Shown piece by piece: positions 1 to 64,000 of a stretch of 64,000 bases of DNA (within the stretch, counting starts at the first letter, position 1; each line of letters begins with the position of its first letter). Below the pieces are notes generated by a model. It had not been told where the DNA came from, made no database searches, and saw nothing but the letters and a program-made list of their open reading frames with translations. The stretch comes from Clostridia bacterium (lineage in GTDB: Bacteria; Bacillota; Clostridia; Oscillospirales; CAG-272): contig JAFTOT010000087.1 of the NCBI GenBank assembly GCA_017463665.1, positions 5,871 through 69,870 of the forward strand, given 5' to 3'. The position numbers and the translations under genes are program-made.

Positions 1-1
1 A

Positions 2-1456
2 CACGAGTACCGCGACATGCTGCTGGAATCCATCGCAGGCACCAGCGATGCGCTGATGGATAAGTATTTTGAAGACCCCGAGAGCATCACCCGTGAGGAA
101 GCGGTTGAGGCGATCCATGAGGGCATCATCCACGGCGGTATCGTTCCCGTTATCTGCGGTTCCGCCGCAAAGGTATGGGGCATCGCGCCGTTGCTCGATG
201 TTATCGTAGACTCCTTCCCGAGACCGACGGCTCGCGGCGTGGAGCATGACGTAGACGGCAATGATGTTGCCATTGAGAAGGACGGCGATCCCGCGCTCTT
301 CGTATTCAAGACGGTAGCCGATCCGTTCGTCGGCAAGATGACCTACTTCAAGGTCATGAACGGAACGGTCAAGCGCGACATGGTGCTGAAAAATGTGAAC
401 GGCACTGAGGAAAAACTCGCAAAGATCTACACGATCTGCGGCAAGAAGCAGACCGAGGTCGACTCGCTGTGCTGCGGCGACATCGGCGTGACCGCAAAGC
501 TGAACAATACCAACACCAACGATACGCTCAGCGCATCGGGTAAGGCGCAGTATGCGCATGTTATCTCCCCCACGCCCTACATGGCAAAGGGTATCATTCC
601 CGTATCCAAGGGCGACGAGGACAAGATCTCGCAGGGTATCGCAAGACTTCTTGAAGAAGATCTTACACTCCGCTATGAGAACAACGCCGAAACCAAGCAG
701 AGACTTGTTTACGGTCTGGGCGACATTCACCTCGATGTTACCGTTGCCAAGCTGAAAGCGCGCTACGGCGTTTCGGTCGCACTCGAAAAGCAAAAGATCG
801 CGTACCGCGAGGCAATCCGCAAGAAGGTTTCCGTAGAAGGAAAGCACAAGAAGCAGTCGGGCGGTCACGGTCAGTACGGTCACGTTAAGATGGAGTTCTC
901 GCCCAATGAGGAAGGCGGACTGCTCTTCACAGAGAGCACCGTCGGCGGCAGCGTACCGAAAAACTTCCATCCCGCCGTACAGAAGGGACTTGAGGAGGCT
1001 ATGAAGAAGGGCGTTCTCGCGGGCTTCCCGATGACAGGTCTCAAGGCAAATCTGTTCGACGGTTCGTATCACGATGTAGACTCGTCCGAAATGGCGTTCA
1101 AGATGGCTGCCTCCATCGCGTATAAAGAGGGTATGAAGCAGGCAAATCCCGTTCTCATGGAGCCGATCATGTCCATACAGGTCTATGTACCCGATTCCAT
1201 GGTGGGCGATATCCTCGGCGACTTCAACAAGCGCCGCGGCAGAGTGCTGAGCATCACCCCCGATGAGACCAAGCATGGCTCGACCATTATCGAGGCAGAA
1301 GTTCCGCAGGCAGAGGTGCTCGAGTACACCATCGCGCTCCGCTCCATGACGCAGGGACGCGGCCGCTACGATATGCAGTTCGTCCGCTATGAGGAAGTGC
1401 CGCAAAACGTAGCCGACGGCATCATCGCCGAAAACAAGGCAAACGTAGAAGAATAA
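2..1456 (+). CDS. Elongation factor G-family translational GTPase, 5'-truncated by window edge (domains II-V present)
   Basis: Frame of ORF 17..1456 stays open to the left edge. EF-G-type motifs are readable (YHDVDSSEMAFKMAASIAYKEG; GRGRYDMQFVRYEEVP). A strong terminator follows. Confidence 0.85.
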   Translation, partial: HEYRDMLLESIAGTSDALMDKYFEDPESITREEAVEAIHEGIIHGGIVPVICGSAAKVWGIAPLLDVIVDSFPRPTARGVEHDVDGNDVAIEKDGDPALFVFKTVADPFVGKMTYFKVMNGTVKRDMVLKNVNGTEEKLAKIYTICGKKQTEVDSLCCGDIGVTAKLNNTNTNDTLSASGKAQYAHVISPTPYMAKGIIPVSKGDEDKISQGIARLLEEDLTLRYENNAETKQRLVYGLGDIHLDVTVAKLKARYGVSVALEKQKIAYREAIRKKVSVEGKHKKQSGGHGQYGHVKMEFSPNEEGGLLFTESTVGGSVPKNFHPAVQKGLEEAMKKGVLAGFPMTGLKANLFDGSYHDVDSSEMAFKMAASIAYKEGMKQANPVLMEPIMSIQVYVPDSMVGDILGDFNKRRGRVLSITPDETKHGSTIIEAEVPQAEVLEYTIALRSMTQGRGRYDMQFVRYEEVPQNVADGIIAENKANVEE

Positions 1457-1470
1457 ACGAAATACCGCAA

Positions 1471-1505
1471 CCCCTCCCGCCGATTTTCGGCGGGAGGGGT
1501 TTTTG
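1471..1505 (+). terminator. Rho-independent terminator after EF-G gene
   Basis: Perfect 12-bp stem CCCCTCCCGCCG/CGGCGGGAGGGG, 5-nt loop, then TTTTT. Confidence 0.85.
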
Positions 1506-1698
1506 CTGTGTGGGGAATTCAACCTTGTAGGGCGCGTCGATGATGCACCCTGCTCTTGCGAAAAAAGGCAGATTTTGATAAAATAGCAACAGCATATTTA
1601 CAGATTTGAGCAAAAAACCAATTTTTTGACAAATTCGATAACGAAATCCAAAAGCCGTCGGTTATGGGTACTGTATATATAAAAGCATCGGGGAAGGG

Positions 1699-2313
1699 GT
1701 GGTTGCCATTCTTTTTTTTACACTGCTGTCGGCGCTGAGTGATGATGACAGGGATTTTATACGGGATATCTATGCCGAGTACGGCGACTACATGTATAAG
1801 GTGGCATTGGATGTTCTCCACAGCAAACAGGACGCGGAGGACGCCGTCATGGATGCGATGTACAAAATTATCAAATATATTGCAAAATTTGAGGGCGCGA
1901 CCGATAACGAAATCCGCAATCAAGTGGTTATAGGAATCAGAACCACCGTCAAACGAAAGGCGATCGATCACTACAACACCCGAAGGAATCGTTTTGCTGC
2001 AGAGACCGATCTCTATTACACCGATGCGGACGGCGAATATGCGATGCTGGATCCCGAAGACACATCTTTCGATTTGGATGCCATCGTGATCCGTGCGGAA
2101 AATCAGCGCGCGGTGCAAAAGGCGCTGCTGCGGCTGTCGCAGGAACTGCAGGACGCGGTCAATCTCACCTATATCGGCGGGTATTCCTGTGTGGAGGCGG
2201 CGGACTTCCTCGAGATCTCGGACGGCGCACTACGCGCCAGGCTCTATAAGGCGCGCAAAAAACTCAGCGAAATGTTAAAGGAGGAATTCCGTGAACACTG
2301 CGAAAAAAGATAA
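1699..2313 (+). CDS. ECF-type sigma-70 family RNA polymerase sigma factor
   Basis: Region-2-like DRDFIRDIYAEYGDYMYKVALDVL and region-4 HTH ELQDAVNLTYIGGYSCVEAADFLEISDGALRARLYKARKKL. GTG start; exact start uncertain. Confidence 0.75.
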   Translation: MVAILFFTLLSALSDDDRDFIRDIYAEYGDYMYKVALDVLHSKQDAEDAVMDAMYKIIKYIAKFEGATDNEIRNQVVIGIRTTVKRKAIDHYNTRRNRFAAETDLYYTDADGEYAMLDPEDTSFDLDAIVIRAENQRAVQKALLRLSQELQDAVNLTYIGGYSCVEAADFLEISDGALRARLYKARKKLSEMLKEEFREHCEKR

Positions 2314-2692
2314 TCTGGATGCACTGATCCTGCTGTCCGCGCATGTGCTCGCGGAGCAAAACTGCAAAGAGTTCTCCATGACAGATACCTCCGATGTGGT
2401 GCGTCCGAGGTCGCTCGACCGCAGGATCGAGCGCATGATCCGCCGAGAGGAGCAACGGCGCGCGCAAGGCTTCTTTTTTGCGGCAAAGCGCGTCGCCGCG
2501 ACGCTTTTGATCGTGTGTACGGTCACTGCAGTGGCGGCAATGAGCGTAAAATCGGTCTGCAATCTGTTTTTCAAGACGAGCATAGAGCAGCGTGAAGAGT
2601 ATATTTCCATTCGGCTTGTGACCGACACGGACGCTGCGGAGATCGTAAAGATCCAATACAGACCGACAGACATATCGAGGAGTACGCAATGA
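2291..2692 (+). CDS. Putative anti-sigma factor (single-pass membrane protein)
   Basis: GTG start 6 nt after AGGAGG, overlapping the sigma gene by 23 nt. Cytoplasmic N-part, then one TM (VAATLLIVCTVTAVAAMSV). Called from position and topology only. Confidence 0.5.
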   Translation: MNTAKKDNLDALILLSAHVLAEQNCKEFSMTDTSDVVRPRSLDRRIERMIRREEQRRAQGFFFAAKRVAATLLIVCTVTAVAAMSVKSVCNLFFKTSIEQREEYISIRLVTDTDAAEIVKIQYRPTDISRSTQ

Positions 2693-3249
2693 CAAAGGAT
2701 ACTGAGGATATCGCTCGCTTGGAGCGGCGATTGGTCAAACGATACAGACGGGGGCAGTGGCTGCAAAAGTGGATGCCAAAGCTGTTATGCCTGCTGGTGT
2801 TGGCACTGGCGTTTTATCTGTTTTATCCGATCACGGTGCCGTATGAGGATCTCGACCTCGAAGTGGTCGAGGAAGACGGCGTTTTCTACGTCTATGCCAC
2901 ATGGACGGTGCACGGCGGAACGGTGTACGGCGTGGAGCGTGCAAATGTTGGCTACGTCGATTACGAAAATAAGATCGACTATACCGACTACTATTTGCGG
3001 CTGGAGACCAGCCGATGGAATCTGCTCCTGTATCCGGGGCGGGAGAAGATCATTTCGCCTCGCTTTCACGCAGACGGGCGCGAGGTAGGCGCATCGGGAA
3101 CGCATCGGCATGTGGATGCAAACGGCGTGGCGTATTCGCTTACGTCGCGGTTCGGGCGCGTGTATTACGATGATCCGAGCGGCACTCCCGTGCTGCTGTG
3201 GGAATGCGGGGACATCCCGAAAGACAGTAAGGAGGCTGCGGATGGATAA
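2689..3249 (+). CDS. Single-pass membrane protein, unknown function, paralog 1
   Basis: ATGA overlap with the upstream stop. Basic N-terminus plus one TM (LLCLLVLALAFYLFY), then a beta-rich ectodomain. Alignable by eye to the next gene. Confidence 0.7.
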   Translation: MTKDTEDIARLERRLVKRYRRGQWLQKWMPKLLCLLVLALAFYLFYPITVPYEDLDLEVVEEDGVFYVYATWTVHGGTVYGVERANVGYVDYENKIDYTDYYLRLETSRWNLLLYPGREKIISPRFHADGREVGASGTHRHVDANGVAYSLTSRFGRVYYDDPSGTPVLLWECGDIPKDSKEAADG

Positions 3250-3817
3250 CGGTATGCAAGAGCTTGCGGCGTTGCAGCAGCAGTATGCCGCGGCACAGGA
3301 GCGTAAGCGAAAACGGATCAAGAAGATCATTCTCGGCATTCTCGTTTTTGCAGTGATCATGACACCGATATGCGTCTATCTGTTCAAGCCGATCCACTTG
3401 ATCGCCGAAGATTTAGATCTGGAGGCTGTAGAAAAAGACGGCATTATCTATATCTATGCCACTTGGGCGGAAGGCGGAACCATATACGCCCGAACAGGTG
3501 GTGGCAGTACACTTGACGAGGATGTCAAGCGCGTATCGTACTATATAGATTATGAAAACAAGATCGACTATGTAGACTGTCATTTTCGGTTGGAAGCCTG
3601 CAGATGGGATCTGCTGGTTCATCCTAAGAGGGACTACATATTTACGGAGAAATATTATCCGGACGGTCGTAGCGTTGCAACGATCTATGAATCGCATCGT
3701 GTAATCGATGAAAACGGGACGGCATACCAGATGTCGTCAAGATGTGCCAGATTGTTTTATGATGATCCCGACGGTACTGCGGTACTCGTTTGGGAATGCG
3801 AGGGGATTCCGAAATGA
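3242..3817 (+). CDS. Single-pass membrane protein, unknown function, paralog 2
   Basis: ATG 3242 lies 7 nt after AGGAGG and overlaps the stop at 3247-3249. The ORF-track start 3110 is rejected as an extension. Shares YIDYENKIDY..., SRWNLL/CRWDLL and WEC..IPK with paralog 1. Confidence 0.7.
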   Translation: MDNGMQELAALQQQYAAAQERKRKRIKKIILGILVFAVIMTPICVYLFKPIHLIAEDLDLEAVEKDGIIYIYATWAEGGTIYARTGGGSTLDEDVKRVSYYIDYENKIDYVDCHFRLEACRWDLLVHPKRDYIFTEKYYPDGRSVATIYESHRVIDENGTAYQMSSRCARLFYDDPDGTAVLVWECEGIPK

Positions 3818-4860
3818 AAACACTGTATTTGATTTTTTCTAAAATTCGCATGATCATTCGCGAGAGTCCGTTTATCTTTGCGGTACTGTGCATCGGCATG
3901 ACGGCGTGCAACCTCATGTTCATTTACATGTACGGTGTGGCGCAGGATCATAAGCGTGATCCCACCTTACCGGATTATTATGTGACCTATATCGGGAACG
4001 GTGAACAGCTCTGTATCGACGAGATCAGCCGCAGGGTAGCAGAAGTTGCGCCGCGCAGTACCGTGCGGTATTACACGACGATCGATGCCGACGCGACCAC
4101 GGTAGGCGAGCATACGGTGGATGCAGAACAGTTTGCCATCTTAGCAAGAAATGATGACGAATTTTTCGATGCTACAAGCGGAAGAACCGAGCGGCTGGCA
4201 GAGAAAAACACGGTGCTCGTCCCCGAGGAATACCGCGATACGATCTACAGCACGATCGTACTCAACGGCAGAGAATTTGAAGTGGTGGGCACCACTATTG
4301 TATCCGAGTTTTTCTTATCAAGAATCAGTTATATAGAAAACGGCTTTCTGCCCGATCTGATCACAGTAAGGATCATCGACAACGGCGAGACGCTGCAGGC
4401 ACTTTCCGAACAGTTCGGCGATGCGTACACCGTGGAGCACAAGATCCGCTATGCCGTTATGGCGAATAACCGGCAGACACAGTATGAGCTGTATGCCATA
4501 TACATTCTTTGCGCACTGACTTTCCTGTTTTTGTGTACGTATATCTACGAGGATTCGGCATATGAGCTCGGCGTGTATCAAATGCTGGGCGCGTCTCGCG
4601 GTAAGCTTGTCGCGGTACTCAGCGGCGTCATGTTTGTGCTGCTCAGTACACCGAGCCTTGCGGCACAGGTACTGCATGTGCTGCTGTTTGACGCTGTGTT
4701 TACAGAGCTGTTTACACAGGGCGTATACGTCTATACCTTGCGGGACTACGCCGCGATCTATCTGACATCCACTGCCGTGATCGAGGCATTTGTTATTTTG
4801 TATCTCCTGCTGAAAACCCGAAAGTCGGCGATCCAAAATGTGCGAAGAACCATTCGGTGA
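3814..4860 (+). CDS. FtsX/MacB-type ABC transporter permease 1
   Basis: ATGA overlap start. One N-terminal TM, about 190-aa ectodomain, then three C-terminal TMs (MLGASRGKLVAVLSGVMFVLL...). Confidence 0.7.
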   Translation: MKTLYLIFSKIRMIIRESPFIFAVLCIGMTACNLMFIYMYGVAQDHKRDPTLPDYYVTYIGNGEQLCIDEISRRVAEVAPRSTVRYYTTIDADATTVGEHTVDAEQFAILARNDDEFFDATSGRTERLAEKNTVLVPEEYRDTIYSTIVLNGREFEVVGTTIVSEFFLSRISYIENGFLPDLITVRIIDNGETLQALSEQFGDAYTVEHKIRYAVMANNRQTQYELYAIYILCALTFLFLCTYIYEDSAYELGVYQMLGASRGKLVAVLSGVMFVLLSTPSLAAQVLHVLLFDAVFTELFTQGVYVYTLRDYAAIYLTSTAVIEAFVILYLLLKTRKSAIQNVRRTIR

Positions 4861-4869
4861 GGAGGAAAA

Positions 4870-6048
4870 ATGAAAACATTCACTTTATGCTTGTCTTTTG
4901 TAAAACGGTACGCATTGTCGATCTGCATTACATGTTTGACACTGGCTTCCGGCATTTTTCTGCTGGTCGCCATGGTGGGGATGTATCAATTTCAAAAATA
5001 TACCTTGGAGGTGTACAAAGCCTCCGACCTGCAGGATGCTGTATTTGTTATGCCGTCTTTCTTTGAAGATGGAACAGAACTTAGAGAGAGATCACAGATG
5101 ATCCAAGAGACGGCTTCGCAGATGGACGGCGTCTCGCACATTTTGAATTATCAAAGTTCGATCGCGGGCTATGGGGATCATGTGACCAACGCCATGTATT
5201 GGTCCAAAGAGATGCGGGATAATTTCAAGTTGCAGCTCGTTGAGGGGGAATGGTTCAGTGAAGATCCCACCGAGACCGAGGCTGTCATCGGCGGTGCCGT
5301 ATGGGACGGCGTTTCGGTAGGGGACACCGTTACGCTGAGCAACGGCGTCACGGCAAAGGTGGTGGGCATCATGGGGGAGCACGTGGTATATCCCGCATTT
5401 TCATCCGGCACGAACGATGCTTTTCCCGCATCCAAATTGTTCAATACGATCGACACGATGGTTTTTCTCACCGAGGAAACGATCGACTTTGCATCGCTGA
5501 ACATTAAAAACATGAGCGGAAATAAAACAATGTTCTTTGTGTGCTTTGCAGACGATGCGACGCAGGCAGAGAAGGATGCAGTACTTTTGTATTTGGAGAG
5601 CGAGGGCGTCGTTCGCACATATGAGGACATCGTGCAGGATTCGGAGGATGCACTGGCAAGCATCGTCACGGAGCAGTTTCCGCTGCCGCTGTTTTTGCTC
5701 TGCATTACAACGATCGGTATCCTTTGCATCTGTGCTGTCATCGTCAAGCGCAGCATGCCCGATATGGCAAAGTATTATTTGCTTGGGTGTACAAAAGCGA
5801 GATATACCGGTATCCTTGCCGGGACTATGGCATGTGTCTTTTCGATCCCGGCACTGCTGGGTATCGCGGCAGTGGTGCTTTCCCCGGATGTTGTGCACCA
5901 AATCTTTCATGCGAAATATATTATCGACGCGCACTGCGTCCTGCCGATCATACTGTATGTATGCCTGTTGGTCGGCATTTTGATCCTGATGCCGATGCTG
6001 TTTTACCGTAAGTACTCGCCCGTGGATCTGTACAGGAGGAATTTGTGA
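4870..6048 (+). CDS. FtsX/MacB-type ABC transporter permease 2
   Basis: GGAGG RBS at 4861. Same 1+3 TM topology, with a MacB-like ectodomain (VIGGAVWDGVSVGDTVTLSNGVTAKVVGIMGE). Confidence 0.75.
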   Translation: MKTFTLCLSFVKRYALSICITCLTLASGIFLLVAMVGMYQFQKYTLEVYKASDLQDAVFVMPSFFEDGTELRERSQMIQETASQMDGVSHILNYQSSIAGYGDHVTNAMYWSKEMRDNFKLQLVEGEWFSEDPTETEAVIGGAVWDGVSVGDTVTLSNGVTAKVVGIMGEHVVYPAFSSGTNDAFPASKLFNTIDTMVFLTEETIDFASLNIKNMSGNKTMFFVCFADDATQAEKDAVLLYLESEGVVRTYEDIVQDSEDALASIVTEQFPLPLFLLCITTIGILCICAVIVKRSMPDMAKYYLLGCTKARYTGILAGTMACVFSIPALLGIAAVVLSPDVVHQIFHAKYIIDAHCVLPIILYVCLLVGILILMPMLFYRKYSPVDLYRRNL

Positions 6049-6710
6049 TGTTGAAACTGGAAAATGTATCGAAGATCTATGTTGTAGGCGGCAAGCCGTT
6101 TTATGCGCTGCGGGATGTGAGCCTTGAGATCGGGGACGGCGAGATGGTCGCCGTGCGCGGCAGGAGCGGCGCGGGAAAATCCACGCTGCTACATATCCTC
6201 GGCGCGCTCGATACCTTTGAGCGCGGCGACTATTGGATGGACGATGTGCATGTGAATGAGCTGAACAGCCGACAGCTCGCGAAGATCCGCAACCGGAAAA
6301 TCGGCTTTGTCCTGCAGGATTTTTCGCTCATCAATCACAAGACCGCGCTGTACAATGTCAAGGCGCCGATGCTCTTTAACAACGTGCCGTATCGGCAGAT
6401 GAAGTCCAAGGCGATGCAGGCGCTCTGCGAGATGCATATGGAGTCGCAGGCGAAGAAGGATGTGGTCAACATGTCGGGCGGTCAGCGGCAGCGCGTGGCG
6501 ATCGCGCGCGCCATTGTCAACGATACGCCGATCATCTTAGCCGATGAGCCTACGGGTAACCTCGATTCAAGTACGGCGGCGGAGATTATGGAGATCTTCA
6601 AAAAGCTTAACGGAGAGGGCAAGACCGTCGTCATCGTGACCCACGATGACGCAGTTGCAAGCTATTGTCACCGCACCATCACCATCAGCGATGGAAAGAT
6701 CATAGAGTGA
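6045..6710 (+). CDS. ABC transporter ATP-binding protein (MacB/LolD-like)
   Basis: Walker A GRSGAGKST, signature MSGGQRQRVAIARA, Walker B IILADEPTGNLD, H-loop VTHD. Start is GTG 6045 or ATG 6048. Confidence 0.9.
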   Translation: MMLKLENVSKIYVVGGKPFYALRDVSLEIGDGEMVAVRGRSGAGKSTLLHILGALDTFERGDYWMDDVHVNELNSRQLAKIRNRKIGFVLQDFSLINHKTALYNVKAPMLFNNVPYRQMKSKAMQALCEMHMESQAKKDVVNMSGGQRQRVAIARAIVNDTPIILADEPTGNLDSSTAAEIMEIFKKLNGEGKTVVIVTHDDAVASYCHRTITISDGKIIE

Positions 6711-6851
6711 GCAAAAGATGTGTTATACTATAGATGTTAATACAAATCTATCGTAATGCACCGATTTCTCGATTTGTTTCTCCTGCTTTTTTTCTTCGAA
6801 ATACTTCTTCTGCGAGTATCTCTACTTTTGTGTACTTTCTTGACATGGCAA

Positions 6852-6899
6852 AACCTCCTGCTGTAGTTACCTATATTCTACAACAGGAGGTTCTTTTTG
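6852..6899 (+). terminator. Hairpin/terminator closing the sigma-ABC operon
   Basis: 15-bp stem AACCTCCTGCTGTAG/CTACAACAGGAGGTT with one mismatch, followed by CTTTTTG. Confidence 0.6.
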
Positions 6900-6937
6900 T
6901 CATTGTCTATTTTTCGGGACGTAGTCTAGGGGGATTT

Positions 6938-7318
6938 TTATTTCATCAGCGCATCCGTTAAGCGGATGATTTCCGGTGCGATTCTTTCGCGTTCCTTTTT
7001 TAAGGTTCGGTTATACAGCGGATATGCGAGGCAAACGGTAAGAATACCGACGAGTCCGACTGCGATCCCCGGAATGAACAAAATGTCTTGCCAAACCATC
7101 GTACAGCACATGCCGATTCCCAACAGCAGAGCGCCGATAACGCCGACGACAAGCGATACTGCAGTAGCTTTTTGATAGACGCCGGCGTCCAGCCGCCGCA
7201 GCTGTGTCATTTGGTCTTCTTCCGCAGGGGCGTATTTTTTTCGAATGTTTTTGATCTCCTCCTGCTCCTTTGCCGAATACGTATAATGAAAGGCTTCTTT
7301 GTCATTTCTATTTTCCAT
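6938..7318 (-). CDS. Small membrane protein (two adjacent TM helices between helical N- and C-terminal segments), unknown function
   Basis: 126 aa, last gene of the TCS operon. Same architecture as 11721..12086, including a C-terminal YPLYNRTLKKERERIAPEII-type segment. Confidence 0.65.
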   Translation of the reverse strand: MENRNDKEAFHYTYSAKEQEEIKNIRKKYAPAEEDQMTQLRRLDAGVYQKATAVSLVVGVIGALLLGIGMCCTMVWQDILFIPGIAVGLVGILTVCLAYPLYNRTLKKERERIAPEIIRLTDALMK

Positions 7319-8207
7319 GCCGACTGCTCCTAATTCGTTTGATATTCTTTGTTGTCTTTACGATCATATAAACCGCCATAGTAATAACGATGATACTCAC
7401 ACCCGCACCCGTCGCGGCGATCATAATACGCTGATTTTCGGGCGCCATGTCTTTACCGAATTGGGAGAACATTGCCGTTTCGAGAGAAAGCATGGAAACG
7501 AGTGCCGCTGAAAAAGTGATGATCTTGGTCACGGTCATAACAGGGCTGTTATATTTACGATACTTGCAGAGATTGATAATTGCGTTTGTGGTGATATAAA
7601 ACGTGTATGCCGCCATCACATAGATCAGCATACCGTGATATGCAAAGCCTTTGTTCTGATACAGGATCATGAGCACCGCGCCGGACAGAACAAAGTTGAC
7701 CGTCAAGAGGATGCAGGAACACAGTCTTGCGCTTTTCAGCTCTGCGACTTTGTTCTTGCCGATTCCGGTTCTGCGGACATAGCGGACCAGCAAAAACCGC
7801 ATGATCGACAGGATCGCATAGTATCCCGCCAAGATCATAAACCACATGGAACGGGATGACAGGAAGGACAGCACGTTGGTTCCGACGTACAGCAAATTGA
7901 TCGCCAACGATGCATACAGCGAGACATGCGTTCGAAACGCTGCGTCCGTCATATAGCGGTTTCCAAGCGGATTGTCGTAAATCTTCTGCTTGATCTGCCG
8001 ATACCGCTTCGGCAAAACCATCGCACAGAATACCGTAACCACGCAAACGGTGTAAAATGCAACGACATATACGGCATAGGCGATCGGAGATTCGCTGCCG
8101 ATTTTGATCAAAGCGAGAGGAACCGCGACGGCGCTGATGCCGATGAGGAGGATCATTACAAAGATCGGTGGGAAAATAAGCTTTTTTCCGATTTTCTTCC
8201 AATCCAT
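7308..8207 (-). CDS. Polytopic integral membrane protein, unknown function
   Basis: 299 aa with many hydrophobic helices. Start lies 1 nt after the kinase stop and the gene overlaps the next by 11 nt. Confidence 0.65.
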   Translation of the reverse strand: MDWKKIGKKLIFPPIFVMILLIGISAVAVPLALIKIGSESPIAYAVYVVAFYTVCVVTVFCAMVLPKRYRQIKQKIYDNPLGNRYMTDAAFRTHVSLYASLAINLLYVGTNVLSFLSSRSMWFMILAGYYAILSIMRFLLVRYVRRTGIGKNKVAELKSARLCSCILLTVNFVLSGAVLMILYQNKGFAYHGMLIYVMAAYTFYITTNAIINLCKYRKYNSPVMTVTKIITFSAALVSMLSLETAMFSQFGKDMAPENQRIMIAATGAGVSIIVITMAVYMIVKTTKNIKRIRSSRHGK

Positions 8208-8208
8208 A

Positions 8209-9282
8209 TCATGCCCTCCGAATTTTGACAGTGAACGTCGTTCCTTTGCCGACCGAACTCTCTACGCTGATCTCGCCCTGCAGAATGTCTACTACCCGTT
8301 TGACAAGAGCAAGCCCGAGACCGTTTCCCTGTGCCGAATGAGAGGTGTCCCCTTGATAAAACTTTTCAAAGATGTGCGCGCCGACTTCCGCCGACATGCC
8401 GCAGCCCGTATCCTTGACCTGCACGACCGCATGGTGATCGGTCGCGGTCAGCGTCACCTCCACGCTGCCGCCCGGTTCGGTAAACTTAAAGGCGTTGGAA
8501 AACAGGTTGTTCCACACAAGCGCAAGAAGCTCCGAATCGGCTTTGACGCGGATGTTTTCGGCGATATCGGTACCAATATCGATCTCTGCCTTTTCCCAGA
8601 CATTTTCATACTGCAAAAGGCATTCGCAGAGCTGCTCGCCGAGGTCGAATTCGGTGGTCTGCGGATAGATCTGCTGGTTTTCCAGCCGATTGAGTTTCAA
8701 TATGTTGGTCATCATATCCGCCATTCGGCGGGAGCCGTCGGTAACACCCTTGGCGTATTCGATGCGCTCTTCGTCCGAGAGCGACGGCGCCTGCAAAAGC
8801 GTGCCGTAGTTCTGCATAACGCTGAGCGGGGTCTTCATTTCGTGCGATACATTGGCGATGAAATCGGTGCGCAAGGTTTCCACGCTGCCGAGCTCTTCCG
8901 CCATTTTGTTGAAACATTCGATGACCTGATTGAATGTATCGTCCGTGCCGAATCTGCTTTGCGGTTGGATGCGGACCGAAAAATCTCCCTGCATGATCTT
9001 TTTTGCCGCAGCCGTGATCTGTTCCACCGGCTTTTCCACGGTGAGTTTGCGGCGGAGCGCATCAATTGCAGTAAAAATCAAACTCAGCAGTGCTACGTTC
9101 CAAAAGGTGAGTTTCGCCGCGGCATTTAAATTTTCGTTGGTCAGGGGAATGCCCAGATCTTTGGACAACGTGGAAACGAACAGCATCGTGCAGCAGGTGA
9201 TCAAAAATGCCACCAGCAAAAAGAACAGCAGATAATGATGGAGCGCGCGAAGAATGTTATTCAGGCGTCCTTCTTTTTTCAC
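8209..9282 (-). CDS. Sensor histidine kinase (TM-HAMP-HisKA-HATPase_c)
   Basis: H-box FIANVSHEMKTPL, N-box NLFSNAFKF, G-boxes DTGCGM and GNGLGLALV. N-terminal TM helices. Confidence 0.9.
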   Translation of the reverse strand: MKKEGRLNNILRALHHYLLFFLLVAFLITCCTMLFVSTLSKDLGIPLTNENLNAAAKLTFWNVALLSLIFTAIDALRRKLTVEKPVEQITAAAKKIMQGDFSVRIQPQSRFGTDDTFNQVIECFNKMAEELGSVETLRTDFIANVSHEMKTPLSVMQNYGTLLQAPSLSDEERIEYAKGVTDGSRRMADMMTNILKLNRLENQQIYPQTTEFDLGEQLCECLLQYENVWEKAEIDIGTDIAENIRVKADSELLALVWNNLFSNAFKFTEPGGSVEVTLTATDHHAVVQVKDTGCGMSAEVGAHIFEKFYQGDTSHSAQGNGLGLALVKRVVDILQGEISVESSVGKGTTFTVKIRRA

Positions 9283-9950
9283 TTGATCACCGCCTTGTAG
9301 CCGAGCCCGTGTACCGTCACGATCTCAAAATCATCGCAATCCGCAAGCTTTCCGCGGAGCTTTGTCATGTATACATCCACCGCGCGCGGCGCCGTTTCGG
9401 TATCGGCATCCCAGAATTCGTCCATAAGCTGCGTTCGCGTAAACGTCTTTTTCGGATAGGAAAGCAATTTGTACAGAATGCTGAATTCCCGATTGGTCAT
9501 CGGAATTTCCGTATCGTTCAGATAGGCGGTATGCTCATCGGCATCCATCACAAAACTGCCTACTTCGAGCTTGCGGCTCTGTGCAATTTTGGCACGGCGC
9601 AACAGCGCACCGATGCGCAGAAACAGTTCGTCCAGGTCGATGGGCTTTACCATGTAATCATCCACGCCGATGCGGAAGCCTCTTTGCTTGGAGGCGATGT
9701 CATCGCGGGCGGTCATAAACAGGATCGGGATATCGTCATTCAGTTCGCGCACATTTTTCGCAAATTCAAAGCCGTCCGTGCCGGGCATCATAATATCGGA
9801 TACGATCAGGTCAAACATATTGGCGTAGAGCGCATCGTAGGCATCGGCTGCATTTAGGCATCCCGTCGCTTCGTAACCGCTGTGGTTCAAAAAAGAGCAT
9901 ACCGTTCTGTTCAGTTCCTTATCATCTTCTACCACCAATATCTTAAACAT
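9279..9950 (-). CDS. OmpR/PhoB-family response regulator
   Basis: Receiver MFKILVVEDD...DLIVSDIMMPG plus a winged-helix C-terminus (LTNREFSILYKLL...VDVYMTKLRGKL...HGLGYK). ATGA overlap with the kinase gene. Confidence 0.92.
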   Translation of the reverse strand: MFKILVVEDDKELNRTVCSFLNHSGYEATGCLNAADAYDALYANMFDLIVSDIMMPGTDGFEFAKNVRELNDDIPILFMTARDDIASKQRGFRIGVDDYMVKPIDLDELFLRIGALLRRAKIAQSRKLEVGSFVMDADEHTAYLNDTEIPMTNREFSILYKLLSYPKKTFTRTQLMDEFWDADTETAPRAVDVYMTKLRGKLADCDDFEIVTVHGLGYKAVIK

Positions 9951-9998
9951 ATCATGTCCTCCGCAGATTCTTATACTTCATTATACAGCATACCACCG

Positions 9999-10018
9999 AA
10001 ATGTTAAAGTTTTGTTTG
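9999..10018 (-). promoter_or_regulatory. Variant copy of the shared 20-bp upstream motif, in the response-regulator promoter
   Basis: Minus strand reads CAAACAAAACTTTAACATTT, 15/20 identical to TTAACAAAACGGAAACATTT. It is followed by TATAAT (minus strand). Confidence 0.4.
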
Positions 10019-10044
10019 CGTTTTTTGCATTTTTGAAAAAAATC

Positions 10045-10085
10045 GCGAAAAAAGCGGAGCTGTATCGCAATGTACATGCTCCGCT
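10045..10085 (-). terminator. Rho-independent terminator after cls
   Basis: Minus strand: AGCGGAGC-loop-GCTCCGCT followed by TTTTTTCGCGATTTTTTT. Confidence 0.7.
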
Positions 10086-10091
10086 CTTGGG

Positions 10092-11702
10092 CTATAGCAG
10101 TGGGGCGAATATCCGCACGACAGAGCGGATCACGCGCTGCAGCAGGTTTGTTTTCAGCATATCGGATGTGATCCGGATGGACTTTTCCAGTGTGTCTTCC
10201 ATATCCGCTTTCAGCGCATGGATGGAGTCGCATTTGTACATCCACACGCCGTTTTCAAAATGATGCACCAGCGAGCGGTAGTCGAGATTGATGGTACCGA
10301 TCATGGCGATTGCATCATCGGCGAGATAGCTTTTCGCATGAATGAAGCCGGGTTCGTATTCGTATATCTGTACGCCTGCCGCCATGAGCCTCGGATAGAA
10401 GCTCCGCGTCATGCCAAACACGATTTTTTTGTCGGGTATATGCGGCACAAGGATACGAACATCCACACCGCGCAAAGCGGCGTTTTCGATGCTTTGGCAA
10501 AGGTCATTATCAATGATCAGATACGGCGAGGTCATATACACATATCGGGTAGCGGTATGCAGCATGTTTTGTATCACGCTTTTTCCCACGCGGCGGGTGT
10601 AGATCGGGTGCGGTCCGTCGCCGAAGGGGATGACATAGCCTGCAGCGGAAATCTCGGGCTGCGGCGGGTACAGATCCTTTCTCGCATCGGGCATTTTTCG
10701 GACGTTGATGCCGAAGTCCACCAGAAACAGCTTGGTCAGTTCCCAAACCGCCTCTCCCTCCAGGCGAAGTGCCGTATCCTTCCAATGACCGTATTTTTCG
10801 ATCGCGTTGATGTATTCGTCGGCGATGTTTACGCCGCCCGTATAGCCGATCTTACCGTCTATCACCAGGATCTTTCGGTGGCTGCGGTTGTTGAATTCGC
10901 TATCGGCATTTCCGCGGAGCCGAGAGAAGGGCGTAGCTTCAATGCCGTAGGCGCGGAGCGTTTTATGATAGTCGCCGGGCAGCGTCATCATGCAGCCGAT
11001 GTCATCGTACAGCACCTTGACTTCCACACCGCAGGCGGCTTTCTTTTTGAGAATATCCAAAATCGAGTTCCAAAACTTGCCCTCCTCGATGATGAAATAT
11101 TCCATATAAATAAATTTTTCCGCATTCGCAAGGTCGGTGAGCATCGCAGCATACATATCCTCGCCGAGGGGGAAGTACGTTTGCTTTGTGTCGGTAAACA
11201 AGTGCGTTTCCGCAATATCGCAGAGCATTTTTGCCTGCGCCGCGGCAACGGGACTTTCTGCTTGCAGTTTGCAAAGTAAATTCTCATCATGCGGCGTGTA
11301 TGCGAGGGTTTTGAGATCGTTCAGCCGTTTTATGAATTTTCTTTGCAGTTTTCTGGAATAGAACAAAAAATACAGCATAAACCCTGCGACCGGGATGATC
11401 AGTACAAACAGAAGCCACGGCACTTTATAATCGGGGTTATCGTCGGAGGCGATAATACGAATAATGCAGAAGATTTCGGTTGCGTATGCCGCGATATAAA
11501 AATAGGGCACGTAATAGCATAAAGCGATCACGATTCCGATCACGGCAAGAACCTCGAAAAGCGTAATCAGCACAGCAAGGATATACCGCACCGGAATGTA
11601 ATTCACTTCGCGTTCCACTGTCTTTTTGTTCACAGCATACCGTATGGTTTTTTTCATTTTAATTTTCGTAAACAAGCTGCGGCGAGATGCCGAATTCGAC
11701 AT
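10092..11702 (-). CDS. cls: Cardiolipin synthase (two PLD/HKD domains)
   Basis: N-terminal TM helices. HKD motifs HRKILVIDGKIGYTGGVNIADEY and HAKSYLADDAIAMIGTINLDYRS. Confidence 0.92.
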   Translation of the reverse strand: MSNSASRRSLFTKIKMKKTIRYAVNKKTVEREVNYIPVRYILAVLITLFEVLAVIGIVIALCYYVPYFYIAAYATEIFCIIRIIASDDNPDYKVPWLLFVLIIPVAGFMLYFLFYSRKLQRKFIKRLNDLKTLAYTPHDENLLCKLQAESPVAAAQAKMLCDIAETHLFTDTKQTYFPLGEDMYAAMLTDLANAEKFIYMEYFIIEEGKFWNSILDILKKKAACGVEVKVLYDDIGCMMTLPGDYHKTLRAYGIEATPFSRLRGNADSEFNNRSHRKILVIDGKIGYTGGVNIADEYINAIEKYGHWKDTALRLEGEAVWELTKLFLVDFGINVRKMPDARKDLYPPQPEISAAGYVIPFGDGPHPIYTRRVGKSVIQNMLHTATRYVYMTSPYLIIDNDLCQSIENAALRGVDVRILVPHIPDKKIVFGMTRSFYPRLMAAGVQIYEYEPGFIHAKSYLADDAIAMIGTINLDYRSLVHHFENGVWMYKCDSIHALKADMEDTLEKSIRITSDMLKTNLLQRVIRSVVRIFAPLL

Positions 11703-11720
11703 CTCGCCCTATGTTAAGTG

Positions 11721-12086
11721 TCAACCTCTTGTAATTTTATCGCTGAGAGCAATGATCTTATCGGCGTATTTTTTACGGCGGGCTCCGAGAATTCCTTTAT
11801 ATATGGGGTAGTTGAGAATTGCCAGTGCCATACCGATACTGCCGATGAGAATGCCCGGAATCATCGTGTTCGAAAGGCCGAGTGTCGTTCCGATGTCAGT
11901 CATGACAAGGCTCATACCGCTGCCCATAACGATGGCGCTGATGCTGCCGAAGATATAGGCAAATACATTGGCAGGGCGCTTTACCTTCCCGTCCAACGCC
12001 TTGAGCGCATCCAGACCGGTGTGCTCCTTTTCGATATACTGGGTGCGGATCTTTTGTACGAGAAAATCCTGATCGTTTCTGTTCAT
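11721..12086 (-). CDS. Small membrane protein, paralogous in architecture to 6938..7318
   Basis: Start moved to ATG 12086 (MNRNDQDF...), preceded by an AAGAGGGA RBS. The ORF-track start 12194 would read through the promoter motif. 18 nt upstream of cls. Confidence 0.65.
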   Translation of the reverse strand: MNRNDQDFLVQKIRTQYIEKEHTGLDALKALDGKVKRPANVFAYIFGSISAIVMGSGMSLVMTDIGTTLGLSNTMIPGILIGSIGMALAILNYPIYKGILGARRKKYADKIIALSDKITRG

Positions 12087-12152
12087 GGTAAGTCCCTCTT
12101 TCTGTGATTGATAAGCAAAGTATACAGTGCCGATGTTTTGAAATGTTTTATA

Positions 12153-12172
12153 AAATGTTTCCGTTTTGTTAA
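12153..12172 (-). promoter_or_regulatory. Shared 20-bp motif TTAACAAAACGGAAACATTT (copy A)
   Basis: Identical 20-mer to 12588..12607. Lies 67-86 nt upstream of the start codon, with TATACT 28 nt downstream of the motif. Confidence 0.6.
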
Positions 12173-12212
12173 AGTGGGGTGTTTTTTCTCCCAAAAACTC
12201 CGAGATGGAAAA

Positions 12213-12521
12213 TTATTGCTTGCCCGAAAGTCTTTTTCTCGCATCTTCTACGCTTTCGCCCTCTTTGGCAAAGAGCTTTTCCACGCATTTGTCGGTTACT
12301 TTTTCAAAGCCTTCCACGATGGTGCTTTCGACTTTCTTATATCCTTCTGTTACAGCCGTGCTGATTTTGCCGGTCTTCATACTGCCGTCCTCGTTCAGGA
12401 ATTTTTCGGTGAACGCATCCTCGATCTTCTTGTAGCCACCGACAACGCCGTTTTCGATTTTGTGCATACCCTCCGTTACGCCTTTGGCGATCTTTTCATT
12501 TGCTTTTGTAAATGCAGACAT
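12213..12521 (-). CDS. Small soluble repeat protein (about 102 aa), unknown function
   Basis: ATG 12521 lies 9 nt after AAGGAG. Internal repeats GVTEGMHKIENGVVGGYKKIED / AVTEGYKKVESTIVEGFEKV. The ORF-track start 12668 is rejected because it reads through the promoter and terminator. Confidence 0.6.
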   Translation of the reverse strand: MSAFTKANEKIAKGVTEGMHKIENGVVGGYKKIEDAFTEKFLNEDGSMKTGKISTAVTEGYKKVESTIVEGFEKVTDKCVEKLFAKEGESVEDARKRLSGKQ

Positions 12522-12587
12522 GGTGATGATCTCCTTTTTTGATGTATGTCTGTAGTATACCTTTCGGTTGTTTGCGAGATTTTCAAG

Positions 12588-12607
12588 AAATGTTTCCGTT
12601 TTGTTAA
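12588..12607 (-). promoter_or_regulatory. Shared 20-bp motif TTAACAAAACGGAAACATTT (copy B)
   Basis: Identical 20-mer to copy A, at the same 67-86 nt distance from its start codon and the same spacing to TATACT. Confidence 0.6.
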
Positions 12608-12613
12608 TTTTAA

Positions 12614-12654
12614 AAACCATGGGGGATGCGTGCATAACGCATCCCCCATGGTTT
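12614..12654 (-). terminator. Terminator hairpin after the AraC-family gene
   Basis: Perfect 18-bp stem AAACCATGGGGGATGCGT/ACGCATCCCCCATGGTTT with a 5-nt loop and A/T tracts on both sides. Confidence 0.65.
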
Positions 12655-12674
12655 CTCTTGGGAAACAAACTATT

Positions 12675-13499
12675 CTATATGCCCGGATGGTCAAAGCAGA
12701 TACTGCGATACTCGCTGGGAGTGCATCCGGCTTTCTTTTTAAACATGCGGCTGAAATAATATACATTGGAAAAGCCGACTTTGGCGGCGATGGCGGTGAA
12801 GCTTTCGTCGGTGCATCGGATGAGCTCTTTTGCGTGATTGATCCGCAGGGTGTTGATATACTGCACGGGCGAGACGGAATACACCTCGTCGAACAGGCGG
12901 CGGAAGTAGGATTCGCTCATGTTCACCGAATCGGCAATTTCGGGGACACTCAGTTCTTCATCCGAGAGGTGCTCGGCGATATACAGCACTGCATTTTCAA
13001 GAATTCTGCGTTTGCTGATCGGTACATAGGATGCGCTTTCGAGGCGCAGGATCTCCGCATATACGGCATATAGGATAGACAGGCAATCCTCGGTGGCGCA
13101 AGGCTTTTGCAAGATCCAGTTTTCGAGCATTTTGCGGAAGAGGCTTTCGATGAATTTGGGGTTTTGCATCGGGTGGGAATCGCTCGCAGGGGACATGCCG
13201 TCCGGCAGTGCAAAGGTAAAGTCCGCGCAGATATAGCGATAGGTTTGCTCCATGTTCTCCATCGCATAAAGACTCCCTGCGGCAAGATAGAGGATATCGC
13301 CCGCTTTGGAGACGAACTCGCGGTCGGCAAAGCGGTAGCGCATGCTGCCCTCTAAAATATAGATAAATGCATCCGATTTTCTGCCCACGGTCTTCATGGG
13401 GTAAGCCGCTCTTTGAATAATGCCTTCGCGGATATTATAAAAATTGAGTATGCGGGGACGCAGTTCGGTCAGCTTCACTTCGCTCATAGCTATCTCCAT
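12675..13499 (-). CDS. AraC-family transcriptional regulator (cupin-like N-domain plus HTH_18)
   Basis: C-terminal AraC HTH (ESYFRRLFDEVYSVSPVQYINTLRINHAKELI...VGFSNVYYFSRMFKKKAGCTPSEYR). Divergent from the GRE operon. Confidence 0.9.
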   Translation of the reverse strand: MEIAMSEVKLTELRPRILNFYNIREGIIQRAAYPMKTVGRKSDAFIYILEGSMRYRFADREFVSKAGDILYLAAGSLYAMENMEQTYRYICADFTFALPDGMSPASDSHPMQNPKFIESLFRKMLENWILQKPCATEDCLSILYAVYAEILRLESASYVPISKRRILENAVLYIAEHLSDEELSVPEIADSVNMSESYFRRLFDEVYSVSPVQYINTLRINHAKELIRCTDESFTAIAAKVGFSNVYYFSRMFKKKAGCTPSEYRSICFDHPGI

Positions 13500-13679
13500 T
13501 CTGTCGGTCGGTGGACTGCTTTCATTACTATTAAATCAAAAATTACAAAGAAAGTCAAGGATTCGGCGTTTATAATCGAAATTAAAAGCCGAAAAGTACA
13601 AACAGTACCGAAAGATGCATTTACAAAGCCGCTGTATTGCAGTATGCTGAAAGTACAAAAAACAAGAAATGAGGTTGCA

Positions 13680-15881
13680 ATGCATATGATCTGGGGTAAT
13701 TTTGAAAAAGACCGTGCAGATTTGTCTAAACAATACAGTGAGCCGCATTGGGATACCGAAAGCGGCTTGAACGCGGCGGATCTGCGCACCGCCTGCCTGC
13801 AAGTTGAAGAGGAGACAAAGGGAGAGTCCCGTCTGGTAACAAAGTCGTTTATACTGGATACCGTTCTTCGCAAGGCACAGCTTGGTGTGGACACGCGCGA
13901 TTTCTTCCCCGACCTTTTGAACCACGACCGTCTTCCGTTTCGCATCCGCGACCGTTGGCTCCGCGATCTTCGCCGCAACGGGCTTGCGGATATTCTGAAA
14001 GAACATGAAGCCGAGCAGGCAGGTCTCAGCTATACCGGCAACACCGATTTCAGCCATTGCTCGCCCGACTGGGATGCGATCCTGCAGTTTGGCTTTACGG
14101 GTCTGCTTGCCCGTGTGCAGGCTGCACATGCAAGAGACGGTCTGACCGCGGAACAGGAAGATTTCTATACCGCGACAGAACGTGTGCTGACCGCTGCCAT
14201 TGCGCTGGCGGGCAGAATTGCCGACGCCGTAGAGGCGAAAGGCAACGGTGACGAAAAGGCGGCACTGATCGCAAAGAGTATGCGCAATCTTACCGTCGGT
14301 GCGCCGCAGAACATTCTCGAGGCAATGCAGCTTTCCATGCTGTACCGCATGCTGCAGTCGGCAGTCGAGGGAGCGGCGATCCGCTCGGTCGGCGGTCTGG
14401 ACCGTCTGTTCTATCCTTTCTATAAGAGGGATATCGAAAACGGCACGTTTACCGAAGCGCAGATCCGCGAGCTGTTCCGCTACTATTTCTGGAAATTCTA
14501 TTCCATGAAGGTGACCGCCAACATGCCGTTCTATCTCGGCGGCAGACTGGCAGACGGTTCTTCGGGCATCAACGAGCTTTCCTACCTGATCGTGGAGGAA
14601 TATATCGCGCTGGATGTGGATGATCCGAAGATCCATATCCGCTGGTACGACGAGATCCCCGAGAAGTTTGTTTCGCTGGTGCTCACCTCTATCCGTAACG
14701 GCAGAAACAGCTTTGTATTTGTCAACGACAATGTCGTGGAAAAAGCACTGATGGCGATCGGTGAGTCCCCGGAAGATGCCCGCAACTATACGGTCATCGG
14801 CTGCTATGAGCCTGCGGCGCTCGGCAAGGAGATCCCCTGTACCTGCGCAGGCAGAGTCAATATGGTCAAGGCGCTGCTCACGGTCATGACCGGCGGTGTA
14901 GACAGCTATACGGGTGAGAAAGTCGGCAAGGTCTGTGCCGATCCCGACAGCTATGCGACCTTTGAGGCGTTCTATGACGCTGTAAAAGAGCAGATCGGCG
15001 CTTTCCTTGACGGCTCGATGGATCTTGTCCGCGCGTACGAAGTGAATTATCCGACAATCAACCAGGCGCCGCTGCTTTCCTCCACCTTTGCGGAGTGTGT
15101 AGAGCGAGGCAAAGATGCCTATGCGGGCGGTGCGAAGTATAACAACTCGGCGATCGTTGCATTCTCGGTTGCCAATGTTGCGGATGGACTGACGGCTGTT
15201 AAAAAACTGGTTTTTGAAGAGAAAAGATATACGCTTTCCGAGCTTGCGGACATTCTGAACCGCGATTGGGAAGGACACGAAATGCTGCGCCGCGAGATCC
15301 TGCAAAAATTCCCGAAATACGGAAACGGAAACAGGGAAGTGGATCGCTATGCAGCGGAGATCGTGGATTTTGCCGGAGCACATGTGAACGGACAGCCGAA
15401 CGGACGCGGCGGCGTATTTCGTCTCGGACTGTTCTCCATTGACTATCGTATCACGTTCGGTGCACGCACGGGTGCGACCATCGACGGACGCAAAAACGGC
15501 GAAATGCTCGCGAAAAATATGGGTGCCGTCACCGCGATGGATAAAGAGGGCATCACCGCTCTGATCAAGTCTGTAACGACCATAGACTACACGAAAGTGC
15601 CCGACGGAACCGTGCTGGACGTTATGCTGCACAGCAGTGCCGCCGAGGGCGAAAGCGGACTTTGCGCGATGCACGCACTGCTCAAGACCTATATGGAATG
15701 CGGCGGATTTGCCGTCCAGTTCAATGTGCTTTCCCCCGAGGTACTGTATGCCGCACAGAAGGAACCGGAAAAATACGCGACCCTGCAGGTCAGACTTTGC
15801 GGCTGGAATGTTTATTTCACCGAGCTCTCCAAGGACGAGCAGGATGAGTTGATCAAGCAGTGCGAGAACGCGAGCGCCTAA
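13680..15881 (+). CDS. Glycyl radical enzyme, short (733 aa) PFL-like family member, substrate unknown
   Basis: Glycyl-radical C-terminus FAVQFNV...ATLQVRLCGWNVYFTELS. Thiyl loop VIGCYEPAALGKE (G-C-x-E type). ATG 13680 is preceded by GAGG. The ORF-track start 13413 overlaps the AraC gene. Confidence 0.85.
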   Translation: MHMIWGNFEKDRADLSKQYSEPHWDTESGLNAADLRTACLQVEEETKGESRLVTKSFILDTVLRKAQLGVDTRDFFPDLLNHDRLPFRIRDRWLRDLRRNGLADILKEHEAEQAGLSYTGNTDFSHCSPDWDAILQFGFTGLLARVQAAHARDGLTAEQEDFYTATERVLTAAIALAGRIADAVEAKGNGDEKAALIAKSMRNLTVGAPQNILEAMQLSMLYRMLQSAVEGAAIRSVGGLDRLFYPFYKRDIENGTFTEAQIRELFRYYFWKFYSMKVTANMPFYLGGRLADGSSGINELSYLIVEEYIALDVDDPKIHIRWYDEIPEKFVSLVLTSIRNGRNSFVFVNDNVVEKALMAIGESPEDARNYTVIGCYEPAALGKEIPCTCAGRVNMVKALLTVMTGGVDSYTGEKVGKVCADPDSYATFEAFYDAVKEQIGAFLDGSMDLVRAYEVNYPTINQAPLLSSTFAECVERGKDAYAGGAKYNNSAIVAFSVANVADGLTAVKKLVFEEKRYTLSELADILNRDWEGHEMLRREILQKFPKYGNGNREVDRYAAEIVDFAGAHVNGQPNGRGGVFRLGLFSIDYRITFGARTGATIDGRKNGEMLAKNMGAVTAMDKEGITALIKSVTTIDYTKVPDGTVLDVMLHSSAAEGESGLCAMHALLKTYMECGGFAVQFNVLSPEVLYAAQKEPEKYATLQVRLCGWNVYFTELSKDEQDELIKQCENASA

Positions 15882-15913
15882 GGCACATTGCGCGAGAAAA
15901 TCGAGGTAACACA

Positions 15914-16822
15914 ATGAACAAGATCATCGGTTCGATCGTCAATATTAAACGGTTTGAGATCCATGACGGCGACGGACTTCGCACAACGCTTTTTGTCAAG
16001 GGGTGTCCCTTAAAATGCAGATGGTGTCATAATCCCGAGAGCATTTCACCGCGCTCGGAGCTGGGTTACTATGCGCACAAATGCATCGGTTGCGGCAGCT
16101 GTGTCGCGGCTTGTCCCCATGGCGCACATACCGTTGACCAAAACGGGCATGTTTTCCATCGCGACCGCTGTAAGGCATGCGGGAAATGTGCCGAGGTGTG
16201 TATGGCAGATGCACTGCTGTTTTACGGCAAGCGCGTTACGCCCGAGGAGATCCTGCCGCGGCTGACTGCGGATGTGGATTTTTATAAAAATTCGGGCGGC
16301 GGCGTGACCATCTCGGGCGGCGAACCGCTGCTGCAATCCGAATTCTGCGCGGAGGTGCTTCGGCTTTTGAAGGAGCAGGACATCAACACCGCGGTGGACA
16401 CCTGCTTGTTCGCAAGCCGTGAACAGTTGGATCGTGTGATCCCGTACACGGATACCTTCCTTGTGGATGTAAAAGCGATCGACGCCGAGCTGCATCATAC
16501 GCTGACCGGACAGTACAATACACGTATACTGGAGAATATTCGGTATCTGGACGCGCTGGGAAAAGACATCGAAGTGCGCATTCCGTATATTCCCGGGCAG
16601 AATTCGGGAGAGATAGAGAAGATCGCAGAATTTCTTGCCACCGTTCAGCATTTGAAAGGCGTCAGAGTTTTGCCGTATCACAATCTTTCGGGAACCAAAT
16701 ATGCGTCTCTCGATATGGTATATCCGCTGGCGTCCGAGAATACGCCCATCCCCACCAAAGAGGAGACCGAAGCGGCATGCGATAGATTGCGTGCGCACGG
16801 TATTAAAGTTTTAACGAAATAA
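15914..16822 (+). CDS. Glycyl-radical enzyme activating enzyme (radical SAM)
   Basis: CPLKCRWCHNPE (CX3CX2C), two ferredoxin-like clusters (CIGCGSCVAACP, CKACGKCAEVC), and GGEPLL. Confidence 0.9.
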   Translation: MNKIIGSIVNIKRFEIHDGDGLRTTLFVKGCPLKCRWCHNPESISPRSELGYYAHKCIGCGSCVAACPHGAHTVDQNGHVFHRDRCKACGKCAEVCMADALLFYGKRVTPEEILPRLTADVDFYKNSGGGVTISGGEPLLQSEFCAEVLRLLKEQDINTAVDTCLFASREQLDRVIPYTDTFLVDVKAIDAELHHTLTGQYNTRILENIRYLDALGKDIEVRIPYIPGQNSGEIEKIAEFLATVQHLKGVRVLPYHNLSGTKYASLDMVYPLASENTPIPTKEETEAACDRLRAHGIKVLTK

Positions 16823-16867
16823 AACCGATTCCGTATCACACCAAGGATAACGGGTATGAAACTTGCA

Positions 16868-16909
16868 AAGGTTCTTTTGGGGAGCCTTTGCAAGTTTTTT
16901 CGTCTTATG
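16868..16909 (+). terminator. Rho-independent terminator after GRE operon
   Basis: 10-bp stem CTTGCAAAGG/CCTTTGCAAG followed by TTTTTT. Confidence 0.75.
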
Positions 16910-17033
16910 TACCTATTTTGCGGTGGCGAAAGAAAGCGTTTTCTTCCAAAAGCTTGGACAAAGGGACAGAAAGGACAAACAGAGAGAATTTTTCTTGTTT
17001 GTAAAAAAATTTAGAAAAAATCCAATTTACCTA

Positions 17034-17062
17034 TTGACAAAGTAGGTTGATGGTGCTATAAT
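17034..17062 (+). promoter_or_regulatory. Sigma-70 promoter of the sulfhydrylase/cysK operon
   Basis: TTGACA, 17-nt spacer, TATAAT (consensus hexamers). Confidence 0.7.
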
Positions 17063-17084
17063 ACAACCAACCTAAACGGTAGGT
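17062..17084. promoter_or_regulatory. Putative operator overlapping the -10 box (TACAACCAACCTA; ACCTA-N5-TAGGT inverted repeat)
   Basis: TATAATACAACCAACCTAAACGGTAGGT resembles TATAATACCAACCTACCGAACTGATAGGTATGGTTGTA upstream of the Rrf2 gene. A third TACAACCA lies at 17236-17243. Confidence 0.4.
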
Positions 17085-17279
17085 AACAACAAAAACCTAA
17101 CTTGCAGGCATATTTATTACTTTAAGGCAGGCACTGACAATGGAAAACTACTTCACAAGGTTAGTCAGATCCAATTTCAGATTCGGACGAATGTGTCGAT
17201 GTTACATCGCATAACTGTAATAAAGCATCACACAATACAACCATCGATCCCATATTGAATCTGAAAGGAAATACATAGT

Positions 17280-18563
17280 ATGTCTAATTATAAATTTGAA
17301 ACGCTTCAGCTCCACGTAGGTCAGGAGAGCCCCGATCCCGCAACCGATGCACGCGCAGTGCCGATCTACCAGACCACCTCGTACGTATTTAAAAACTCCG
17401 CGCATGCGGCGGCACGCTTCGGTCTCGCGGATTCGGGCAACATCTACGGACGTCTTACCAACTCCACGCAGGATGTGCTGGAAAAGCGCGTTGCAGCGCT
17501 GGAGGGCGGCGTAGCGGCGCTTGCGACCGCTTCGGGTGCCGCGGCGATCACCTACACGCTGCAGGCGCTCGGTCAGAACGGCGGGCACTTCGTCGCACAG
17601 AAGACCATCTACGGCGGCAGCTATAACCTGCTTGCACATACGCTCCCGAATTTCGGCGTCACCGCAACTTTCGTAAACATTCACGATCTTGCCGAGGTCG
17701 AAGCTGCAATTCAGGAAAACACCAGAGCGATCTATATTGAAACGCTCGGCAACCCCAACAGCGATATTCCGGATATCGACGCACTTGCAAAGCTCGCACA
17801 TAAGCATGGTCTGCCGCTGGTTGTAGACAACACCTTCGGCACGCCTTACCTCATCCGTCCGATCGAGCACGGCGCGGATATCGTAGTGCATTCCGCCACC
17901 AAGTTCCTCGGCGGTCACGGCACGACGCTCGGCGGCGTCATCGTCGATTCGGGTAAGTTCGATTGGGCGGCATCGGGCAAGTATCCCGCAATTGCCGATC
18001 CGAATCCCAGCTACCACGGTGTATCCTTTGTAAAGGCAGTCGGTCCCGCCGCATTTGTTACGTATATTCGTGCCATTCTGCTCCGCGATACGGGCGCAAC
18101 GCTGTCTCCCTTCAATGCGTTCCTGCTTCTGCAGGGCATTGAGACCCTGTCGCTTCGTCTGGAGCGCCATGCGGAGAACACTAAGAAAGTTGTTGCATTT
18201 CTGACAAACCATCCGCAGGTTGAGCACGTTAACCATCCGTCGCTGCCCGACCATCCCGACCACGCACTGTATCAGAAATATTTCCCAAACGGCGGCGCGT
18301 CGATCTTCACCTTTGAGATCAAGGGCGGCGTAGCCGAAGCACATAAGTTCATCGATAGCCTCGAGATCTTCTCGCTGCTCGCAAATGTTGCGGATGTCAA
18401 GAGCCTTGTTATCCATCCCGCGACCACCACGCACAGCCAGCTCACCGAGGAAGAGCTCGCCGACCAGGGCATCAAGCCGAACACGATCCGCCTTTCGATC
18501 GGTACCGAACATATCGACGATATCATTGCTGACCTGCAGCGCGGATTTGACGCTGTAAAATAA
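17280..18563 (+). CDS. O-acetylhomoserine sulfhydrylase-type PLP enzyme (Cys/Met metabolism family)
   Basis: FETLQLHVGQ... N-terminus and PLP-lysine region VVHSATKFLGGHGT; 427 aa. Confidence 0.85.
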   Translation: MSNYKFETLQLHVGQESPDPATDARAVPIYQTTSYVFKNSAHAAARFGLADSGNIYGRLTNSTQDVLEKRVAALEGGVAALATASGAAAITYTLQALGQNGGHFVAQKTIYGGSYNLLAHTLPNFGVTATFVNIHDLAEVEAAIQENTRAIYIETLGNPNSDIPDIDALAKLAHKHGLPLVVDNTFGTPYLIRPIEHGADIVVHSATKFLGGHGTTLGGVIVDSGKFDWAASGKYPAIADPNPSYHGVSFVKAVGPAAFVTYIRAILLRDTGATLSPFNAFLLLQGIETLSLRLERHAENTKKVVAFLTNHPQVEHVNHPSLPDHPDHALYQKYFPNGGASIFTFEIKGGVAEAHKFIDSLEIFSLLANVADVKSLVIHPATTTHSQLTEEELADQGIKPNTIRLSIGTEHIDDIIADLQRGFDAVK

Positions 18564-18602
18564 GTTATACATAAGCTGTAAAGTAATTTGGAGGAAACTA
18601 TC

Positions 18603-19535
18603 ATGTCGAACATCTATACATCCGCTGACCAACTGATCGGTAAAACACCGCTTCTTGAACTGACGCACATAGAAAAAGCACTCGGACTGAAGGCAAAGAT
18701 CCTTGCAAAGCTCGAATATTTCAATCCCGCAGGATCGGTCAAGGACAGAATCGCAAAAGCCATGATCGATGATGCAGAAGCTTCGGGCGCACTGAAACCC
18801 GGATCGGTCATCATCGAGCCTACCTCGGGCAATACAGGTATCGGTCTTGCGTCTGTAGCGGCGGCACGCGGATATCGCATCATCATCGTCATGCCCGAGA
18901 CGATGTCGGTGGAACGCCGCCAGTTGATGAAGGCATACGGCGCAGAGCTTGTGCTCACCGAGGGCGCAAAGGGAATGAAGGGCGCGATTGCCAAGGCAGA
19001 GGAGCTTGCCAAGGAAACCCCCAACAGCTTTATCCCCGGTCAGTTTGTCAACCCCGCAAATCCCCAGGCGCACCGTGCGTCCACGGGTCCCGAGATTTAT
19101 GAAGATACGGACGGAAATGTAGATATCTTTGTCGCAGGCGTCGGCACGGGCGGCACGATCACGGGCGTCGGCGAGTATCTGAAATCGAAGAACCCTGCCA
19201 TTAAAGTTGCAGCGGTAGAGCCTGCTTCCTCCGCGGTGCTCTCCACAGGTGTTGCGGGTCCCCACAAGATTCAGGGTATCGGCGCGGGATTTGTACCGGA
19301 CGTACTCAACACCAAGGTTTATGATGAAATTATTCCCGTATCCAACGAGGATGCGTTCGCCACGGGCAAGCTCATCGGCAAGAGCGAGGGCGTGCTTGTA
19401 GGTATTTCCTCGGGTGCGGCGGCATATGCGGCGATCGAGCTTGCAAAGCGTCCCGAAAACGAGGGCAAGACCATCGTGGTTCTTCTGCCCGATACGGGTG
19501 ACAGATATTTGTCCACACCGTTGTTCGCAGAATAA
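18603..19535 (+). CDS. cysK: Cysteine synthase A (O-acetylserine sulfhydrylase)
   Basis: [16 protein letters not shown] (PLP-Lys), [23 protein letters not shown] 18603 follows GGAGGA. Confidence 0.9.
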
Positions 19536-19540
19536 AGATG

Positions 19541-19578
19541 ACACCGGTGCCGGAATTGCCGGCATCGGTGTATTTTTG
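19541..19578 (+). terminator. Rho-independent terminator after cysK
   Basis: 13-bp stem ACACCGGTGCCGG/CCGGCATCGGTGT (one G-U), then ATTTTTGT. Confidence 0.8.
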
Positions 19579-19594
19579 TAAGGAGATTTGAGAT

Positions 19595-20128
19595 ATGTCT
19601 ACTGTAAAAAATCAAAACTTGAAATATGCAACGCACCGGCTATGCATTACCGCGGTATTTATGGCGCTGAATGTGGCAATGAGCTCTTTCAGTGTCCCCG
19701 TTCCCGGCGGGCATCTGTACATGAACGACATTGTTATTTGTACCGCGGCGATTCTGCTGGATCCGTTTGCTGCCTTTATGGTCGGCGGCGTAGGTGCTTT
19801 TCTCGGCGATCTGTTCTTCTATCCGCTCCCGATGTTTGTTTCTCTGGTGACACACGGCTTGCAGGCGGTGGTGATCTCCGTATTTTCGCATTACATACTG
19901 AAAAAGCACCCCGTACTTGCATCGGGAATCGGTGTGGCGATCGGCGCGGTTATCATGGTGGTCGGTTATTCGCTCGGACGTGCGTTCATCTACAGCACGC
20001 CCGAATATGCCGTCCTCAAGCTGCCGTATCAGATCTTGCAGGCGGCAGTGGGTGCGGTTGCGGGCGTGCTTATCTGCTGGAAATTCAAGCTCGCAGAGCT
20101 GTTTTACAAAAAAGGTTTGCGTTCATAA
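19595..20128 (+). CDS. Small polytopic membrane protein, ECF-transporter S-component-like
   Basis: 177 aa with about 5-6 TM helices. N-terminal pattern LCITAVFMALNVAMSSFSVPVPGGHLYMNDIVI resembles ECF S components. Family not confirmed. Confidence 0.5.
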   Translation: MSTVKNQNLKYATHRLCITAVFMALNVAMSSFSVPVPGGHLYMNDIVICTAAILLDPFAAFMVGGVGAFLGDLFFYPLPMFVSLVTHGLQAVVISVFSHYILKKHPVLASGIGVAIGAVIMVVGYSLGRAFIYSTPEYAVLKLPYQILQAAVGAVAGVLICWKFKLAELFYKKGLRS

Positions 20129-20143
20129 AGGAGGAGAACCGTT

Positions 20144-20701
20144 ATGATCCCAACAAGAGACGAAGCGTTATCGCTTCTGCAGGAATATAATTCCGAGCCG
20201 TTTCACATCAAGCACGCGCTGACCGTAGAAGGTGCGATGCGGTATTTCGCGAAAGAGCTCGGATATGGGGCGGAAGAAGAGTTCTGGGGAATCGTCGGAC
20301 TGCTGCACGATCTCGACTTTGAACAGTTCCCCGAGCAGCACTGCATCAAGGAACAGGAGCTTCTCCGTGCGCGCGGCATTGACGAACGTATCGTGCACGC
20401 GACCGCCAGCCACGGCTATGCGCTGACGGTGGATATCCGGCCCGAGCATAAGATGGAAAAAGTCCTGTACGCTGTGGACGAGCTTACCGGGCTCATCGGT
20501 GCGGTTGCGATCATGCGTCCGTCCAAAAGTGTTTCGGATCTTGAACTCAAGTCGGTGAAGAAAAAATACAAAAACCTGAACTTTGCAGCAGGATGCTCCC
20601 GCGAGGTCATCGAGCGCGGTGCGGACATGCTCGGTTGGACATTGGATGATCTGATCTCGCGCACCATCCTTGCGATGCGGGCAACCGATGCGGTGGACTG
20701 A
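20144..20701 (+). CDS. HD-domain (HDIG-like) phosphohydrolase
   Basis: HIKHALTVEG...GLLHDLDFE...HATASHG metal-binding pattern. Confidence 0.75.
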   Translation: MIPTRDEALSLLQEYNSEPFHIKHALTVEGAMRYFAKELGYGAEEEFWGIVGLLHDLDFEQFPEQHCIKEQELLRARGIDERIVHATASHGYALTVDIRPEHKMEKVLYAVDELTGLIGAVAIMRPSKSVSDLELKSVKKKYKNLNFAAGCSREVIERGADMLGWTLDDLISRTILAMRATDAVD

Positions 20702-20704
20702 GCG

Positions 20705-21789
20705 ATGCAGAAAGCTCTGATTGCGATGAGCGGCGGCGTGGACTCGTCGCTGGCGGCAAAGCGGATGGTCGATCGCGGATATGATTGCATCGGCTGCACC
20801 ATGAAGCTGTATCATAACGAGGATGTCGGAATAGATCGCCTGCATACCTGCTGTTCGCTGGAAGACGTGGGGACGCAAGAAGCGTTGCGTATAAGCTCGG
20901 CATGCCGTATTATGTGTTCAACTTCACCGATGCCTTTCACGATACGGTCATTCGTAAATTTATCGAAAGCTATGAACAGGGGATCACGCCGAATCCCTGT
21001 ATAGATTGCAATCGCTACATGAAATTTGATAAGCTCTACGAACGCGCGAAAGTTCTCGGATGCGAGTATGTTGTAACCGGTCATTATGCAAGGATCGAAG
21101 AGAAGGACGGTGCATTTTTTCTCAAAAAAGCATTGGACGAAACCAAAGACCAGAGCTATGTGCTCTACTCCATGACACAACAGCAGCTTGCGCACACGCT
21201 TTTTCCGCTGGGCAATATGCGTAAAACAGAAGTGCGGCAGCTTGCGGAGCAAAGCGGCTTTGTCAATGCCCATAAGCCCGACAGTCAGGATATCTGCTTT
21301 GTACCGAACGGCGACTATGCGAGTATTATCGAGCTGCAAACGGGAAAAAAGGCAGCTTTCGGCAATTTTGTGGATAAAGAGGGCAATGTTCTCGGCAGAC
21401 ACAGGGGCGTGATCCATTACACCATAGGGCAGAGAAAGGGGCTCGGTATCTCGAGCTCGGAACCGCTGTATGTTTGCAAAATTTGCCCGCAAAGCGGCGA
21501 AGTGGTTCTCGGCAGCAACGAGGATCTGCTGCGCATGGATGCAGATGTTGCTGACTTCAACTGGATCAGCGGCACAGCACCGCAAGGTGCATTTCGCTGC
21601 AAGGCGAAAATACGCTACCGTCAGAGCGAACAGTGGGCAACCGTAACACCCACAGGCGAAAATACCGTTCGTATCGTCTTTGACGCACCGCAGCGTGCAA
21701 TTACCCCCGGACAGGCGGCGGTTTTGTACGACGGCGATACCGTCCTCGGCGGCGGCACGATCACCGCAAAATTTGACGGTTCCTATTGA
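20705..21789 (+). pseudogene. mnmA: tRNA 2-thiouridine(34) synthase MnmA, interrupted by a -1 nt frameshift in a G4 run
   Basis: N-terminal frame has ALIAMSGGVDSS (PP-loop) up to ...CCSLEDV. The conserved continuation DARSVAYKLGMPYYVFNF...TPNPCIDCN...TGHYAR is in the +2 frame (ORF 20902..21789). The junction is at GGGG 20869-20872. Confidence 0.8.
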
Positions 21790-21817
21790 CAGTATGAGAA
21801 AAAATGTGATAGTATAA

Positions 21818-21850
21818 TACCAACCTACCGAACTGATAGGTATGGTTGTA
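21818..21850. promoter_or_regulatory. Putative autoregulatory operator of the Rrf2 regulator
   Basis: Directly after TATAAT (21813-21818) comes an imperfect palindrome ACCAACCTA-N9-TAGGTATGGTTGTA. The motif is shared with the sulfhydrylase promoter. Confidence 0.4.
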
Positions 21851-21902
21851 TCAGCAAGTATGGAAAGGAGAGTCGAGACAGGTCGCTCGACACAGATGGA
21901 TT

Positions 21903-22331
21903 ATGATGATTTCCACAAGAGGCAGATATGCTCTGCGCGTTCTGATTGATTTGGCTGAACATAATGACGGCAAGTATATCCCCATGAAAGATGTTGCCGA
22001 GCGTCAGGATCTTCCTTTAAAATATTTGGAGAGAATTTTACCGGTACTTACGAAAAACAAACTGATCGTCGGACTGCACGGCAAGGGCGGCGGTTACCGC
22101 CTCAGCAGAACACCGGATGCATATACCGTTGGAGAAATTCTGCGCCTTACGGAGGGGAATCTCGCGCCTGTTTCCTGCTTGGAACAGGATGCAGCGCCGT
22201 GTGCGCGTGCCGCCGAATGCCGCACACTGGAAATGTGGACGAAATTCTATGAGATGACCAACACATACTTTGACGGTATCACGATCGCAGACCTGATGCA
22301 ATCGGAAGTCGGAAACGACTACATCATTTGA
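21903..22331 (+). CDS. Rrf2-family transcriptional regulator (CymR/IscR-like) with three-Cys motif
   Basis: MMISTRGRYALRVLIDLAEH...LPLKYLERIL winged HTH. Cys ligand candidates in VSCLEQDAAPCARAAEC. The TTG 21846 extension is rejected. Confidence 0.85.
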   Translation: MMISTRGRYALRVLIDLAEHNDGKYIPMKDVAERQDLPLKYLERILPVLTKNKLIVGLHGKGGGYRLSRTPDAYTVGEILRLTEGNLAPVSCLEQDAAPCARAAECRTLEMWTKFYEMTNTYFDGITIADLMQSEVGNDYII

Positions 22332-22459
22332 TCGGCAGTCTTAAGCAGCCATGATCGTTGCACCGTTCGCACTGCACAAAACGCTCGGGGATGCAGAGGG
22401 GCTGCGGACTGTAGTTTACATTGCGGTAAACAAAGAAAAGAAGAGTTGCATTTTGTGAA

Positions 22460-22488
22460 TTGACTTTCCGAAAAAACTGCGCTATACT
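22460..22488 (+). promoter_or_regulatory. Sigma-70 promoter driving the cobalamin riboswitch operon
   Basis: TTGACT, 17-nt spacer, TATACT. Confidence 0.65.
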
Positions 22489-22494
22489 TTAAAA

Positions 22495-22715
22495 CAGAAC
22501 TAAATAAGCACACAGAGTGTCGGGCGGGCCGCGTAAGGCTCGCTCGGTGAAAAGGGAACGTGGTGAGAATCCACGACGATACCAGTCGCTGTATGCATCC
22601 GAATGTTTTTGTACTCGTCGGCGAAAGCCGGTCATTGGGAAACTGAGAAGGCAGGGTATAAAAACGCAAGGCTATGCGCCTTATAGGATGTGAGTCAAAA
22701 GACCTGCTCTGATGT
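22495..22715 (+). ncRNA. Cobalamin (B12) riboswitch aptamer
   Basis: Conserved core readable: GGTGAAAAGGGAACGTGGTGAGAATCCACGAC...ACCAGTCGCTGTA, plus a B12-box-like GAGTCAAAAGACCTGCTC at 22690-22707. Confidence 0.8.
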
Positions 22716-22839
22716 TGCTCCGTCCGTGTATTTACATAGGAGCAATAGTTTTGTTTGGCACTATCCATTTCTCAAAAACGGAATGTGGATAGGCTTTGTT
22801 GCGTTGCCATGCAAAATGTGACAGTCACAGGAAAACTCT

Positions 22840-22881
22840 GCTGTGGTAATTTTGTAAAATTACCGCAGCTTTTTTGTTTTT
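22840..22881 (+). terminator. Intrinsic terminator in the riboswitch leader (likely expression platform)
   Basis: 14-bp stem GCTGTGGTAATTTT/AAAATTACCGCAGC (one G-U), then TTTTTTGTTTTT. Lies about 85 nt before the ATG. Confidence 0.7.
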
Positions 22882-22965
22882 CTGCGTAATTTTTTGGAGG
22901 TGAGCTTGCAAGCAATCACTGCCCGAACGGGAAAAAGCAAAATACAACATAATAAGGAGCAAAAG

Positions 22966-25900
22966 ATGAAAGCAAAAAGAATTCTAAGCCTGCTGCTCGT
23001 AGTTGTCCTGGTATTGGCAATGCTTCCGACAGCGGTATTTGCGAATGATGAAACAGCGATACAAATAGCATCGGCTGCTGATCTTCCGACAGAGATCAGC
23101 GCGGGCAGCACGTATGAGCTGACCGCCGATATAACGCTCGCAAGCGGTCAGCAAATTGAGACGCTGGCGGGCACGCTCGATGGCAAGGGACATACCGTCA
23201 CGCTGGCGGACAAGCCATTAGCGAATACCGTGACGGGTACGATCCAAAATTTGGGCGTGCAGGGAACCGACACAGTGACCTTGTCCGGTGTTTCCGGCAG
23301 TATGGCGGTGACCTTGTCCGGTACGATACAAAACTGCTATTCTCTTGTTAATATGACGACCTCGGGCTGGGATGATATCGGCGGTCTTGTTGGAACACTT
23401 TCCGGCGGTAAGATCTATAACAGCTATTACGCAGGAACGAATAGCGCAATGTTCGCTGACGGTTTGGTAGGATCTGCTACCGGCGGTGAGATCGCAAACA
23501 GTTACTATACGGTCGGCTTTAGCGCTATCGGAATGGGTGGCAGCAAGGTAACACAAACCAATGTTGCCAAAATGAGCGACATGACCGGCATTGCCGCCGT
23601 AGAAGCACTGAATACGGATATTTCGCCAATCGGATATATCTGGGCACAGGATACCGAAAGCACAAATAGCGGATTCCCGATCTTGACGGAAGATACAGGC
23701 GATACATCGGTCAACAAAACAGCTCTGGAAGCGAAAATTACAGATGCAAAAGCGTTGCCCCAAGAAGCTTACACAACGGAAACGTGGACGGCATTGACGA
23801 ACGCACTTGACAGCGCCGAAGATGTTTGGGGAAAAGACGATGCAACGCAATCGGAAGTAAATTCCGCGCTCAGCGCGCTGGAAGCGGCGATCAACGCTCT
23901 CGAAAAGAAAAAGCCTGTTGAACCTGTAAGTTCGGACGGATACACGGTCAAGCATATCACAACACAGGCAGAGCTGGAAGCGATCGGTGCAGGCAACACA
24001 GATACATACTACATTCTGGATAACGATATCACATTCGACGGATGGTATATGAGTTTTGCTACGTTTAACGGCGTTTTTGACGGTAACGGCAAAACGATCA
24101 CCTTCCAAAACGACTATACCGGATTGTTCAAGAACATCGGCAGCAACGGTGTGGTGCAGAACGTTCATTTTGCAGGAGCCTTAAAATCCAGTGCAGACTA
24201 CGGTGCTTGTGCCCAAGAGGTACAGGGTGCGGTCATCAACTGCTATACCGAAGTTGCAGGCGGCAGTGCCAGCGGATTTGCCAAGCGGCTAAACGGCGGC
24301 ATCCTCTCCAATTGCTATTCGATCAGTGAAGCGACCGACGGTGCGATCATCGAGCAGACCGAAACGCCGGACGGCACACCGTATACCGGCACGCTCCGCA
24401 ATGTATATTGGAGAAGCGACCTTAGCCAGCCTGTCGATCTGACCAAGCTTACAACAGTCGGCGAGGTAAAAGCGCTCGACGCATCGGCGATGAAGAGCCT
24501 TGATTTTGTTGCTGTTCTCGATGCAAACAAAGGTATGTACGGAATCGCATGGGGACAAAGCAGCAGCGGCTATCCGTATTTCGGTGAAGATCAGACATAT
24601 GTTCCCGAAGAGGAAAACAAGGTTTCGTTATCGGAAAATAAAACCGCGATCGCATTTACAGCGGAACGAACACAGGCGACAACTGTAATTGAAGATCAGG
24701 ATCTTCAAATTGACATCCATACCGCATTAAACGGTATAGCCGGTCTCTTTTCTCTGCCGGAATATGCACTGCAGGAGGGAGAAAGGATCGAATGGAGTGC
24801 ATCGCAGCAGTCGCCTGCCGATGTTGCTTCGGTCGGCAGTGAATATCCGTATCTCAGTGTAGAAAAAGAGGGCGTACTGGTTGTAAGTGCAACCTTGGTA
24901 AAAGCGGACAGCAGTACCGAGGTATTGGCTTGCACAAAGGTAACGATTCGATCCAATGCAATTGCGGCTATCCGGCTGTATCTTGCAGAATATGAAGATA
25001 CCGAAAACGGCGAGGAGATCATAGACGGTAAGGCAACCGTTTCCGGTTCGGAGAGCATGCGCATTCTGGTAAAAGCTCTGTATACGGACCAATCGTCGTA
25101 TCAGACCGTTTCCGAAAGTGACTTTACATTTGAGTTGTCCGATCCCGACGGTATTGTAAAACACAGCGAGGGAAGCAGCGCGTTCAGCTTCCGTGCACCC
25201 GGCACTGCTACGATGACTGTCACCCATAAGACCGACAGCACGCTTACCGCCGATGTCGCATTGACTTCTGCATATGTGCCTGTAACCGCTGTTGTCCCGG
25301 GCGTTTCCGGGACGGTAGAGCTTCACGGCAGAAACGGCAACAGTGCAAGCGGCGAGGACTTTTTGCCCGACTATGCAAACGTCGTTGTCACCCCCGCGAA
25401 TGCAAGCTATGCCGATTCTTATACGATCACCGGCAGCGATCCTTCGGTTGCAGAATATGTGACCAGCATGGTCTATGGCTATGTTCCCTACAAGGCGGGT
25501 ACTGTAACGTATACTGCCACCATAAACGATAACGGAACGGTCGTTTCGGGTGACTCTGCCGTTACGTATGTTTATAAAAATCCGCTGAAGAATGTTACGG
25601 TCGAAAAAGATTCCATTTCCATGACAGTCGGTGACACAACTTCGGCAGGTCTGCTGTTCGAGGGAACCCTCACGGACGGGCACGAAGTAACGGAGACGGG
25701 AATGCACTGGAGCTTCAGCACGGACGGAATCGTATCCGTCTCCCGCGGCAGCGGTGCATGGAAACGCGATACAGGGGCTCCGGATGATGGTTCTTATTTC
25801 CTCAGCAGTGCGTATACGATCCGCGCTTTGTCTGCCGGTACGGTAACCGTAACGGGTACACCTGTTGATACGACAGGCGGCGCACAGCCGATAAGCTTTA

Positions 25901-28713
25901 CCGTAACCGTGAGCGCCGGAGAAGAGAAGGCACCGGATATTTATAAGATCATCAGTGAGGGTATTGCAACCTCTGAAAAATATCTTCGTGAGCAGCTTAC
26001 CGAACTGCATGCCGACAGCGGTGTTTCCTACGGCTTTGAATGGTATATTACAGCGCTTCTTCGCGCAGGCAAGGACATTGACGATGATATTCTTGATGCA
26101 TATTATGAAGCCGTAGTTGCCGAGGTTAAAACATGGACCGCCGATGTGAAGCCTACGGATGCAGAACGTACCGCCTTGGCACTGACGATCATGGGAAAAG
26201 ACATCACCAATGTTGACGGTGTAGATCTTACGGCATGGATCTATAACAGCGTGAAACTGGCGGACGGATCCAATGAGCTGGCGTATGCGCTTCTCGCATT
26301 GGACGCAGCCGATGCGGCGATTCCCGAAACGGCTGCATGGGATAGGGAAGAGATGATCACCGAGCTGCTCAAATTCCAATCGGCAGACGGCGGCTTTGGT
26401 CTGCATGACAATGCCAAGGGCGATGTGGATATGACCGCCATCTGCCTGCAGGCATTGGCTCCCTATCAGACGGACGAGACCGTTGCGGCATCCGTTGCAA
26501 AGGCGCTGGCGTACCTCAAGGATGCAATTTCCTCTGACTATGATTATGCCGATAATTCCAACTCCACAGCACAGGTCCTTCTGGCATTGGCTGCTCTTAA
26601 AATAGATGTTACTGCCTCCGATAACGGATTCGGCGGCGCGTATTACAACATCATAACGGCTCTTGAGGCATATCGCAATGCGGACGGAAACGGTTATCTC
26701 TATGAGGATAAAGTAAACTCCATGGCTACCGTGCAGGTCATGCAGGCTTACGATGCATACAGAAAGGCACATAAAGAAAGTATTTCTTATTGGGACTTCA
26801 CTGTGGCAGGTGAGGCGTATGATGATGCAAATACAGGAAACGGTTCCTCCTCCGATAACAAAGCGGCGGATCCCGCCATCGTCTATGTAACGATCGCATC
26901 GGACGGAACGATCGTTACGGATAAGGACGGAGGCTATATGGCGCAGGTTCCCGTAACCGTAACCGACCGCGATAAAAACGGCGTTCTCACCGTGGATGAA
27001 ACGCTGTATGCCGCGCATGAGACCCATTATCAAGGCGGCGCAGATGCAGGTTACAGTTCTTATACCGGTGCATACGGTCTGTCTTTGGCGATCCTTTGGG
27101 GCAAAGGCACCGCGGGAACCTCTGCAACAGCAGGGTACTGGCTGAACAATGTCAGCTGCTGGAGTTTGGCAGATGCAGTGCAAGACGGCGATCATCTCAC
27201 CGCATTTAACTATTATGATGCCGTTTATTGGAGCGATGCCTATGCCTATTTTACCGCGAACGAAGTATCTGTTACTGCCGGTAATTCTGTCAATTTGCAG
27301 TTGCGCTATCTCAGCGGTTATGACGCAGACAACGGTTATGCTCCCATCTTTTCCGCATACTCCGGTGCGAATGTTGTATTCCTCGGCAGCAACAATAGTA
27401 TGCAGAAAACATTGACCACTGATGCGGACGGTAATGTGCGCATCAGCTTTTCGGGCGCGGCAAGCACCGGCACATACTACGTGATGGCGTATGCGGATGA
27501 CGGTTCTCTTGTACCCGCTGTCTGCAAGATCTGTGTGACCGCTGCAAGCTCCGGCGGCGCAGGCAGCGGCGATGATGACAGCTTTACCGTTTATATACGG
27601 GTCGCCGATCCCAAGGGAAAAACGTATCTGTCTAAAAAAGCATATAAAGTAGAGGACGGCGATTCGGTATATGACCTTCTGGAGAAAACGGGATTGGATA
27701 TCGAGATAACCAGAAGTGCCTATGGTGTCTATATCAATGCTATCGAAGGTCTTGCGGAATTTGACGAAGGTGCAGAAAGCGGCTGGATGTACCGCGTAAA
27801 CAAGAAGTTCCCGAATTATTCGGCTTCTCTGTATACGCTCTCCAAAGGGGATTATGTAGAATGGCTTTATACAAGAGATCTCGGTGCAGACATCGGCGAT
27901 AATTCTGACAGAAGTTCTTTGTCGGATGCTTCGACCGGAACGTACACGGTTAAGTTTGAAACGAACGGCGGCAGCGCGGTAAGCAGTCAAAAGATCGACA
28001 AGAACGATACCGCAACCGAGCCCGATGCGCCGACGAAGGACGGTTATACGTTCGGCGGCTGGTACACCGACAAGGATCTGACGGATGCGTATGATTTTGA
28101 CACCAAGGTGAAAAAGAGCTTTACGCTGTATGCCAAGTGGACAGCCAAAGCTGCATTCGGCGAAAATACGTTCAGCGACATCGGCAAAAACGACTGGTAC
28201 TACACTTACGTGCAGTACGTATACGAAAACGGACTGATGCAGGGCACGGACAATGGCTTTGCACCCGACAGCAACATGACAAGGGCAATGCTCGTCACCG
28301 TACTGTACAGACTGGACGGCGCAGAGGCACGTGAGGATGATTGCAGATTTACGGATGTTGCAGAGGGCGAGTGGTATGCGGATGCGGTCGCATGGGCAGA
28401 TGCAAACGGTATCGTGGTCGGTATCAGTGATACGCTTTTTGCTCCGAATGAAAACATCACGCGTGAGCAGATGGCGGCTGTTATCTATCGCTATGCAAAG
28501 TTCAAGGGGTATGATGTCAGCGACGAAGCGGAACTTTCTGCGTTCGCAGACACAGATGCCATCAGCGATTGGGCGCTCGACTCGCTTACATGGGCAAATG
28601 CAAAAGAGCTTGTAAAAGGCACAACCGACACGACCGTATCGCCGAAAGGCACGGCTACACGTGCGCAGGTTGCGGCTATCCTCATGCGCTTTTGCGAGAA
28701 TATAGCAAAATAA
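22966..28713 (+). CDS. Giant SLH-anchored cell-surface protein (1915 aa) containing alpha/alpha-toroid plus DUF4430 (transcobalamin-like) modules
   Basis: AAGGAG RBS and signal peptide MKAKRILSLLLVVVLVLAMLPTAVFA. Alpha/alpha-toroid-like region about 25930-26800. DUF4430 signature ESGWMYRVNKKFPNYSASLYTLSKGDYVEWLYTRDLG (about 27580-27885), plus a divergent copy (GYWLNN...DGDHLTAFNY, about 26863-27225). Three C-terminal SLH repeats (about 28150-28710). Confidence 0.85.
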   Translation: MKAKRILSLLLVVVLVLAMLPTAVFANDETAIQIASAADLPTEISAGSTYELTADITLASGQQIETLAGTLDGKGHTVTLADKPLANTVTGTIQNLGVQGTDTVTLSGVSGSMAVTLSGTIQNCYSLVNMTTSGWDDIGGLVGTLSGGKIYNSYYAGTNSAMFADGLVGSATGGEIANSYYTVGFSAIGMGGSKVTQTNVAKMSDMTGIAAVEALNTDISPIGYIWAQDTESTNSGFPILTEDTGDTSVNKTALEAKITDAKALPQEAYTTETWTALTNALDSAEDVWGKDDATQSEVNSALSALEAAINALEKKKPVEPVSSDGYTVKHITTQAELEAIGAGNTDTYYILDNDITFDGWYMSFATFNGVFDGNGKTITFQNDYTGLFKNIGSNGVVQNVHFAGALKSSADYGACAQEVQGAVINCYTEVAGGSASGFAKRLNGGILSNCYSISEATDGAIIEQTETPDGTPYTGTLRNVYWRSDLSQPVDLTKLTTVGEVKALDASAMKSLDFVAVLDANKGMYGIAWGQSSSGYPYFGEDQTYVPEEENKVSLSENKTAIAFTAERTQATTVIEDQDLQIDIHTALNGIAGLFSLPEYALQEGERIEWSASQQSPADVASVGSEYPYLSVEKEGVLVVSATLVKADSSTEVLACTKVTIRSNAIAAIRLYLAEYEDTENGEEIIDGKATVSGSESMRILVKALYTDQSSYQTVSESDFTFELSDPDGIVKHSEGSSAFSFRAPGTATMTVTHKTDSTLTADVALTSAYVPVTAVVPGVSGTVELHGRNGNSASGEDFLPDYANVVVTPANASYADSYTITGSDPSVAEYVTSMVYGYVPYKAGTVTYTATINDNGTVVSGDSAVTYVYKNPLKNVTVEKDSISMTVGDTTSAGLLFEGTLTDGHEVTETGMHWSFSTDGIVSVSRGSGAWKRDTGAPDDGSYFLSSAYTIRALSAGTVTVTGTPVDTTGGAQPISFTVTVSAGEEKAPDIYKIISEGIATSEKYLREQLTELHADSGVSYGFEWYITALLRAGKDIDDDILDAYYEAVVAEVKTWTADVKPTDAERTALALTIMGKDITNVDGVDLTAWIYNSVKLADGSNELAYALLALDAADAAIPETAAWDREEMITELLKFQSADGGFGLHDNAKGDVDMTAICLQALAPYQTDETVAASVAKALAYLKDAISSDYDYADNSNSTAQVLLALAALKIDVTASDNGFGGAYYNIITALEAYRNADGNGYLYEDKVNSMATVQVMQAYDAYRKAHKESISYWDFTVAGEAYDDANTGNGSSSDNKAADPAIVYVTIASDGTIVTDKDGGYMAQVPVTVTDRDKNGVLTVDETLYAAHETHYQGGADAGYSSYTGAYGLSLAILWGKGTAGTSATAGYWLNNVSCWSLADAVQDGDHLTAFNYYDAVYWSDAYAYFTANEVSVTAGNSVNLQLRYLSGYDADNGYAPIFSAYSGANVVFLGSNNSMQKTLTTDADGNVRISFSGAASTGTYYVMAYADDGSLVPAVCKICVTAASSGGAGSGDDDSFTVYIRVADPKGKTYLSKKAYKVEDGDSVYDLLEKTGLDIEITRSAYGVYINAIEGLAEFDEGAESGWMYRVNKKFPNYSASLYTLSKGDYVEWLYTRDLGADIGDNSDRSSLSDASTGTYTVKFETNGGSAVSSQKIDKNDTATEPDAPTKDGYTFGGWYTDKDLTDAYDFDTKVKKSFTLYAKWTAKAAFGENTFSDIGKNDWYYTYVQYVYENGLMQGTDNGFAPDSNMTRAMLVTVLYRLDGAEAREDDCRFTDVAEGEWYADAVAWADANGIVVGISDTLFAPNENITREQMAAVIYRYAKFKGYDVSDEAELSAFADTDAISDWALDSLTWANAKELVKGTTDTTVSPKGTATRAQVAAILMRFCENIAK

Positions 28714-28730
28714 TGGATGTATAAGGGAAT

Positions 28731-28766
28731 GCGAACAGCCATGCGGCTGCTCGCTTTTCCCGTTTT
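28731..28766 (+). terminator. Weak intra-operon hairpin / partial terminator
   Basis: GCGAACAGCC-ATGC-GGCTGCTCGC (one mismatch) followed by TTTTCCCGTTTT. Sits between the giant gene and the next gene. Confidence 0.35.
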
Positions 28767-28780
28767 GGAAAGGCTTTACA

Positions 28781-30340
28781 ATGAAGAAGATATTTTCACT
28801 GCTGTTGTGTCTGCTCATGCTTGTCGGCATGGTTTTGCCTGCTTTGGCTGCGGATAGCGACACCGTTTCCGATGTCGCGGCATATGTGTACAAAACCGTC
28901 AGCGAACCGCAGGTGGGGGCTGTCGGCGGCGAGTGGGCGATCCTCGGGCTCGCGCGCGGCGGTGCGGATATCCCGAGCGAATACTATGCCGATTATTATG
29001 CAAACGTGGAGGAGTATGTAAAAGCGCGCGAAGGCGTTTTGCATACGAAGAAGTATACCGAGTATTCGCGTGTGGTACTTGCACTGACCGCCATCGGGAA
29101 AGATCCCGCAAATGTCGCGGGGTATGATCTGCTCGCGCCGCTCGGCGACTTTGATAAAACCATATGGCAGGGGATAAACGGTGCGATATTCGCACTGCTT
29201 GCCCTGGACAGCGGCGAGTATGAAAGTGCGCTTCGAGAAAAATATGTTGACTATATTTTGCAAAAGCAGCTTGCCGACGGCGGATGGGCACTCTCGGGCG
29301 AGAGCGTCGATGCGGATGTTACCGCCATGGCACTGCAGGCACTTGCGAAATATACGGATAAAGCATCGGTAAAAACGGCGGTCGAAGATGCGCTGATCTG
29401 CTTATCCGAAATGCAGAATGCAAGCGGCGGATTTTCAACCTACGGCGAGCAGACCGCCGAGAGCTCGGCGCAGGTGATCGTTGCGCTTTGCGAGCTTGGC
29501 ATTTCTCTCGATGACACACGCTTTGTCAAAAACGGAAATACCGTGCCGGATAATTTGATGACCTATTCTGTCAGCGGAGAGGGCTTTAGGCATACGCTCG
29601 GCGGCGGCACAAATCAGATGACTACAGAGCAGTGCCTGTATGCGCTGGTCGCCGCGGAGCGTGCGGCAAGCGGCAAAAACAGTCTCTATCGCATGGGCGA
29701 TGCACAAGATCTCGCGGGCGACGCCGCAGGTCTTGCAGGCAAGCACGCCGATGTTACCGTAAAATCGTTTGTTGCCGCAAAAACATTTGCAGACATTACA
29801 GGTCACAACAATCAAGCGGCAATAGAGGCGCTCGCATCGAGAAAGATCATCAACGGCAAGACCGAGATTTCGTTTGACCCCGATGCAACGATGACGCGCG
29901 CCGAGTTTGCAACGATCGTGGTAAATGCGCTCGGACTTCCGCAGCAAAGCCAAGCGGCGTTTGCGGATGTCACGGACAGTGATTGGTATTACGGTTACAT
30001 CAATACCGCGTATGCGTACGGCATTATCAAGGGCGTGTCCGATACCGAATTCAATCCGAGCGGCACCATTACGCGGGAAGAAGCGGCGGTCATGGTCGCG
30101 CGCGCGGCAAAGCTCTGCGGTGTGAGCACCGACTATACCGCATATGAAGCGCGTAATGTCCTCGCGGGATTTTCTGATTATGTAAAGGCGTCTGAATGGG
30201 CATACAGTTCGCTGGCATTTTGCTATGATAAAGGCATTTTGGATGACAGCGTCCTGTCGATACAACCGAAGGAATCTGTGACGCGCGGAGAAATTGCACA
30301 GATGCTTTACAACATGCTTTCGCTGTCGAAGCTTTTATAA
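28781..30340 (+). CDS. SLH-anchored surface protein with alpha/alpha-toroid (prenyltransferase/terpene-cyclase-like repeat) domain
   Basis: Signal peptide MKKIFSLLLCLLMLVGMVLPALA. Repeats QLADGGWALSG...VTAMALQAL and MQNASGGFSTYGE...SSAQVIVAL. Three SLH repeats at the C-terminus. Confidence 0.8.
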   Translation: MKKIFSLLLCLLMLVGMVLPALAADSDTVSDVAAYVYKTVSEPQVGAVGGEWAILGLARGGADIPSEYYADYYANVEEYVKAREGVLHTKKYTEYSRVVLALTAIGKDPANVAGYDLLAPLGDFDKTIWQGINGAIFALLALDSGEYESALREKYVDYILQKQLADGGWALSGESVDADVTAMALQALAKYTDKASVKTAVEDALICLSEMQNASGGFSTYGEQTAESSAQVIVALCELGISLDDTRFVKNGNTVPDNLMTYSVSGEGFRHTLGGGTNQMTTEQCLYALVAAERAASGKNSLYRMGDAQDLAGDAAGLAGKHADVTVKSFVAAKTFADITGHNNQAAIEALASRKIINGKTEISFDPDATMTRAEFATIVVNALGLPQQSQAAFADVTDSDWYYGYINTAYAYGIIKGVSDTEFNPSGTITREEAAVMVARAAKLCGVSTDYTAYEARNVLAGFSDYVKASEWAYSSLAFCYDKGILDDSVLSIQPKESVTRGEIAQMLYNMLSLSKLL

Positions 30341-30349
30341 GGAGTACGG

Positions 30350-30994
30350 ATGAAAAAATATAGCAACAAGATCATAGCGGGTGTGCTTATCCTTGCGGTT
30401 TTGGCTCTTGTATTTTGGTGGGGCGGCAATGCGCCGAGTCTGCACGGCTTTCTCCCCTCCGAGGAGACAACTGCGGATACCGCCGTAACGGACAAATTTA
30501 AGACCGATTCCATACCCGATGGCAGACCGTTGCCGGTGGAGCCGCAGGATGTGGTGATTTCGGACAAAGAACTTACCTGCACGCTTTCGGTGCGGTGCGA
30601 TACGATTTTGGATAACATGGATTGGCTCGCCCCCGAAAAGGTTGCGCTTGTACCCAAGGACGGCGTTCTCTACGCCGAAAAGACGGTCACCTTTTACGAG
30701 GGCGAAAGTGTGTTCAATGTGCTTGTCCGCGAGATGAAGCAAAGTAAAATCCACATGGAATTTGTCAATACGCCGATCTACAACAGCGCGTACATCGAGG
30801 GTATCGGCAATCTCTATGAATTTGACTGCGGCGAGCTTTCGGGCTGGATGTATAAGGTGAACGATTGGTTCCCGAATTACGGTTGTTCGCGCTATCAGCT
30901 TGGCGACGGCGACAAAGTTGAATGGGTATATACCTGTGACCTCGGGGAAGATGTCGGCGGCGGATATTCGTCGGGAGAGCAGAAGGATGAATGA
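30350..30994 (+). CDS. Membrane-anchored DUF4430 (transcobalamin-like C-terminal domain) protein
   Basis: N-terminal TM anchor (IIAGVLILAVLALVFWW). Signature LSGWMYKVNDWFPNYGCSRYQLGDGDKVEWVYTCDLG. Confidence 0.8.
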   Translation: MKKYSNKIIAGVLILAVLALVFWWGGNAPSLHGFLPSEETTADTAVTDKFKTDSIPDGRPLPVEPQDVVISDKELTCTLSVRCDTILDNMDWLAPEKVALVPKDGVLYAEKTVTFYEGESVFNVLVREMKQSKIHMEFVNTPIYNSAYIEGIGNLYEFDCGELSGWMYKVNDWFPNYGCSRYQLGDGDKVEWVYTCDLGEDVGGGYSSGEQKDE

Positions 30995-31874
30995 GTTTAG
31001 GACCTACCATCCGATCGTGAATTTTGCCTATTTCGCATTGGTGATCGGATTTTCGATGTTCTATATGCATCCCATTTGTCTTGCCATCTCGTTTGCCGGT
31101 GGCTTTGTCTATTCGGTCATGCTGAAAGGCAGAAAAGCAATACAAACAAATTTGCGGTATATGCTGCCGATGATGCTTGTAACGGCACTGATCAATCCTG
31201 CGTTTAATCATGAGGGAGTCACGATCCTAACTTATTTGCCGAGCGGCAATCCGCTTACTTTAGAATCCATATGGTACGGGTTTGCGGCGGCGCTGATGAT
31301 CGTCAGTGTAATGTGTCACTTTTCGTGTTATAACGCCGTTATGACAAGCGACAAATTCATCTATCTGTTCGGCAGAGTGATTCCGTCATTGTCACTGATA
31401 CTTTCCATGACACTTCGTTTTGTGCCCAAGTTTACGGCGCAGTTGAAAGTGGTGACAAATGCGCAGAAATGTATCGGGCGCGATGCTTCCGGCGGCTCAT
31501 TGGTACATCGAGCGAAGAATGGCATTTCCATATTGTCGGTAATGATCACATGGTCGCTCGAAAATGCTATCGAGACTGCCGACAGCATGAAGTCGCGCGG
31601 CTATGGTATGCGCGGGCGAACCGCCTTCTCGGTTTTTACGTTTGATAAGAGAGATGCGACAGCGCTTTTGGGGATCTTGTTTTTGGGACTTTATGTGTTT
31701 GTCGGCGGCGTGACCGGAGGCATCGACTTCCGATATTTTCCGTCGGTAAGATCGTCCGAACCGACTATATATACTTGCAGCATTCTTGCGGCATATTTTG
31801 CACTGTGTATAGTGCCGATAGCAATCGAGCTCTGGGAGGTGAGAAAGTGGAAGATTTTAAGATCGAAAATTTAA
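30987..31874 (+). CDS. ecfT: ECF transporter transmembrane (T) component, EcfT/CbiQ family
   Basis: ATGAATGA overlap with the upstream stop. Polytopic, with coupling-helix-like SMKSRGYG. The ORF-track start 30900 is rejected. Confidence 0.8.
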   Translation: MNEFRTYHPIVNFAYFALVIGFSMFYMHPICLAISFAGGFVYSVMLKGRKAIQTNLRYMLPMMLVTALINPAFNHEGVTILTYLPSGNPLTLESIWYGFAAALMIVSVMCHFSCYNAVMTSDKFIYLFGRVIPSLSLILSMTLRFVPKFTAQLKVVTNAQKCIGRDASGGSLVHRAKNGISILSVMITWSLENAIETADSMKSRGYGMRGRTAFSVFTFDKRDATALLGILFLGLYVFVGGVTGGIDFRYFPSVRSSEPTIYTCSILAAYFALCIVPIAIELWEVRKWKILRSKI

Positions 31875-34504
31875 GCTTTACATACCCCAACCGTGCGTGC
31901 GCGGCACTCACCGATATCAATCTCACCGTCCATGCGGGAGAGTTTATAACGGTTTGCGGCAAGTCCGGTTGCGGAAAAACAACGCTTCTGCGCCTGCTCA
32001 AAACTGCACTTGCACCACACGGCAAACTGCAGGGCACTATTGATTTCCGAGGCACGCCGCTCGCCGATACGGATGCAAGAACGCAGGCGGCAGGAATAGG
32101 CTTTGTAATGCAGAACCCCGATAACCAAATTGTGACCGACAAGGTGTGGCACGAACTTGCGTTCGGTCTTGAAAGCCTTGGATACCCAACCTCCGAGATA
32201 CGCACACGCGTGTCTGAGATGGCATCGTTCTTCGGTATTCAAACATGGTTTCACAAAAGCGTGATCGAACTCTCGGGCGGTCAAAAGCAACTTTTGAATC
32301 TCGCTTCGGTCATGGTCATGCAGCCGTCCGTCCTGATCTTGGACGAGCCGACGAGTCAGCTGGATCCGATCGCCGCGGAAGATTTTTTGAAAACGCTTGC
32401 AAAGATCAACCGCGAACTCGGCACAACGATCATAATATCCGAGCATCGATTGGAAGACGAAATTCCGATATCCGACCGCGTGGTCGTCATGGATCGCGGC
32501 AGAATCATTGCGAACGCAGAGCCGAAAAAAGTCGGCGAGATCTTAAAAGCAAAACAGCATGATATGTACGCGGCTTTGCCCACGCCGATGCGCATTTACG
32601 GCGCGGTCGCGTCTGAGGCGGAGTGTCCGCTCACGGTTCGGGAAGGCAGGGCATGGCTTGAAAAATACGCCGAGAATAATCTGCTCAACGCCGACTTGAT
32701 ACCAAAAGCCGAGAATAGGAACAGTCCGACAGAAACGGCGATCGAGATAAACGATGCTTGGTTTCGGTATGAAAAGGATCTGCCCGATGTTATCAAGGGG
32801 CTGAATATCAAAATCTACAAGGGCGAACTTTTTACGATGCTCGGCGGCAACGGAACGGGGAAAACAACGGCGCTTTCCCTGATCAGCGGTCTTAACACTC
32901 CGTATCGCGGAGAAATACGCATCAACGGTGAAAACATTTCTAAAATACAGAATTTGTATAACGGCGTTTTGGGCGTTCTTCCGCAGAATCCGCAAAGCCT
33001 GTTTGTGAAAAAGACAGTTTACCTTGACCTTATGGAAATTCTGTCCGAAAGGAAGCTATCCAAAGAGGAAAAAGAAAACAGAGTCAAAAATATATCCGCA
33101 CTTTGCAGAATAGATGCTCTGTTGGGAAGTCATCCTTACGATTTGTCCGGCGGTGAGCAGCAGCGCGCAGCACTCGCAAAGGTGCTCTTGATGTCGCCGC
33201 AGATACTTTTGCTCGACGAGCCGACAAAAGGGCTTGACGCACATTTTAAGCAGATCTTTGCAGATATTCTATGTGACCTGAAAGCAAACGGTGTAACCGT
33301 AGTGATGGTATCGCATGATATCGAATTCTGTGCCGCGTATGCTGACAGATGCGCGATGTTTTTTGACGGAAACATTACGGCGTTCGGAGAGCCGAGAGCG
33401 TTTTTCGCAGGAAAAAACTTTTATACCACGTCTGCAAACAGAATGGCAAGAACAAGACTTCCGAATGCTGTGCTTGCAGAAGATATAATACTTGCTTGCG
33501 GCGGCAGAACAACGAAAAAAGAAAGAAAACATCCAACCGTTGTATGGCTTCCGAAAAACGAAGAAGTACCTGAAAAGAAAACTAAAAGAAAGCTGACACC
33601 CAGGCGGATCCTTTTGGGAGTCATATTTGCTTTGCTTTTTGTCTTGACTCTCTGTATGCAGGAAAAGGCAGTAACCGACGTAGCGATCTCTTTGGCGCAG
33701 GTAGCGGGCATATTGGAATTGGCGGTGTGCCTGATCTGCTTCTTGCCGCAAAAAGAATTCGGTATTGCATGTATAAAGCAACCTGCACATAAGCGGAAGC
33801 TGACAAAACGGACACTTGCCGCCGCCTTTCTGATCCTGCTTGCGATACCGCTTACGATTTATATCGGTACATATTTTTTAGACAACCGAAAGTATTATTT
33901 CATAAGCCTTTTCATCATACTTGAAACAATGATACCTTTCGCTATGGTGTTTGAAAGCAGAAAACCGCAGGCACGGGAGCTTGTCATAATCAGCGCGCTG
34001 TGCGCCATTGCGGTGGCGGGCAGAGCCGCGTTTTTTATGCTGCCGCAGTTTAAACCCGTTACCGCACTCGTCATCATTGCAGGCGTGTGCTTCGGCGGTG
34101 AAACGGGATTTTTGGTGGGAGCGATCACAGGGTTTGTATCGAATTTCTTTTTCGGGCAGGGACCGTGGACGCCGTGGCAGATGTTCGCCTTTGGCATTAT
34201 CGGCTTTATTGCGGGAATACTGTTCAGAAAAGGACTATTGCGAAAAACACGGCTTTCGCTTTGCATATTCGGTTTTTTTGCGGCTCTTGTCATTTACGGC
34301 GGTATTATGAACCCCGCATCGGTACTGATGTATCAGGAGAAAATCACAAAGGAAATGATCCTATACGCATATATAACCGGTATGCCGTTTGATTTGGTGC
34401 ACGCCGCATCCACGAGCTTTTTCTTGTGGTTTGTCGCAGAACCGATGATAGAAAAGCTGGAGAGAATTAAAGTTAAATACGGATTGATCGAACGTATAGT
34501 TTGA
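31847..34504 (+). CDS. Fused ECF ATPase EcfA-EcfA' with C-terminal polytopic (S-component-like) membrane domain
   Basis: GTG start 7 nt after GGAGG. Two ABC cassettes (GKSGCGKTT/LSGGQKQLLNLA/ILDEPTSQLD and GGNGTGKTT/LSGGEQQRAALA/LLLDEPTKGLD). About 290 C-terminal aa of TM helices (...KPVTALVIIAGVCFGGETGFLVGAITGFVSNFFFGQGPWTPWQMFAFG...). Confidence 0.8.
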   Translation: MEDFKIENLSFTYPNRACAALTDINLTVHAGEFITVCGKSGCGKTTLLRLLKTALAPHGKLQGTIDFRGTPLADTDARTQAAGIGFVMQNPDNQIVTDKVWHELAFGLESLGYPTSEIRTRVSEMASFFGIQTWFHKSVIELSGGQKQLLNLASVMVMQPSVLILDEPTSQLDPIAAEDFLKTLAKINRELGTTIIISEHRLEDEIPISDRVVVMDRGRIIANAEPKKVGEILKAKQHDMYAALPTPMRIYGAVASEAECPLTVREGRAWLEKYAENNLLNADLIPKAENRNSPTETAIEINDAWFRYEKDLPDVIKGLNIKIYKGELFTMLGGNGTGKTTALSLISGLNTPYRGEIRINGENISKIQNLYNGVLGVLPQNPQSLFVKKTVYLDLMEILSERKLSKEEKENRVKNISALCRIDALLGSHPYDLSGGEQQRAALAKVLLMSPQILLLDEPTKGLDAHFKQIFADILCDLKANGVTVVMVSHDIEFCAAYADRCAMFFDGNITAFGEPRAFFAGKNFYTTSANRMARTRLPNAVLAEDIILACGGRTTKKERKHPTVVWLPKNEEVPEKKTKRKLTPRRILLGVIFALLFVLTLCMQEKAVTDVAISLAQVAGILELAVCLICFLPQKEFGIACIKQPAHKRKLTKRTLAAAFLILLAIPLTIYIGTYFLDNRKYYFISLFIILETMIPFAMVFESRKPQARELVIISALCAIAVAGRAAFFMLPQFKPVTALVIIAGVCFGGETGFLVGAITGFVSNFFFGQGPWTPWQMFAFGIIGFIAGILFRKGLLRKTRLSLCIFGFFAALVIYGGIMNPASVLMYQEKITKEMILYAYITGMPFDLVHAASTSFFLWFVAEPMIEKLERIKVKYGLIERIV

Positions 34505-34602
34505 CCAATAGTTTGGCAATACCTCACCGTCCAACCTGTAAACGGCGGCTGCGGGATCGATTTTTCAACATCGTTACTTGTCTAACCGGTGTCAAGCGAA
34601 AG

Positions 34603-34650
34603 ACAAACGCCCGAACGAAGCGTCGCTTCATTCGGGCGTTTGTTTATGTT
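34603..34650. terminator. Terminator hairpin between convergent operons
   Basis: 13-bp outer stem ACAAACGCCCGAA/TTCGGGCGTTTGT followed by TTATGTTTT. Confidence 0.7.
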
Positions 34651-35916
34651 TTAGAAAATGATGATCAGGAACTGCGAAACGAGGACAACGGCGATCAGTG
34701 CGATCGGGTAGGTTGCAGCGTATGCGGCTGCAACATCCTCCGTGCCGGCAACGTTGATCAGGGTGCCCAGAGCAGGCGTACTGGTCATACCGCCGGTGAT
34801 GGAACCGAGGTTGTTGAGCAGGCTGAGCTTCAGCACATACTTTGCAAACAGGAAACCGAGGATCATCGGAACGACAGTCATGATGACACCGTATACAAAG
34901 TACATGATATCGAAGTTTGCAACGAAGTCTGCGCCGCCGGGGATACCTGCGCCGATGAGGAAGAGCATCAGACCGAGCTCACGGAAGAGCTTGAGGGTAT
35001 GCTCTTTGGGCATTACGCTCAGTTTGCCGATTCTGCTGAAGTGGCCGAGAACCAGCGAAACGAGCAGGCAGCCACCCGTGGTGGTCAGCGAGAAGCAGGT
35101 GCCGTCAAGACCTGCGCCGCTGAGCGGAATTTTGATCTTGCCGACGATCGTGCCGAGAACGGCAGCGATCGCGAATGCACCGAAACCATGTCCATCCAGC
35201 TCAAGCAGTTTGCCGGTGAAGGTCTTTTTCTGCGCGCCGCTTTCAACGGTGGTGAGCTTTGCACGCTCGGTAGCCATATCAGCTTTCATGAGCTTCGGAA
35301 CGAGCTGTACAAAGAGTACAACACCGATAACGCCGAAGATGTACGCGATACCGTGGCCGACCGAAACGAGGCTGGTGTACTCCGCTGCAACGGTTGCTTT
35401 CGCAGCCGAGAATGCGGGGGTAGAGGTCAGCGAGCCGGAGAGCAGACCAACGATCATCGCGGTAAAGCCATCGGAGGTCTCAATGGACGAGCCGTAGCCG
35501 ATCACATGGCCGATACCGATACAACCTGCAGCTGTGAGTCCGCCGGCGAGAATAACAACAAGACCGAGCAGAACATAGGACTTGAAGTTTTTCTTCATGT
35601 TGCCGAAGAACTTCGGACCCGCGATAAAGCCGACCGAGGTCACGAACAGGATGAGACCGAGGCTTTCCACGATCTCGAGCGACTTGTCGGCAAAGCCGAC
35701 AGATTCGCTCGCGCCTTTGATAACAAGCTGTCCTTCGAGAGAGTCAAAGAACAGTGCGCCGAACAAAAGTGCTACGATAAACACGCCTGCATCTCCGAGC
35801 GATACGCCCTTGATGGTGATACGGCCGAGAGCATAGCCGACAGCCGCGATTGCAAAGATACAGAGCATCAGGAAGGAGATTCCGGTAACCGGAATCACGC
35901 CGCCAAATAAATTCAT
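34651..35916 (-). CDS. AAE-family (aspartate:alanine exchanger / SucE-like) transporter, no TrkA-C domains
   Basis: 421 aa, polytopic, with a two-fold internal repeat typical of Asp-Al_Ex permeases (N-terminus MNLFGGVIPVTGISFLMLCIFAIAAVGYALGRITIKGVSLG). 15 nt downstream of the flavoprotein gene. Confidence 0.7.
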   Translation of the reverse strand: MNLFGGVIPVTGISFLMLCIFAIAAVGYALGRITIKGVSLGDAGVFIVALLFGALFFDSLEGQLVIKGASESVGFADKSLEIVESLGLILFVTSVGFIAGPKFFGNMKKNFKSYVLLGLVVILAGGLTAAGCIGIGHVIGYGSSIETSDGFTAMIVGLLSGSLTSTPAFSAAKATVAAEYTSLVSVGHGIAYIFGVIGVVLFVQLVPKLMKADMATERAKLTTVESGAQKKTFTGKLLELDGHGFGAFAIAAVLGTIVGKIKIPLSGAGLDGTCFSLTTTGGCLLVSLVLGHFSRIGKLSVMPKEHTLKLFRELGLMLFLIGAGIPGGADFVANFDIMYFVYGVIMTVVPMILGFLFAKYVLKLSLLNNLGSITGGMTSTPALGTLINVAGTEDVAAAYAATYPIALIAVVLVSQFLIIIF

Positions 35917-35930
35917 GGTCGTTTACTCCT

Positions 35931-37529
35931 TTATTTTCTTCTGGTATAGTCGGGCAGCAGCTTAGGAGAAACGGTGTCGGTTACGATGCCGGCGTCCGCG
36001 ATCTCTTTTTCAAAGCTTGCAACATGGTCAAGCGTCAGTTTGCCAACGGTGACATCCTTGCAAACCTTGGCAGCGTTTTGACCTGCGCTGCGGCCGAATA
36101 CAATGATGTCCAGGAGCGAGTTGCCCATCAGACGGTTTCTGCCGTGGATACCGCCGACAGCTTCACCTGCAACGAACAGGTTCTTGACATTCGTGGTCAT
36201 GCAGTCCGCATCAATGTCAAGACCGCCGTTCTGGTAGTGCAGGGTAGGATATACGAGGATCGGCTCCTTGCGGATGTCGATGCCATACTTCTCAAACATG
36301 CGCATCATTGCGGGGATGCGCTTTTCGATGGTACCCTCGCCGCCGATCTTCTCGATCATAGGCGTATCCAGCCAAACGCCGCAGCCGTCGCCGGTATCTA
36401 CGCCGTTTTCGCGGGTGGTGCACTCACGGATGATGGATGCAGCCGCAACGTCACGGGTCTCCAGCGGGTGCATGAAGACTTCGCCGTTTGCGTTGACGAG
36501 CTTGGCACCGATGGAACGAACCTTCTCGGTAACGAGCGCGCCGAAGATCTGCTCGGGGTATGCAGCGCCCGTGGGATGGTACTGGAGGGTCTCCGCATAG
36601 AGCAGCTTTGCGCCTGCGCGGTAGCCGAGAACCAGACCGTCAGCGGTAGCGCCGTAGTGGTTGGAGGTGGGGAAGCCCTGATAGTGCATACGACCTGCAC
36701 CGCCTGTAGCGATGATAACGGTCTTTGCCTTTGCAACGAGCAGCTCCTTGGTCTCCATGTTCATCAGGACTGCACCGGCAGCGTTGCCGTTTTCGTCGAG
36801 GATCAGTTCGATCGCGGAGGTGAAGTCTACAACGGGGATGTTACGGTTGAGAACCTCATCGCGCAGGGTACGCATGATCTCAGCGCCCGAGTAGTCCTTT
36901 GCAGCGTGCATACGCTTGCGGGAGGTACCGCCGCCGTGGGTGGTGATCATGGTGCCGTTTTCGTCCTTGTCGAACTCAACGCCGAGGTTGCTCAGCCACT
37001 GGATCGCTTCGGGAGCGTCGCAAACCAGCTTGGAAAGCAGCTCGCGCTTTGCAGCGAAGTGTCCGCCGCCGAACGCATCTACAAAGTGGATCGCGGGCGA
37101 GTCGTTGGGCTTGTCAGCTGCCTGAATACCGCCCTCTGCCATCATGGTGTTGGCATCGCCGATACGCAGCTTGGTAACGATCATAACGTTTGCGCCTGCT
37201 TCGTTTGCTTCGATCGCAGCCGAAGCGCCTGCTCCGCCGCCGCCGATGATGAGAACGTCTACATCATAGTCGGGTGCGGTAAGATCGACCGAGTCAGCGG
37301 TGATGCGGCTGTGTGCCTGCAGGGTAGCAGCCAGTTCCTTCGGAACCTTGTCGCCCTTGTTCGGACCGATCTTGAGGGTGTCGAACTCATCCTGCTTATA
37401 GTCGGGATGGTAAGCAGCCAGCAGATCTTCCTTCTGCTGTGCGGTCATGCGCGCGGGCTCATAAGCAATATTCTTATCTCTTGCTGCTTCTACTGCTGCA
37501 AGAGACTTTTGAAACTTTTCAGAATACAT
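35931..37529 (-). CDS. Fumarate reductase/succinate dehydrogenase/L-aspartate oxidase-superfamily flavoprotein (soluble, non-covalent FAD type)
   Basis: FAD fold DVLIIGGGGAGASAAIEA. Dicarboxylate H-R-H-R set present in order (LQYHPTG, TEKVRSIG, LHYQNGG, GRNRLMGNSLL). Asn replaces the covalent-FAD His (DANTMMAEGG). Confidence 0.8.
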   Translation of the reverse strand: MYSEKFQKSLAAVEAARDKNIAYEPARMTAQQKEDLLAAYHPDYKQDEFDTLKIGPNKGDKVPKELAATLQAHSRITADSVDLTAPDYDVDVLIIGGGGAGASAAIEANEAGANVMIVTKLRIGDANTMMAEGGIQAADKPNDSPAIHFVDAFGGGHFAAKRELLSKLVCDAPEAIQWLSNLGVEFDKDENGTMITTHGGGTSRKRMHAAKDYSGAEIMRTLRDEVLNRNIPVVDFTSAIELILDENGNAAGAVLMNMETKELLVAKAKTVIIATGGAGRMHYQGFPTSNHYGATADGLVLGYRAGAKLLYAETLQYHPTGAAYPEQIFGALVTEKVRSIGAKLVNANGEVFMHPLETRDVAAASIIRECTTRENGVDTGDGCGVWLDTPMIEKIGGEGTIEKRIPAMMRMFEKYGIDIRKEPILVYPTLHYQNGGLDIDADCMTTNVKNLFVAGEAVGGIHGRNRLMGNSLLDIIVFGRSAGQNAAKVCKDVTVGKLTLDHVASFEKEIADAGIVTDTVSPKLLPDYTRRK

Positions 37530-37542
37530 TACAGCGTCCTCC

Positions 37543-38217
37543 TTACTTCTCGATCTCGCGGGTGTTGTACAGCTCTTTCATCTCTTCGATCGGCTTCTGC
37601 ATCAGAGCTTCGATCAGTTCGACGAAGGTGCCGTCCTTGATCTCCTGTACGCGATCGTTCAGATGTGCGCACTCGGGAGCGAGGTACTTACCGTTGAGTC
37701 TGCGCGCGAGCATCGCAACCTGGGGATGCGAGATGCCTGCGGGGCAGCGGGAGGAGCATACGCCGCACATGACACAGTCGAAGGATTCCTCAGCGCACTT
37801 CTCAAAGTCGCCGCGCTGTGCATATGCGATGTACTGCATTACGTTCAGACCCTGGGTACAGCTCTTGGTGCAGGCGTTACAGCCGATGCAGGCATAGATC
37901 TCAGGGTAGAGCTGCATCATGATCGCATCGGTGGGCTTGACCTTTTCCATATCGTATACCTGCTTGACCAGCGGGAAGAAGGGGAGAGTGGCAATATACA
38001 TATTGTCCTCGACCTTGGTCTGGCAAGCAAGGCAGGTCTTCAGTTCGCGTTCGCCCTTGATGCGGTAGATGGTAGCGCAGGCGCCGCAGAAGCCGTTACG
38101 GCATCCGCATCCGCGCACCAGCTGGTAACCCGCATATTCCATGGCGCACATAATTGTCAGATTGCTCGGAACTTCATATTTTTTTCCGAACAGAAAAATA
38201 TTTACCATGTTTTCCAT
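37543..38217 (-). CDS. SdhB/FrdB-like iron-sulfur protein ([2Fe-2S] plus two [4Fe-4S] motifs)
   Basis: ATG 38217 follows AGAGGAG. Motifs CRNGFCGAC...C, CIGCNACTKSC and CVMCGVCSSRCP. Confidence 0.75.
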   Translation of the reverse strand: MENMVNIFLFGKKYEVPSNLTIMCAMEYAGYQLVRGCGCRNGFCGACATIYRIKGERELKTCLACQTKVEDNMYIATLPFFPLVKQVYDMEKVKPTDAIMMQLYPEIYACIGCNACTKSCTQGLNVMQYIAYAQRGDFEKCAEESFDCVMCGVCSSRCPAGISHPQVAMLARRLNGKYLAPECAHLNDRVQEIKDGTFVELIEALMQKPIEEMKELYNTREIEK

Positions 38218-38230
38218 GTTGAATCTCCTC

Positions 38231-39064
38231 TTAATACTCATCCGGCAGTTCGTCCAGCTCATCAAAGCGGAAAACGGGTCCGTCTTTGCAGATGTATTTC
38301 GAGCCGACATTGCATCTACCGCACTTGCCGATGCCGCACTTCATGCGCATCTCAAGCGTGGTGTAAATCTGCGTTTTCTCAAATCCGAGTGCATACAGGC
38401 CATCAAGGGTGAACTTGATCATGATCGGAGGTCCGCAGAGGATCGCCGTCTTGTCGGTGTCAAATCCAAGCTCCTTGACGTAGTTCGGGACAAAGCCGAC
38501 ATGACCGTCCCAGCCCTCCTGCTCGCGGTCGATGGTCAGATGTACATGTACGTTATCATCGTTTGCCCACTCGTCGATGATCTCCTTGTAGTCCAGCAGA
38601 TCATCCTTGCTGCGCGAGCCGTATACGATGTCGATCTTGCCGTAACGGTCGCGGTAGTGACGGCAGTAGTTGATAACCGAGCGCAGAGGTGCGAGACCTA
38701 CGCCGCCCGCGATGAACAGCAGGTTTTTGCCCGCAAACTCATCGTCAACGGGGAAGGGATTGCCGTAAGGACCGCGGATGGTGATCTGCTGACCGGGTTC
38801 TGCCTGATGCAGCCATTCGGTTACGCAGCCGCACTTCTTAATGGAGAACTCCATATATTCTTCGTTGGTGGGGGAGGAGGTGATGGAGAACATCGCCTCG
38901 CCGACACCGGGAACGGACAGCATTGCGCACTGACCGGGGCGATGATCAAACGCCTTTTTACCGTCGGGCGTGACCACGCGGAAGGTCTTGATATCGGGGG
39001 TATCCATACGAACATCGGTAATCACACCGATCTTCGGAATCAAGGGTTCTTGATGATTATGCAT
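38231..39064 (-). CDS. FlxA-like FAD/NAD(P)-binding oxidoreductase with C-terminal [2Fe-2S] (AsrB / sulfhydrogenase-gamma / PyrK-like)
   Basis: RPGQCAMLSVPG...FSITSSP (FAD), LLFIAGGVGLAPL (NAD), CGIGKCGRCNVG cluster. Confidence 0.8.
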   Translation of the reverse strand: MHNHQEPLIPKIGVITDVRMDTPDIKTFRVVTPDGKKAFDHRPGQCAMLSVPGVGEAMFSITSSPTNEEYMEFSIKKCGCVTEWLHQAEPGQQITIRGPYGNPFPVDDEFAGKNLLFIAGGVGLAPLRSVINYCRHYRDRYGKIDIVYGSRSKDDLLDYKEIIDEWANDDNVHVHLTIDREQEGWDGHVGFVPNYVKELGFDTDKTAILCGPPIMIKFTLDGLYALGFEKTQIYTTLEMRMKCGIGKCGRCNVGSKYICKDGPVFRFDELDELPDEY

Positions 39065-40085
39065 TTTCTTTTCCTCCGATCGTTTTCATTACTTTTACGA
39101 TATTCATGGAGATGGGACACTTTGCAAGGCAGCGTCCGCAGCCTACACAGCTGAACATACCGTCGTTATTTTCGGGGAAGTACACCAGCTTGTGCATGAA
39201 GCGCTGACGGAAACGCTCGGTCTGCGTCAGACGGGGCTGACCTGCCGACATCTTGGTGAAGTCGGAGTACATGCAGGAGTCCCAGCAGCGGAAGCGGATA
39301 ACGCCCTTACCGGTATTGAAATCCTTGATGTCATAGCACTGACAGGTGGGACATACAAAGGTGCAGGTGCCGCAGCCGAGGCAGGACTCGGAGAGTTCCT
39401 TCCATTCGGGCGCGTCGAAGTACTCCTTGGTCTTGCCCGCGCCGAACGCGTCGGTGTTCAGGTTAGCCAAAGGCAGCTTTTTCATGGTAGCGGCGATCTT
39501 TTCCTTCTGTGCGTCTACCGCCTCGGTCGAGCACTCCTCGGTCAGCGCGTCGAGCTTTGTCAGCAGTGCAGCGCCCTTTTCGGTATTGCTCTGCCAGAAA
39601 ACTTCGGTTTCGGTCTTCCAGATCGAGATATCGCCTGCGGGAGCTGCGGCATCAATGCCGAAGGTCTGGCAGAAGCAGGTCTCGGTCGGTTTTGTGCAGG
39701 CAGCGGCGATGATAATGCCGTGCTCGCGGCGGGAAGCATAGTAGCTGTCGGTGGGCTCCTTCAGGAACACGCGATCCAGCACGTCAAAGCTCTTGACATC
39801 GCATGCGCGAACGCCAAAAACAACGAAGTCCTCGGAAGCGCTGCGGGTGTCGATGATCTCGATGTTCTTGCCCGAGGTCTTGAACTCGACAAGATTTTCG
39901 GTCTGGGGGAAGAAGAAGTCCTTGGGACCTCTTACGGTGTTGAGCGAATTGCTCCAGGTGAGACCGTCTTCCCACTTGGTATACGCGGTCTTGCCGTCCT
40001 TACCGTCCACGGGGAGATACAGAGATGCGGCTTTTGCGATCTCTGCGAACACGAGGTTCATGGAATCCAGAGAACACTTACGCAT
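39057..40085 (-). CDS. FlxB-like Fe-S protein (AsrA / sulfhydrogenase-beta-like)
   Basis: CLGCGTCTFVCPTCQCYD and CVGCGRCLAKCP motifs. 8-nt overlap with the next gene. Confidence 0.75.
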   Translation of the reverse strand: MRKCSLDSMNLVFAEIAKAASLYLPVDGKDGKTAYTKWEDGLTWSNSLNTVRGPKDFFFPQTENLVEFKTSGKNIEIIDTRSASEDFVVFGVRACDVKSFDVLDRVFLKEPTDSYYASRREHGIIIAAACTKPTETCFCQTFGIDAAAPAGDISIWKTETEVFWQSNTEKGAALLTKLDALTEECSTEAVDAQKEKIAATMKKLPLANLNTDAFGAGKTKEYFDAPEWKELSESCLGCGTCTFVCPTCQCYDIKDFNTGKGVIRFRCWDSCMYSDFTKMSAGQPRLTQTERFRQRFMHKLVYFPENNDGMFSCVGCGRCLAKCPISMNIVKVMKTIGGKENA

Positions 40086-41077
40086 TAGTTGTCACCCCTC
40101 TCAAAAACTTCACCGGGCTCAAGGTCATCGGTGGTGTAGTTGACCAGCGGCGCTCTCGAACCGACCTCTGCACCTGCCTGATAGTCGCCGTAGAAGCTGT
40201 CAATATCCTTGATAAACTTACGGTTGAGCAGGTGGAGCGGGATGTGCTGCGGGCAAACGCGGGAGCACTCGCCGCAGTCGGTGCAGCGTCCTGCAACGTG
40301 GAACGCGCGGATGATGTGGAACATCTTTTCCTCAAAGCTGTTTGCGGGGGACTTGTTCTCCACGCTCGAGTTCGGGTTGTCGAACACGCACTTTTCGCAG
40401 GTGCAGGCCGGGCAGATGTCGCGGCAGGCATTGCAGCGGATGCAGCGGGAGAGCTCATTCTGCCAGAAGGCAAAACGCTCATCGGGCGTCATCGCCTCGA
40501 TCTTGGCAACCTCGTCAAAGCGGGCGGAGTCGATCACGTCGCCGTCCTCGCCCATCAGCTCGTCATAGGCAACGTGCTTTTTGCTCTTGCAGTTGACGCA
40601 GCGCTCTGCGAGCACGTCCTTGGCATCGATCATCACGGGAGCATCCTCGTAGATCGTGGTAACCGCCATTTTTTCGCCGCTGCAATCGATCGAGGAGATA
40701 CCGTCGCCGGCAATAGCCTTGACCTTAGCGATGTCCGCCATACCCTCACAGGGGATGCCGACGGCATAGACCTTTTCGCGGTCAAAACGATGCTCGGTCA
40801 GAAGCTGGTTGAAGCTGTATGTATCGCAAGCTTTCAGGAATACGAGGATCTTGCCCTCGCACTTCTTGGTTTTGGATACGAGATATTTCGAGAAGTTGGC
40901 ACCGCAAAAATCGTTCCAGACGAAGTTTGCTTTCAGTTCGTCCTCGGTATCAAAAACGGCGGGGGTGATGTCATAGTCGAACTCACCCTTTTGCCAGCCG
41001 AGAACGCAGGATACCGTACCGTTTGCAAGCAGAGAAGCTGCTTTTTCGATCAATTGATCACGCGTTATCTTTTGCAT
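40085..41077 (-). CDS. FlxC-like Fe-S protein
   Basis: RCIRCNACRDICPACTCEKC and CTDCGECSRVCP motifs. TAATG junction with the downstream gene. Confidence 0.7.
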   Translation of the reverse strand: MQKITRDQLIEKAASLLANGTVSCVLGWQKGEFDYDITPAVFDTEDELKANFVWNDFCGANFSKYLVSKTKKCEGKILVFLKACDTYSFNQLLTEHRFDREKVYAVGIPCEGMADIAKVKAIAGDGISSIDCSGEKMAVTTIYEDAPVMIDAKDVLAERCVNCKSKKHVAYDELMGEDGDVIDSARFDEVAKIEAMTPDERFAFWQNELSRCIRCNACRDICPACTCEKCVFDNPNSSVENKSPANSFEEKMFHIIRAFHVAGRCTDCGECSRVCPQHIPLHLLNRKFIKDIDSFYGDYQAGAEVGSRAPLVNYTTDDLEPGEVFERGDN

Positions 41078-41499
41078 CGCAGATCCTCCAATCTCTTATT
41101 CTCGCCGAGGGCAGCAACCTTTTCGGCGAAGTCGTTCATGGTAGCGGCAAACTTTGCACCCTCTGCAGCCGATACCCACTCTACGCGGGTACGCTCCTTC
41201 TCGATACCGAGGTAATCGAGCATGGAGAACAGCAGCGCCATACGGCGGCGGGTGTAGTAGTTACCGGAGGTGTAGTGGCAGTCACCGGGGTGGCAGCCGC
41301 AAAGGATAACGCCGTCCGCGCCGCGCTGGAATGCGCGCAGCACAAACATGGGGTTAACACGGCAGGAGCAGGGAACGCGGATGATCTTGACATCCGCAGG
41401 GTAGCTCAGGCGGTTGTTGCCGGCAAGGTCAGCGCCCGCATAGGAGCACCAGTTGCAGCAAAACGCCACGATCAAAGGCTTATATTCTTTTACTTGCAT
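41065..41499 (-). CDS. mvhD: MvhD/FlxD-like [2Fe-2S] electron-transfer protein
   Basis: ATG 41499 follows GGAGGTGG. IVAFCCNWCSYAGADLAG...IRVPCSCRV...ILCGCHPGDCHY is typical of MvhD. Confidence 0.85.
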   Translation of the reverse strand: MQVKEYKPLIVAFCCNWCSYAGADLAGNNRLSYPADVKIIRVPCSCRVNPMFVLRAFQRGADGVILCGCHPGDCHYTSGNYYTRRRMALLFSMLDYLGIEKERTRVEWVSAAEGAKFAATMNDFAEKVAALGENKRLEDLRCKR

Positions 41500-43484
41500 A
41501 TTGCGTCCACCTCCGCGATAATCTGACTGTTCGCAAAGCCGCGAAGATCCATTGCACCCGACGGGCAGGCAACGGTGCAGCATCCGCAACCCTGGCAGAC
41601 TGCGGGATTAACGACCGCGATACGGCGAATTGCCGTGGTTCTGTCGGGCATACGGAACTCTTTGTTTTCATAGGTAATTGCGCCGTAAGGACATACGCGC
41701 TCACACGTGGAGCAGCCGTTACACATGAGCTCGTTGGAGCTTGCAACGCAGGGGTTACCGGTCAGCTTGTCTTTTGCAAGCAGTCCGATGACCTTGGATG
41801 CGGCAGCGCCTGCCTGCGAAACGGTCTCGGGGATGTCCTTCGGTCCCTGGCAGGCACCCGAAAGGAATACACCTGCGGTGGGGCTCTCTACAGGGCGGAG
41901 CTTAGGATGCGCTTCAGTGAAGAAGTCGTTGGTATCCATGCTGGCGGTCAGCATCGTAGCGAGCGGGCGAGCCGACTTGTCGGGCTCGATTGCAGCGGCA
42001 AGAACGACCAGATCCGCGTCGATGTGGAGCTGCTTGTTTGCGAGCAGATCGGATGCCTGGACTTTCAGCTTGTCGCCCTCGGGCGTGACCTTGCCGACCA
42101 TGCCCTTGATGTAGTGCACGCCGTATTCCTCAACGGCACGGCGATAGAACTCGTCGAAGTTCTTACCGGGCGTTCTGACGTCGATGTAGAATACATATAC
42201 GTCGGTGTCCGGATACTTGTCTCTGGTGAGCATTGCGTGCTTTGCGGTGTACATGCAGCAGATCTTCGAGCAGTATTCCTTGCCCTTTTCCGCGCATGCG
42301 TCACAACGGGAGCCGACGCACTGTACAAAGACGATGGTGTGGGGGTGCTTTAAGTCGGAGGGACGGAGCAGCTTGCCCGCTGTGGGGCCTGCAGCGTTGG
42401 TCAGACGCTCGAATTCGAGCGAGGTAATCACGTCCTTGGACTGATTGTATGCGAATTCGTCGAACTTGTCCATGCTGATGGGGTTAAAGCCGGTAGCGAC
42501 AACGATCGCGCCGTACTTCTCCTCGATGAACTCGTCCTGCTGCTTGTAGTCGATCGCACCTGCAGCGCAGACCTTGGAACATACGCCGCACTTGCCGTTT
42601 TTCAGCATGTTACAGTAGTTCGGGTCGATGGTTGCGACCTTCGGAACTGCCTGTGCGAAGGGAATGTAGATGGCGCTGCGGTTGTCCATGCCGAGGTTGA
42701 ACTCGTTGGGAACCTTCTTCATCGGACATTTTTCGGTGCAGGCACCGCAACCCGTGCAGATGTCTTCCTTGACATAGCGGGCATGCTTTTTGATGGTGAC
42801 ATCAAAGTTGCCCACAAAGCCCTTGACATCGGTGACTTCGCTGTAGGAGAAGATGCGGATCTTATCGTTCTGTGCGACGTCTACCATCTTAGGCGTGAGG
42901 ATACATGCTGCGCAGTCGAGGGTCGGGAAGGTCTTGTCGAGCTGTGCCATCTTACCGCCGATGGTCGGCTTCTTCTCTACGATATCGACAGGGAAGCCTG
43001 CGTCAGCGATGTCGAGCGCGGTCTGGATGCCGGCGATACCGCCGCCGATGACCAGCGCACGCTTGGTAACAGGGCTCTCACCGGGGGTAAGCGGCGTGTT
43101 GAGGTTGACCTTTGCAACAGCAGCCTTGCCGAGGATGATTGCCTTCTCGGTACCGGTGACCATGTCCTTATGTACCCACGAGCACTGCTCGCGAATGTTG
43201 GCGATTTCCACCATGTAGGGGTTGATGCCTGCGGCTGCCGCGGTCTTGCGGAAGGTCGCCTCGTGCATACGGGGCGAGCAGGAGCAAACAACGATACCCG
43301 TCAGTTTATGCTCGGCAACGGCATCCTTGATCATGTTCTGACCTGCCTGCGAGCACATGTATTGATAGTTGGTGGAAAAGACGACGCCCGGCTCATTTTT
43401 GAGGGCATCGGATACGGCTTGTACGTCTACGGTGCCTGCGATGTTACTGCCGCACCAACATACAAATACACCAATTCTTTGCAT
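41490..43484 (-). CDS. hdrA: Heterodisulfide reductase subunit A-like flavoprotein (FAD plus multiple [4Fe-4S])
   Basis: MQRIGVFVCWCGSNIAG N-terminus, ALVIGGGIAGIQTALD FAD fold, several CX2CX2CX3C motifs. Confidence 0.9.
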   Translation of the reverse strand: MQRIGVFVCWCGSNIAGTVDVQAVSDALKNEPGVVFSTNYQYMCSQAGQNMIKDAVAEHKLTGIVVCSCSPRMHEATFRKTAAAAGINPYMVEIANIREQCSWVHKDMVTGTEKAIILGKAAVAKVNLNTPLTPGESPVTKRALVIGGGIAGIQTALDIADAGFPVDIVEKKPTIGGKMAQLDKTFPTLDCAACILTPKMVDVAQNDKIRIFSYSEVTDVKGFVGNFDVTIKKHARYVKEDICTGCGACTEKCPMKKVPNEFNLGMDNRSAIYIPFAQAVPKVATIDPNYCNMLKNGKCGVCSKVCAAGAIDYKQQDEFIEEKYGAIVVATGFNPISMDKFDEFAYNQSKDVITSLEFERLTNAAGPTAGKLLRPSDLKHPHTIVFVQCVGSRCDACAEKGKEYCSKICCMYTAKHAMLTRDKYPDTDVYVFYIDVRTPGKNFDEFYRRAVEEYGVHYIKGMVGKVTPEGDKLKVQASDLLANKQLHIDADLVVLAAAIEPDKSARPLATMLTASMDTNDFFTEAHPKLRPVESPTAGVFLSGACQGPKDIPETVSQAGAAASKVIGLLAKDKLTGNPCVASSNELMCNGCSTCERVCPYGAITYENKEFRMPDRTTAIRRIAVVNPAVCQGCGCCTVACPSGAMDLRGFANSQIIAEVDAICK

Positions 43485-43499
43485 TTTGTCTTTTCCTCC

Positions 43500-43892
43500 T
43501 TACTTTGCGTATTTTCTGAACGCGCTGACGAGTGCCTGCTGCGGGATGTCGTCATCCAGCATGGCGGGAACGTCGTCTGCCTTCAAGTGGTTTGCGCCCT
43601 GCTTGCGGATCGCCGCCAGACGCACTGCTTCTACCAGCTTTGCGGGTTCAACGCCGCGGGGGCATCTGTCGATGCAGGCAAAGCAGGACAGGCATCTGTA
43701 CAGGGACTTGGAGTTCAGCAGCGGTTCGATATCGCCGCTCTCCACCATGTTGACAAACTGGTGGGGATGATACTCCATCTCGTCATATGCGGGGCAGGTA
43801 GCGGAGCACTTGCCGCAGCGCATACATTTCTTGGGGTTTACGCCGCTTGTGCGCAGCAGTTCTTCTTGGAGATACTGATTCTTGTTATGCAT
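43500..43892 (-). CDS. hdrC: Heterodisulfide reductase subunit C-like
   Basis: CMRCGKCSATCP and CLSCFACIDRCPRG. Confidence 0.85.
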   Translation of the reverse strand: MHNKNQYLQEELLRTSGVNPKKCMRCGKCSATCPAYDEMEYHPHQFVNMVESGDIEPLLNSKSLYRCLSCFACIDRCPRGVEPAKLVEAVRLAAIRKQGANHLKADDVPAMLDDDIPQQALVSAFRKYAK

Positions 43893-44676
43893 TCGTATCC
43901 TCCTTTACGCCGAGTGCTTCTGCGAGCAGCTCGGTGAAGTATACGACCGGGATCTCCGAGCCGTTCTTGACAAGGTTGTAACGGCAAAGGGGACATGCGG
44001 TCACCATCATCTCGGCACCGGCAGCCGCCGCGTTGCCTGTTACGGCATTGCTCTTCTTCTTGGCAAGCTCGGGGCTCTCCATCGTGACATAGCCGCCGCA
44101 GCATTCGTTGCGGGAAGCGTAGATCACGGGCTGGGCGCCGATGGCACGGATGAAATCTTCGATGATACTGGGGTTTTCGGGATCGTCCATCTGCATGACC
44201 TTGTTCGGGCGGAGAAGCAGGCAGCCGTAGTACGCTGCGATCTTCTTGCCGGTCTGGGGATTTACGACCTTTTCCTTGATCTTGTCAAAGCCGACGAGAT
44301 CGCGGAGCATTTCGAGATAGTGATATACAGCCGTCTCACCGCTGTAGGGTGCTTCGGGCGCCATATAGCGGTTTACCTTGTCGGCAAATTCCGCGTCGGT
44401 CTGCACCTGATGATTGGTCTGCTTGATGACGTTGTGGCAGGCGGAACATACGGTAACGAGCGGCTGCTCCTTATCGTTTGCCGCTTTCAGTGCGCGTACC
44501 GAGGAGAGCTTGGTGGCAACTTCATCGCGCGAGGTGGAGAATACACCGCCGCAGCACTGCCAGTCTTCAATCTCTTCCAGTGTTACGCCCAGTACTTCGG
44601 CACATTTGCGAGCATATGCGTCGAGCTCTTTTGCCTTGGTTTTCAGCGTACAGCCGGGAAAATAACTAACTTTCAT
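43885..44676 (-). CDS. hdrB: Heterodisulfide reductase subunit B-like (two CCG domains)
   Basis: MKVSYFPGC..., DWQCCGG and NECCGGY motifs. The start at ATG 44676 is preferred. Confidence 0.85.
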   Translation of the reverse strand: MKVSYFPGCTLKTKAKELDAYARKCAEVLGVTLEEIEDWQCCGGVFSTSRDEVATKLSSVRALKAANDKEQPLVTVCSACHNVIKQTNHQVQTDAEFADKVNRYMAPEAPYSGETAVYHYLEMLRDLVGFDKIKEKVVNPQTGKKIAAYYGCLLLRPNKVMQMDDPENPSIIEDFIRAIGAQPVIYASRNECCGGYVTMESPELAKKKSNAVTGNAAAAGAEMMVTACPLCRYNLVKNGSEIPVVYFTELLAEALGVKEDTNA

Positions 44677-44712
44677 GTTTATGCGCATTCCTTTCTGAAA
44701 AATTGGAACGCC

Positions 44713-44742
44713 TGTACCCCTTGCCACGGGACAAGGGGTACA
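44713..44742 (-). terminator. Hairpin between fumC and hdrB (possible partial terminator)
   Basis: 11-bp stem TGTACCCCTTG/CAAGGGGTACA. Downstream on the minus strand the T tract is weak (...CCAATTTTTC). Confidence 0.4.
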
Positions 44743-44776
44743 AACGCGCCGCTTGAAAGAGGATCTCTTTCAAATC

Positions 44777-46153
44777 TTATACCATCTGTTCGGGATGGAA
44801 TACTTCGTCAAACTTTTCAGCCGTCAGGAAGCCGAGGGCTACGCATGCTTCCTTCAGAGAAATGTTGTCCTTGAATGCCTTCTTAACGGTCTTTGCTGCG
44901 TTCTCATAGCCGATGTAGGGGTTGAGAGCGGTTACGAGCATCAGGGAGTTGTGCAGGTTGTGATGCATCTTCTCCTTGTTTGCCTTGATGCCCACAGCGC
45001 AGTTCTTGTTGAAGGAGGTGATCGCCTCAGCAAGAAGTCTTGCAGACTGCAGGAAGTTGTAGATGCAGACGGGCATGAATACGTTCAGCTCGAAGTTACC
45101 CTGCGAAGCTGCCATGCCGACAGCAACGTCGTTGCCCATGACCTGAACGGCAACCATGGTTACAGCCTCACACTGGGTGGGGTTGACCTTACCGGGCATG
45201 ATGGAGGAGCCGGGCTCGTTCTCGGGGATAAAGATCTCGCCGAGACCGTCGCGGGGACCGCTTGCCAGCCAACGAACGTCGTTTGCGATCTTCATCATGT
45301 CGCAAGCGAGTGCCTTGATCGCGCCGTGTGCGAATACCAGCTCGTCCTTGGAGGTGAGAGCATGGAACTTGTTGGGAGCGGTAACGAAATCCTTGCCGGT
45401 GATCTTGCTGACTTCCTCAGCAACGCGCTCTGCAAAGCCTGCGGGAGCGTTCAGACCGGTGCCGACAGCGGTGCCGCCGAGCGCCAGCTCATGCAGGGGA
45501 GCGATGGATCTCTCGATCAGTTCAACATCCTTCTCAAGGCTGGAGCGCCAACCGCTGATCTCCTGGCTGAACTTGATGGGCGTTGCATCCTGCAGGTGGG
45601 TTCTACCGCTCTTAACGATGCCCTCGTTCTCCTCTTCGAGGCGAACAAAGGTAGCGATCAGTTCCTTGACAGCGGGGATCAGCTTATCCTCGAGTGCCAG
45701 AACTGCAGCGATGTGCATAGCGGTGGGGAAGGTGTCGTTGGAAGACTGGCTCATGTTGGAGTCATCGTTGGGGTGCAGCAGCTTCTTGTCAAGGATCTGG
45801 TTGCCGCGGTTTGCGATAACTTCGTTTGCGTTCATGTTCGACTGCGTGCCCGAACCGGTCTGCCAAACGACCAGCGGGAAGTGATCGTTGAGCGTGCCTG
45901 CCATTACTTCGTCACAAGCCTGCTTGATCGCACCGAGCTTTTCCTCGGTCATCTTTTCGGGGCGCAGTGCGTTGTTGGCGATGGCAGCTGCCTTCTTCAG
46001 TACGCCGAAAGCGTGAATGATCTCGGCGGGCATGGTCTCGATGCCGACACCGATCTCAAAGTTTTCGTGGCTTCTCTGGGTCTGTGCAGCCCACAGACGG
46101 TCAGCGGGGACTTTTACCTCGCCCATAGAGTCATGTTCAATGCGAAATTCCAT
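44777..46153 (-). CDS. fumC: Class II fumarate hydratase
   Basis: Signature GSSIMPGKVNPTQCEA. 458 aa with full-length fumarase/aspartase family features. Confidence 0.93.
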   Translation of the reverse strand: MEFRIEHDSMGEVKVPADRLWAAQTQRSHENFEIGVGIETMPAEIIHAFGVLKKAAAIANNALRPEKMTEEKLGAIKQACDEVMAGTLNDHFPLVVWQTGSGTQSNMNANEVIANRGNQILDKKLLHPNDDSNMSQSSNDTFPTAMHIAAVLALEDKLIPAVKELIATFVRLEEENEGIVKSGRTHLQDATPIKFSQEISGWRSSLEKDVELIERSIAPLHELALGGTAVGTGLNAPAGFAERVAEEVSKITGKDFVTAPNKFHALTSKDELVFAHGAIKALACDMMKIANDVRWLASGPRDGLGEIFIPENEPGSSIMPGKVNPTQCEAVTMVAVQVMGNDVAVGMAASQGNFELNVFMPVCIYNFLQSARLLAEAITSFNKNCAVGIKANKEKMHHNLHNSLMLVTALNPYIGYENAAKTVKKAFKDNISLKEACVALGFLTAEKFDEVFHPEQMV

Positions 46154-46190
46154 TATTCTATCTTCCTTTCAAATTTAAATAGAAACTATT

Positions 46191-47135
46191 TTAAAGCGTG
46201 ACGCTTCGGATAACGTTCTTGAGGCTCTCCGCGCTTGCGTGCAGAGCGGTGCGCTCCTCGTCATTTAGCGGCAGGAGGATCTTGCTGTGTGCGCCTCTGT
46301 TGCCGACGATGTTTAAGAGGCTCAGGCAGACATCGTCGATGTCATATTCGCCGTGCAGCATGGTCGAAACCGTCATCGTGGTGTCGATACCGCTGAGCAG
46401 GCACTTGCAGATGTGGCAGACCGACATGGATACGGCATAGAAGGTCGCACCCTTGCGCTGGATCACGCGTGCGCCGGATTTGCGCACATATTCTTCTACA
46501 TCGCTGCGTCTGAGCGGCGGGTATTCGTCATCGGGGCTGAGAACGGATTTCTGATAGTCTTCCACGGGGACATTGGAGATGTTGGCGATCGACCACGGGA
46601 TAAACGAGGAGTCGCCGTGCTCACCCAGAACATAAGCATGTACGTTGTGCTGGCTTACGGAATAATATTCCGAAATTCTCGAGCGCAGACGCGCGGTGTC
46701 GAGAATGGTACCCGAACCGATGATGCGCTCCTCGGGCAGACCCGAATACTTGCAGAATGCATAGGTCAGCACGTCAACAGGGTTGCTGACGAGGACATAG
46801 TTTGCATCGGGTGCATAGCGAGTGATCTCGGGGGTGATGGATTTGAGAATGTTGATGTTGGTCTGTGCAAGATCCAGTCTCGACTGACCGGGCTTTCTTG
46901 CCACGCCGGAAGTGATGATAACGATGTTAGAGTCCTTCGCGTCCGCATAGCTGCCCGCGTAGATCGAGCAGGGGTTGCAGAAGGGAGTACCCTGACGGAT
47001 GTCCAGTGCCTCGCCGAGCGCCTTTTCACCGTTGATATCGATCATGACGATCTCGGATGCAAGGCCGGAGATGGTGAGCGTATACGCGATGGTGGAGCCA
47101 ACGCTACCGGAACCGATGATGGTGATCTTATTCAT
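46191..47135 (-). CDS. LDH/MDH-family 2-hydroxyacid dehydrogenase (LDH scaffold with Arg at the Gln102 specificity position)
   Basis: GSGSVGST Rossmann motif, VLGEHGDS (LDH-type catalytic His loop), GSGTILDTARLR. Specificity loop is GVARKPGQSRLDL. Confidence 0.85.
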   Translation of the reverse strand: MNKITIIGSGSVGSTIAYTLTISGLASEIVMIDINGEKALGEALDIRQGTPFCNPCSIYAGSYADAKDSNIVIITSGVARKPGQSRLDLAQTNINILKSITPEITRYAPDANYVLVSNPVDVLTYAFCKYSGLPEERIIGSGTILDTARLRSRISEYYSVSQHNVHAYVLGEHGDSSFIPWSIANISNVPVEDYQKSVLSPDDEYPPLRRSDVEEYVRKSGARVIQRKGATFYAVSMSVCHICKCLLSGIDTTMTVSTMLHGEYDIDDVCLSLLNIVGNRGAHSKILLPLNDEERTALHASAESLKNVIRSVTL

Positions 47136-47155
47136 AGCTTCCTCACTTTTTAAAT

Positions 47156-48595
47156 TTAAGTTTTTAAATTTAAGATGCTTACCGCATCCTTGATGGTCTT
47201 CTCCATAGCTTCCTTGCCGTACTTATCGACCTCAGCCTTGTTCTTTTCGCCGTGCGTCAGACAGCCTGCGCCGCCGATACAGCCGCCGATACAAGCCATA
47301 CCCTCGATAAAGTTGGCATCCAGCACGTTCTTGCTCTTCTTGAGCAGTGCCAGTCTGCATTCTTCGATACCGTCGCAGACTGCGGCTTTGAGCTGGAAGT
47401 CGTTGAATTCAAATTCCTTGACACCTTCTGCAACTGCGTCGGTCAGACCGCCGCTGCGGGCAAAAATTCTTCCATAATAAGAAGCGTTGTCGAGCACGCC
47501 CTCGTCAAGCATGGTGATGTCGATGCCGCGGCTGTCGAACAGCGCCTGCAGCTCCTCAAAGGTCAGTACCGTATCGACATACGGCTTGACGGTTTCGCGC
47601 TGCAGCTCCATCTTCTTTGCGGTGCAGGGACCGATGAAGATGACGCGTGCATTCGGATCCTGCTTTTTGAGGTATGCGGCGAGCGCGGTCATCGGAGAGG
47701 GATTGTGCGAAATGTAATCTACAAGATCCGGGAAGTTCTTGTGGATGTAGTTGACGAATGCAGGGCAGCAGGAGCTGGTCAGGAAGCCTTTTTCGACAAG
47801 CTCTTTGGTTTCCTCAACGGCTACCATGTCTGCGCCGAGCGCAGCCTCGATCGTGGTGTAGAAGCCGAGCTCCTTGAGACCGGTGATGACCTGGCCGAGT
47901 TTTGCATAGGCAAATTGGCTGGAGATCGAGGGGGCGGCGATGGCATATACCTTGTATTCGGAGTTTGCCTTGCTGCCTTTCAGAATGTTGATGGCATCCA
48001 CGATAAAGGACTTATCGGTGATGGCGCCCCACGGGCACTGATATACGCAGGCACCGCAGGAGATGCACTTATCGTAGTCGATCTTTGCGGCGTTGTCTTC
48101 GTTGATCTGGATCGCCTTGACTTTGCAGGCGTTCTGGCAGGGGCGCTTGCGGTTGGCGATGGCTGCAAAGGGGCAGACCTTCGCGCACTGACCGCACTCT
48201 ACGCACTTGGTCTTGTCGATGTGCGCAACGTGGTTGTGGTCAAAGGAGATTGCGCCGCGCTTGCAGACGTCCTCACAGCGGTGTGCAAGGCAGCCGCGGC
48301 AGGAGTCGGTGACCTCGTATCCCGCTGCGGGGCACTCGTCGCAGGCAATGTCGATGACCTGGATCACGTTCGGGTTGTCCTTGTCACCGCCGACCGCGAG
48401 CTTTACGCGCTCGCCGAGGATGGCACGCTCTTTGTATACGCAGCAGCGCATGGTCGGTTCTTTACCGGGGACGATCTTCTTCGGGATCTCCACCAGATTT
48501 TCCAGCAGAGTGCCGTCCCATGCGTGTCTTGCGACCTCGCGCAGGACCTTATATTTCAAGTGCTGTACTTTGGTATCAAACTTTCTTGTCTTCAT
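47156..48595 (-). CDS. [FeFe] hydrogenase-like protein, monomeric group-B-type with N-terminal Fe-S clusters
   Basis: ATGA-coupled start at 48595. H-cluster motifs SSCCPAF, GPCTAKKME and EGMACIGGCIGGAGC. Ferredoxin motifs KCVECGQCAKVCP and KCISCGACVYQCP. Confidence 0.8.
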   Translation of the reverse strand: MKTRKFDTKVQHLKYKVLREVARHAWDGTLLENLVEIPKKIVPGKEPTMRCCVYKERAILGERVKLAVGGDKDNPNVIQVIDIACDECPAAGYEVTDSCRGCLAHRCEDVCKRGAISFDHNHVAHIDKTKCVECGQCAKVCPFAAIANRKRPCQNACKVKAIQINEDNAAKIDYDKCISCGACVYQCPWGAITDKSFIVDAINILKGSKANSEYKVYAIAAPSISSQFAYAKLGQVITGLKELGFYTTIEAALGADMVAVEETKELVEKGFLTSSCCPAFVNYIHKNFPDLVDYISHNPSPMTALAAYLKKQDPNARVIFIGPCTAKKMELQRETVKPYVDTVLTFEELQALFDSRGIDITMLDEGVLDNASYYGRIFARSGGLTDAVAEGVKEFEFNDFQLKAAVCDGIEECRLALLKKSKNVLDANFIEGMACIGGCIGGAGCLTHGEKNKAEVDKYGKEAMEKTIKDAVSILNLKT

Positions 48596-48849
48596 TCTTC
48601 TGTCTCCAGTTTTTTGAGGATGGTCTCGTTCCAAAAGACCTCAAAGGATTCCGGTGTGACACCGGTGAAAATTTCGTCGTCCACCCGGACGGTTACGCCG
48701 ACCTTGTTGCATTTCCCGATGCAAAAGCTTCCGGCAAGAGTGATGTCGTCTTCCTTATTATAATCGGAGATGGCTTTCTTGAATTTTTCGATCAGCCTTT
48801 CCGATCCTCGGATACAGCAGGCGCTGCCTATGCAGATCTGAATCACCAT
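48592..48849 (-). CDS. Thioredoxin-like [2Fe-2S] ferredoxin (small)
   Basis: 85 aa. CIGSACC...CIGKC (C-x4-C ... C-x3-C). Paralog of the upstream gene. Confidence 0.7.
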   Translation of the reverse strand: MVIQICIGSACCIRGSERLIEKFKKAISDYNKEDDITLAGSFCIGKCNKVGVTVRVDDEIFTGVTPESFEVFWNETILKKLETEE

Positions 48850-48851
48850 GG

Positions 48852-49127
48852 TTAAATTTTTGCTTTGACCTGTTCTGCAAAAAATTCGCCGAGCGTCTCG
48901 GGCGTAACGGAGAATACCTCGTCATCTACCGAGACAGAGACACCGGGCTGGCAGCGTCCCATGCAAAATGCGGCGCCCAGCGTTACCGTGTCTTCAAGTT
49001 TGTTTTCCGCGATCAGGCTCTGCAGACCTTCTACGACCTGGCGCGAGCCCTTCAGATGGCAGGAGCTGCCAATACATACTGTGATTTTAATAATAATAAC
49101 CCCCTTCGTGCGTTTTGGGGTTGACAA
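48852..49127 (-). CDS. Thioredoxin-like [2Fe-2S] ferredoxin (small), start uncertain
   Basis: CIGSSCH...CMGRC. The ORF-track start is a TTG without an RBS. An AAGGGGG RBS sits just before the ...IIIKITVC... codons, so the true start may be a non-canonical codon downstream. Confidence 0.6.
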   Translation of the reverse strand: MSTPKRTKGVIIIKITVCIGSSCHLKGSRQVVEGLQSLIAENKLEDTVTLGAAFCMGRCQPGVSVSVDDEVFSVTPETLGEFFAEQVKAKI

Positions 49128-49184
49128 TGAACTTTTTATACAGAAAAATAATCCATAACTAACCCATCTTACACAATTGTTATT

Positions 49185-49213
49185 ATTCTAACAAAAAAAT
49201 GCATAAATTGCAA
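49185..49213 (-). promoter_or_regulatory. Sigma-70 promoter of the ferredoxin-hydrogenase operon
   Basis: Minus strand: TTGCAA, 17-nt spacer, TAGAAT. Confidence 0.55.
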
Positions 49214-49321
49214 CTACTAACGGAAAAATAATTGCAGGAGAAACCCACAAAATTCAAAGAAAACCGTCCCGCCTGTTTTGGTACAAGTGGCGGTTTTTGC
49301 TTTTGTGCGGTCGCTTTGGGG

Positions 49322-49577
49322 GATATGATGTTCCCGCGCAAAGCGCGTAAACAGCGATATAAATCCCTGACGGGATTTTCGATATGCCCTGCGGGCGCGA
49401 TATGTCCTGCGGACTCGATATACCTGCGGGCGCGATATGTCCTGCGGACTCGATATACCTGCGGGCGCGAGGGATTTATATCATATCGCAAGCACGCAGT
49501 GCTTATATCGAAACCGAGCATCGCGAGGTTATATCGTGCGGCTCTGCCGCATATCGCCTTAGCGGCTCTGCCGCTAA
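49322..49577. repeat. Mini-hairpin array 1: CGATAT/ATATCG linkers separating tri-loop GC hairpins, including a perfect 35-bp tandem duplication (49398-49432 / 49433-49467)
   Basis: CGATAT at 49355, 49380, 49398, 49416, 49433 and 49451 (plus GGATAT at 49321). Inverted ATATCG at 49483, 49505, 49531 and 49551. Hairpins include GCCC-TGC-GGGC, GTCC-TGC-GGAC, AAGCAC-GCA-GTGCTT and AGCGGC-TCT-GCCGCT. Confidence 0.85.
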
Positions 49578-49591
49578 ACATTCCTTTTCGT

Positions 49592-49620
49592 TTGCATTCA
49601 GGATTGCTTTGTGCTATACT
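49592..49620 (+). promoter_or_regulatory. Sigma-70 promoter of the radical SAM gene
   Basis: TTGCAT, 17-nt spacer, TATACT. Confidence 0.55.
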
Positions 49621-49648
49621 GCTTGTATCACCATTTGCGGGGGACGGT

Positions 49649-50491
49649 ATGAAACGCTTTCAAAAAATCTATCTCGAGATCTCCAATATCTGCAATCTGC
49701 GCTGTGCGTTCTGCCCGGGAACGAAGCGGCAGCCGCGGGCGCTGACCGAGGGGGAATTTGGCTTTCTGCTCGGGCGGCTGCGCCCCTTTACCGATTATCT
49801 GTATTTTCATCTGATGGGCGAGCCGCTCTGTCATCCGCAGCTCGGCGCGTTCCTCCGAATGGCGCACGATGCCGGATTTAAGGTGATCCTCACCACCAAC
49901 GGCACGCTGCTGCAGAAGCAGCAGGAAATGCTGCTGTGTGCGCCGGCGTTACATAAGGTGAATATTTCGCTGCATGCGTTTGAAGCGAATGACCTCGATG
50001 TGCCGTTTGCTTCGTACCTTGACCGCTGCTTTGCTTTCGGCAAGGCGGCAGAGGGACAAAAGCTGGTCATCTACCGCCTGTGGAACCACGGCGGCGCGGA
50101 TGCAAGGAACGCGGAGATCCTTGCCGCCATGGAGCGATATTTCCCAAAGCCGTGGGCAGACGATTGGCGCGGCGCACGTATCGGCGAGCGCGTTTATCTG
50201 GATTACGGCGACAAATTCGATTGGCCCGATCTTTCCGCACCCGAGGGCGGGGGAGACGTCGCTTGCTACGGGCTGCGCGATCAGATCGGCGTGCTCGCCG
50301 ACGGCACGGTCGTACCATGCTGTCTGGATCACGACGGCGATATCGCACTCGGAAATCTGTTTGAAGAAAGCCTTGCGGACATCCTGTCGTCACCGCGTGC
50401 AAAAGCGATCTGTGACGGCTTCGCAGACGGCAAAGCCGTCGAGCCGCTCTGCCGCCGCTGCGGCTACGCCTATGCACGGTTTGGAAAGTAA
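49649..50491 (+). CDS. Radical SAM / SPASM(twitch)-domain protein
   Basis: ISNICNLRCAFCPG (CX3CX2C) and a C-terminal Cys cluster VVPCCLDHDG...CRRCGY. ATG 49649 follows GGGGGA. The 5' extension from 49232 runs through the repeat array. Confidence 0.85.
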   Translation: MKRFQKIYLEISNICNLRCAFCPGTKRQPRALTEGEFGFLLGRLRPFTDYLYFHLMGEPLCHPQLGAFLRMAHDAGFKVILTTNGTLLQKQQEMLLCAPALHKVNISLHAFEANDLDVPFASYLDRCFAFGKAAEGQKLVIYRLWNHGGADARNAEILAAMERYFPKPWADDWRGARIGERVYLDYGDKFDWPDLSAPEGGGDVACYGLRDQIGVLADGTVVPCCLDHDGDIALGNLFEESLADILSSPRAKAICDGFADGKAVEPLCRRCGYAYARFGK

Positions 50492-50606
50492 AAATATACA
50501 AAATCACTGTGTTTGTTAATAATATTTTGCTTTTTGGGATTTGTTATTGCATTCCTTTTTTAAATGTGTAAAATAAGATCAGAATTACCTGAGGAGGTAG
50601 TATGAT

Positions 50607-52625
50607 ATGTATATCGTGAAAAACGGTTCCGAGTACATCGTTTCGGATGCGGCGGAGAACGCGGTTGCGAGCGTCTTGGCGCCGATCGTGGAGGAAAACG
50701 GCAAGGAGTTTGTCCTCTCTGCGAGCGAAAACGGCTTTGCGGGACACGGATTTTCCTGTACCGAGGACGTACAGAGTGAGGGGGATGGGCTTTTCAAAGT
50801 TACCAGAACTTTGAAAAACGAGAGCTTCACGCCGCGCATCATCAAGTTTATTTTCGAGACAGTTACCGCGTTTGTGCCCGCGCGCTATCTGATTCCCTGT
50901 GTCAGTTACAACGGCAACCGCTTCGGAGAGGGCAAGGAGCCCAAGGGCATGATCTGCGAGGAGACGGGCGAGCCGTGGATCCATTCCTACGATCGCACAC
51001 CGATCCCGTCCTGCTCGGTGACCGAGACGAAAGAGATCGCGTTTTCGCTCTTTGCGTCGAATGAGACGACAGAGAGCCTTGTTTCCTCGGTTTCGCTGCG
51101 TCCCGCCGACGGCGGTCGTATTTCGCAGCGCATTTATTGGCCCGTGACCGAGGCACCCTTTACCTATTACGAAAACGATAAGTACAACGAACCTCTGCAT
51201 ACCTATATTACGCTCGCGGCAGGCGAGACATGCACCGTTTCGGTGTATATGCTTTGCGCCGTGCCGCAGTGGGAGAACTACGGTGTTTGCGCCACGCTTG
51301 ACCGAGCGCTGGAACTGTTCCCGTTTGGCCACGGTGCAAACCGCACGACAGACGAGCTCTGGCGTCTGGGCATCGCTTACAGCCGATTCCTGCTCCGCGA
51401 GCACAAGGGCAAGCTGCTGTTCTCCAGCGGTATCCATCCGACTGCGAAGGGTCCGTACTTTGTCCCCCACTATGAGATCGGCTGGTGCGGTCAGAACATT
51501 ATGAATGCGCGTATGCTCACGCTCGAATATCTGCGCACGGGTGAAAAGGAACTGCTCGAAAAGGCGATGACCGTCTGCGACAACTGGCTGGAAAAGCAGT
51601 CGGAATCGGGACTCGTACTTGCGCACTATGAGTGGTACACCGAGGGACAGAACTGGAACTACAAGCCGCGCGACTATACAAAGTCGTGGGCAAGCAATGT
51701 GGACTACAAAAACGGCTGGCTGCCCGAGACCTGCAACACGGCATGGGCGGCTTGCGAAATGCTCAAACTCTGGGATCTGCTGCGCAAGAACGGCATCGAC
51801 CGTCCCGACTATAAGCAGTTTGCCACCAAGATCCTCGACTTCTTCTGCGATCACTACAGCGAGGAGTACGCCTTCGGCAAGGCATGGCACTTTGACGGTC
51901 GCTGCGAGGAGGAAAACGGCACGGTCGGCGCGTTTGTGACGATGGCGCTCTGCGACGGCTGGCGCATTCTCGGCGAGCAGAGATATCTTGACTTTGCGGC
52001 AAAGTCGCTCGAGTTCTACATGCACCGCGACCTCGATCAGTTTATCTGCACCGCCGGTGCGATCGACTGCACCTGCGTGGATAAGGAGACCGCGGGCCCC
52101 GTGATCATCGCCGCGCTCGACCTCTATGAATTTACTAAGGAAGAAAAGTATCTCGAATATGCCGTTAAGGCGTCCTACTATTTTGCCTCCTGGATGTATA
52201 CATATGATGTGCACTACGGTCCCGAGGCGGAGTTCACGCAGTACGGCTATTACACCTCCGGTTCGACCTATGTTTCGGTACAGCATCCCGCGCTGGATCA
52301 GTGGGGCGAGCTGATGTGCTGTGAGTGGCTGCGTCTTGCCGACTACACGGGCGACGACAGATGGCGTCAGCGTGCGATCATGATGTGGTACAACGCAACG
52401 CAGTGCATTGCGGATGAAAACAACCGTACTTTCCACGGTCTCGAGCGTCCCGTCGGCGCACAGAACGAGGCGTTCTATCAGGCGCGCTGGGGACACAGAA
52501 AGAACTGCAACGAGCGCGGTCACCTCAACGACTGGTGCGTCTCGTGGGTCAATGTCTTCCGCCTGAACGTGCTCGACCGTCTGACAAGCGTTAACGGATA
52601 TACAGATAGAAGTGCATTAGAATAA
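50607..52625 (+). CDS. Hypothetical cytoplasmic protein (672 aa), possibly alpha/alpha-barrel glycoside-hydrolase-like
   Basis: Long ORF with a GAGGAGG RBS and its own terminator. Trp/Tyr-rich helical C-half. No motif confidently recognised. Confidence 0.6.
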   Translation: MYIVKNGSEYIVSDAAENAVASVLAPIVEENGKEFVLSASENGFAGHGFSCTEDVQSEGDGLFKVTRTLKNESFTPRIIKFIFETVTAFVPARYLIPCVSYNGNRFGEGKEPKGMICEETGEPWIHSYDRTPIPSCSVTETKEIAFSLFASNETTESLVSSVSLRPADGGRISQRIYWPVTEAPFTYYENDKYNEPLHTYITLAAGETCTVSVYMLCAVPQWENYGVCATLDRALELFPFGHGANRTTDELWRLGIAYSRFLLREHKGKLLFSSGIHPTAKGPYFVPHYEIGWCGQNIMNARMLTLEYLRTGEKELLEKAMTVCDNWLEKQSESGLVLAHYEWYTEGQNWNYKPRDYTKSWASNVDYKNGWLPETCNTAWAACEMLKLWDLLRKNGIDRPDYKQFATKILDFFCDHYSEEYAFGKAWHFDGRCEEENGTVGAFVTMALCDGWRILGEQRYLDFAAKSLEFYMHRDLDQFICTAGAIDCTCVDKETAGPVIIAALDLYEFTKEEKYLEYAVKASYYFASWMYTYDVHYGPEAEFTQYGYYTSGSTYVSVQHPALDQWGELMCCEWLRLADYTGDDRWRQRAIMMWYNATQCIADENNRTFHGLERPVGAQNEAFYQARWGHRKNCNERGHLNDWCVSWVNVFRLNVLDRLTSVNGYTDRSALE

Positions 52626-52640
52626 AATGAAGTAAAATGA

Positions 52641-52677
52641 AAGCAGAGCCTTCCCGTCGGGAAGGCTCTGCTTTTCT
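52641..52677 (+). terminator. Rho-independent terminator
   Basis: AAGCAGAGCCTTCCC/GGGAAGGCTCTGCTT stem followed by TTTCTG. Confidence 0.8.
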
Positions 52678-52749
52678 GTGATTGACAACGCGCTGCGGAT
52701 GTTGTATACTGTATTTACAGATGTAAATTCATTACGACGGAGGTACGGG

Positions 52750-53685
52750 ATGAAAAAGCGGTTTCTTTTGCTCTGTATGCTTGCGTTCTTGCTTTGCGCC
52801 TGCGCGGTGGAGCCTGCGGAGACAACGACAGCGCCCGTGACAACGACAGTGCCCGTGACAACGGCAGTGCCCGTGACAACGACAGCGCCCGTGACAACGA
52901 CAGCGCCCGTGACAACGGCAGTGCCCGTGACAACGGCGGTGCCCATGACAACGACAGCGCCCGAAACAACGACAGCGCCCGAAACAACGACAGCGCCCGA
53001 AACAATGGCGGTGCCCGAAACGATGGCGGTGCCTGTGACAACGATCACCGATCCCTCTGCGATAGATATTGCTGTGCCGATCGATACATATGAGAGCGAT
53101 ACGTATACCGTGACCGAATACCGCAACAGCGATGACAGTGTGATCTACTGGACGGTCGTTACAAAAAGCATATTGCATTCGCAGGAGTTTCGCTATGATC
53201 GGGACGAAAACGCAGGACCGATTCCATCGGTCACTACGCTTGTTGCCGAAGCGGACATCAATTTTGACGGGCGAACGGACCTTTGCCTGTTTAAAGGGTA
53301 TTTCGGTGCGCAGGGAGCAAGACTGTATATCGGCTATCTGCAAAATGCCGACGGCACGTACACGCTCTGTGAAGGATTTGAAAATATCGCAGATCCGGCG
53401 CTCGATGCAGAGAATAAAGTGATCCTTTCCACCTCGAGAGAAAACGCAGCTCAACACCGATACGGCAAATATGCTTTTGCAGGCAATGCGGTAAAATGTA
53501 CGGATGCACTGATCTATACCGTCGGAGATGAAACCGTGGAGATGGACGGCGTTGTGTATTCGATCGCGTCCGACTCGCCCGACCGTGACCGTTTCCTCGG
53601 CGAGGGCGGTGAGTGGGAGCTCGAGGGCGAAAAGTGGTACAGCGGTCTCGGCGTCGTCCGCCAAAACAGTGTGTCGGATAAGTGA
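52750..53685 (+). CDS. Putative lipoprotein with Thr/Pro/Val hexapeptide repeat linker
   Basis: ATG 52750 follows GGAGG. Signal/lipobox-like MKKRFLLLCMLAFLLCAC. Twelve TT(T/A)(A/V)P(V/E) repeats, then a globular C-domain. Confidence 0.7.
   Translation: MKKRFLLLCMLAFLLCACAVEPAETTTAPVTTTVPVTTAVPVTTTAPVTTTAPVTTAVPVTTAVPMTTTAPETTTAPETTTAPETMAVPETMAVPVTTITDPSAIDIAVPIDTYESDTYTVTEYRNSDDSVIYWTVVTKSILHSQEFRYDRDENAGPIPSVTTLVAEADINFDGRTDLCLFKGYFGAQGARLYIGYLQNADGTYTLCEGFENIADPALDAENKVILSTSRENAAQHRYGKYAFAGNAVKCTDALIYTVGDETVEMDGVVYSIASDSPDRDRFLGEGGEWELEGEKWYSGLGVVRQNSVSDK
52822..53037 (+). repeat. 12 tandem 18-bp coding repeats (ACAACGACAGCGCCCGTG family)
   Basis: In-frame units encode TTTAPV/TTAVPV/TTTAPE/TMAVPE variants. 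The repeats also create long spurious ORFs in other frames and on the other strand. Confidence 0.9.
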
Positions 53686-53714
53686 CAAGCATGCCGCCGA
53701 TGCTGCAAAATTGC

Positions 53715-53765
53715 AAAAAAGCACAAATCTTGCTAAAAAAGCGCAGGTTTTGTGCTTTTTTATTT
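53715..53765 (+). terminator. Rho-independent terminator after lipoprotein gene
   Basis: AAAAGCACAAA/TTTGTGCTTTT stem followed by a T-run. Confidence 0.7.
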
Positions 53766-53786
53766 GGTAATAGTGTAATAATCGGA

Positions 53787-53816
53787 TTGATTTTTACATG
53801 TAAAATGTGCTATAAT
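53787..53816 (+). promoter_or_regulatory. Sigma-70 promoter of glgB (extended -10)
   Basis: TTGATT, 18-nt spacer, TGcTATAAT. Confidence 0.55.
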
Positions 53817-53850
53817 TGAAATAACCAATAATCCCGAGGGAGGCGACCGT

Positions 53851-55836
53851 ATGCGTTACAAGATATTTGAATATGATCCATATTTAAAGCCGTATACTGC
53901 GGATATCGAGCTCAGAATGGACAACTATAACCGAAAAAAGAAAGAACTTCTCGGCGATGGTTTATCCCTTTTGGATTTTGCCAACGGGCACGAGTATTTC
54001 GGCTTTCATAAGAGCGGCGACGGCTGGGTCTACCGTGAGTGGGCACCCGGCGCGGACGCGCTGTATATCATGGGAGACATGAACGGCTGGGATCCGACGA
54101 GTCTTCCGCTGCAAAACATCGGTAAGGGTGTTTTTGAGATCTATCTTACGGGCGAGAACAGTCTGTACGGCGGATGCAAGGTCAAGACGGTGGTGGAAAA
54201 GGACGGCAAACGGATGGAAAGGATCCCGCTGTATGCCCGCCGCGTGGTGCAGGACCCCGTCAGCTATACATGGGCGGCAGAGATCCTGGACGAAAAGCCG
54301 TTTGCGTGGAGCAAAAAGAAGTTTACCCCGCCGAAAAACCTCTTTATCTATGAGTGCCATATCGGTATGGCGCAGGACAAAGAGGGGCTTGGCACCTATG
54401 CGGAGTTCACGGAAAAAGTTTTGCCGCGTGTGAAAGCGCTGGGATATAACGCGATCCAGATCATGGCGATCATGGAACATCCGTATTACGGCTCGTTCGG
54501 CTATCAGGTCTCGTCCTTCTTTGCGGCGTCCTCCCGCTTCGGCATGCCCGAGGATCTCAAGCGTCTGATCGATACGGCGCACAGTATGGGAATCGCGGTG
54601 CTGCTGGATGTGATCCATTCCCACGCGGTAAAGAATACCGCCGAGGGCATCAATCAGTTTGACGGCACGGACTATCAGTTCTTCCATACGGGATCGCGCG
54701 GCGAGCATCCCGCGTGGGATACGAAGCTCTTTAACTATAATAAAAATGAAGTCATTCATTTCCTGCTTTCCAACCTCAAGTTCTGGATGACCGAATATCA
54801 CTTTGACGGCTTCCGCTTTGACGGTATTACGTCCATGATCTATCACGATCACGGACTCGGGGAAGCCTTCACGGATTACAAAAAATACTTTTCGCTCAAT
54901 ACCGATACCGAGGCGATCACCTATTTGCAGCTTGCCAATGAGCTGATCCGTCAGGTGAACCCCAAGGCGATCACCATCGCTGAGGATATGTCCGCGATGC
55001 CGGGTATGTGCCTGCCGATCGAAGAGGGCGGCGTAGGCTTTGACTACCGCCTCTCCATGGGCGTGCCCGACATGTGGATCAAGCTGCTCAAAACCACCAA
55101 GGACGAAGACTGGAACATGTATTATATATGGCATGAGCTGACCAGCCGCCGTCCTATGGAAAAGTATATCGGCTATGCGGAGTCGCACGATCAGGCATTG
55201 GTCGGCGACAAAACCATCATGTTCTGGCTGTGTGACAGTGCCATGTACACCGATATGTCCAAGTCCTCCACAAGCGCTGTAGTCGATCGCGGCATCGCTC
55301 TGCATAAGATGATCCGTCTGGTGACCATGACGCTCGCGGGAGAGGGATATCTGAACTTCATGGGCAACGAGTTCGGACACCCGGAGTGGATCGATTTTCC
55401 GCGCGAGGGCAACGGCTGGAGCTACCATTACTGCCGCAGACAGTGGCATCTTGCCGACGATCCGCTGCTGAAATATGAATGGCTGCTCGAATTTGACAAA
55501 GCGCTCGTGGCAATGGTGCAGGACAAAAAGCTCTTTGCCAAGGCACCCGTCGGTTTGTATATTGATGACGAATCCAAGGTGCTGGTATATGAGCGCGGCG
55601 GCATGATCTTCGCATTGAATTTTGATCCGACAAGATCCTATCCGTCCTATTTCGTGCCGACGAAGAAGAAGGGAAGCTACGTGCCCGTTTTGTCTACCGA
55701 CGAAGAACGTTTCGGCGGTTGGGATCGGATCGACCTGTCTGCGACCTACACAGCCGCCAAGACAGAGAAGTCGGGCATCGGATTCCCCGTATATCTCCCC
55801 GCACGCACAGGCGTTTGCTTTGTAAAGACGAAATAA
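53851..55836 (+). CDS. glgB: 1,4-alpha-glucan branching enzyme (GH13)
   Basis: GH13 catalytic regions FDGFRFDGITSM, IAEDMSAMPG and ESHDQALVGDK. 661 aa. Confidence 0.9.
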   Translation: MRYKIFEYDPYLKPYTADIELRMDNYNRKKKELLGDGLSLLDFANGHEYFGFHKSGDGWVYREWAPGADALYIMGDMNGWDPTSLPLQNIGKGVFEIYLTGENSLYGGCKVKTVVEKDGKRMERIPLYARRVVQDPVSYTWAAEILDEKPFAWSKKKFTPPKNLFIYECHIGMAQDKEGLGTYAEFTEKVLPRVKALGYNAIQIMAIMEHPYYGSFGYQVSSFFAASSRFGMPEDLKRLIDTAHSMGIAVLLDVIHSHAVKNTAEGINQFDGTDYQFFHTGSRGEHPAWDTKLFNYNKNEVIHFLLSNLKFWMTEYHFDGFRFDGITSMIYHDHGLGEAFTDYKKYFSLNTDTEAITYLQLANELIRQVNPKAITIAEDMSAMPGMCLPIEEGGVGFDYRLSMGVPDMWIKLLKTTKDEDWNMYYIWHELTSRRPMEKYIGYAESHDQALVGDKTIMFWLCDSAMYTDMSKSSTSAVVDRGIALHKMIRLVTMTLAGEGYLNFMGNEFGHPEWIDFPREGNGWSYHYCRRQWHLADDPLLKYEWLLEFDKALVAMVQDKKLFAKAPVGLYIDDESKVLVYERGGMIFALNFDPTRSYPSYFVPTKKKGSYVPVLSTDEERFGGWDRIDLSATYTAAKTEKSGIGFPVYLPARTGVCFVKTK

Positions 55837-55851
55837 TAGTAGGAACTAAAA

Positions 55852-55900
55852 AGCATTGCAAGATCCGAAAAATTCGGATCTTGCAATGCTTTTGTCGTTT
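55852..55900 (+). terminator. Rho-independent terminator after glgB
   Basis: Perfect 18-bp stem AGCATTGCAAGATCCGAA/TTCGGATCTTGCAATGCT, AAA loop, then TTTGTCGTTTT. Confidence 0.85.
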
Positions 55901-55908
55901 TGTGAAGT

Positions 55909-56101
55909 AAATGGATTGTTTATGATACGAATGATTTGCGCGTACCGCGCATGAATTGACGGCTGTGCCGTCATGATTTGAATTGCAATCTCCTATGCGC
56001 CGCAGCGCAAATCATGCCGTAGGCAAATCATGAGCACACAGTGCTCAAATCATGCAATCCCTCGGATTGCAATTCATTGTTTACGCGCGTCGCGCGTAAA
56101 C
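55909..56101. repeat. Mini-hairpin array 2: CATGATTTG/CAAATCATG linkers separating tri-loop hairpins
   Basis: Left linkers AATGGATTG (55910), AATGATTTG (55930), CATGAATTG (55950), CATGATTTG (55972). Right linkers CAAATCATG x3 (56008, 56024, 56046) and CAATTCATTG (56069). Hairpins include CGCG-TAC-CGCG, ACGGC-TGT-GCCGT, TGCC-GTA-GGCA, AGCAC-ACA-GTGCT, CAATCC-CTC-GGATTG and GTTTACGCGC-GTC-GCGCGTAAAC. Confidence 0.85.
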
Positions 56102-56103
56102 TT

Positions 56104-57915
56104 TCATTTCTTCTCAGTGTAATACTGCGCTTGGGCGGTCCACAGCTCGTGGTATTTGCCGTTCACATCCGCAACGAGCTCGTCGTGCGTTCCGACTTGC
56201 ACGATGCTGCCATGATCGAACACGGCGATCTTGTCGCAGAAGCGGCAGGAGGACAGGCGGTGGCTGATGTAGATGGCGGTCTTGTCTCCGACGATGTCAT
56301 TGAACTTGGCATAGATCTCTGCCTCGGCGATGGGATCGAGCGCGGCGGTCGGCTCGTCCAGGATGATGAACGGTGCGTCCTTGTAGAGTGCGCGCGCCAG
56401 CGCAACCTTTTGCGCTTCGCCGCCCGAGAGGTTCACGCCGTCGGCATCAAAGTTTTTGTATAGCGGCGTGTCGAGCTTCTGCGGCATCTCCCGATACCGC
56501 TCGCCAAAGCCCACTTCTGCAAGGCAGCGTTCGGCTTTTTCGGCGTCCCACCGCTCGGCGGAAGCGACGTTGTTGCCGAGGGGCAGACCGAGCAGGCTGT
56601 AGTCCTGGAAGACGACCGAGAAAATGTCTAAATACTGACGGTAATCATACTTGCGGATGTTGAAATCATTCATCAGGATCTCGCCCTCGGTCGGATCGTA
56701 CAGGCGGCAAAGCAGTTTGATAAATGTGGTCTTGCCGCTGCCGTTCATGCCCACGACCGCCAGGCGCTCGCCCACCTTCAGGCTGAGGTTGATATTTTTG
56801 AGCGCGTAGGTGTCCGCACCCGCGTATTTGAAGCTGACATTTTTAAACTCGATGTCAAACTTCTTATCGCTGCGCTTTTCCACCGCAAGGCTGCCCTGGT
56901 ACATATCGTTTTGAATGTCGAAATAGTCGAGATACTGCTTTAAAAAAGGCTCATTATGCTTTGCTCGTCCCAATTGATTGAAAAGCGAGCAAATATTTTT
57001 AATCAACCTTCCAAGGTAACCCACATATTTGATCACACTGCCCACAGGGAAGGCGCCAAGCGTACAATATAGACAAACCAGCAAATATGTGCACATCTCG
57101 GAGAACTTTGTTAAAACAAATACCGGTGTTTCATAGAGAAAACTTTTGCGGTTGACCGCGGTAAATATACGCAAATGATCGCGGCTGTTTTTTTCCTCAA
57201 GCGGTGTAATAATTTCCTGTTGCCGGTAAATGCGACAGTCCATGCCGGACACTTTATACCCCTGTCCGATTCTGTTTTCGCCAAGCATATGTTCACTGAG
57301 GCTGTTCCAGTTGGCGGCATTCTTTTTGCTACTCTGTAACTGCATAACGACGGTGAGCACCACGAGAATAAAAAGCAAGACCAGTAAAACTGCGCCCATC
57401 AGGGGAAAGCGTACGCTTGCCATATTGCCGAGCATTTCGGTAAACAGAATACAGGAAAGCGAGATCTGCACGGCACAGTCCATGAGTTTTTCCACGGTAA
57501 AACGGAGCTGCTTTACTCCATGACTGTTGACCTGCGAATTCTGGCTGATCTTCCGCCGAAGCTGACGAATCTCGGGATTTTCCAGCTTGTCATAGTCAAG
57601 GGAAAGCGTTTTGCGGTTGAATGCCGCCGCCTCATTGTTGGCGAGGATCTGACGCTGTAGCTCCGTGATATATCCAAGAAGTGCCCCCACGATCCGCACA
57701 AATAGATTGCCAAACAAGGTAATGGCAACGAGCAGGAAGATCGCCTGTTTGTCCTTACCCGCATACAGCGCCGTGACGATCTCGGCGGACATCCAGAGAT
57801 TGAAGTAGGGAGAGATGCTTTGGAAGAGGATATGCAGGAATTTAAGGGGGAAATACTTTGGATTATACGCGCTGTACGTCCGAAAAGCGCGCATCGTGAT
57901 GTTTTCCTTACGCAT
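56104..57915 (-). CDS. ABC exporter, fused permease-ATPase (half transporter B)
   Basis: Six-TM-type N-domain, GMNGSGKTT, LSGGEAQKVALARAL, FIILDEPTAALD. Confidence 0.9.
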   Translation of the reverse strand: MRKENITMRAFRTYSAYNPKYFPLKFLHILFQSISPYFNLWMSAEIVTALYAGKDKQAIFLLVAITLFGNLFVRIVGALLGYITELQRQILANNEAAAFNRKTLSLDYDKLENPEIRQLRRKISQNSQVNSHGVKQLRFTVEKLMDCAVQISLSCILFTEMLGNMASVRFPLMGAVLLVLLFILVVLTVVMQLQSSKKNAANWNSLSEHMLGENRIGQGYKVSGMDCRIYRQQEIITPLEEKNSRDHLRIFTAVNRKSFLYETPVFVLTKFSEMCTYLLVCLYCTLGAFPVGSVIKYVGYLGRLIKNICSLFNQLGRAKHNEPFLKQYLDYFDIQNDMYQGSLAVEKRSDKKFDIEFKNVSFKYAGADTYALKNINLSLKVGERLAVVGMNGSGKTTFIKLLCRLYDPTEGEILMNDFNIRKYDYRQYLDIFSVVFQDYSLLGLPLGNNVASAERWDAEKAERCLAEVGFGERYREMPQKLDTPLYKNFDADGVNLSGGEAQKVALARALYKDAPFIILDEPTAALDPIAEAEIYAKFNDIVGDKTAIYISHRLSSCRFCDKIAVFDHGSIVQVGTHDELVADVNGKYHELWTAQAQYYTEKK

Positions 57916-59740
57916 GGATTTCTCCCTCCTTGTAGTATTTTGCCTGTACGCCGAACATATAGGCGTACTGTCCGTTTTTCGCCATCAATTCCTCGTGCGT
58001 GCCGCTCTCGGTGATGCTACCGTTTTCGAGCAGCAGAATGCGGTCACAGAAGCGCGTGGAGGCAAAGCGGTGCGAAATGTAGACCGAGGTCTTGCCCTCT
58101 GTCAGAGCGCGGTACTGCAGATACAGCTTGTTCTCGGCGATCGGATCGAGCGCGGCGGTCGGCTCGTCGAGGACGAGGATCGCGCCGTTTTTGTAAATGG
58201 CGCGCGCCAGGACCAGTTTTTGCATCTCGCCGCCCGAGAGGTCCACGCCGTCGTCATAGATGCCTTTCATCAAGTGCGTGTTGATGCCGTTTGGAAGGCT
58301 CTCGATCTTTTCATAGATGCCCGACGCCTGCATTGCGCGGATGGCATCCTCACGCGCTGTCGGGCGATCGAGATCCGCGCTCGCGACAAATTCAAACATC
58401 GTGAACGCCACAGGGGCGATCTGTTGGAATACAGCGGAGATCATCGAATAATATTCTTCGATATTGTATTCCTCGATCCGCTTACCGCCGACCAGGATCT
58501 CACCCTTTGTGGGCGTGTACATGCCGCAGATCAGCTTGATCAGCGTGGTCTTACCCGCGCCGTTCATACCCACGAGGGCAATGCTTTCGCCGCCCTCGAT
58601 CACAAGGTCGATGCCTTTCAGGGTGTAGTCCTCGGCGCCGTCATAGCGGTACCAGACGTCTTTCAGTTCGATCCTGACGGGTGCGGTCGGGAGTGCACAG
58701 CCCTCGCCGTGGTTAAACTTGTTCGGGTAGTCGAAAAACTCGCGATAGTATGCGATCTTTTCGGCGCGGGTGTTGAGCTTTGCCACGTCGCCGATGATGC
58801 CCTGCAAAAATCCGGCGATACTGCCTACAAGTCCGAAATAGAAGACAAAATCACCGACGGTCATGCCACCCTCAAGCAAAATGCCGATCAGCACGATATA
58901 GGCAACGCCGTTTTGGATCAAGGTCATCAGCCCTGCCAAGATCGATGCCCACAGTCCACGCAGGTGTACCCGATGATTCCACATCAAAATGTACGCCTGA
59001 TAGTCGCGCATCATTTTGTCAAGCAACGGTTCCAGACCGTAGAGCTTGATGTCCTTTGCTTTGGCAAAATCACCGCCCAGCCTTTGCAGATAAACCTTTT
59101 TTCTGCCTTCTTCTTCCCACTTGTGTTTATTCTTTTCATGGTATACCGGCTGCCAACGTGTGGTGAAGTAGGAGAGCGCCGATGTTACGGCAACCACGAC
59201 AAAAATGGCAGGGTGTAAAGATACCAGCAAGGATGCATATGTAAAAATTCCCGTCAGATGAATGAGCGCAGCCGGAAGATCGCGCCATAAAAACTCAGGC
59301 GAACAGTTCCCGCCGTTTGCGTCCCGAAAGGCATAGCCGCGAAGTTCTTTGAAGTCCTTCTTTTCGGTATTCTCAAAGTCAGTCTCCGCGTTTTCAAAGG
59401 CTGCAAGTTCGGATTGATACACGAGTGACGGATAGTACTGCCTCGATAAGCATTGCACATCCACCCAGTGCCTGACTGTTTGCAGAGCAAGGATTCCCAA
59501 AAGAAGCGCGACGACAACAGCTGCGAGCTCCGAAAAGGGGGCACCGCTGCCAATGCGGTCAATCAGCACCTTTGAATAATAGGATTCGGCAAGCGGCAAT
59601 GCCACCGAAAACGGCACGCTCGCAAAGATAAAAAACACAAACCATTTATCCAGCCTCCACAGCTTGCGCATCGTCCAGCAAAGGCAACTGAATCTGCCGT
59701 ATTTTCGCTTTTCTTTTTTCTTTTTCATAAAAAATCTCAC
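57908..59740 (-). CDS. ABC exporter, fused permease-ATPase (half transporter A)
   Basis: GMNGAGKTT, LSGGEMQKLVLARAI, ILVLDEPTAALD. 8-nt overlap with the partner gene. Start is 59740 or 59728. Confidence 0.9.
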   Translation of the reverse strand: MRFFMKKKKEKRKYGRFSCLCWTMRKLWRLDKWFVFFIFASVPFSVALPLAESYYSKVLIDRIGSGAPFSELAAVVVALLLGILALQTVRHWVDVQCLSRQYYPSLVYQSELAAFENAETDFENTEKKDFKELRGYAFRDANGGNCSPEFLWRDLPAALIHLTGIFTYASLLVSLHPAIFVVVAVTSALSYFTTRWQPVYHEKNKHKWEEEGRKKVYLQRLGGDFAKAKDIKLYGLEPLLDKMMRDYQAYILMWNHRVHLRGLWASILAGLMTLIQNGVAYIVLIGILLEGGMTVGDFVFYFGLVGSIAGFLQGIIGDVAKLNTRAEKIAYYREFFDYPNKFNHGEGCALPTAPVRIELKDVWYRYDGAEDYTLKGIDLVIEGGESIALVGMNGAGKTTLIKLICGMYTPTKGEILVGGKRIEEYNIEEYYSMISAVFQQIAPVAFTMFEFVASADLDRPTAREDAIRAMQASGIYEKIESLPNGINTHLMKGIYDDGVDLSGGEMQKLVLARAIYKNGAILVLDEPTAALDPIAENKLYLQYRALTEGKTSVYISHRFASTRFCDRILLLENGSITESGTHEELMAKNGQYAYMFGVQAKYYKEGEIHA

Positions 59741-59827
59741 CTCTTGCCCTCAGTGTAACATGCTGAAATGAAAAAAAGTGCGATCTGATACCAAATGTCG
59801 AAAATTTGATGTCAAATGCACTTTTGG

Positions 59828-60472
59828 CTATTGCGGCAGCAGCACTTCGGTCGAGAACGCGCCGTCCTCGGACGCGCGCGTGACATAGCCGCCGTACTTT
59901 TTCACGATTGCATCGATCCGCGCAATGCCAAAGCCGTGCCCCTCGCCCTTGGTGGTGCGAAAATGCTGCTTTTTCTTGCCGCCCGCCGTATTGGTCAGCG
60001 CGAGATAGAGGTAGTTGCCCTTCATCTCCATGTAAATGCGGATCAGACGTTCGCTTTCGGGCAGCTCCATGCACGCGTCGATCGCGTTGTCGAGCAGATT
60101 GCCGATGATGACGCAGAGGTCGAGCTCCGACACGCTCAGCGACACGGGGATCTTTGCCTCGGCTTTGACAGTGATGTGCTTCTCGGCGGCAAGCGACAGC
60201 TTGCTGTTGAGGATGGCGTCTGCCATGCGGTTGCCCGTTTTGATGACGGTCTCTACGTTGGTCAGATCGTCGTCGAGCAGGTCGAGGTACTTTGCGATCT
60301 CAGCATATTCGCCGTTTGCCGCGTGCACCTTCATCACCTGGATGTGGTGGCGGTAGTCGTGCCGCCAGCCGCGCATCTTCTTATACATGTTTTCCACTTC
60401 GGCGTAGTGCTTTTGCAGAATTTCATTTTCAAAGGCGGCAACCTTTTTTGCGATCAGTTTATCAAACAGCAT
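59828..60472 (-). CDS. Cytoplasmic GHKL histidine-kinase-like protein (AgrC/LytS-type HPK10 core) lacking any transmembrane sensor domain
   Basis: 214 aa. DHp His region MRGWRHDYRHHIQVM, N-box IIGNLLDNAIDAC, G-box GEGHGFGIARI. No hydrophobic segment. Confidence 0.8.
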   Translation of the reverse strand: MLFDKLIAKKVAAFENEILQKHYAEVENMYKKMRGWRHDYRHHIQVMKVHAANGEYAEIAKYLDLLDDDLTNVETVIKTGNRMADAILNSKLSLAAEKHITVKAEAKIPVSLSVSELDLCVIIGNLLDNAIDACMELPESERLIRIYMEMKGNYLYLALTNTAGGKKKQHFRTTKGEGHGFGIARIDAIVKKYGGYVTRASEDGAFSTEVLLPQ

Positions 60473-60482
60473 GATGCTCTCC

Positions 60483-61184
60483 TCACAGATATTTGATCAG
60501 CGCGGCGTGCACATCGTCGTACAGTCCGCGGCTGATGGGGAGCGTGTCCCCGTTTGCCATGGTGACCTCGGTGCGTGTGATCTTTTTGACGTACTTCAAC
60601 CCCACCACATAGGAGCGGTGCACCTTGAAAAAGGTCTCGTCGAGCTGCTGCACAAATTTGCCGAGTGCCGCGCGCATGCGGAATGTGCCGTGTGCGGTGT
60701 GCACGAGGACGTAGACATTCTCGGATTCGATATACACGATGTCGGCGAGCGGCACCTTGATGTCGCCGTCGGCGGTGGCGAGCAGCACCGACCGCTGGCG
60801 GTAGGCGAGGTTATGCGCCGCGCGGTCGAGCACGGGGAAGAGCTTTTCTTCGCTGACGGGTTTGATCAGATAGTGCAGTGCCGACACGTCAAAGCCGTCG
60901 CTGAAATATTCGTAGTACCCCGTGACAAAGATGATCTGTATCGCGCTGTTTTCGCGCCGCAGCGTCTTGGCAAGCTCAATGCCGTTCATCTTGCCCATCT
61001 CAATATCGAGCAGCAGAATGTCAAAGCTCTTGTCCTCGCCGTAGGCAAACAAAAACGCCTCTGCCGAGGAAAAGGTCTGCACCTCTGTAAGATGCGCGCG
61101 CCCTTTTGCCCATGTTTCGAGCGTGTGGCGCAGGTATGCGAGCTGTTTTTCCTCGTCGTCGCAGACGGCAATCTTCAAATGCAT
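60483..61184 (-). CDS. LytTR-family response regulator
   Basis: Receiver MHLKIAVCDDE...DILLLDIEMGKMNG plus a LytTR DNA-binding C-terminus (IVYIESENVYVLVHTAHGTFRMRAALGKF...FFKVHRSYVV). Confidence 0.9.
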   Translation of the reverse strand: MHLKIAVCDDEEKQLAYLRHTLETWAKGRAHLTEVQTFSSAEAFLFAYGEDKSFDILLLDIEMGKMNGIELAKTLRRENSAIQIIFVTGYYEYFSDGFDVSALHYLIKPVSEEKLFPVLDRAAHNLAYRQRSVLLATADGDIKVPLADIVYIESENVYVLVHTAHGTFRMRAALGKFVQQLDETFFKVHRSYVVGLKYVKKITRTEVTMANGDTLPISRGLYDDVHAALIKYL

Positions 61185-61316
61185 GGCGGTTCTCCTTTTG
61201 CTTGATGCTTAAATTGTACCCGCAAAGGAGAAGTTTGTCAAGGATGATAGAAAAAAAGAAATAAAGGCAAAAAATAACGGCGCCAAGCGCTCTTTTTTCC
61301 CATTTTTCCCGTTTAC

Positions 61317-61371
61317 TTTACAAAAACTTTACAAAAGCTTGATAATGGATTTTATATACCGCAGGTATAAT
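61317..61371 (+). promoter_or_regulatory. Pho-box-like promoter: four hexamers at 11-bp spacing followed by TATAAT
   Basis: TTTACA-aaaac-TTTACA-aaagc-TTGATA-atgga-TTTTAT-N10-TATAAT. No -35 consensus is present. Confidence 0.55.
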
Positions 61372-61406
61372 GGATTTGTAAAACTTATGTAAAGGAAAAG
61401 AAAAAC

Positions 61407-63152
61407 ATGGACATTTTCAGTGTGTTAAACCTGATCGGCGGACTTTGTCTCTTCCTGTTCGGCATGAATCTCATGGGACAGGCACTCGAAAGAAGAGCAG
61501 GCGACAGCCTCCGCATCATTCTCGGAAAACTGACTACGAAAAAGATGGCCGGATTTTTGACCGGTCTTGCAGTGACCTCGGTTATCCAAAGCTCCTCGGC
61601 GACTACGGTCATGGTCGTCGGCTTTGTCAACTCGGGACTGCTTACCCTCGGACAGGCGATCAATGTTATCATGGGCGCAAACGTCGGCACCACAGTGACC
61701 GCATGGCTGCTCAGCCTCGGCGGCATCGACAGCGATGTGCTGTGGCTGCAGCTCTTGAAGCCCACTTCGTTTACCCCTATTCTTGCGCTCATCGGTATTA
61801 TTTTTACGATGTTCTCCAAGAGCACGAAAAAGAAGGATACCGGTGTCATTTTGCTCGGCTTTGCAACGCTGATGTACGGCATGGACAGCATGTCCGCTGC
61901 CGTCAGCGGACTCAAGGACGTACCCGAGTTCCAGCAGCTCTTTGTTACCTTCTCGAATCCCATCCTCGGCGTACTTGCGGGTGCGATCCTCACCGCGATC
62001 ATCCAATCGAGTTCGGCATCCGTCGGTATTCTGCAGGCGCTTTCCGCGACCGGTGCGGTCTCGATGGGCGCTGCCATCCCGATCATCATGGGACAGAACA
62101 TCGGTACCTGTATCACCGCGATCCTCTCTTCGTTCGGCACCAATAAGAATGCAAAGCGTGCCGCGCTCGTGCACCTTTCCTTCAATGTCATCGGTACGGC
62201 AATCCTGCTGACGGTATTCTGCATCGCCAAGGCGCTGTTTGATATTCCGCTGCTGTCGCAGCCGGCGGATCATGTCAGCATTGCGATCGCGCACTCGACA
62301 TTCAATATCCTCTGCACGATGATGCTGCTGCCGATGTCGAAGCTGCTCGAAAAGCTTGCGGTTACGCTGATCCCCGATGCCAAAACGCCCGAGGCGGTGG
62401 CAGAGCTGGACGAGCGTCTGCTGAACACCCCCGCCGTAGCGCTGGAGCGCTGCCACGCGGTTGCGATGGATATGGCGGAGTGCGCTGTGGAGTCGATGAA
62501 AGAAGCGCTGACTTCTTTGCAGAATTTCACGCCCGAGCTCGCAAAATCCATCCGTGAAAAAGAAGATCGCACCGACCACTACGAGGACATCCTCGGTTCC
62601 TATCTGGTAAAACTGAGCACCCAGCAGATCGGCGAAAAGGACAGCGCCGAGGCGGCGATGCTGCTGAAAGTTATCGGTGATTTTGAGCGTATTTCCGACC
62701 ACAGCGTCAATATTCTCGAATCTGCCGAGGAAATGCAGGCAAAGAATCTTGCATTCTCGCATGCGGCAAAGAAGGAGATCGCTGTGCTGACTTCTGCGGT
62801 AGACGAGATCCTGGGTCTTTCGCTCGCGGCTTTCCGCGATCACGACATGGCTGCACTGGCGGCGATCGAACCGCTGGAGCAGGTCATCGACGGACTGAAA
62901 GAACAGCTGCGCACCAACCACATCCTGCGTCTGCAGCAGGGAAGCTGCACGATCGATGCGGGCTTTGTCTGGGCGGATCTGCTCACCAATCTGGAGCGCA
63001 CCTCCGACCACTGCTCCAATATCGCAGGCGGCATCATTGACTTTGACCGCAGCAATATGAACATTCATGAAAATGTCCGCGCCCTCCGCGCCGCGAACAA
63101 AGAGTATAAAGAGCAGTATGACAGCTACCTCGATAAGTATGCGATCGTATAA
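61407..63152 (+). CDS. Na+/phosphate cotransporter family protein with C-terminal PhoU-like domain
   Basis: N-terminus MDIFSVLNLIGGLCLFLFGMNLMG, duplicated Na_Pi_cotrans repeats (QSSSATT / QSSSASV), helical PhoU-like tail. Confidence 0.88.
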   Translation: MDIFSVLNLIGGLCLFLFGMNLMGQALERRAGDSLRIILGKLTTKKMAGFLTGLAVTSVIQSSSATTVMVVGFVNSGLLTLGQAINVIMGANVGTTVTAWLLSLGGIDSDVLWLQLLKPTSFTPILALIGIIFTMFSKSTKKKDTGVILLGFATLMYGMDSMSAAVSGLKDVPEFQQLFVTFSNPILGVLAGAILTAIIQSSSASVGILQALSATGAVSMGAAIPIIMGQNIGTCITAILSSFGTNKNAKRAALVHLSFNVIGTAILLTVFCIAKALFDIPLLSQPADHVSIAIAHSTFNILCTMMLLPMSKLLEKLAVTLIPDAKTPEAVAELDERLLNTPAVALERCHAVAMDMAECAVESMKEALTSLQNFTPELAKSIREKEDRTDHYEDILGSYLVKLSTQQIGEKDSAEAAMLLKVIGDFERISDHSVNILESAEEMQAKNLAFSHAAKKEIAVLTSAVDEILGLSLAAFRDHDMAALAAIEPLEQVIDGLKEQLRTNHILRLQQGSCTIDAGFVWADLLTNLERTSDHCSNIAGGIIDFDRSNMNIHENVRALRAANKEYKEQYDSYLDKYAIV

Positions 63153-63170
63153 CATATAATTAAATAAGCA

Positions 63171-63206
63171 AGCGTGCCCGCAAAACAATGCGGGCACGCT
63201 TTTGCT
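63171..63206 (+). terminator. Rho-independent terminator after Na/Pi transporter gene
   Basis: AGCGTGCCCGC/GCGGGCACGCT stem followed by TTTTGCTTG. Confidence 0.8.
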
Positions 63207-63230
63207 TGTCGAAGATACTTTTTCGATAAG

Positions 63231-63270
63231 CAGTACAAAAGGGAGCTCATCGGAGCTCCCTTTTGTACTG
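63231..63270. other. Perfect 18-bp-stem hairpin with no T-run
   Basis: CAGTACAAAAGGGAGCTC-ATCG-GAGCTCCCTTTTGTACTG. Confidence 0.8.
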
Positions 63271-63284
63271 CGGCAGGTCTGCAC

Positions 63285-63313
63285 TTGTGTTTGGAGGAAT
63301 GCTGTGTTATAAT
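63285..63313 (+). promoter_or_regulatory. Candidate promoter (extended -10) for the last gene
   Basis: TTGTGT, 17-nt spacer, TGtTATAAT. Confidence 0.45.
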
Positions 63314-63343
63314 AAAATACAACATGATTTGAGGAGTTACTGT

Positions 63344-64000
63344 ATGACAGGTGTTTTTTTCAGTAAATTACGCGGTATCCTTCTTTCTTTGCTCTTTATC
63401 GTTGGCGGTACGGCTGCGGCGATCCTGTTGGGAGTCGTGCTTTTCAGCGATCTTTCGTCGGTTTCCTTAGCCGAATTTCTCTTTTTGTTTCTTATGATGT
63501 GTTTTATGCTTTTGCTCGCCTGTCTCGGTATACTGCTTCTTTTATACAATCACGGGGCGTATTTTGTGGCAGATGAGATGGGCATATCCGCAAAATTCGG
63601 TTTGCATGATCCGAAAAGTTGGACATGGGCAGAGATTTTGCGCATTGATTTTGCACCGAATCAGCTGATCGTAAAACTGAAAAACGGGAAGACGTATTCT
63701 GTCGGTTTTTTGGTCAATGCCAAGGAGCTTTACGACTATTGCAGACCGCATATCGCCGAAAGAAAGCTTCCGTCTGCGGAAGTGATCCGCGGGCAATTGC
63801 ACACCGCAAAACAAAAGCGCAGATTGTACATTGTTTATATCGTTTTGGCATTCGCCGTTGTGTTTGGAGCGATTTTTTTCAGCGGCTATTATGTCGGTGA
63901 AGATCTGCATGCTTTGACGGTATCTCAAACGGGCGTATTTGTGTGCTGTACCGTGGCAGAGATCGTTGCTGTTGTTATCGCCTTTGTTTTGGCGGAGTAC
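63344..64000 (+). CDS. Membrane protein, unknown function, 3'-truncated by window edge (not in the supplied ORF track)
   Basis: ATG 63344 lies 7 nt after GAGGAG. The frame stays open for 219 codons to the window end (MTGVFFSKLRGILLSLLFIVGGTAAAILLGVVLF...), with several hydrophobic helices. Confidence 0.7.
   Translation, partial: MTGVFFSKLRGILLSLLFIVGGTAAAILLGVVLFSDLSSVSLAEFLFLFLMMCFMLLLACLGILLLLYNHGAYFVADEMGISAKFGLHDPKSWTWAEILRIDFAPNQLIVKLKNGKTYSVGFLVNAKELYDYCRPHIAERKLPSAEVIRGQLHTAKQKRRLYIVYIVLAFAVVFGAIFFSGYYVGEDLHALTVSQTGVFVCCTVAEIVAVVIAFVLAEY

Follow-up and report, generated by a model that had tools for sequence, protein, structure and literature searches.

The locus raises the question of whether a soluble fumarate reductase-like pair could draw its electrons from an Flx-Hdr module that divides them between fumarate and ferredoxin. 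In the window, that is, the whole stretch of 64,000 nucleotides that was analyzed, we identified ten minus-strand open reading frames between 44676 and 34651, ordered hdrB-hdrC-hdrA-flxD-flxC-flxB-flxA-frdB-frdA-permease, each present where the first-pass annotation had placed a run of tightly packed genes:

43885..44676, minus strand, HdrB with two CCG domains
43500..43892, minus strand, HdrC, two [4Fe-4S] (two CxxCxxCxxxCP motifs)
41490..43484, minus strand, HdrA with FAD (GGGIAG) and ferredoxin domains (NCBIfam HdrA2, NF040770)
41065..41499, minus strand, FlxD, MvhD/FlpD-like (PF02662, 187 bits)
40085..41077, minus strand, FlxC-like Fe-S protein
39057..40085, minus strand, FlxB-like Fe-S protein (Fer4_22; likeness to sulfhydrogenase beta and AsrA)
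38231..39064, minus strand, FlxA-like NAD(P)H/FAD/[2Fe-2S] protein (FAD_binding_6, NAD_binding_1 and DHODB [2Fe-2S] domains)
37543..38217, minus strand, FrdB-like Fe-S subunit ([2Fe-2S] motif and two full CxxCxxCxxxC(P) motifs)
35931..37529, minus strand, FrdA-like flavoprotein (FAD_binding_2)
34651..35916, minus strand, AAE-family permease (two Asp-Al_Ex)

The junctions described earlier were all recovered: flxC and flxB meet in TAATG (40087-40083), flxB and flxA overlap by 8 nt (39057-39064), and hdrA and flxD overlap by 10 nt (41490-41499). Gaps of 13-14 nt separate frdB from frdA (37530-37542) and frdA from the permease gene (35917-35930). The flxA-frdB boundary (38231-38217), where an end of transcripts had been named as a refutation, spans 13 nt and includes a ribosome-binding site, and no terminator-like site was found at the frd junction within 44676-34651. 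It was also noted that the cluster has no room for an FrdC/D membrane anchor, as had been claimed, the permease being its sole membrane protein.

The conserved unit extends beyond these ten genes and takes in mdh and fumC, corresponding to the fumarase and LDH/MDH-family genes previously reported upstream. The features flanking the ten genes are:

49185..49213, minus strand, sigma-70-like promoter candidate upstream of the unit's first gene (TTGCAA-17-TAGAAT with TG; consensus match only)
48852..49127, minus strand, small thioredoxin-like [2Fe-2S] ferredoxin, 91 aa, start codon uncertain (Pfam PF01257)
48592..48849, minus strand, second small thioredoxin-like [2Fe-2S] ferredoxin, 85 aa (Pfam PF01257)
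47156..48634, minus strand, group B monomeric [FeFe] hydrogenase (TIGR04105; Fe_hyd_lg_C and Fer4 domains)
46191..47135, minus strand, LDH-like malate dehydrogenase (scored as L-LDH by NCBIfam)
44777..46153, minus strand, FumC, class II fumarate hydratase (TIGR00979)
44708..44747, minus strand, GC-rich 18-bp hairpin with T-run in the fumC/hdrB spacer
34603..34643, minus strand, strong 19-bp intrinsic-terminator-like hairpin closing the unit 3' of the permease gene

Both the hydrogenase (566 bits against TIGR04105; cut-off 450) and FumC (716 bits against TIGR00979; cut-off 665) exceeded their model thresholds. The malate dehydrogenase carries Arg at the LDH position-102 specificity site (GVARKPGQSRLDL) despite its L-LDH score. 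We found mdh in 44 of 52 relatives and fumC in 49 of 52, while a group B [FeFe] hydrogenase was adjacent in at least 10, a minority of the inspectable loci, where the 10-kb flanks stop short of its expected position. The hydrogenase may start at TTG (48634) or ATG (48594). Transcription probably begins upstream of hdrB, near 49130, with the hydrogenase gene inside the unit. The hairpin between fumC and hdrB counts against a single operon in the window and might act as a partial terminator or stabilize the RNA. It is lineage-specific: most of the 51 relatives lack a strong hairpin and have a spacer of 13-51 nt (13-35 nt in the majority).

Close relatives from gut and rumen place frdBA after hdr-flx in 53 of 54 loci, in line with the co-conservation that had been anticipated, and because the gene order is kept across these species-level loci the arrangement is not due to chance. 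The hdrB, hdrC and hdrA genes were each present in 53-54 of the 54-55 loci with enough flank, and the flx genes in 58-68 of 59-69, the raw flxA count of 69 including one spurious 27%-identity match in locus L060. The seven Flx-Hdr subunits are 73-97% identical across 54-69 species-level loci with enough flank, and frdB was found in 75 of 75 relatives. The gene content of the cluster is real and highly conserved. In the window the set of seven Flx-Hdr subunit types is complete with cofactor motifs intact, including both C..CC..CxxC motifs of HdrB, whose CCG domains are predicted to bind non-cubane [4Fe-4S] clusters. HdrA scored 780 bits against NF040770 (cut-off 1100), and the NCBIfam matches of HdrA, HdrB, HdrC and the flavoprotein all lie below curated cut-offs. 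Bifurcation is not universal among HdrA homologues; the HdrA encoded here is a candidate bifurcating flavoprotein, and the FlxA-like protein is the predicted entry point for NADH.

The closest structural match of the AlphaFold2 model of the flavoprotein (pLDDT 89.9) was E. coli FrdA (1kf6_A; TM-score 0.71). The protein has a structured N-terminal extension of 90 aa, the Succ_DH_flav_C C-terminal domain is absent from it, and its FAD is non-covalent, with N127 replacing the covalent-FAD histidine. The catalytic residues are H318, T320, E335, R338, R359, H431 and R466. An earlier claim of a complete catalytic set holds as far as all residues are kept, but the Arg of TEKVRSIG (R338) had been mis-assigned: it aligns with the proton-relay Arg beside Glu245 of E. 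coli FrdA and is not the proton donor. The equivalent of the donor, Arg287, is R359 (LETRDVAAA), and since it is conserved the set is still complete. The FrdB-like subunit ends in a family-specific C-terminal helix (REIEK), and the two subunits are naturally fused in P0121, a metagenome protein. The checks on phylogeny, on co-conservation and on the flxA-frdB junction all favored the first-pass interpretation.

On balance, and with modest confidence, we read the region as the core of an operon of about 14.5 kb leading from oxaloacetate to succinate in an uncultured gut Clostridium, in which Flx-Hdr and FrdBA would form a cytoplasmic, quinone-independent reductive branch bifurcating electrons to fumarate and ferredoxin. 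MDH and FumC would supply fumarate from oxaloacetate. FlxA would oxidize NADH and pass electrons through the Fe-S clusters of FlxB, FlxC and FlxD to the FAD of HdrA, which would split the pairs into an up-potential and a down-potential electron. The former may travel by HdrC to the HdrB CCG clusters, directly to the FrdB clusters with no thiol intermediate, and reach fumarate through FrdA's non-covalent FAD; the latter would reduce ferredoxin. The most likely net reaction would be 2 NADH + Fd(ox) + fumarate + 2 H+ -> 2 NAD+ + Fd(red, 2 e-) + succinate. The reaction first suggested, with one NADH, is unbalanced because bifurcation requires two. From textbook potentials (+33, -320 and -420 to -500 mV), the net reaction was computed to yield about -33 to -49 kJ/mol. 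Reduced ferredoxin would probably be re-oxidized by the unit's group B [FeFe] hydrogenase with release of H2, although this role could fall to an Rnf complex encoded elsewhere in the genome. The AAE permease, which lies directly 3' of frdA in 48 of 73 relatives and is missing in about a third, is a candidate succinate exporter or C4-dicarboxylate exchanger that might release succinate or swap it for another C4-dicarboxylate, the exporter role being a guess.

The same subunits could instead form a non-bifurcating NADH:fumarate reductase, with Flx and Hdr acting as a mere Fe-S/flavin wire, ferredoxin not reduced and the free energy lost. Relatives of the catalytic pair do manage without Hdr, as at a gammaproteobacterial locus where the NADH module is simple and NuoF-like; a ferredoxin gene is absent between hdr and frd, and some HdrA homologues are not known to bifurcate. 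However, such a wire would be costly, retaining seven extra subunits that include a full-length HdrA with ferredoxin domains, and would waste about -68 kJ/mol, while the same unit holds a ferredoxin-type hydrogenase and two [2Fe-2S] proteins. We consider this arrangement unlikely.

It is very improbable that the flavoprotein is an L-aspartate oxidase or another enoate/dicarboxylate oxidoreductase, or that the system oxidizes succinate by confurcation. Some sources label its relatives L-aspartate oxidase, its nadB and sdhA/frdA scores are alike (277 and 281 bits), and TfrA is drawn in the oxidative direction in some archaeal papers (PMC9723716). L-aspartate oxidase itself was rejected, as NadB Glu121 is Gly199 here and the 277 bits fall short of the 453-bit NadB cut-off. 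In the phylogeny the protein joins soluble fumarate reductases of the two-subunit AB type, a clade of their own with TCA-type gene contexts, and not L-aspartate oxidase, a grouping the first-pass annotation had left to be checked. It is moreover always paired with an Fe-S subunit, it neighbors mdh and fumC, genes for fumarase and malic enzyme, or members of an rTCA cluster, and the reverse reaction would be endergonic by 33-49 kJ/mol at the same potentials.

The wider distribution of frdBA bears on whether the two modules work together. In 39 of the 58 loci of an archaeal-type branch (62-77% identity to an Asgard sequence), hdrC-hdrB lies immediately 5' of frdBA. In archaeal loci hdrB and frdB are adjacent and overlapping, and the input modules vary among mvhDGA (Mvh hydrogenase), flxCBA, an FrhB-like protein and an HdrA-MvhD fusion. 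Such constancy of hdrCB-frdBA would be expected of a conserved high-potential arm made up of HdrCB-FrdBA. A Bathyarchaeota locus has malic enzyme and fumarase alpha and beta before frdBA. Contexts that lack Hdr are a Nitrospiraceae rTCA cluster (aclBA-acn-idh-frdBA-sucCD), the gammaproteobacterial locus mentioned above, L060 with a CitMHS transporter, and L089 and L090 with FrdBA alone, so Hdr is not obligatory for the catalytic module. Together with the fact that a shared operon is no proof of a complex, these lineages would suit co-transcribed modules that are functionally independent, Flx-Hdr serving another acceptor and FrdBA being fed otherwise, for example directly by reduced ferredoxin. 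We find this quite unlikely: the modules are contiguous in nearly all close relatives, and the hdrCB linkage persists in distant loci although all else shuffles. The NCBIfam TfrB model, in addition, was matched piecewise by FrdB (profile positions 19-148), HdrC (133-220) and HdrB (414-487), a Rosetta-stone fusion indicating that the characterized enzyme joins these modules so that electrons run along one path to a flavoprotein that reduces fumarate.

The likeness to Tfr could also point to two enzymes connected, in the manner of methanogens, by a soluble thiol/disulfide carrier, with Flx-Hdr reducing the disulfide and a thiol:fumarate reductase re-oxidizing the thiols. TfrA is the flavoprotein's top NCBIfam match (348 bits), earlier work described Flx-Hdr as a reductase of heterodisulfide/DsrC type, and thiols are the acceptor in the scheme drawn for Pseudoclostridium thermosuccinogenes (PMC7282089). 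Nevertheless, the TfrA score is far below its 718-bit cut-off, HdrB is the only CCG protein, and FrdB, having no CCG domain, cannot use the known Tfr mechanism to oxidize thiols. The unit contains no gene for a DsrC-like protein or a thiol carrier, and the adjacent, overlapping archaeal hdrB and frdB also speak against this reading. A carrier-linked pair is improbable.

The idea of splitting electrons between fumarate and ferredoxin is not new and was proposed in 2019. The "succinate operon" of P. thermosuccinogenes has the same architecture and was published with the bifurcation hypothesis (PMC7282089, which cites a 2019 preprint); this organism is a succinate producer that expresses the operon, about 4-fold up under CO2 limitation (PMC7282089). 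The same architecture and hypothesis were also published for tubeworm-symbiont rTCA clusters (PMC6315080), and the idea was still termed a suggestion in April 2026 (PMC13147460). The window differs from TfrB, in which the Fe-S and CCG modules are fused, by encoding separate FrdB, HdrC and HdrB. It also differs from QFR and SQR, which hold a [3Fe-4S] cluster where the two full CxxCxxCxxxC(P) motifs of the FrdB-like subunit predict a [4Fe-4S] cluster instead.

We found that the ten minus-strand genes of the hdrBCA-flxDCBA-frdB-frdA-permease core, running from 44676 to 34651, have the coordinates, overlaps and short gaps that the first-pass annotation gave them, with small corrections. That annotation had also excluded the membrane anchors FrdC/D, and the operon indeed leaves no room for them and holds no anchor ORFs; the fumC and LDH-family genes it had placed upstream on the same strand were borne out by profile matches. 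Three further enzymes lie 5' of the core on this strand at spacings of 20-100 nt, and the transcription unit apparently extends upstream past the ten genes to take in fumC, mdh, a hydrogenase and two [2Fe-2S] ORFs.

Features of the operon and its flanks, in order of transcription
49213-49185, minus strand: promoter-like site ahead of the [2Fe-2S] ORFs
49127-47156, minus strand: a pair of small thioredoxin-like [2Fe-2S] ORFs followed by the hydrogenase, directly 5' of mdh-fumC-hdr-flx-frd
5' of mdh, within the preceding interval, minus strand: group B monomeric [FeFe] hydrogenase, matched over its full length by TIGR04105 (566 bits; cut-off 450 bits)
46191-47135, minus strand: LDH-family dehydrogenase, passing the NCBIfam L-lactate dehydrogenase cut-offs
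upstream of hdrB, minus strand: class II fumarase FumC (TIGR00979, 716 bits, above cut-off)
44747-44708, minus strand: hairpin with an 18-bp stem and a T-run, in the 100-nt fumC-hdrB spacer, a smaller hairpin before it
core gene 1, minus strand: HdrB, two CCG domains (Pfam/NCBIfam), both CCG motifs intact by motif scan
core gene 2, minus strand: HdrC, two [4Fe-4S] ferredoxin motifs, both intact by motif scan
core gene 3, minus strand: HdrA (NCBIfam HdrA2, 780 bits), FAD fingerprint intact by motif scan, ferredoxin domains
core gene 4, minus strand: FlxD-like, MvhD/FlpD match
core genes 5 and 6, minus strand: FlxC- and FlxB-like Fe-S proteins, one of them carrying Fer4_22, a domain shared with sulfhydrogenase beta and AsrA
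core gene 7, minus strand: FlxA-like, with FAD, NAD(P) and [2Fe-2S] domains
37543-38217, minus strand: FrdB-like Fe-S protein, 224 aa, resembling SdhB/FrdB
35931-37529, minus strand: FrdA-like flavoprotein, 532 aa, FAD_binding_2
core gene 10, minus strand: AAE permease, 421 aa, two Asp-Al_Ex repeats
34643-34603, minus strand: strong terminator-like hairpin 3' of the permease

By domain content all seven Flx-Hdr subunit types are present, with flxABCD contiguous with hdrABC and the genes overlapping. The NCBIfam Hdr scores in the window fall below the equivalog cut-offs of models that were built for methanogen enzymes. The dehydrogenase at 46191-47135 carries Arg at the LDH position-102 substrate-specificity site (GVARKPGQSRLDL). 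In LDH/MDH enzymology Arg at this position denotes an oxaloacetate/malate enzyme, so the residue and the context together point to a putative malate dehydrogenase rather than an LDH; automatic annotation will probably give the gene an LDH label. The permease belongs to the AAE family by two PF06826 matches and a TIGR01625 score of 123 bits against a 72-bit cut-off. Its scores against the AAE equivalog models lie far below their cut-offs, with matches confined to the two repeats, and its 421 aa compare with roughly 550-560 aa for those models. The first-pass annotation had called it SucE-like, and we infer that its substrate may be succinate.

The hairpin at 44747-44708 ends only about 30 nt from the hdrB start codon. 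A conserved attenuator was considered for this site and rejected, as most of 51 relatives lack a strong hairpin there: their fumC-hdrB spacer is 13-51 nt long and contains only a ribosome-binding site, while a few of the 51 have unrelated hairpins of 90-160 nt. Because the short spacer is the usual state, the hairpin is best regarded as lineage-specific and as marking no conserved boundary. It may make the parts of the operon before and after it differ in expression. No known RNA family was matched in an Rfam scan of 34400-49400.

Convergent to the operon end, a plus-strand gene at 31775-34504 encodes a 909-aa protein that joins two ABC ATPase domains to a riboflavin-type ECF S component. A distant frdBA pair (locus L090) also has an ECF riboflavin S component as its neighbour, at 6355-6873; these neighbours could be coincidence or could be tied to the flavin demand of the system. 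Farther off, two probable cell-surface proteins with no relation to the operon are encoded on the plus strand at 22894-30340: one of 1939 aa, in which SLH, FIVAR and Listeria-Bacteroides repeat domains are combined, and an SLH protein of 519 aa.

We then aligned the flavoprotein with solved SdhA, FrdA and NadB chains and with E. coli MG1655 FrdA, SdhA and NadB. The replacement of the covalent-FAD His by Asn, seen at first reading, was recovered at Asn127. All catalytic residues are kept (H318 and T320 of the HPT motif, E335, R338, R359, H431 and R466), with E. coli FrdA His232/Thr234/Glu245/Arg287/His355/Arg390 corresponding to H318/T320/E335/R359/H431/R466. The first-pass annotation had read the dicarboxylate site as complete and had counted the Arg of TEKVRSIG in it. 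The completeness stands; that Arg (R338) aligns with the proton-relay Arg beside Glu245 rather than the proton donor. The equivalent of the proton donor FrdA Arg287 is R359 in LETRDVAAA, which is invariant, so the catalytic site is complete despite the reassignment.

The flavoprotein is also extended at its N-terminus by 90 aa that include a conserved HPDY...G-x-N-x-G motif, and the C-terminal Succ_DH_flav_C domain (PF02910) was not detected in a Pfam search. An AlphaFold2 model was confident over the whole protein including the extension (pLDDT 89.9, pTM 0.90), and its best solved-structure match was E. coli FrdA (1kf6_A, TM-score 0.71). None of the NCBIfam scores reached its cut-off (TfrA 348, sdhA/frdA 281, nadB 277 bits). 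In a rough neighbour-joining tree the protein grouped with sequences from Bathyarchaeota- and Asgard-labelled MAGs, a gammaproteobacterial MAG and a Nitrospiraceae genome, in a clade that includes neither E. coli NadB, FrdA and SdhA nor the classical relatives of 580-600 aa. Placement with L-aspartate oxidase, which the first-pass annotation had named as fatal to its proposal, was thus not seen in this tree. An identity as NadB was rejected on three further grounds: the Glu121 column holds Gly199, TIGR00551 gives 277 bits against a 453-bit cut-off, and an FrdB partner is encoded in 75 of 75 relatives. The exact flavoprotein of the window is present on seven ENA metagenome contigs.

In alignment, the Fe-S subunit agrees with E. 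coli FrdB and SdhB in its [2Fe-2S] motif and its first cluster motif; in place of the three-Cys [3Fe-4S] motif of the respiratory enzymes it has a full CxxCxxCxxxCP. Its C-terminus is a family-specific helix ("...REIEK") that is kept from the Clostridium of the window to the Asgard and Bathyarchaeota sequences. The 224-aa protein has no CCG domain and matches the NCBIfam TfrB model at profile positions 19-148 only. This model was matched piecewise across the operon, by FrdB at 19-148, by HdrC at 133-220 and by HdrB at 414-487, so that TfrB reads as a Rosetta-stone fusion of the three subunits. By analogy, the characterised TfrB offers a precedent for a direct electron path from HdrB to FrdB. 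The best NCBIfam match of HdrB was the CCG-type SdhE subunit of a fumarate reductase. A methanogen-like thiol shuttle between Flx-Hdr and Frd is unlikely, because FrdB lacks the CCG domain. One 727-aa NCBI metagenome protein (P0121) reads as a natural FrdB-FrdA fusion, although a frameshift or an assembly artefact may lie behind it.

A one-genome-per-species scan with the window flavoprotein returned at least 598 stretches encoding close relatives. Among the best 80 of these, the flavoprotein was 81-92% identical, and the sources were gut and rumen Oscillospirales-type MAGs (labelled Acutalibacteraceae, Oscillospiraceae, Congzhengia, Ructibacterium and Ca. Parachristensenella) together with the cultured Yeguia hominis NSJ-40. 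Gene presence in these 80 was assessed by tblastn with the window proteins, counting only loci with enough flank. We found frdB in 75/75 loci, flxA in 68/69, flxB in 66/67, flxC in 62/63, flxD in 58/59, hdrA in 54/55, hdrC and hdrB each in 53/54, fumC in 49/52, mdh in 44/52 and the permease in 48/73. The linkage of frd to hdr/flx, on which the first-pass annotation had built its proposal, held in all but one of the loci with enough flank among the best 80 of at least 598, with gene order kept in 53 of 54 close relatives. The sole exception among those examined was a Congzhengia MAG (locus L060, 8079-11605), in which frdBA is not beside hdr/flx and is preceded by a CitMHS-family di/tricarboxylate transporter gene and a PTS enzyme I gene. 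A group B hydrogenase adjoins the cluster in at least 10 close-relative loci, the 10-kb flank being too short in most others. The complex may instead be a plain NADH:fumarate reductase that does not bifurcate, but such an enzyme fits poorly with seven additional and strongly conserved subunits.

A search of 50%-identity representatives showed the flavoprotein family with the N-terminal extension to be small. Its archaeal branch, 55% identical to the window protein, comprises MAGs labelled Bathyarchaeota and Asgard archaea. One Bathyarchaeota locus encodes malic enzyme, fumarase alpha, fumarase beta, frdB and frdA, and another encodes frdB, frdA and an HdrA-MvhD fusion. The Asgard locus L085 (JBNGVH010000002.1, 2563-11656) reads hdrA, mvhD, mvhG, mvhA, hycI, hdrC, hdrB, frdB, frdA, and the order hdrA-mvhD-mvhG-mvhA-(hycI)-hdrC-hdrB-frdB-frdA recurs in L093, L098, L107, L111, L119, L143, L155, L156 and L169. 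These Mvh-type clusters point to a possible Mvh-Hdr complex driven by H2, in which fumarate would be the acceptor. It was noted that hdrA of L085 has an in-frame TGA at 4141-4143, with good HdrA similarity continuing downstream; selenocysteine, recoding of the stop codon, an error in the sequence and a pseudogene are all possible causes.

The Asgard genome of L085 holds another cluster, made up of hdrC, hdrB, hdrA, a gene for a 999-aa Fe-S flavoprotein, mvhD, an FrhB-like gene, frdB and frdA. This second Asgard-type arrangement, with the 999-aa Fe-S/double Pyr_redox_2 protein, MvhD and an FrhB-like (F420-type) protein encoded between hdrCBA and frdBA, is that of L087 (4612-9243) and L105, and the inserted set may be a third kind of electron-input module. 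A recurrent variant was seen in L128, L131, L132, L133, L137, L141 and L150, where hdrCB is not 5' of frdBA and genes for the 999-aa protein, hdrC, hdrB and mvhG lie about 3 kb 3' of it.

A metagenome scan of the archaeal-type branch gave 80 loci, 58 of them with room upstream. We found hdrC-hdrB directly 5' of frdB in 39 of the 58 and Hdr elsewhere in the locus in 10 more; mvhA occurred in 10 archaeal-type loci, Flx-like genes in three, and fumarase and malic enzyme in 15 each. Among the three Flx loci, L136 holds a complete mvhD, flxC, flxB, flxA, hdrA, hdrC, hdrB, frdB, frdA series. That Flx-Hdr and FrdBA are functionally independent neighbours is argued against by this Hdr-Frd adjacency, which recurs across both domains of life.

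FrdBA was also encountered without Hdr: with a NuoF-like gene in the one gammaproteobacterial locus inspected, within an aclBA-acn-idh-frdBA-sucCD rTCA cluster in a Nitrospiraceae genome, and alone in two distant loci. Given these Hdr-linked, NuoF-linked, rTCA and lone loci, FrdBA resembles a soluble, portable module for fumarate reduction whose usual settings are C4-dicarboxylate or TCA contexts, and its commonest partner is HdrCB with HdrA and an electron-input module that varies. One of the two lone loci, L089, encodes a member of the flavoprotein family (P0135/P0512) that is 43% identical to the window flavoprotein, with an FrdB-like gene adjoining and no Hdr genes nearby; its protein cluster includes a Prochlorococcus sp. 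MIT 1201 protein.

Under the bifurcating Flx-Hdr-Frd model, fumarate would be supplied by MDH and FumC, and NADH would be oxidised at FlxA. The Fe-S clusters of FlxB, FlxC and FlxD would pass electrons to the HdrA FAD, from which the high-potential electron would travel through HdrC, HdrB, FrdB and the FrdA FAD to fumarate and the low-potential electron to ferredoxin. Two rounds would give 2 NADH + Fd(ox) + fumarate -> 2 NAD+ + Fd(red) + succinate. The hydrogenase and [2Fe-2S] genes at the head of the unit suggest that reduced ferredoxin could be vented as H2 through these proteins. We infer bifurcation, a physical complex and H2 venting; the model is the best-supported explanation available, and it came through all in-silico tests that the first-pass annotation had set.

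For the energetics, E0' values of -320 mV for NAD and -420 to -500 mV for ferredoxin were used. The fumarate/succinate couple lies at +33 mV (PMC5861303). [quoted passage not shown] A NadB-like or other substrate, or operation in the oxidative direction, is argued against by the active site, the obligatory Fe-S partner, the neighbour genes and the thermodynamics.

With rather less than even confidence, we propose that HdrC-HdrB-FrdB-FrdA may be an ancient cassette shared by Bacteria and Archaea, in which fumarate, not heterodisulfide, would be the high-potential acceptor for HdrA bifurcation and the input modules would be swapped. FlxABCD would then be the NADH input in the at least 598 matching stretches, mostly from gut and rumen Clostridia, and MvhAGD (H2) and the FrhB-like set would be the inputs in the archaeal-type branch, nearest to Asgard and Bathyarchaeia MAGs. 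If this reading is true, it would provide a physiological acceptor for many 'orphan' HdrABC complexes of non-methanogens, and the hydrogenase of the window would permit NADH-driven H2 evolution paid for by fumarate reduction.

The same architecture and hypothesis are already in the literature. As of PMC13147460 (April 2026), Flx-Hdr-Frd coupling was still a suggestion backed by co-expression, and no biochemical demonstration of a bifurcating fumarate reductase was found in the literature. The P. thermosuccinogenes CRISPRi and cofactor papers and a review of energy conservation in fermentations held nothing on a fumarate reductase linked to Flx-Hdr, and the Yeguia hominis description gives no fermentation products. 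Neither the spread of the operon in gut and rumen Oscillospirales nor the archaeal Mvh-, Flx- and FrhB-linked versions of FrdBA were found in the literature searched; one study of Asgard archaea reports mvhADG-hdrABC and a cytoplasmic fumarate reductase as separate items, without settling what Hdr reduces (PMC8163825). If the complex bifurcates, quinone-less Clostridia could recover part of the large free energy of fumarate reduction as reduced ferredoxin, available for H2 release or Rnf-driven ion pumping, and models of succinate and H2 flux in gut and rumen would change. It would also answer the long-standing question of what HdrABC reduces outside methanogens and sulfate reducers. The carriers number hundreds of Oscillospirales species, mostly uncultured; the cultured Yeguia hominis NSJ-40 and P. 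thermosuccinogenes make the question accessible to direct testing. If the complex does not bifurcate, it would still be a distinct, widespread, soluble NADH-linked fumarate reductase.

Compared with E. coli FrdABCD, the window enzyme shares the catalytic His/Thr/Glu/Arg/Arg/His/Arg set and the [2Fe-2S] and first [4Fe-4S] motifs. However, it lacks the anchors, the covalent-FAD His and Succ_DH_flav_C, adds the 90-aa extension, and has a 4-Cys motif where E. coli FrdB binds [3Fe-4S]; quinone involvement is not expected. A soluble five-subunit NADH-dependent fumarate reductase was reportedly described from Hydrogenobacter thermophilus by Miura et al. in 2008, a precedent for a cytoplasmic multi-subunit NADH-driven enzyme without quinone. 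An "ABCDE" type of fumarate reductase is named in PMC13147460. The H. thermophilus enzyme is reportedly set apart by dispersed genes, with no known HdrA/Flx link and no known proposal of bifurcation.

The MvhAGD-HdrABC complex of methanogens, whose structure was reportedly determined by Wagner et al. in 2017, shares the HdrABC-MvhD core and its logic, in which the high-potential acceptor is served by HdrB and ferredoxin by HdrA. It takes electrons from H2 through a [NiFe] hydrogenase and reduces CoM-S-S-CoB, whereas the window complex would use Flx (NADH) and, putatively, fumarate through FrdBA; archaeal relatives in this survey combine Mvh with FrdBA. Methanothermobacter TfrAB (Heim et al. 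1998, as cited in PMC8163825) is soluble and passes electrons from CCG (HdrB-like) clusters along an SdhB-like Fe-S chain to a flavoprotein, as proposed for the window. Its CCG domains are fused into TfrB, whereas those of the window are on a separate HdrB; the window flavoprotein falls outside TfrA (NF004900, 348 against a 718-bit cut-off); and Tfr, in the account cited, works with CoM-SH and CoB-SH without conserving energy.

FlxABCD-HdrABC of Desulfovibrio vulgaris Hildenborough has the same seven subunit types and domains, with an NADH module joined to HdrABC, and was proposed to bifurcate (Ramos et al. 2015, as reported in PMC7282089 and PMC6315080). The window gene order is inverted (hdrBCA-flxDCBA). 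The acceptor proposed there, by the same secondary accounts, is DsrC or a heterodisulfide in the ethanol metabolism of a sulfate reducer, while the window has no evident DsrC and has a fumarate reductase attached.

Tubeworm symbionts (Ca. Endoriftia) and Thioflavicoccus mobilis have rTCA clusters in which tfrAB is interspersed with flxABCD-hdrABC, and a joint complex was proposed (PMC6315080, 2019); the symbiont genes are co-expressed (PMC11636981, as cited in PMC13147460). As for the window, bifurcation from NADH to fumarate and ferredoxin was suggested. Gammaproteobacterial proteins of the P0129 group (from clam-symbiont- and Chromatiales-labelled MAGs) are 47% identical to the window flavoprotein, with the N-terminal extension and Asn for the covalent-FAD His, and belong to the same family. 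The symbiont clusters serve autotrophic CO2 fixation, with korABCD and aclAB, in contrast to fermentative succinate formation here.

The closest counterpart by published description is the "succinate operon" of P. thermosuccinogenes, about 4-fold induced under CO2 limitation (PMC7282089, 2020). Its gene series agrees with that of the window: a fumarate hydratase gene, then the seven of Flx-Hdr, the fumarate reductase pair and last a hypothetical membrane protein, read there as a transporter for succinate. The same coupling of fumarate reduction to ferredoxin reduction was proposed for it (Koendjbiharie & van Kranenburg 2019 preprint, doi 10.20944/preprints201912.0288.v1, as cited in PMC7282089). 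The operon is expressed and regulated in a succinate-producing Clostridium. That organism is one of the thermophilic Hungateiclostridiaceae, whereas the window comes from a mesophilic gut Oscillospirales/Acutalibacteraceae-like MAG, and the unit of the window has, in addition, MDH, the [FeFe] hydrogenase of group B and the [2Fe-2S] pair at its head.

Follow-up and report, generated by a model that had tools for sequence, protein, structure and literature searches.

Two hairpin arrays in a gut Clostridia contig are orphan members of a mirror-symmetric element family that includes Rfam Gut-1

In the window, the whole 64,000-nt stretch of Clostridia DNA analysed here, a promoter-like site for a 2Fe-2S/hydrogenase operon on the minus strand (49213-49185, TTGCAA-17-TAGAAT) and another for a radical SAM/SPASM gene (ATG at 49649) on the plus strand (49591-49620, TTTGCA-18-TATACT) flank an array of short hairpins, referred to as array 1. 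Both sites, proposed in an initial annotation of the sequence, were found. They lie outside the element, and array 1 is upstream of both. The nearest species (L009, 89% amino acid identity on the flanking gene), in which array 1 is absent, has kept the two sites.

Array 1 lies on the plus strand and begins with a scrap of a former gene, GGATATGATGTTCCCG (49321-49336), which encodes ..VDMFP.. and resembles a RumA-type methyltransferase gene at its 3' end. The entry hairpin H0 (CGCGC-AAA-GCGCG, 49335-49347), which is replaced in relatives by a larger variable hairpin or a terminator, is followed by the first linker K1 (CGATAT, 49355-49360) and by the X hairpin (AAATCCC-TGAC-GGGATTT, 49361-49378), which has the very stem of bona fide Gut-1 loci and a TGAC loop common to several CGATAT-type arrays. 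The left half (49380-49469) holds five units of linker K plus hairpin (GCCC/GTCC/ACC-TGC-GGGC/GGAC), two beyond the canonical three, gained via a 35-nt tandem duplication. The centre, AGGGATTTATATC (49470-49482), is a distal X' copy with a partial K', the reverse complement of K. The right half (49483-49556) has four K' linkers (ATATCG) and the hairpins AAGCAC-GCA-GTGCTT, AACC-GA-GC-ATC-GC-GA-GGTT and TGCGGC-TCT-GCCGCA; the GA-bracketed second (49512-49530) is the fold of the irregular unit AAACCGAGCATCGCGAGGTT and represents here a unit conserved in the family. The terminal hairpin TTAGCGGC-TCT-GCCGCTAA (49559-49577) has an AAA loop in strain L001. Read on the K' strand, the loops of the two arrays in the window are of the family's G/A-N-A type with a C-G closing pair, mostly GCA, GTA or ACA, with the exceptions of TCT, CTC and the H0 loops.

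The initial annotation had described this array from the letters alone, and its description stood up well. The hexamer CGATAT occurs on the plus strand at 49355, 49380, 49398, 49416, 49433 and 49451 and on the minus strand (as ATATCG) at 49483, 49505, 49531 and 49551, exactly as listed there. These ten copies fall inside 202 nt, while the remaining window has about one per 940 nt (counted from the listed positions); the window total is 78 copies against 37.5 +/- 6.3 in dinucleotide shuffles, and the pattern of array 1 is far beyond chance. Scanned for 6-mer clustering over its full length, the window gave only array 1, a sister array (array 2) and one coding tandem repeat. All five longer hairpins (H0, X, AAGCAC-GCA-GTGCTT, TGCGGC-TCT-GCCGCA and the terminal hairpin) were recovered in a census of stems of at least 5 bp, and the units with 4-bp stems, GCCC-TGC-GGGC and GTCC-TGC-GGAC, were confirmed as well. 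The 35-nt tandem duplication is exact, with 49388-49422 and 49423-49457 being 100% identical (TRF reports period 35 and 2.6 copies). The bracketing complementarity, put at 12 of 13 positions, turned out to be even better: 49356-49368 pairs with 49470-49482 at 13/13. Misassembly, raised as a possible source of the pattern, is countered by the presence of array 1 in the independent assemblies L001, L002, L003, L004, L089 and L090; two assemblies have contig breaks within its tandem units.

The sister array at 55909-56101 is also real, and is the same kind of object. It lies on the minus strand between convergent genes, with its entry hairpin H0 (GTTTACGCGCG-TC-GCGCGTAAAC, 56079-56101) directly past the stop of an ABC gene at 56104. 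K1 (ATGAATT) and the X hairpin GCAATCC-GAG-GGATTGC occupy 56054-56077, and the left half (55996-56053) has three ATGATTT linkers with the hairpins GAGCAC-TGT-GTGCTC, GCC-TAC-GGC and TGCGC-TGCG-GCGCA. The centre (55979-55990) pairs at 12/12 positions with 56065-56076 across a 74-nt gap, which is the canonical distance. In the right half (55922-55979) the K' linkers are AAATCAT, AATTCAT, AAATCAT and a degenerate GTATCAT, and the hairpins include GACGGC-ACA-GCCGTC and GCGCG-GTA-CGCGC. Array 2 thus has 4+4 linkers; in strains L006 and L007 it has 4+5, with one extra 24-nt unit after 55971. Its geometry is as in array 1, and its sequence is unrelated. That array 2 represents a second subfamily (linker ATGATTT) of the same element family is well supported.

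The initial annotation suspected a wider element family that it did not recognise. That family proved to be Rfam Gut-1 (RF01706) together with subfamilies beyond the reach of the Rfam model. At the gathering cutoff, Rfam gave no match at either array. Below it, the Gut-1 model matched array 1 at 49352-49426 with 25.4 bits (E 0.005), short of the cutoff of 50 because all linkers have changed in concert from GTGAAAT to CGATAT. Seven control loci (L104, L118, L165, L169, L179, L194 and L198) scored 62-79 bits; among them L118, at 77.5 bits, has both first hairpin stems as in array 1, and array 1 matches it at 41 of the first 52 nt (79%, by-eye alignment). A CGATAT-subfamily profile, which we built for nhmmer from nine metagenomic CGATAT-type arrays, matched array 1 at 49354-49428 (E 3e-17) and 49416-49557 (E 4e-19); it did not detect array 2, and the Gut-1 model gave no match there at E<=10, so that array 2 has the geometry alone in common with Gut-1. 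Like array 1, Gut-1 comes from gut Clostridia-type sequences and consists of tandem short hairpins with a constant linker between them (7 nt in Gut-1). The two share an identical first stem (AAATCCC/GGGATTT), an identical second hairpin (GCCC-TGC-GGGC) and a similar centre, and the Gut-1 seed alignment, when extended into its flanks, has the left-K and right-K' design of array 1.

These comparisons give good support to the reading that both arrays are orphan copies of one modular, hairpin-dense non-coding element family, that the Rfam motif is the left half of a larger element, and that array 1 is a divergent CGATAT-subfamily member of Gut-1 which gained two units by the 35-nt duplication. The Gut-1 motif was described by Weinberg et al. 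(2010, Genome Biol 11:R31, PMC2864571), who rated it a likely RNA on covariation, and has since 2010 stood in Rfam as an orphan sRNA from uncultured human-gut organisms. A literature search found no paper on its function; a preprint on UG27 hairpin arrays proved unrelated. The Rfam model covers three left-half hairpins only, whereas the full element is about 190 nt long, mirror-symmetric (4 K and 4 K') and held by a long-range helix. The present locus ties Gut-1 to identifiable hosts, namely animal-gut Oscillospiraceae close to "Faecousia", in contrast to the uncultured human-gut organisms of the Rfam label.

We defined the extended element from 110 distinct metagenomic arrays. Its canonical order is an entry hairpin, K1, the X hairpin, three units of K plus hairpin, a centre that repeats X' plus a partial K', and four units of K' plus hairpin, so that each unit of one half mirrors units of the other. 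Typical offsets are 21/39/59 for K and about 87/116/140/160 for K'. Array 1, with 6+4 linkers, is this 4+4 layout plus the two-unit duplication. The linkers remain constant while the hairpins diverge completely, and K and K' covary across arrays, as does the base preceding K with the base following K'. At least three right-side ATTTCA copies are found in 53 of the 70 TGAAAT-type arrays, which never have ATATCG; conversely, 18 of the 26 CGATAT-type arrays have at least three right-side ATATCG and none has ATTTCA. Compensatory changes occur in 20 of 53 consensus pairs. The long-range helix of K1+X with X'+K' spans 10-13 bp, covaries, is an alternative to the local X hairpin, and is retained in six unrelated sequence versions with a gap mostly of 71-75 nt; in array 1 it has 13 bp and a 101-nt gap that includes the 35-nt duplication. 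A partial element also occurs: L104 has a left half only. In L194 a 21-nt direct repeat brackets the right half. Promoters for divergent transcription from the centre were sought by eye, with only weak and inconsistent -10-like matches.

The arrays are dispersed, and a recurrent position is behind tRNA genes. Thirty of 94 arrays (about 32%) follow a same-strand tRNA gene, at 34-51 nt (two at 123 nt) and behind 11 tRNA species. Behind a tRNA-Leu gene, L028 has only a seed hairpin, and a full array in BAAZ01000224 follows the same tRNA-Leu (near-identical 3' half). Our terminator detector was too strict on the metagenomic loci (3/94), and its figure was set aside. The motif GGATATGATGTTCCCG also lies upstream of the related arrays L217 and L256, and the window has no RumA-type methyltransferase gene. 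Judged from the sequences, the L256 copy is apparently the end of a RumA-type coding sequence, and the remnant was apparently carried along with array 1 to its present locus. In 80 loci of related species (about 1.3 Mb), searches for linker clusters, direct-repeat-flanked hairpins and hairpin chains found no comparable arrays; the same loci have loose GC-hairpin clusters and tRNA-fragment repeats. Across the window and these loci, the longer array hairpin sequences have no copies outside arrays and the short ones (<=13 nt) have chance near-matches only. One-mismatch matches at 50426 and 50443, which made the radical SAM gene a candidate source of hairpins, lie in conserved coding sequence and were judged to be chance. 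A scan of viral contigs with array-2-type linkers gave 48 loci, with no hairpin array among them.

Comparison of related strains showed that arrays differ by one whole linker+hairpin unit between identical flanks, and with the exact 35-nt duplication this bears out the slippage-type change in copy number that had been suspected. Strains also differ in array loops and by stem-perfecting changes, again with identical flanks: in L001 a change of ACC to GCCC perfects a stem in array 1. By-hand comparison found seven transitions, and no other change, between the extra unit of L006 and an existing unit. Hypermutation of the arrays was considered but is not shown, because two ordinary recombination-like patches, besides the arrays, also concentrate strain differences. 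Transposon footprints, P-nucleotide scars, staggered-cut fill-in and snap-back synthesis, considered as the origin of units, stayed at the level of speculation; none of them predicts direct linker repeats around unrelated palindromes. A Chi-like or single-factor linker was rejected because two arrays of one genome carry different linkers.

About one quarter of the arrays are followed by a gene of the Avd/23S rRNA intervening-sequence family (PF05635, TIGR02436, PDB 2RLD), which encodes a four-helix-bundle protein. The gene was found in 21 of the 88 arrays with enough downstream sequence (about 24%), always on the same strand, and its start lies 150-300 nt from that of the array in 20 cases and about 450 nt away in one; the 80 related-species loci have one such gene only. 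The protein cluster tracks the linker type in 12/12 and 4/4 cases, a correlation for which co-inheritance alone could account. GTGAAAT-subfamily arrays are separated from the gene by a promoter-like site, whereas the last K' of CGATAT-subfamily arrays lies only about 20 nt before the start codon; therefore the relation of array to transcript is not uniform. A tblastn search of the 64-kb window found no PF05635 gene, and both of its arrays are thus orphans, as are about 76% of arrays. PADLOC gave no defence-system match for the protein. To our knowledge, sequence-specific binding by PF05635 proteins has not been demonstrated, and the sole characterised member of the family known to us is Avd, the accessory protein of diversity-generating retroelements (DGRs). 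In contrast to DGRs, no reverse transcriptase or template/variable repeats were found near the arrays.

The hairpins themselves are nearly perfect. The 186 distinct hairpins contain 1003 Watson-Crick pairs, 5 G.T, 1 A.C and 19 other mismatches; 128 have triloops and 52 tetraloops, and the closing pair is 5'C-G3' in 169. On the K' strand the loops of both halves are GAA (48), GCA (18), AAA (14) and GTA (12), giving C-GNA-G caps, which are especially stable triloops in DNA, and one conserved unit contains d(GCGAAGC). Judged by sequence, these pair and loop statistics are more likely those of DNA than of RNA. Stable GNRA-like tetraloops (GCAA, GAAA and GTAA) are also present, and therefore leave room for RNA. 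With a larger mirror-symmetric element, linker subfamilies outside the Rfam model, hairpin statistics that point toward DNA and a strong link to the four-helix-bundle family, the old question of Gut-1 becomes directly testable.

Our best guess from these sequence features, at a probability of a little under one half (about 0.45), is that the array is a single-strand scaffold partnered with the PF05635 protein. The element would act as a folded single-stranded nucleic acid, DNA likelier than RNA. The GC-rich palindromes would snap into mini-hairpins with C-GNA-G caps and leave the AT-rich linkers exposed, or K paired with K', and two alternative folds would be available, as the pairing partner of K1+X may be either the adjacent X' or the distal X'+K'. 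The constant linker would then be the specific recognition or pairing element and the hairpins sequence-free structural spacers. The likeliest partner would be the Avd-like protein whose gene immediately follows the array in complete copies, and units would be gained and lost via misalignment between identical linkers. More speculatively, and with a good deal of doubt, the Gut-1 array and its PF05635 gene may form a two-part module in which a small Avd-like oligomer reads a linker of 6-9 nt, itself programmable, that folded single-stranded DNA presents between its mini-hairpins. Linker and protein would co-evolve, like REP sequences and RAYTs, and the module would spread to the flanks of tRNA genes and terminators, adding and dropping units, with orphan arrays as its non-autonomous copies.

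The element may instead be a non-coding RNA, as Rfam classifies it, in which transcribed tandem hairpins turn the single-stranded linkers or a K:K' rod into a scaffold or sponge with many sites for an RNA-binding protein. By analogy with its DGR relative Avd, which works with RNA, that protein could be the four-helix-bundle protein itself. We consider the RNA reading unlikely, though worth keeping in view. It draws on the published covariation score, the abundant compensatory changes, the GNRA-like tetraloops and the spacing in CGATAT modules, where about 20 nt to the downstream start codon place the right half in a 5' leader or make it carry the promoter. On the other hand, G.U-type pairs are nearly missing (5/1028) and triloops outnumber tetraloops, both unusual for selected RNA helices; there is no evident promoter upstream of K1, which lies directly behind a terminator or tRNA; array 1 is upstream of both flanking promoters; and, because the halves run in opposite polarity, the loops of one of them would be in the less favourable orientation in any given transcript. 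Also rather improbable, in our view, is a miniature mobile element or gene-cassette site, with the mirrored halves as two ends or a folded recombination site. Some enzyme would move the array, alone or together with the four-helix-bundle gene, and prefer spots behind tRNA genes and terminators. Such mobility fits the dispersal over many unrelated loci (sometimes two per contig), the 30 arrays behind tRNA genes, the empty site in L009, the foreign gene scrap of array 1, the direct repeat around the right half of L194, the lone left half of L104, and the known intrusion of PF05635 genes into 23S rRNA intervening sequences and cas operons. But the arrays lack an associated transposase, integrase or HUH gene, the element ends proved neither sharp nor marked by a consistent target-site duplication, and the seed hairpin in one species against the full array in another at the tRNA-Leu locus looks like in-place growth rather than insertion.

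Two further readings had been put forward with the initial annotation. A functionless mutational by-product, in which a palindrome-prone spot grows by replication slippage and intrastrand template switching with its stems kept perfect, would account for the exact duplication, the one-unit indel between strains, the stem-perfecting change in L001 and the near-copy unit of L006. It does not sit easily with the recurrence of one 4+4 layout, loop polarity, closing pair and long-range helix across over 100 arrays and six versions unrelated in sequence, with linkers that stay constant beside fully divergent hairpins, and with a specific gene family linked to the arrays; this family-wide conservation largely refutes it, and we hold it to be quite improbable. 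Least credible, with hardly any weight, is the coordination of the divergent promoter pair by array 1 as an iteron-like operator or cruciform spacer. Array 1 does lie between two conserved promoter-like sites and its short repeats are regularly spaced, but L009 keeps both promoters without an array, array 2 and most relatives have other neighbours (a preceding tRNA gene, a convergent gene pair or a four-helix-bundle gene downstream), and two arrays of one genome have different linkers. Array 1 probably does nothing for the two flanking promoters.

Among known systems, REP/BIME elements and REPINs (with RAYT transposases) come close, as clustered GC-rich extragenic palindromes of alternating orientation with short conserved linkers, at gene ends and in variable copy number. 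Their stems are constant genome-wide and bear a GTAG or CGTC tag, whereas in the arrays the linker is the constant part, the stems are free, no GTAG tag is present and no link to RAYTs was seen; the distinction from REP drawn earlier therefore holds. Streptomyces linear-replicon telomeres and parvovirus terminal hairpins are packed with mini-palindromes that have 3-nt G-N-A loops closed by C-G, and in single-stranded DNA they fold into multi-armed, protein-recognised structures. They sit at DNA ends for end replication, whereas the arrays are internal, intergenic and mirror-duplicated. Integron attC sites likewise combine imperfect palindromes, single-stranded DNA folding, structure-based recognition and small mobile ORFs, but the arrays have no integrase or R/L core sites and differ in size and layout, so this is a resemblance only. 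As for MITEs, the mirrored halves resemble inverted ends and array 1 carries a foreign flank, and comparison with the empty site in L009 gave no clear target-site duplication. In genome annotation, such arrays ought not to be taken for promoters' operators, CRISPRs or assembly errors. CRISPRs have direct repeats of at least about 23 nt, non-palindromic spacers and cas genes; the arrays, as had been noted, have 6-9 nt repeats, palindromic "spacers" and inverted halves, and the sole CRISPR-DR match is at chance level.

Array 1 (49321-49577) is real and non-random. The hexamer CGATAT occurs 78 times in the window against 37.5 ± 6.3 in shuffles, with ten copies (both strands) packed into 202 nt of array 1, and a blind search for 6- and 7-mers that cluster locally flagged only array 1, its sister array 2 (55909-56101) and one coding tandem repeat. 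The initial annotation described the structure of array 1 correctly: the linker was found on the plus strand at 49355, 49380, 49398, 49416, 49433 and 49451 and its reverse complement at 49483, 49505, 49531 and 49551, the 35-nt tandem duplication is exact, and the hairpins were recovered, with stems of at least 5 bp by one census and the 4-bp units GCCC-TGC-GGGC and GTCC-TGC-GGAC separately. The complementarity reported to bracket the central units at 12 of 13 positions exists, but it is actually 13 of 13 (49356-49368 with 49470-49482). On either strand, folding is much stronger than in shuffled sequence (z = -4.7 for array 1 and -6.6 for array 2). Array 1 recurs in several independent metagenome assemblies, of which two have contig breaks inside the tandem units, and is not the misassembly that had been considered.

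The initial annotation also suspected a wider element family, and that family is Gut-1 (Rfam RF01706). The RF01706 model, run in E-value mode, matched 49352-49426 with 25.4 bits, under its 50-bit cutoff. While the RF01706 consensus has three hairpins with GUGAAAU between them, the original Gut-1 seed alignment with flanks (Weinberg 2010, Genome Biol 11:R31, PMC2864571, supplementary file 95) continues, in flanks omitted by the model, with a centre and then 3-4 more hairpins separated by the reverse-complement linker. Scanning viral contigs for three GTGAAAT linkers yielded eight true arrays, and the seven run against Rfam had Gut-1 scores of 62-79 bits. One of these arrays, L118, starts with AACGAAATAAATCCC-TTTC-GGGATTT GTGAAAT GCCC-TGC-GGGC GTGAAAT, and its counterpart in array 1 is AGCGATATAAATCCC-TGAC-GGGATTT TCGATAT GCCC-TGC-GGGC GCGATAT; by eye, 41 of 52 positions are identical and the first two hairpin stems are equal. 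Metagenomes scanned with the first hairpin as anchor gave at least 120 loci and 110 distinct arrays, 26 of which carry CGATAT, the linker of array 1. A profile built from nine CGATAT-type arrays matched array 1 (E = 3e-17 and 4e-19) in two pieces split by the extra tandem units, and had no other match in the window or in 80 related-species loci. On the RF01706, L118 and profile matches, array 1 is by sequence a divergent Gut-1 homologue, in which the linkers on both sides have changed together relative to Gut-1. The kind of array is already known, and the variant here is new.

The arrays are members of a large, structurally conserved family with a mirror architecture and covarying linkers. Measured from the first hairpin (X), the constant linker (K) lies at offsets of 21, 39 and 59 in most arrays, and its reverse complement (K') near 87, 116, 140 and 160; counted with the first linker (K1), the canonical layout has four copies each of K and K'. 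Between subfamilies the two covary without exception, and the base before K covaries with the base after K'. The centre carries a distal copy (X' and a partial K') that is complementary to K1 and the left arm of X; this long-range helix persists in six unrelated sequence versions, and its gap is 71-75 nt in most cases. Array 1 differs from the canonical form by a 35-nt (two-unit) duplication, and its irregular unit AACC-GA-GC-ATC-GC-GA-GGTT represents, at this locus, a unit conserved in the right half, stem-GA-GCGAAGC-GA-stem. Array 2, proposed earlier to be a related object, fits the canonical layout exactly on the minus strand: an entry hairpin (56101-56079) directly after the ABC gene stop is followed by K1 (ATGAATT) with the X hairpin GCAATCC-GAG-GGATTGC, three ATGATTT units, a centre in which 12 nt pair with K1 and X across 74 nt, and AAATCAT/AATTCAT units. 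The window's two linker types are linked by a metagenomic hybrid, L256, in which a CGATAT left half is joined to a AAATCATG/AATTCAT right half. Separately, the array at L194 (minus strand, about 7330-7500) has a 21-nt direct repeat, CGCTRCGGCGGTGAGGAYTT, on both sides of its right half, and L104 has the same left half without the right half, which suggests that array halves can be separate modules.

The stems are nearly perfect and the loops are polar. The pairs in 186 distinct inter-linker hairpins were 1003 Watson-Crick, 5 G.T, 1 A.C and 19 other mismatches; the loops had three bases in 128 hairpins and four in 52, and the closing pair was 5'C-G3' in 169. On the K' strand the loops included GAA (48), GCA (18), AAA (14) and GTA (12), with G as the first base in 69% and A as the last in 82%. 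Since the loop rule is identical in both halves, the units of the two sides are true mirror images. C-GNA-G triloops are known as specially stable DNA mini-hairpins, and the array hairpins may be compared with the Streptomyces telomere palindromes and d(GCGAAGC). Near-absent wobble pairs, triloop dominance and mirror polarity together argue for a constraint on folded single-stranded DNA and make one conventional RNA the less likely form.

Arrays gain and lose units, and their presence is lineage-specific. Strains of the species to which the window belongs share identical flanks and differ in the arrays. In strain L001, array 1 has ACC changed to GCCC, one A changed to G, and the loops GCA and TCT changed to ACA and AAA; strains L006 and L007 have one additional 24-nt unit in array 2, exactly one linker (CATGATTTG) and one new hairpin (GAGTGC-TAC-GCATTC). 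The comparison of related strains for copy number and stem changes, proposed in the initial annotation, gave both a one-unit difference (array 2) and a perfected stem (array 1, ACC to GCCC). In K' orientation, seven transitions and no transversions separate the extra L006 unit (GAATGC-GTA-GCACTC) from the existing unit GAGCAC-ACA-GTGCTC, a single case that hints at duplication followed by compensatory divergence. Over the 12 kb compared, strains also differ in a coding repeat and in two SNP patches that resemble recombination, so array hypermutation is not claimed. The SNPs are tightly clustered at 48251-48338 (4) and 58613-58745 (12) within otherwise identical genes and look like short imported recombination patches. 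The repeat (52821-53044, inside ORF 52678-53685) has an 18-nt period (GACAACGACAGCGCCCGT) in about 10-12 copies, and differs among strains in the called product (287 or 311 aa) and in repeat-level substitutions.

Array 1 has a 2Fe-2S/[FeFe]-hydrogenase-type operon on its left (minus strand) and a radical SAM/SPASM gene, starting at 49649, on its right. The flanking promoter-like sites (49213-49185, minus strand; 49591-49620, plus strand) both face outward, and array 1 is therefore upstream of both. It had been proposed to coordinate these promoters. That proposal is not supported. In L009, the closest species in the genome collection (89% amino acid identity in the radical SAM protein), both promoter sequences are conserved, but only about 50 nt stand in place of the window's array of about 270 nt. 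Array 2 is intergenic between convergent genes, with the 20-bp terminator of an alpha-amylase-family gene on one side and the ABC ATPase gene stop on the other. We infer that both arrays are orphans with no role in adjacent promoters. The left edge of array 1, GGATATGATGTTCCCG, matches the final codons (..VDMFP..) of a RumA-type methyltransferase gene as read from L256, and such a gene lies ahead of the related arrays L217 and L256. Since no RumA-type gene is present in the window, array 1 apparently arrived with a scrap of a former neighbour, judging from this match.

Elsewhere, arrays are associated with tRNA genes and with a four-helix-bundle gene. A same-strand tRNA gene, from eleven tRNA species, lies 34-51 nt upstream (two at 123 nt) in 30 of the 94 arrays with upstream sequence. 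Behind its tRNA-Leu, L028 carries the seed hairpin alone; in the seed sequence BAAZ01000224, a full array follows a tRNA with a nearly identical 3' half. Downstream, a same-strand gene (roughly 115 aa) of PF05635/TIGR02436, the 23S rRNA intervening-sequence protein (four-helix-bundle) family with PDB relative 2RLD, was found in 21 of 88 arrays with enough downstream sequence (L211, L214, L217, L238, L251, L261, L262, L263, L269, L292, L297, L314, L324 and others), starting about 20-100 nt past the last linker. The 80 related-species loci (about 1.3 Mb) contain a single such gene, and the 64-kb window contains none. Protein clusters match linker type (12/12 TGAAAT, 4/4 CGATAT, a separate cluster for the L256 hybrid), which may reflect recognition or mere co-inheritance. 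The element would act in the form of a folded single-stranded nucleic acid: its linker would be the specific part, its hairpins would serve as spacers, and the four-helix-bundle protein would be its partner. Intruding PF05635 genes have been reported from cas operons; we found no published description of their link with arrays. Internally deleted copies occur at L165 (13100-13400), L183 and L190, where a deletion joining ..LSTD to LYNRCG.. shortens the gene behind the array to 39-50 aa; these appear to be decaying copies.

Several other repeats were observed. The radical SAM gene has, at its 3' end (50426-50455), two neighbouring palindromic stretches of coding sequence, GACGGCAAAGCCGTC and GCCGCTCTGCCGC, each a single mismatch away from an array hairpin; this is conserved coding sequence in L009, so the likeness is probably chance. 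Tandem tRNA 3'-end fragments adjoin tRNA genes at L073 (6340-6640) and L050 (5560-5870), those of L073 interleaved with GC hairpins and an inverted copy of the same 10-mer; they are probably scars of integrative elements, whose mechanism may be related to the arrays. At L009 (13305-13432) and L022 (12064-12180), unrelated GC-rich hairpins cluster between convergent genes; their loops are GCA, GCAA or TGA, they lack constant linkers, and the clusters may be more loosely related to the arrays. Immediately left of array 1, a bidirectional terminator-like hairpin (49262-49300; AAAACCG..CCGCC / GGCGG..TTTTT) is partly conserved in the array-less L009. An exact 14-nt tandem duplication (47147-47174, TTTTTAAATTTAAG twice) occupies a short gap separating two minus-strand genes, and a cobalamin riboswitch (RF00174, 63 bits; 22500-22725, plus strand) lies upstream of a 1939-aa ORF (22894-28713).

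Follow-up and report, generated by a model that had tools for sequence, protein, structure and literature searches.

Intervening sequences (IVS) of 23S rRNA genes in Leptospira, Coxiella and Brucella carry an S23p ORF of the PF05635/TIGR02436 family between inverted, stem-forming sequences and are regarded as selfish elements. To our knowledge, the S23p genes inside these rRNA intervening sequences have been without a function, or an explanation of their spread, for about 30 years. Their homologue Avd is essential for diversity-generating retroelements. In Coxiella, strain-variable short tandem repeats are found just upstream of the S23p ORF of the IVS (PMC4990558). The Avd protein forms a pentamer with positive charge and binds a stem-loop RNA beside its own gene (bioRxiv 10.1101/2023.10.23.563531). 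The family of repeat arrays described here resembles the IVS in that it includes PF05635/TIGR02436 ORFs between inverted stem-forming sequences, has short repeats just upstream of the ORF and is read as selfish. With the Avd-binding RNA of diversity-generating retroelements it shares a homologous pentameric four-helix protein and a stem-loop element encoded beside the gene (10.1101/2023.10.23.563531).

Further systems have traits in common with this family. REP/BIME sequences and REPIN-RAYT systems are likewise intergenic, palindromic and often arranged as inverted pairs with a short constant motif beside the hairpin; in REPIN-RAYT systems, a dedicated protein gene is flanked by inverted copies and gene-less copies are scattered intergenically. 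MITEs (Correia, RUP, ERIC) are similar as short, non-coding, long imperfect hairpins with intergenic insertion polymorphisms. Integron gene cassettes are similar as promoterless small-gene cassettes inserted in sense and bounded by imperfect palindromes, the attC sites, which are conserved structurally except for short core motifs and function strand-specifically in folded ssDNA. The mini-hairpins of ssDNA origins (phage G4/St-1, RSF1010 ssiA/ssiB) and of N4 promoters have the same C-G closed GNA or GNNA loops, including exact CCGAAGG and GCGAAGC. CRISPR arrays, finally, share the alternation of constant and variable parts, a period of about 20 nt and the gain and loss of units between strains.

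The DNA analysed here is a stretch of 64,000 nucleotides from a Clostridia bacterium (the window), a member of an uncultured lineage of ruminant-gut metagenomes with its nearest named relatives in the Oscillospiraceae. Within it, array 2 (55910-56101) consists of four CATGATTTG-type and four CAAATCATG-type 9-mers with GC-rich mini-hairpins in the intervals (Table 1). All motifs that the initial annotation had reported for array 2 are present as placed, with a single shift: CAATTCATT occupies 56070-56078 and not 56069. Hairpins are found in six of the seven intervals, the interval 55919-55929 (TTTATGATACG) being the non-hairpin one. Read on the minus strand, the leading hairpin begins 2 nt past the stop codon of the ABC gene (56104-56106) and abuts the first linker. 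The side hairpins of the proximal half then read CAATCC-GAG-GGATTG, AGCAC-TGT-GTGCT and CC-TAC-GG. In the centre, the trailing GCAATT is a partial linker that continues into the first CAAATCATG, and the distal half contains the hairpins ACGGC-ACA-GCCGT and CGCG-GTA-CGCG as well as the non-hairpin spacer. At up to one mismatch, CAAATCATG matches the 64-kb window 17 times, compared to 21.6 matches expected from shuffles; 7 of the 17 lie inside 125 nt, where 0.04 would be expected (Poisson P ~5e-14).

Table 1. Positions of the arrays, their parts and the neighbouring genes, counted from the first nucleotide of the window.
Feature	Position	Strand	Description
Array 1	49335-49580	+	linker CGATAT x6, then ATATCG x4
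glgB-like branching enzyme gene	53851-55836	+	convergent with the ABC operon
glgB terminator	55849-55893		perfect 21-bp hairpin, A and T runs on either side
Array 2, left-half linkers	55910; 55930; 55950; 55972		AATGGATTG; AATGATTTG; CATGAATTG; CATGATTTG
Array 2, right-half linkers	56008, 56024, 56046; 56070-56078		CAAATCATG (three times); CAATTCATT
Array 2, distal half	55910-55980	minus	CAAATCATG, CAATTCATG, CAAATCATT, CAATCCATT
Array 2, centre	55981-56007	minus	CGC-TGCG-GCG hairpin + CAT + AGGAGATTGCAATT
Array 2, proximal half	56008-56078	minus	AATGAATTG, then 3x CATGATTTG
Array 2, leading hairpin	56079-56101	minus	GTTTACGCGCG-A-CGCGCGTAAAC; 10-11 bp stem
Array 2 hairpin	55939-49		CGCG-TAC-CGCG
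Array 2 hairpin	55959-71		ACGGC-TGT-GCCGT
Array 2 hairpin	55998-56007		CGC-CGCA-GCG
Array 2 hairpin	56017-23		CC-GTA-GG
Array 2 hairpin	56033-45		AGCAC-ACA-GTGCT
Array 2 hairpin	56055-69		CAATCC-CTC-GGATTG
ABC transporter ATP-binding/permease gene	56104-57915	minus	last of the two-gene ABC operon

Array 2 follows the ABC gene in the same orientation. With the ABC stop codon on one side and the glgB terminator on the other, it is located, as had been proposed, in the 3' UTR region of the minus-strand ABC operon. The terminator of glgB itself was confirmed by a terminator scan, scored on the plus strand alone, and begins 16 nt past the last linker of array 2 on the minus strand. Judged by eye from its TTTTT tail on the minus strand, it probably also ends the ABC transcripts, and array 2 would therefore be inside the ABC 3' UTR. 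A function of array 2 as the terminator of this operon, which had been considered as well, is not supported. On the ABC strand, the leading hairpin (56101-56079) is followed by AAUGAAUUG and lacks a U-tract, and the scan flags the plus strand only; array 2 is therefore not a canonical terminator.

The linker of array 2 was also found elsewhere. In a metagenome scan for three spaced copies of CATGATTTG, at least 120 stretches matched, and the linker occurs together with different hairpins on at least 15 unrelated metagenome contigs. Among the matches listed, at least 11 contigs (L073, L083, L099, L106, L112, L144, L165, L171, L177, L184 and L079) carry the same linker, unrelated GC-rich mini-hairpins and an inverted half. 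L184 is a compact gene-less homologue of the cassette described below and has the unit 'GAG..CGA GAAATCATG' in common with it. Since there are family members elsewhere, and since array 2 is kept in a sister species, the possibility raised with the initial annotation that the array is without relatives and without conservation falls away.

The units of the family are rich in hairpins. A stem of 3 bp or more was present in 93% of 87 family units (34% of shuffles), and one of 4 bp or more in 67% (8% of shuffles). In 73 distinct units, which contain 69 hairpins, the loop-closing pair is C-G in 59 and the loop is a triloop in 45. When read in the CAAATCATG orientation, the loops of these units are G..A 35 times and T..C 0 times. 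This rule is true of both halves, and the favoured loops thus lie on opposite strands in the two halves. Array 2, with the loops GTA, ACA, GTA, ACA and CTC in this orientation, obeys the rule less strictly than most family copies. Exact GCGAAGC and CCGAAGG recur among the family hairpins. C-G closed GNA mini-hairpins are far more stable as DNA than as RNA, and such DNA mini-hairpins are found at ssDNA origins, at ssiA and at phage N4 promoters (PMC13037366, PMC3201870). The number of units is variable, the array of L177 having 9 instead of four to five. The linker variants AAAT and AATT are mixed within arrays and do not match protein clades. Linker type and protein clade would co-vary by simple linkage anyway.

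Searches of collections and literature gave no described counterpart. BLAST of array 2 in distant mode against plasmid and phage collections returned no match. In Rfam, at the gathering score, the whole window yielded only a cobalamin riboswitch located elsewhere, no rRNA and a match to neither array, and an E-value scan of 55800-56200 gave nothing near any gathering score. Literature on the linker string was limited to primers and unrelated matches, and such arrays were not found described in the literature on PF05635, TIGR02436, S23p or Avd-like proteins. The repeat family is apparently undescribed.

We found a close association of the arrays with genes for small four-helix-bundle proteins. 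At all four examined distinct four-helix gene loci with this linker (L106/L196-205, L206-215, L177 and L229-238), arrays are located just upstream of the ribosome-binding site of the gene and/or lie, as inverted halves, on either side of the gene. In L106, a 119-aa ORF is situated between the two halves, and in L177 a related ORF adjoins the arrays; both belong to TIGR02436/PF05635, the family of the S23p ORF of 23S rRNA intervening sequences and a homologue of Avd. The cassette protein is matched by the five-chain structure PDB 2RLD. The P0121 and P0234 genes are preceded by ATGAATTG-hairpin-CAATT and four CAAATCATG-type units, of which the last linker stops 3 nt short of the ribosome-binding site, and are followed by four CATGATTTG/CATGAATTG units ending in hairpin-CAT. 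The P0234 cassette is located between ecfT and truA. P0229, in turn, has a complete two-half module directly upstream of its ribosome-binding site. Every cassette is oriented as its flanking genes, and pairing of its two ends over the ORF is predicted.

The minus strand of array 2 can be aligned, one unit after another, to the leader modules of L230 and L177. It shows the family layout, with a leading hairpin, AATGAATTG, L units, hairpin + CAT + ..GCAATT and R units ending in CAAT(T/C)CATT. For family membership we required at least three copies of one short linker per orientation within about 250 nt, separated by differing C-G closed mini-hairpins with G..A loops in the CAAATCATG orientation. 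Array 2 has four linkers of each orientation (55910-56078) and agrees with the hairpin rule, if less strictly than most copies. The centre 'hairpin + CAT + ..GCAATT + CAAATCATG' is also present in L230, and a variant in L177 ends in ..GCGATT + CAAATCACG; in L230, an analogous leading hairpin comes right after the stop codon of the upstream gene. At the position where array 2 is followed by the glgB terminator, L230 and L177 have the ribosome-binding site and ATG of the four-helix gene. No four-helix ORF was detected by phmmer in the 64-kb window, and array 2 has neither a downstream nor an enclosed gene of this kind. Because no four-helix gene comes after it, array 2 is an orphan module.

K-mer detectors, the output of which was otherwise noisy, pointed to array 1 as the only other place of the same design in the 64 kb. 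Array 1 lies between divergent genes, upstream of the promoter of a radical SAM/SPASM gene, and has the leading hairpin CGCGC-AAA-GCGCG, the first side hairpin AAATCCC-TGAC-GGGATTT and the centre CGAGGGATTTATATC. The similarity of design that the initial annotation had noted goes back to true paralogy. The 10-mer GCGCGTAAAC, which has three exact copies in the window, is common to the leading hairpins of both arrays (one copy in array 1 and one in either arm of the array 2 hairpin). The first side hairpin AATCC..GGATT is shared as well, while the linkers differ. The ATATCG linker type of array 1 was additionally found on L363, as a reduced module fused to a 5'-truncated four-helix gene, and on the phage contig L319, as a module with the same first hairpin and centre as array 1, directly after a replication-initiator gene (phrog_3584, E 1e-47). 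A third linker type, GTGAAAT/ATTTCAC, is located directly upstream of four-helix genes on the phage contigs L359 and L361 and shows the same loop polarity. The first hairpin AAATCC..GGATTT and a centre containing GGATTTAT, followed in the ATTTCAC type by a partial linker, are common to the ATATCG and ATTTCAC types. Scanning viral sequences for three copies of CGATAT mostly gave chance matches and one true relative, L319, and none of nine matches to the CAAATCATG pattern in viral sequences was a family member. At the sequence level, the three types indicate a superfamily in which the layout is conserved and the linker is lineage-specific.

These comparisons also bear on the simplest interpretation, namely that array 2 arose by chance clustering or is an ordinary decaying tandem repeat without a structure of its own. 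Array 1 does hold a recent 35-nt tandem duplication, and most of the other metagenome three-linker matches among those listed are ordinary tandem repeats. Nevertheless, we give this interpretation practically no weight: it is ruled out by the statistics of the linker cluster, by a hairpin content of the units far in excess of shuffles and by the maintenance of the layout on unrelated contigs with three different linkers.

Folding of array 2 was far better than that of shuffles on both strands (z -6.8 and -5.7). The initial annotation had proposed a nested ladder of four helices. This ladder is possible, although a different fold is predicted to be optimal: in its strict form it reaches -58.5 kcal/mol, about 27 kcal/mol worse than the MFE fold (-85.1 kcal/mol), in which 55931-41 and 56005-15 form an 11-bp pairing that is shifted in register. 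The side hairpins alone account for -38.4 kcal/mol. Covariation of nested linker variants was seen in L230, but not in L206 and L177, and is thus inconsistent among copies. According to these models, the linkers of array 2 are able to pair and the ladder is one among several alternatives. Stem G-U versus A-C mismatches in the family units gave no strand preference (5 versus 6).

The locus of array 2 was compared between relatives. Metagenome contigs with identical ABC and glgB proteins are 100% identical in the intergenic region save for one 24-nt indel, an extra unit of CATGATTTG + GAGTGC-TAC-GCATTC in L052/L053 after window position 55971. A sister species (L059, ABC protein 94% identical) keeps array 2 between ABC and glgB and has at the position of the indel a diverged extra unit, GAGCGC-CAT-GCGCTC, with one compensatory pair change. 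Most simply, the window strain would have lost this unit by recombination between linkers. A CRISPR-like acquisition of units was rejected, since the extra unit of L052/L053 is homologous to that of L059 and to the conserved 'GAG..' unit of the family. The ABC gene is about 10% diverged from L059 right to its stop codon, while array 2 and glgB differ by about 1.5%. Array 2 therefore belongs to the glgB block and has to be compared with it, and a conclusion of strong purifying selection based on the ABC divergence was withdrawn. Of the seven substitutions between array 2 and L059, five affect loops, the combined length of which is 22 of about 200 nt. With the four-fold degenerate sites of glgB (4.9%) as reference, change was lower in stems and linkers (2/~178) and higher in loops (5/22). 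The loop of the glgB terminator is inverted (AAA/TTT) in L059.

Between the same strains, array 1 differs only inside hairpins (loop TCT->AAA, loop G->A and a stem-restoring A->GC), and two assemblies are interrupted within it. L059 lacks array 1; homology stops exactly at the right edge of the array, and the neighbours differ too. In relatives whose ABC proteins are 91% and 76% identical, a different gene lies downstream and the terminator is an ordinary one. The ecfT-truA spacer contains the cassette in one lineage, and relatives with EcfT 80-92% identical have other spacers without it. In genome contigs, the best identity to the ABC protein was 66-69% with no shared synteny, so that these matches are uninformative on array 2. 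Some relatives from the ABC search have other hairpin tandem repeats at that place.

One interpretation of these data is that array 2 is an RNA element adopted by the host, a structured ABC 3' UTR that blocks 3'-to-5' exonucleases or terminates or insulates convergent transcription. Its position between the ABC stop codon and an apparently shared two-way terminator, the folding of both strands and the low rate of change of stems and linkers in comparison to glgB would fit such a function, and E. coli REP elements likewise stabilise the mRNA upstream of them. We nonetheless consider it unlikely. The module is also found upstream of genes, between co-directional genes and, as array 1, between divergent genes, and it is therefore not tied to 3' ends. 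The leading hairpin is without a U-tract on the ABC strand, the GNA bias on opposite strands leaves one 'good' half per transcript, and the array is missing at the ABC homologues with 91% and 76% identity, where an ordinary hairpin terminator is present. The initial annotation had left the choice between a 3' stabiliser and a DNA-level element, and the loop polarity fits the latter better: GNA loops on opposite strands in the two halves argue against a function of one transcript alone. Together with the DNA-type mini-hairpins, the polarity rule favours that each half acts on its own strand, at the DNA level or by symmetric recognition, over an action of one transcript.

A DNA-level function could be that of an ssDNA signal. 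Upon opening or transfer of the duplex, the arrays would then serve for priming or loading or in the manner of an origin, similar to RSF1010 ssiA/ssiB or the complementary-strand origins of G4-type phages, with one functional copy per strand. The ssiA and ssiB sites are an inverted pair on opposite strands (PMC13037366), and the inverted halves of the arrays likewise give each strand one correctly oriented copy. The hairpins are of the classic DNA mini-hairpin types, including the two exact motifs mentioned above, the ATATCG module of L319 directly follows a replication-initiator gene, and loops changed about five times faster than four-fold degenerate sites, as exposed bases might. However, the chromosomal copies are located in ordinary operons that have no genes for replication or transfer in their vicinity, and the single Rep-adjacent case is in a convergent intergenic gap like that of array 2. 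The linker has no evident primase recognition triplet, and the fixed place before the ribosome-binding site of the four-helix gene is left unexplained. Known ssDNA-origin hairpins are single and located in defined origins, whereas in this family 3-9 hairpins are strung together by constant linkers and located in chromosomal operons. We regard a function as ssDNA signal as improbable.

With similar reservation we view the arrays as parts of a plain, MITE-like non-autonomous transposon, the halves of which would be terminal inverted repeats for a transposase or recombinase encoded elsewhere and the four-helix gene of which would be passive cargo. In agreement with this, inverted halves with ATG...CAT ends are present, there are compact gene-less copies (L184, L073, L083, L144 and L112), insertion sites differ, and copies are present or absent between relatives. 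The arrays also break assemblies, and many four-helix contigs are short. In contrast, no target-site duplication was recognisable at L184, L073, L083, L112, L144 or L206, and no transposase was found near any family copy; mobility is therefore read only from presence/absence and from the different insertion sites. Furthermore, the arrangement of array 2 joins the 'ends' outward-in, in permuted order and unlike an integrated MITE, and no cargo was seen other than the four-helix gene and one zinc-ribbon ORF, with an orientation to the arrays that never changes. Linkers vary by lineage while the layout is kept. Compared to MITEs, no parent IS was found, and the arms are internally repetitive with units gained and lost.

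The family is also distinct from the other systems introduced above. Unlike the IVS, which are inserted in helix 25 or 45 of the 23S rRNA gene, it resides in intergenic regions of protein-coding operons and in phage genomes, array 2 being located between glgB and ABC. Its arms are arrays of 6-9 nt linkers broken by variable mini-hairpins, and many copies, including array 2, are without an ORF. In REP sequences, one palindrome is conserved within the genome and repeated many times, whereas here every hairpin differs, the short linker is constant and two arrays are present per 64 kb. The protein of the family is a 118-aa four-helix bundle and not an HUH tyrosine transposase, and no RAYT was found among those neighbouring ORFs that were checked or bear a Pfam annotation. 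In contrast to integrons, the family has no integrase, GTTRRRY core or cassette arrays, and its cargo is essentially one gene family; array 2 has no GTTRRRY core and no integrase among its flanking genes. Reverse transcriptase and template/variable repeats, as in diversity-generating retroelements, are missing, and the arrays are repetitive and on both strands. CRISPR arrays are a mirror image of the family: their repeats measure about 23 nt or more, their spacers are unique and non-palindromic, and they are accompanied by cas genes, whereas the constant part here is unstructured and 6-9 nt long (9 nt in array 2), the variable part is palindromic, and the arrays have only 4-9 units, a polarity switch and no cas genes.

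On balance, we slightly favour the explanation that array 2 is an orphaned copy, without a gene, of a modular repeat that is a selfish cassette, with arrays serving as cis-acting platforms, probably for the four-helix protein. The parts of this explanation differ in strength. Membership of array 2 in the repeat family is very likely, and the element is more probably than otherwise a selfish cassette; that its arrays are a platform for the four-helix protein is a tentative proposal, to which we give somewhat less than even credence. The modular repeat is found in gut Oscillospiraceae-type Clostridia and some of their phages. Its oriented unit consists of a short lineage-specific linker (here C-AAATCAT-G, variant CAATTCATG) and a GC-rich mini-hairpin closed by C-G; in the CAAATCATG orientation of the linker, the loop is typically GNA or GNNA. 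One half is made up of four to five such units, and the second half is the same array on the other strand. Complete copies have one of two forms. In the first, a 'leader', the halves are joined and the last linker lies 2-10 nt before the ribosome-binding site of the four-helix gene; in the second, the halves flank this gene and can pair over it, much as the stem arms of a 23S rRNA intervening sequence do. Gene and arrays would move jointly as a promoterless cassette; the cassettes are inserted sense-wise into host operons, and gene-less derivatives persist.

When the duplex is opened or transcribed, the stable mini-hairpins may snap out and thereby display the repeated linker tracts. The pentameric four-helix protein might bind these tracts, regulating its own gene and marking the element. 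The conservation of the linkers suggests that something reads them, for which the encoded protein would be the best candidate; the usual number of linkers in a half, four to five, would be in keeping with a pentamer. The constant sense orientation and the nearness to the ribosome-binding site imply that transcription and translation of the gene matter too. In the window, array 2 is probably a relic without a dedicated host function. It is likely transcribed within the ABC 3' UTR, where it can only add stable structure.

It is also conceivable, though rather doubtful, that free-standing S23p/Avd-like pentamers have their cognate nucleic-acid code in the arrays, with each lineage's protein recognising its own 6-9 nt linker. 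The linkers CAAATCATG, ATATCG or ATTTCAC would be shown four to five times between self-folding GNA mini-hairpins, and protein and arrays would form a self-regulating, self-propagating cassette. If true, this would be the first function of PF05635 outside diversity-generating retroelements and would explain the ORF-bearing rRNA intervening sequences.

For the window alone, our findings have a modest consequence, namely that two intergenic oddities can be accounted for as orphan copies belonging to a single element family. The family in addition provides an annotation signature for intergenic repeats that break metagenome assemblies of gut Clostridia. Overall, it offers a handle on the function and spread of S23p, as it joins the gene with a simple, repetitive and lineage-specific cis element that has a built-in strand polarity, unit turnover between strains and phage-borne copies, and it makes direct binding and regulation experiments possible.

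Array 1, which carries the linker CGATAT/ATATCG, is a member of the same module superfamily as array 2, the linker and mini-hairpin module between glgB and the ABC gene. Both arrays contain GCGCGTAAAC and an AATCC..GGATT hairpin. When near-identical strains were compared, their differences in array 1 were confined to its hairpins. The array also holds a 35-nt tandem duplication, and two assemblies are broken at it. Array 1 lies immediately 5' of a good sigma-70-like promoter (TTGCAT-17-TATACT) of a radical SAM/SPASM gene. The sister species (L059) lacks array 1; the counterpart of the site there is unrelated sequence comprising a small ribbon-helix-helix-like gene (weak RepB-RCR_reg/DUF6290 matches) and two tiny ORFs.

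In the lineage L229-L238, which has a two-half module upstream of the four-helix gene, a 67-aa zinc-ribbon ORF with two CxxC pairs lies 3' of that gene, in place of a second half-array. Cassette-free ecfT-truA spacers end in a linker-like TTGATTTGATTT, immediately 5' of the truA ribosome-binding site. A further small structured repeat (..CCCTCAGTCAGCTTCGCTGACAGCTCCC..GGGAG..) was observed in the ecfT-truA spacers of L216 and L219-L228 and on the phage contig L319; among contigs with identical EcfT protein the spacer varies from 93 to 153 nt.

Repeats of other design were also seen. A different type lies 3' of ABC homologues (L008-L010, L019, L034), where two to four copies of ~100 nt stand in tandem, each with two small hairpins, CGCGGCGACTGCCGCG and CTAACGGTTACGCAGGAACCGTTAG. 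Long imperfect inverted repeats on L031 and L038 are made of short tandem motifs (GGAATT/CGGAAT; CACGAAA/CAACGAAA); they have no side hairpins, and they resemble the window arrays in their polarity switch but differ in design. Within the window, an ORF whose protein had no Pfam match contains an 18-nt (six-codon) tandem repeat that differs in copy number between strains (72-nt indel), giving products of 287, 311 and 335 aa. The cobalamin riboswitch is the sole Rfam match in the window.

Locations of the features (window positions unless a contig is named)
Feature	Position	Detail
Cobalamin riboswitch	22500-22725	RF00174, 63 bits
Array 1	49335-49580
Promoter	49592-49620
Repeat-containing ORF	52678-53685
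18-nt repeat	52821-53044
glgB terminator loop	55869-55873	L059 2741-2745
Counterpart of array 1 site	L059 10196-10640
Zinc-ribbon ORF	L229-L238 1066-1269
Repeat 3' of ABC homologue	L009 11870-12150	example
Inverted repeat	L031 7855-7975
Inverted repeat	L038 4220-4400
Small structured repeat	L319 5080-5125
ATATCG-type module	L319 5142-5307

Divergence from L059 shifts sharply at 56104 (the ABC stop)/56101. The ABC gene is ~10% different through to its final codons, whereas the figure is only ~1.5% for array 2, for glgB and for the genes on its far side; a recombination breakpoint appears to coincide with the module edge. In the glgB terminator, the 21-bp stem is the same in both species, but the middle of the loop reads AAA in the window and TTT in L059; this three-base inversion looks like a hairpin-loop flip.

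On L319, which also encodes portal, DnaB and a methyltransferase, an ATATCG-type module lies directly 3' of the stop codon of a phage replication-initiation gene (phrog_3584, PF23343). This module could be origin-related, or could merely mark one more intergenic landing site.
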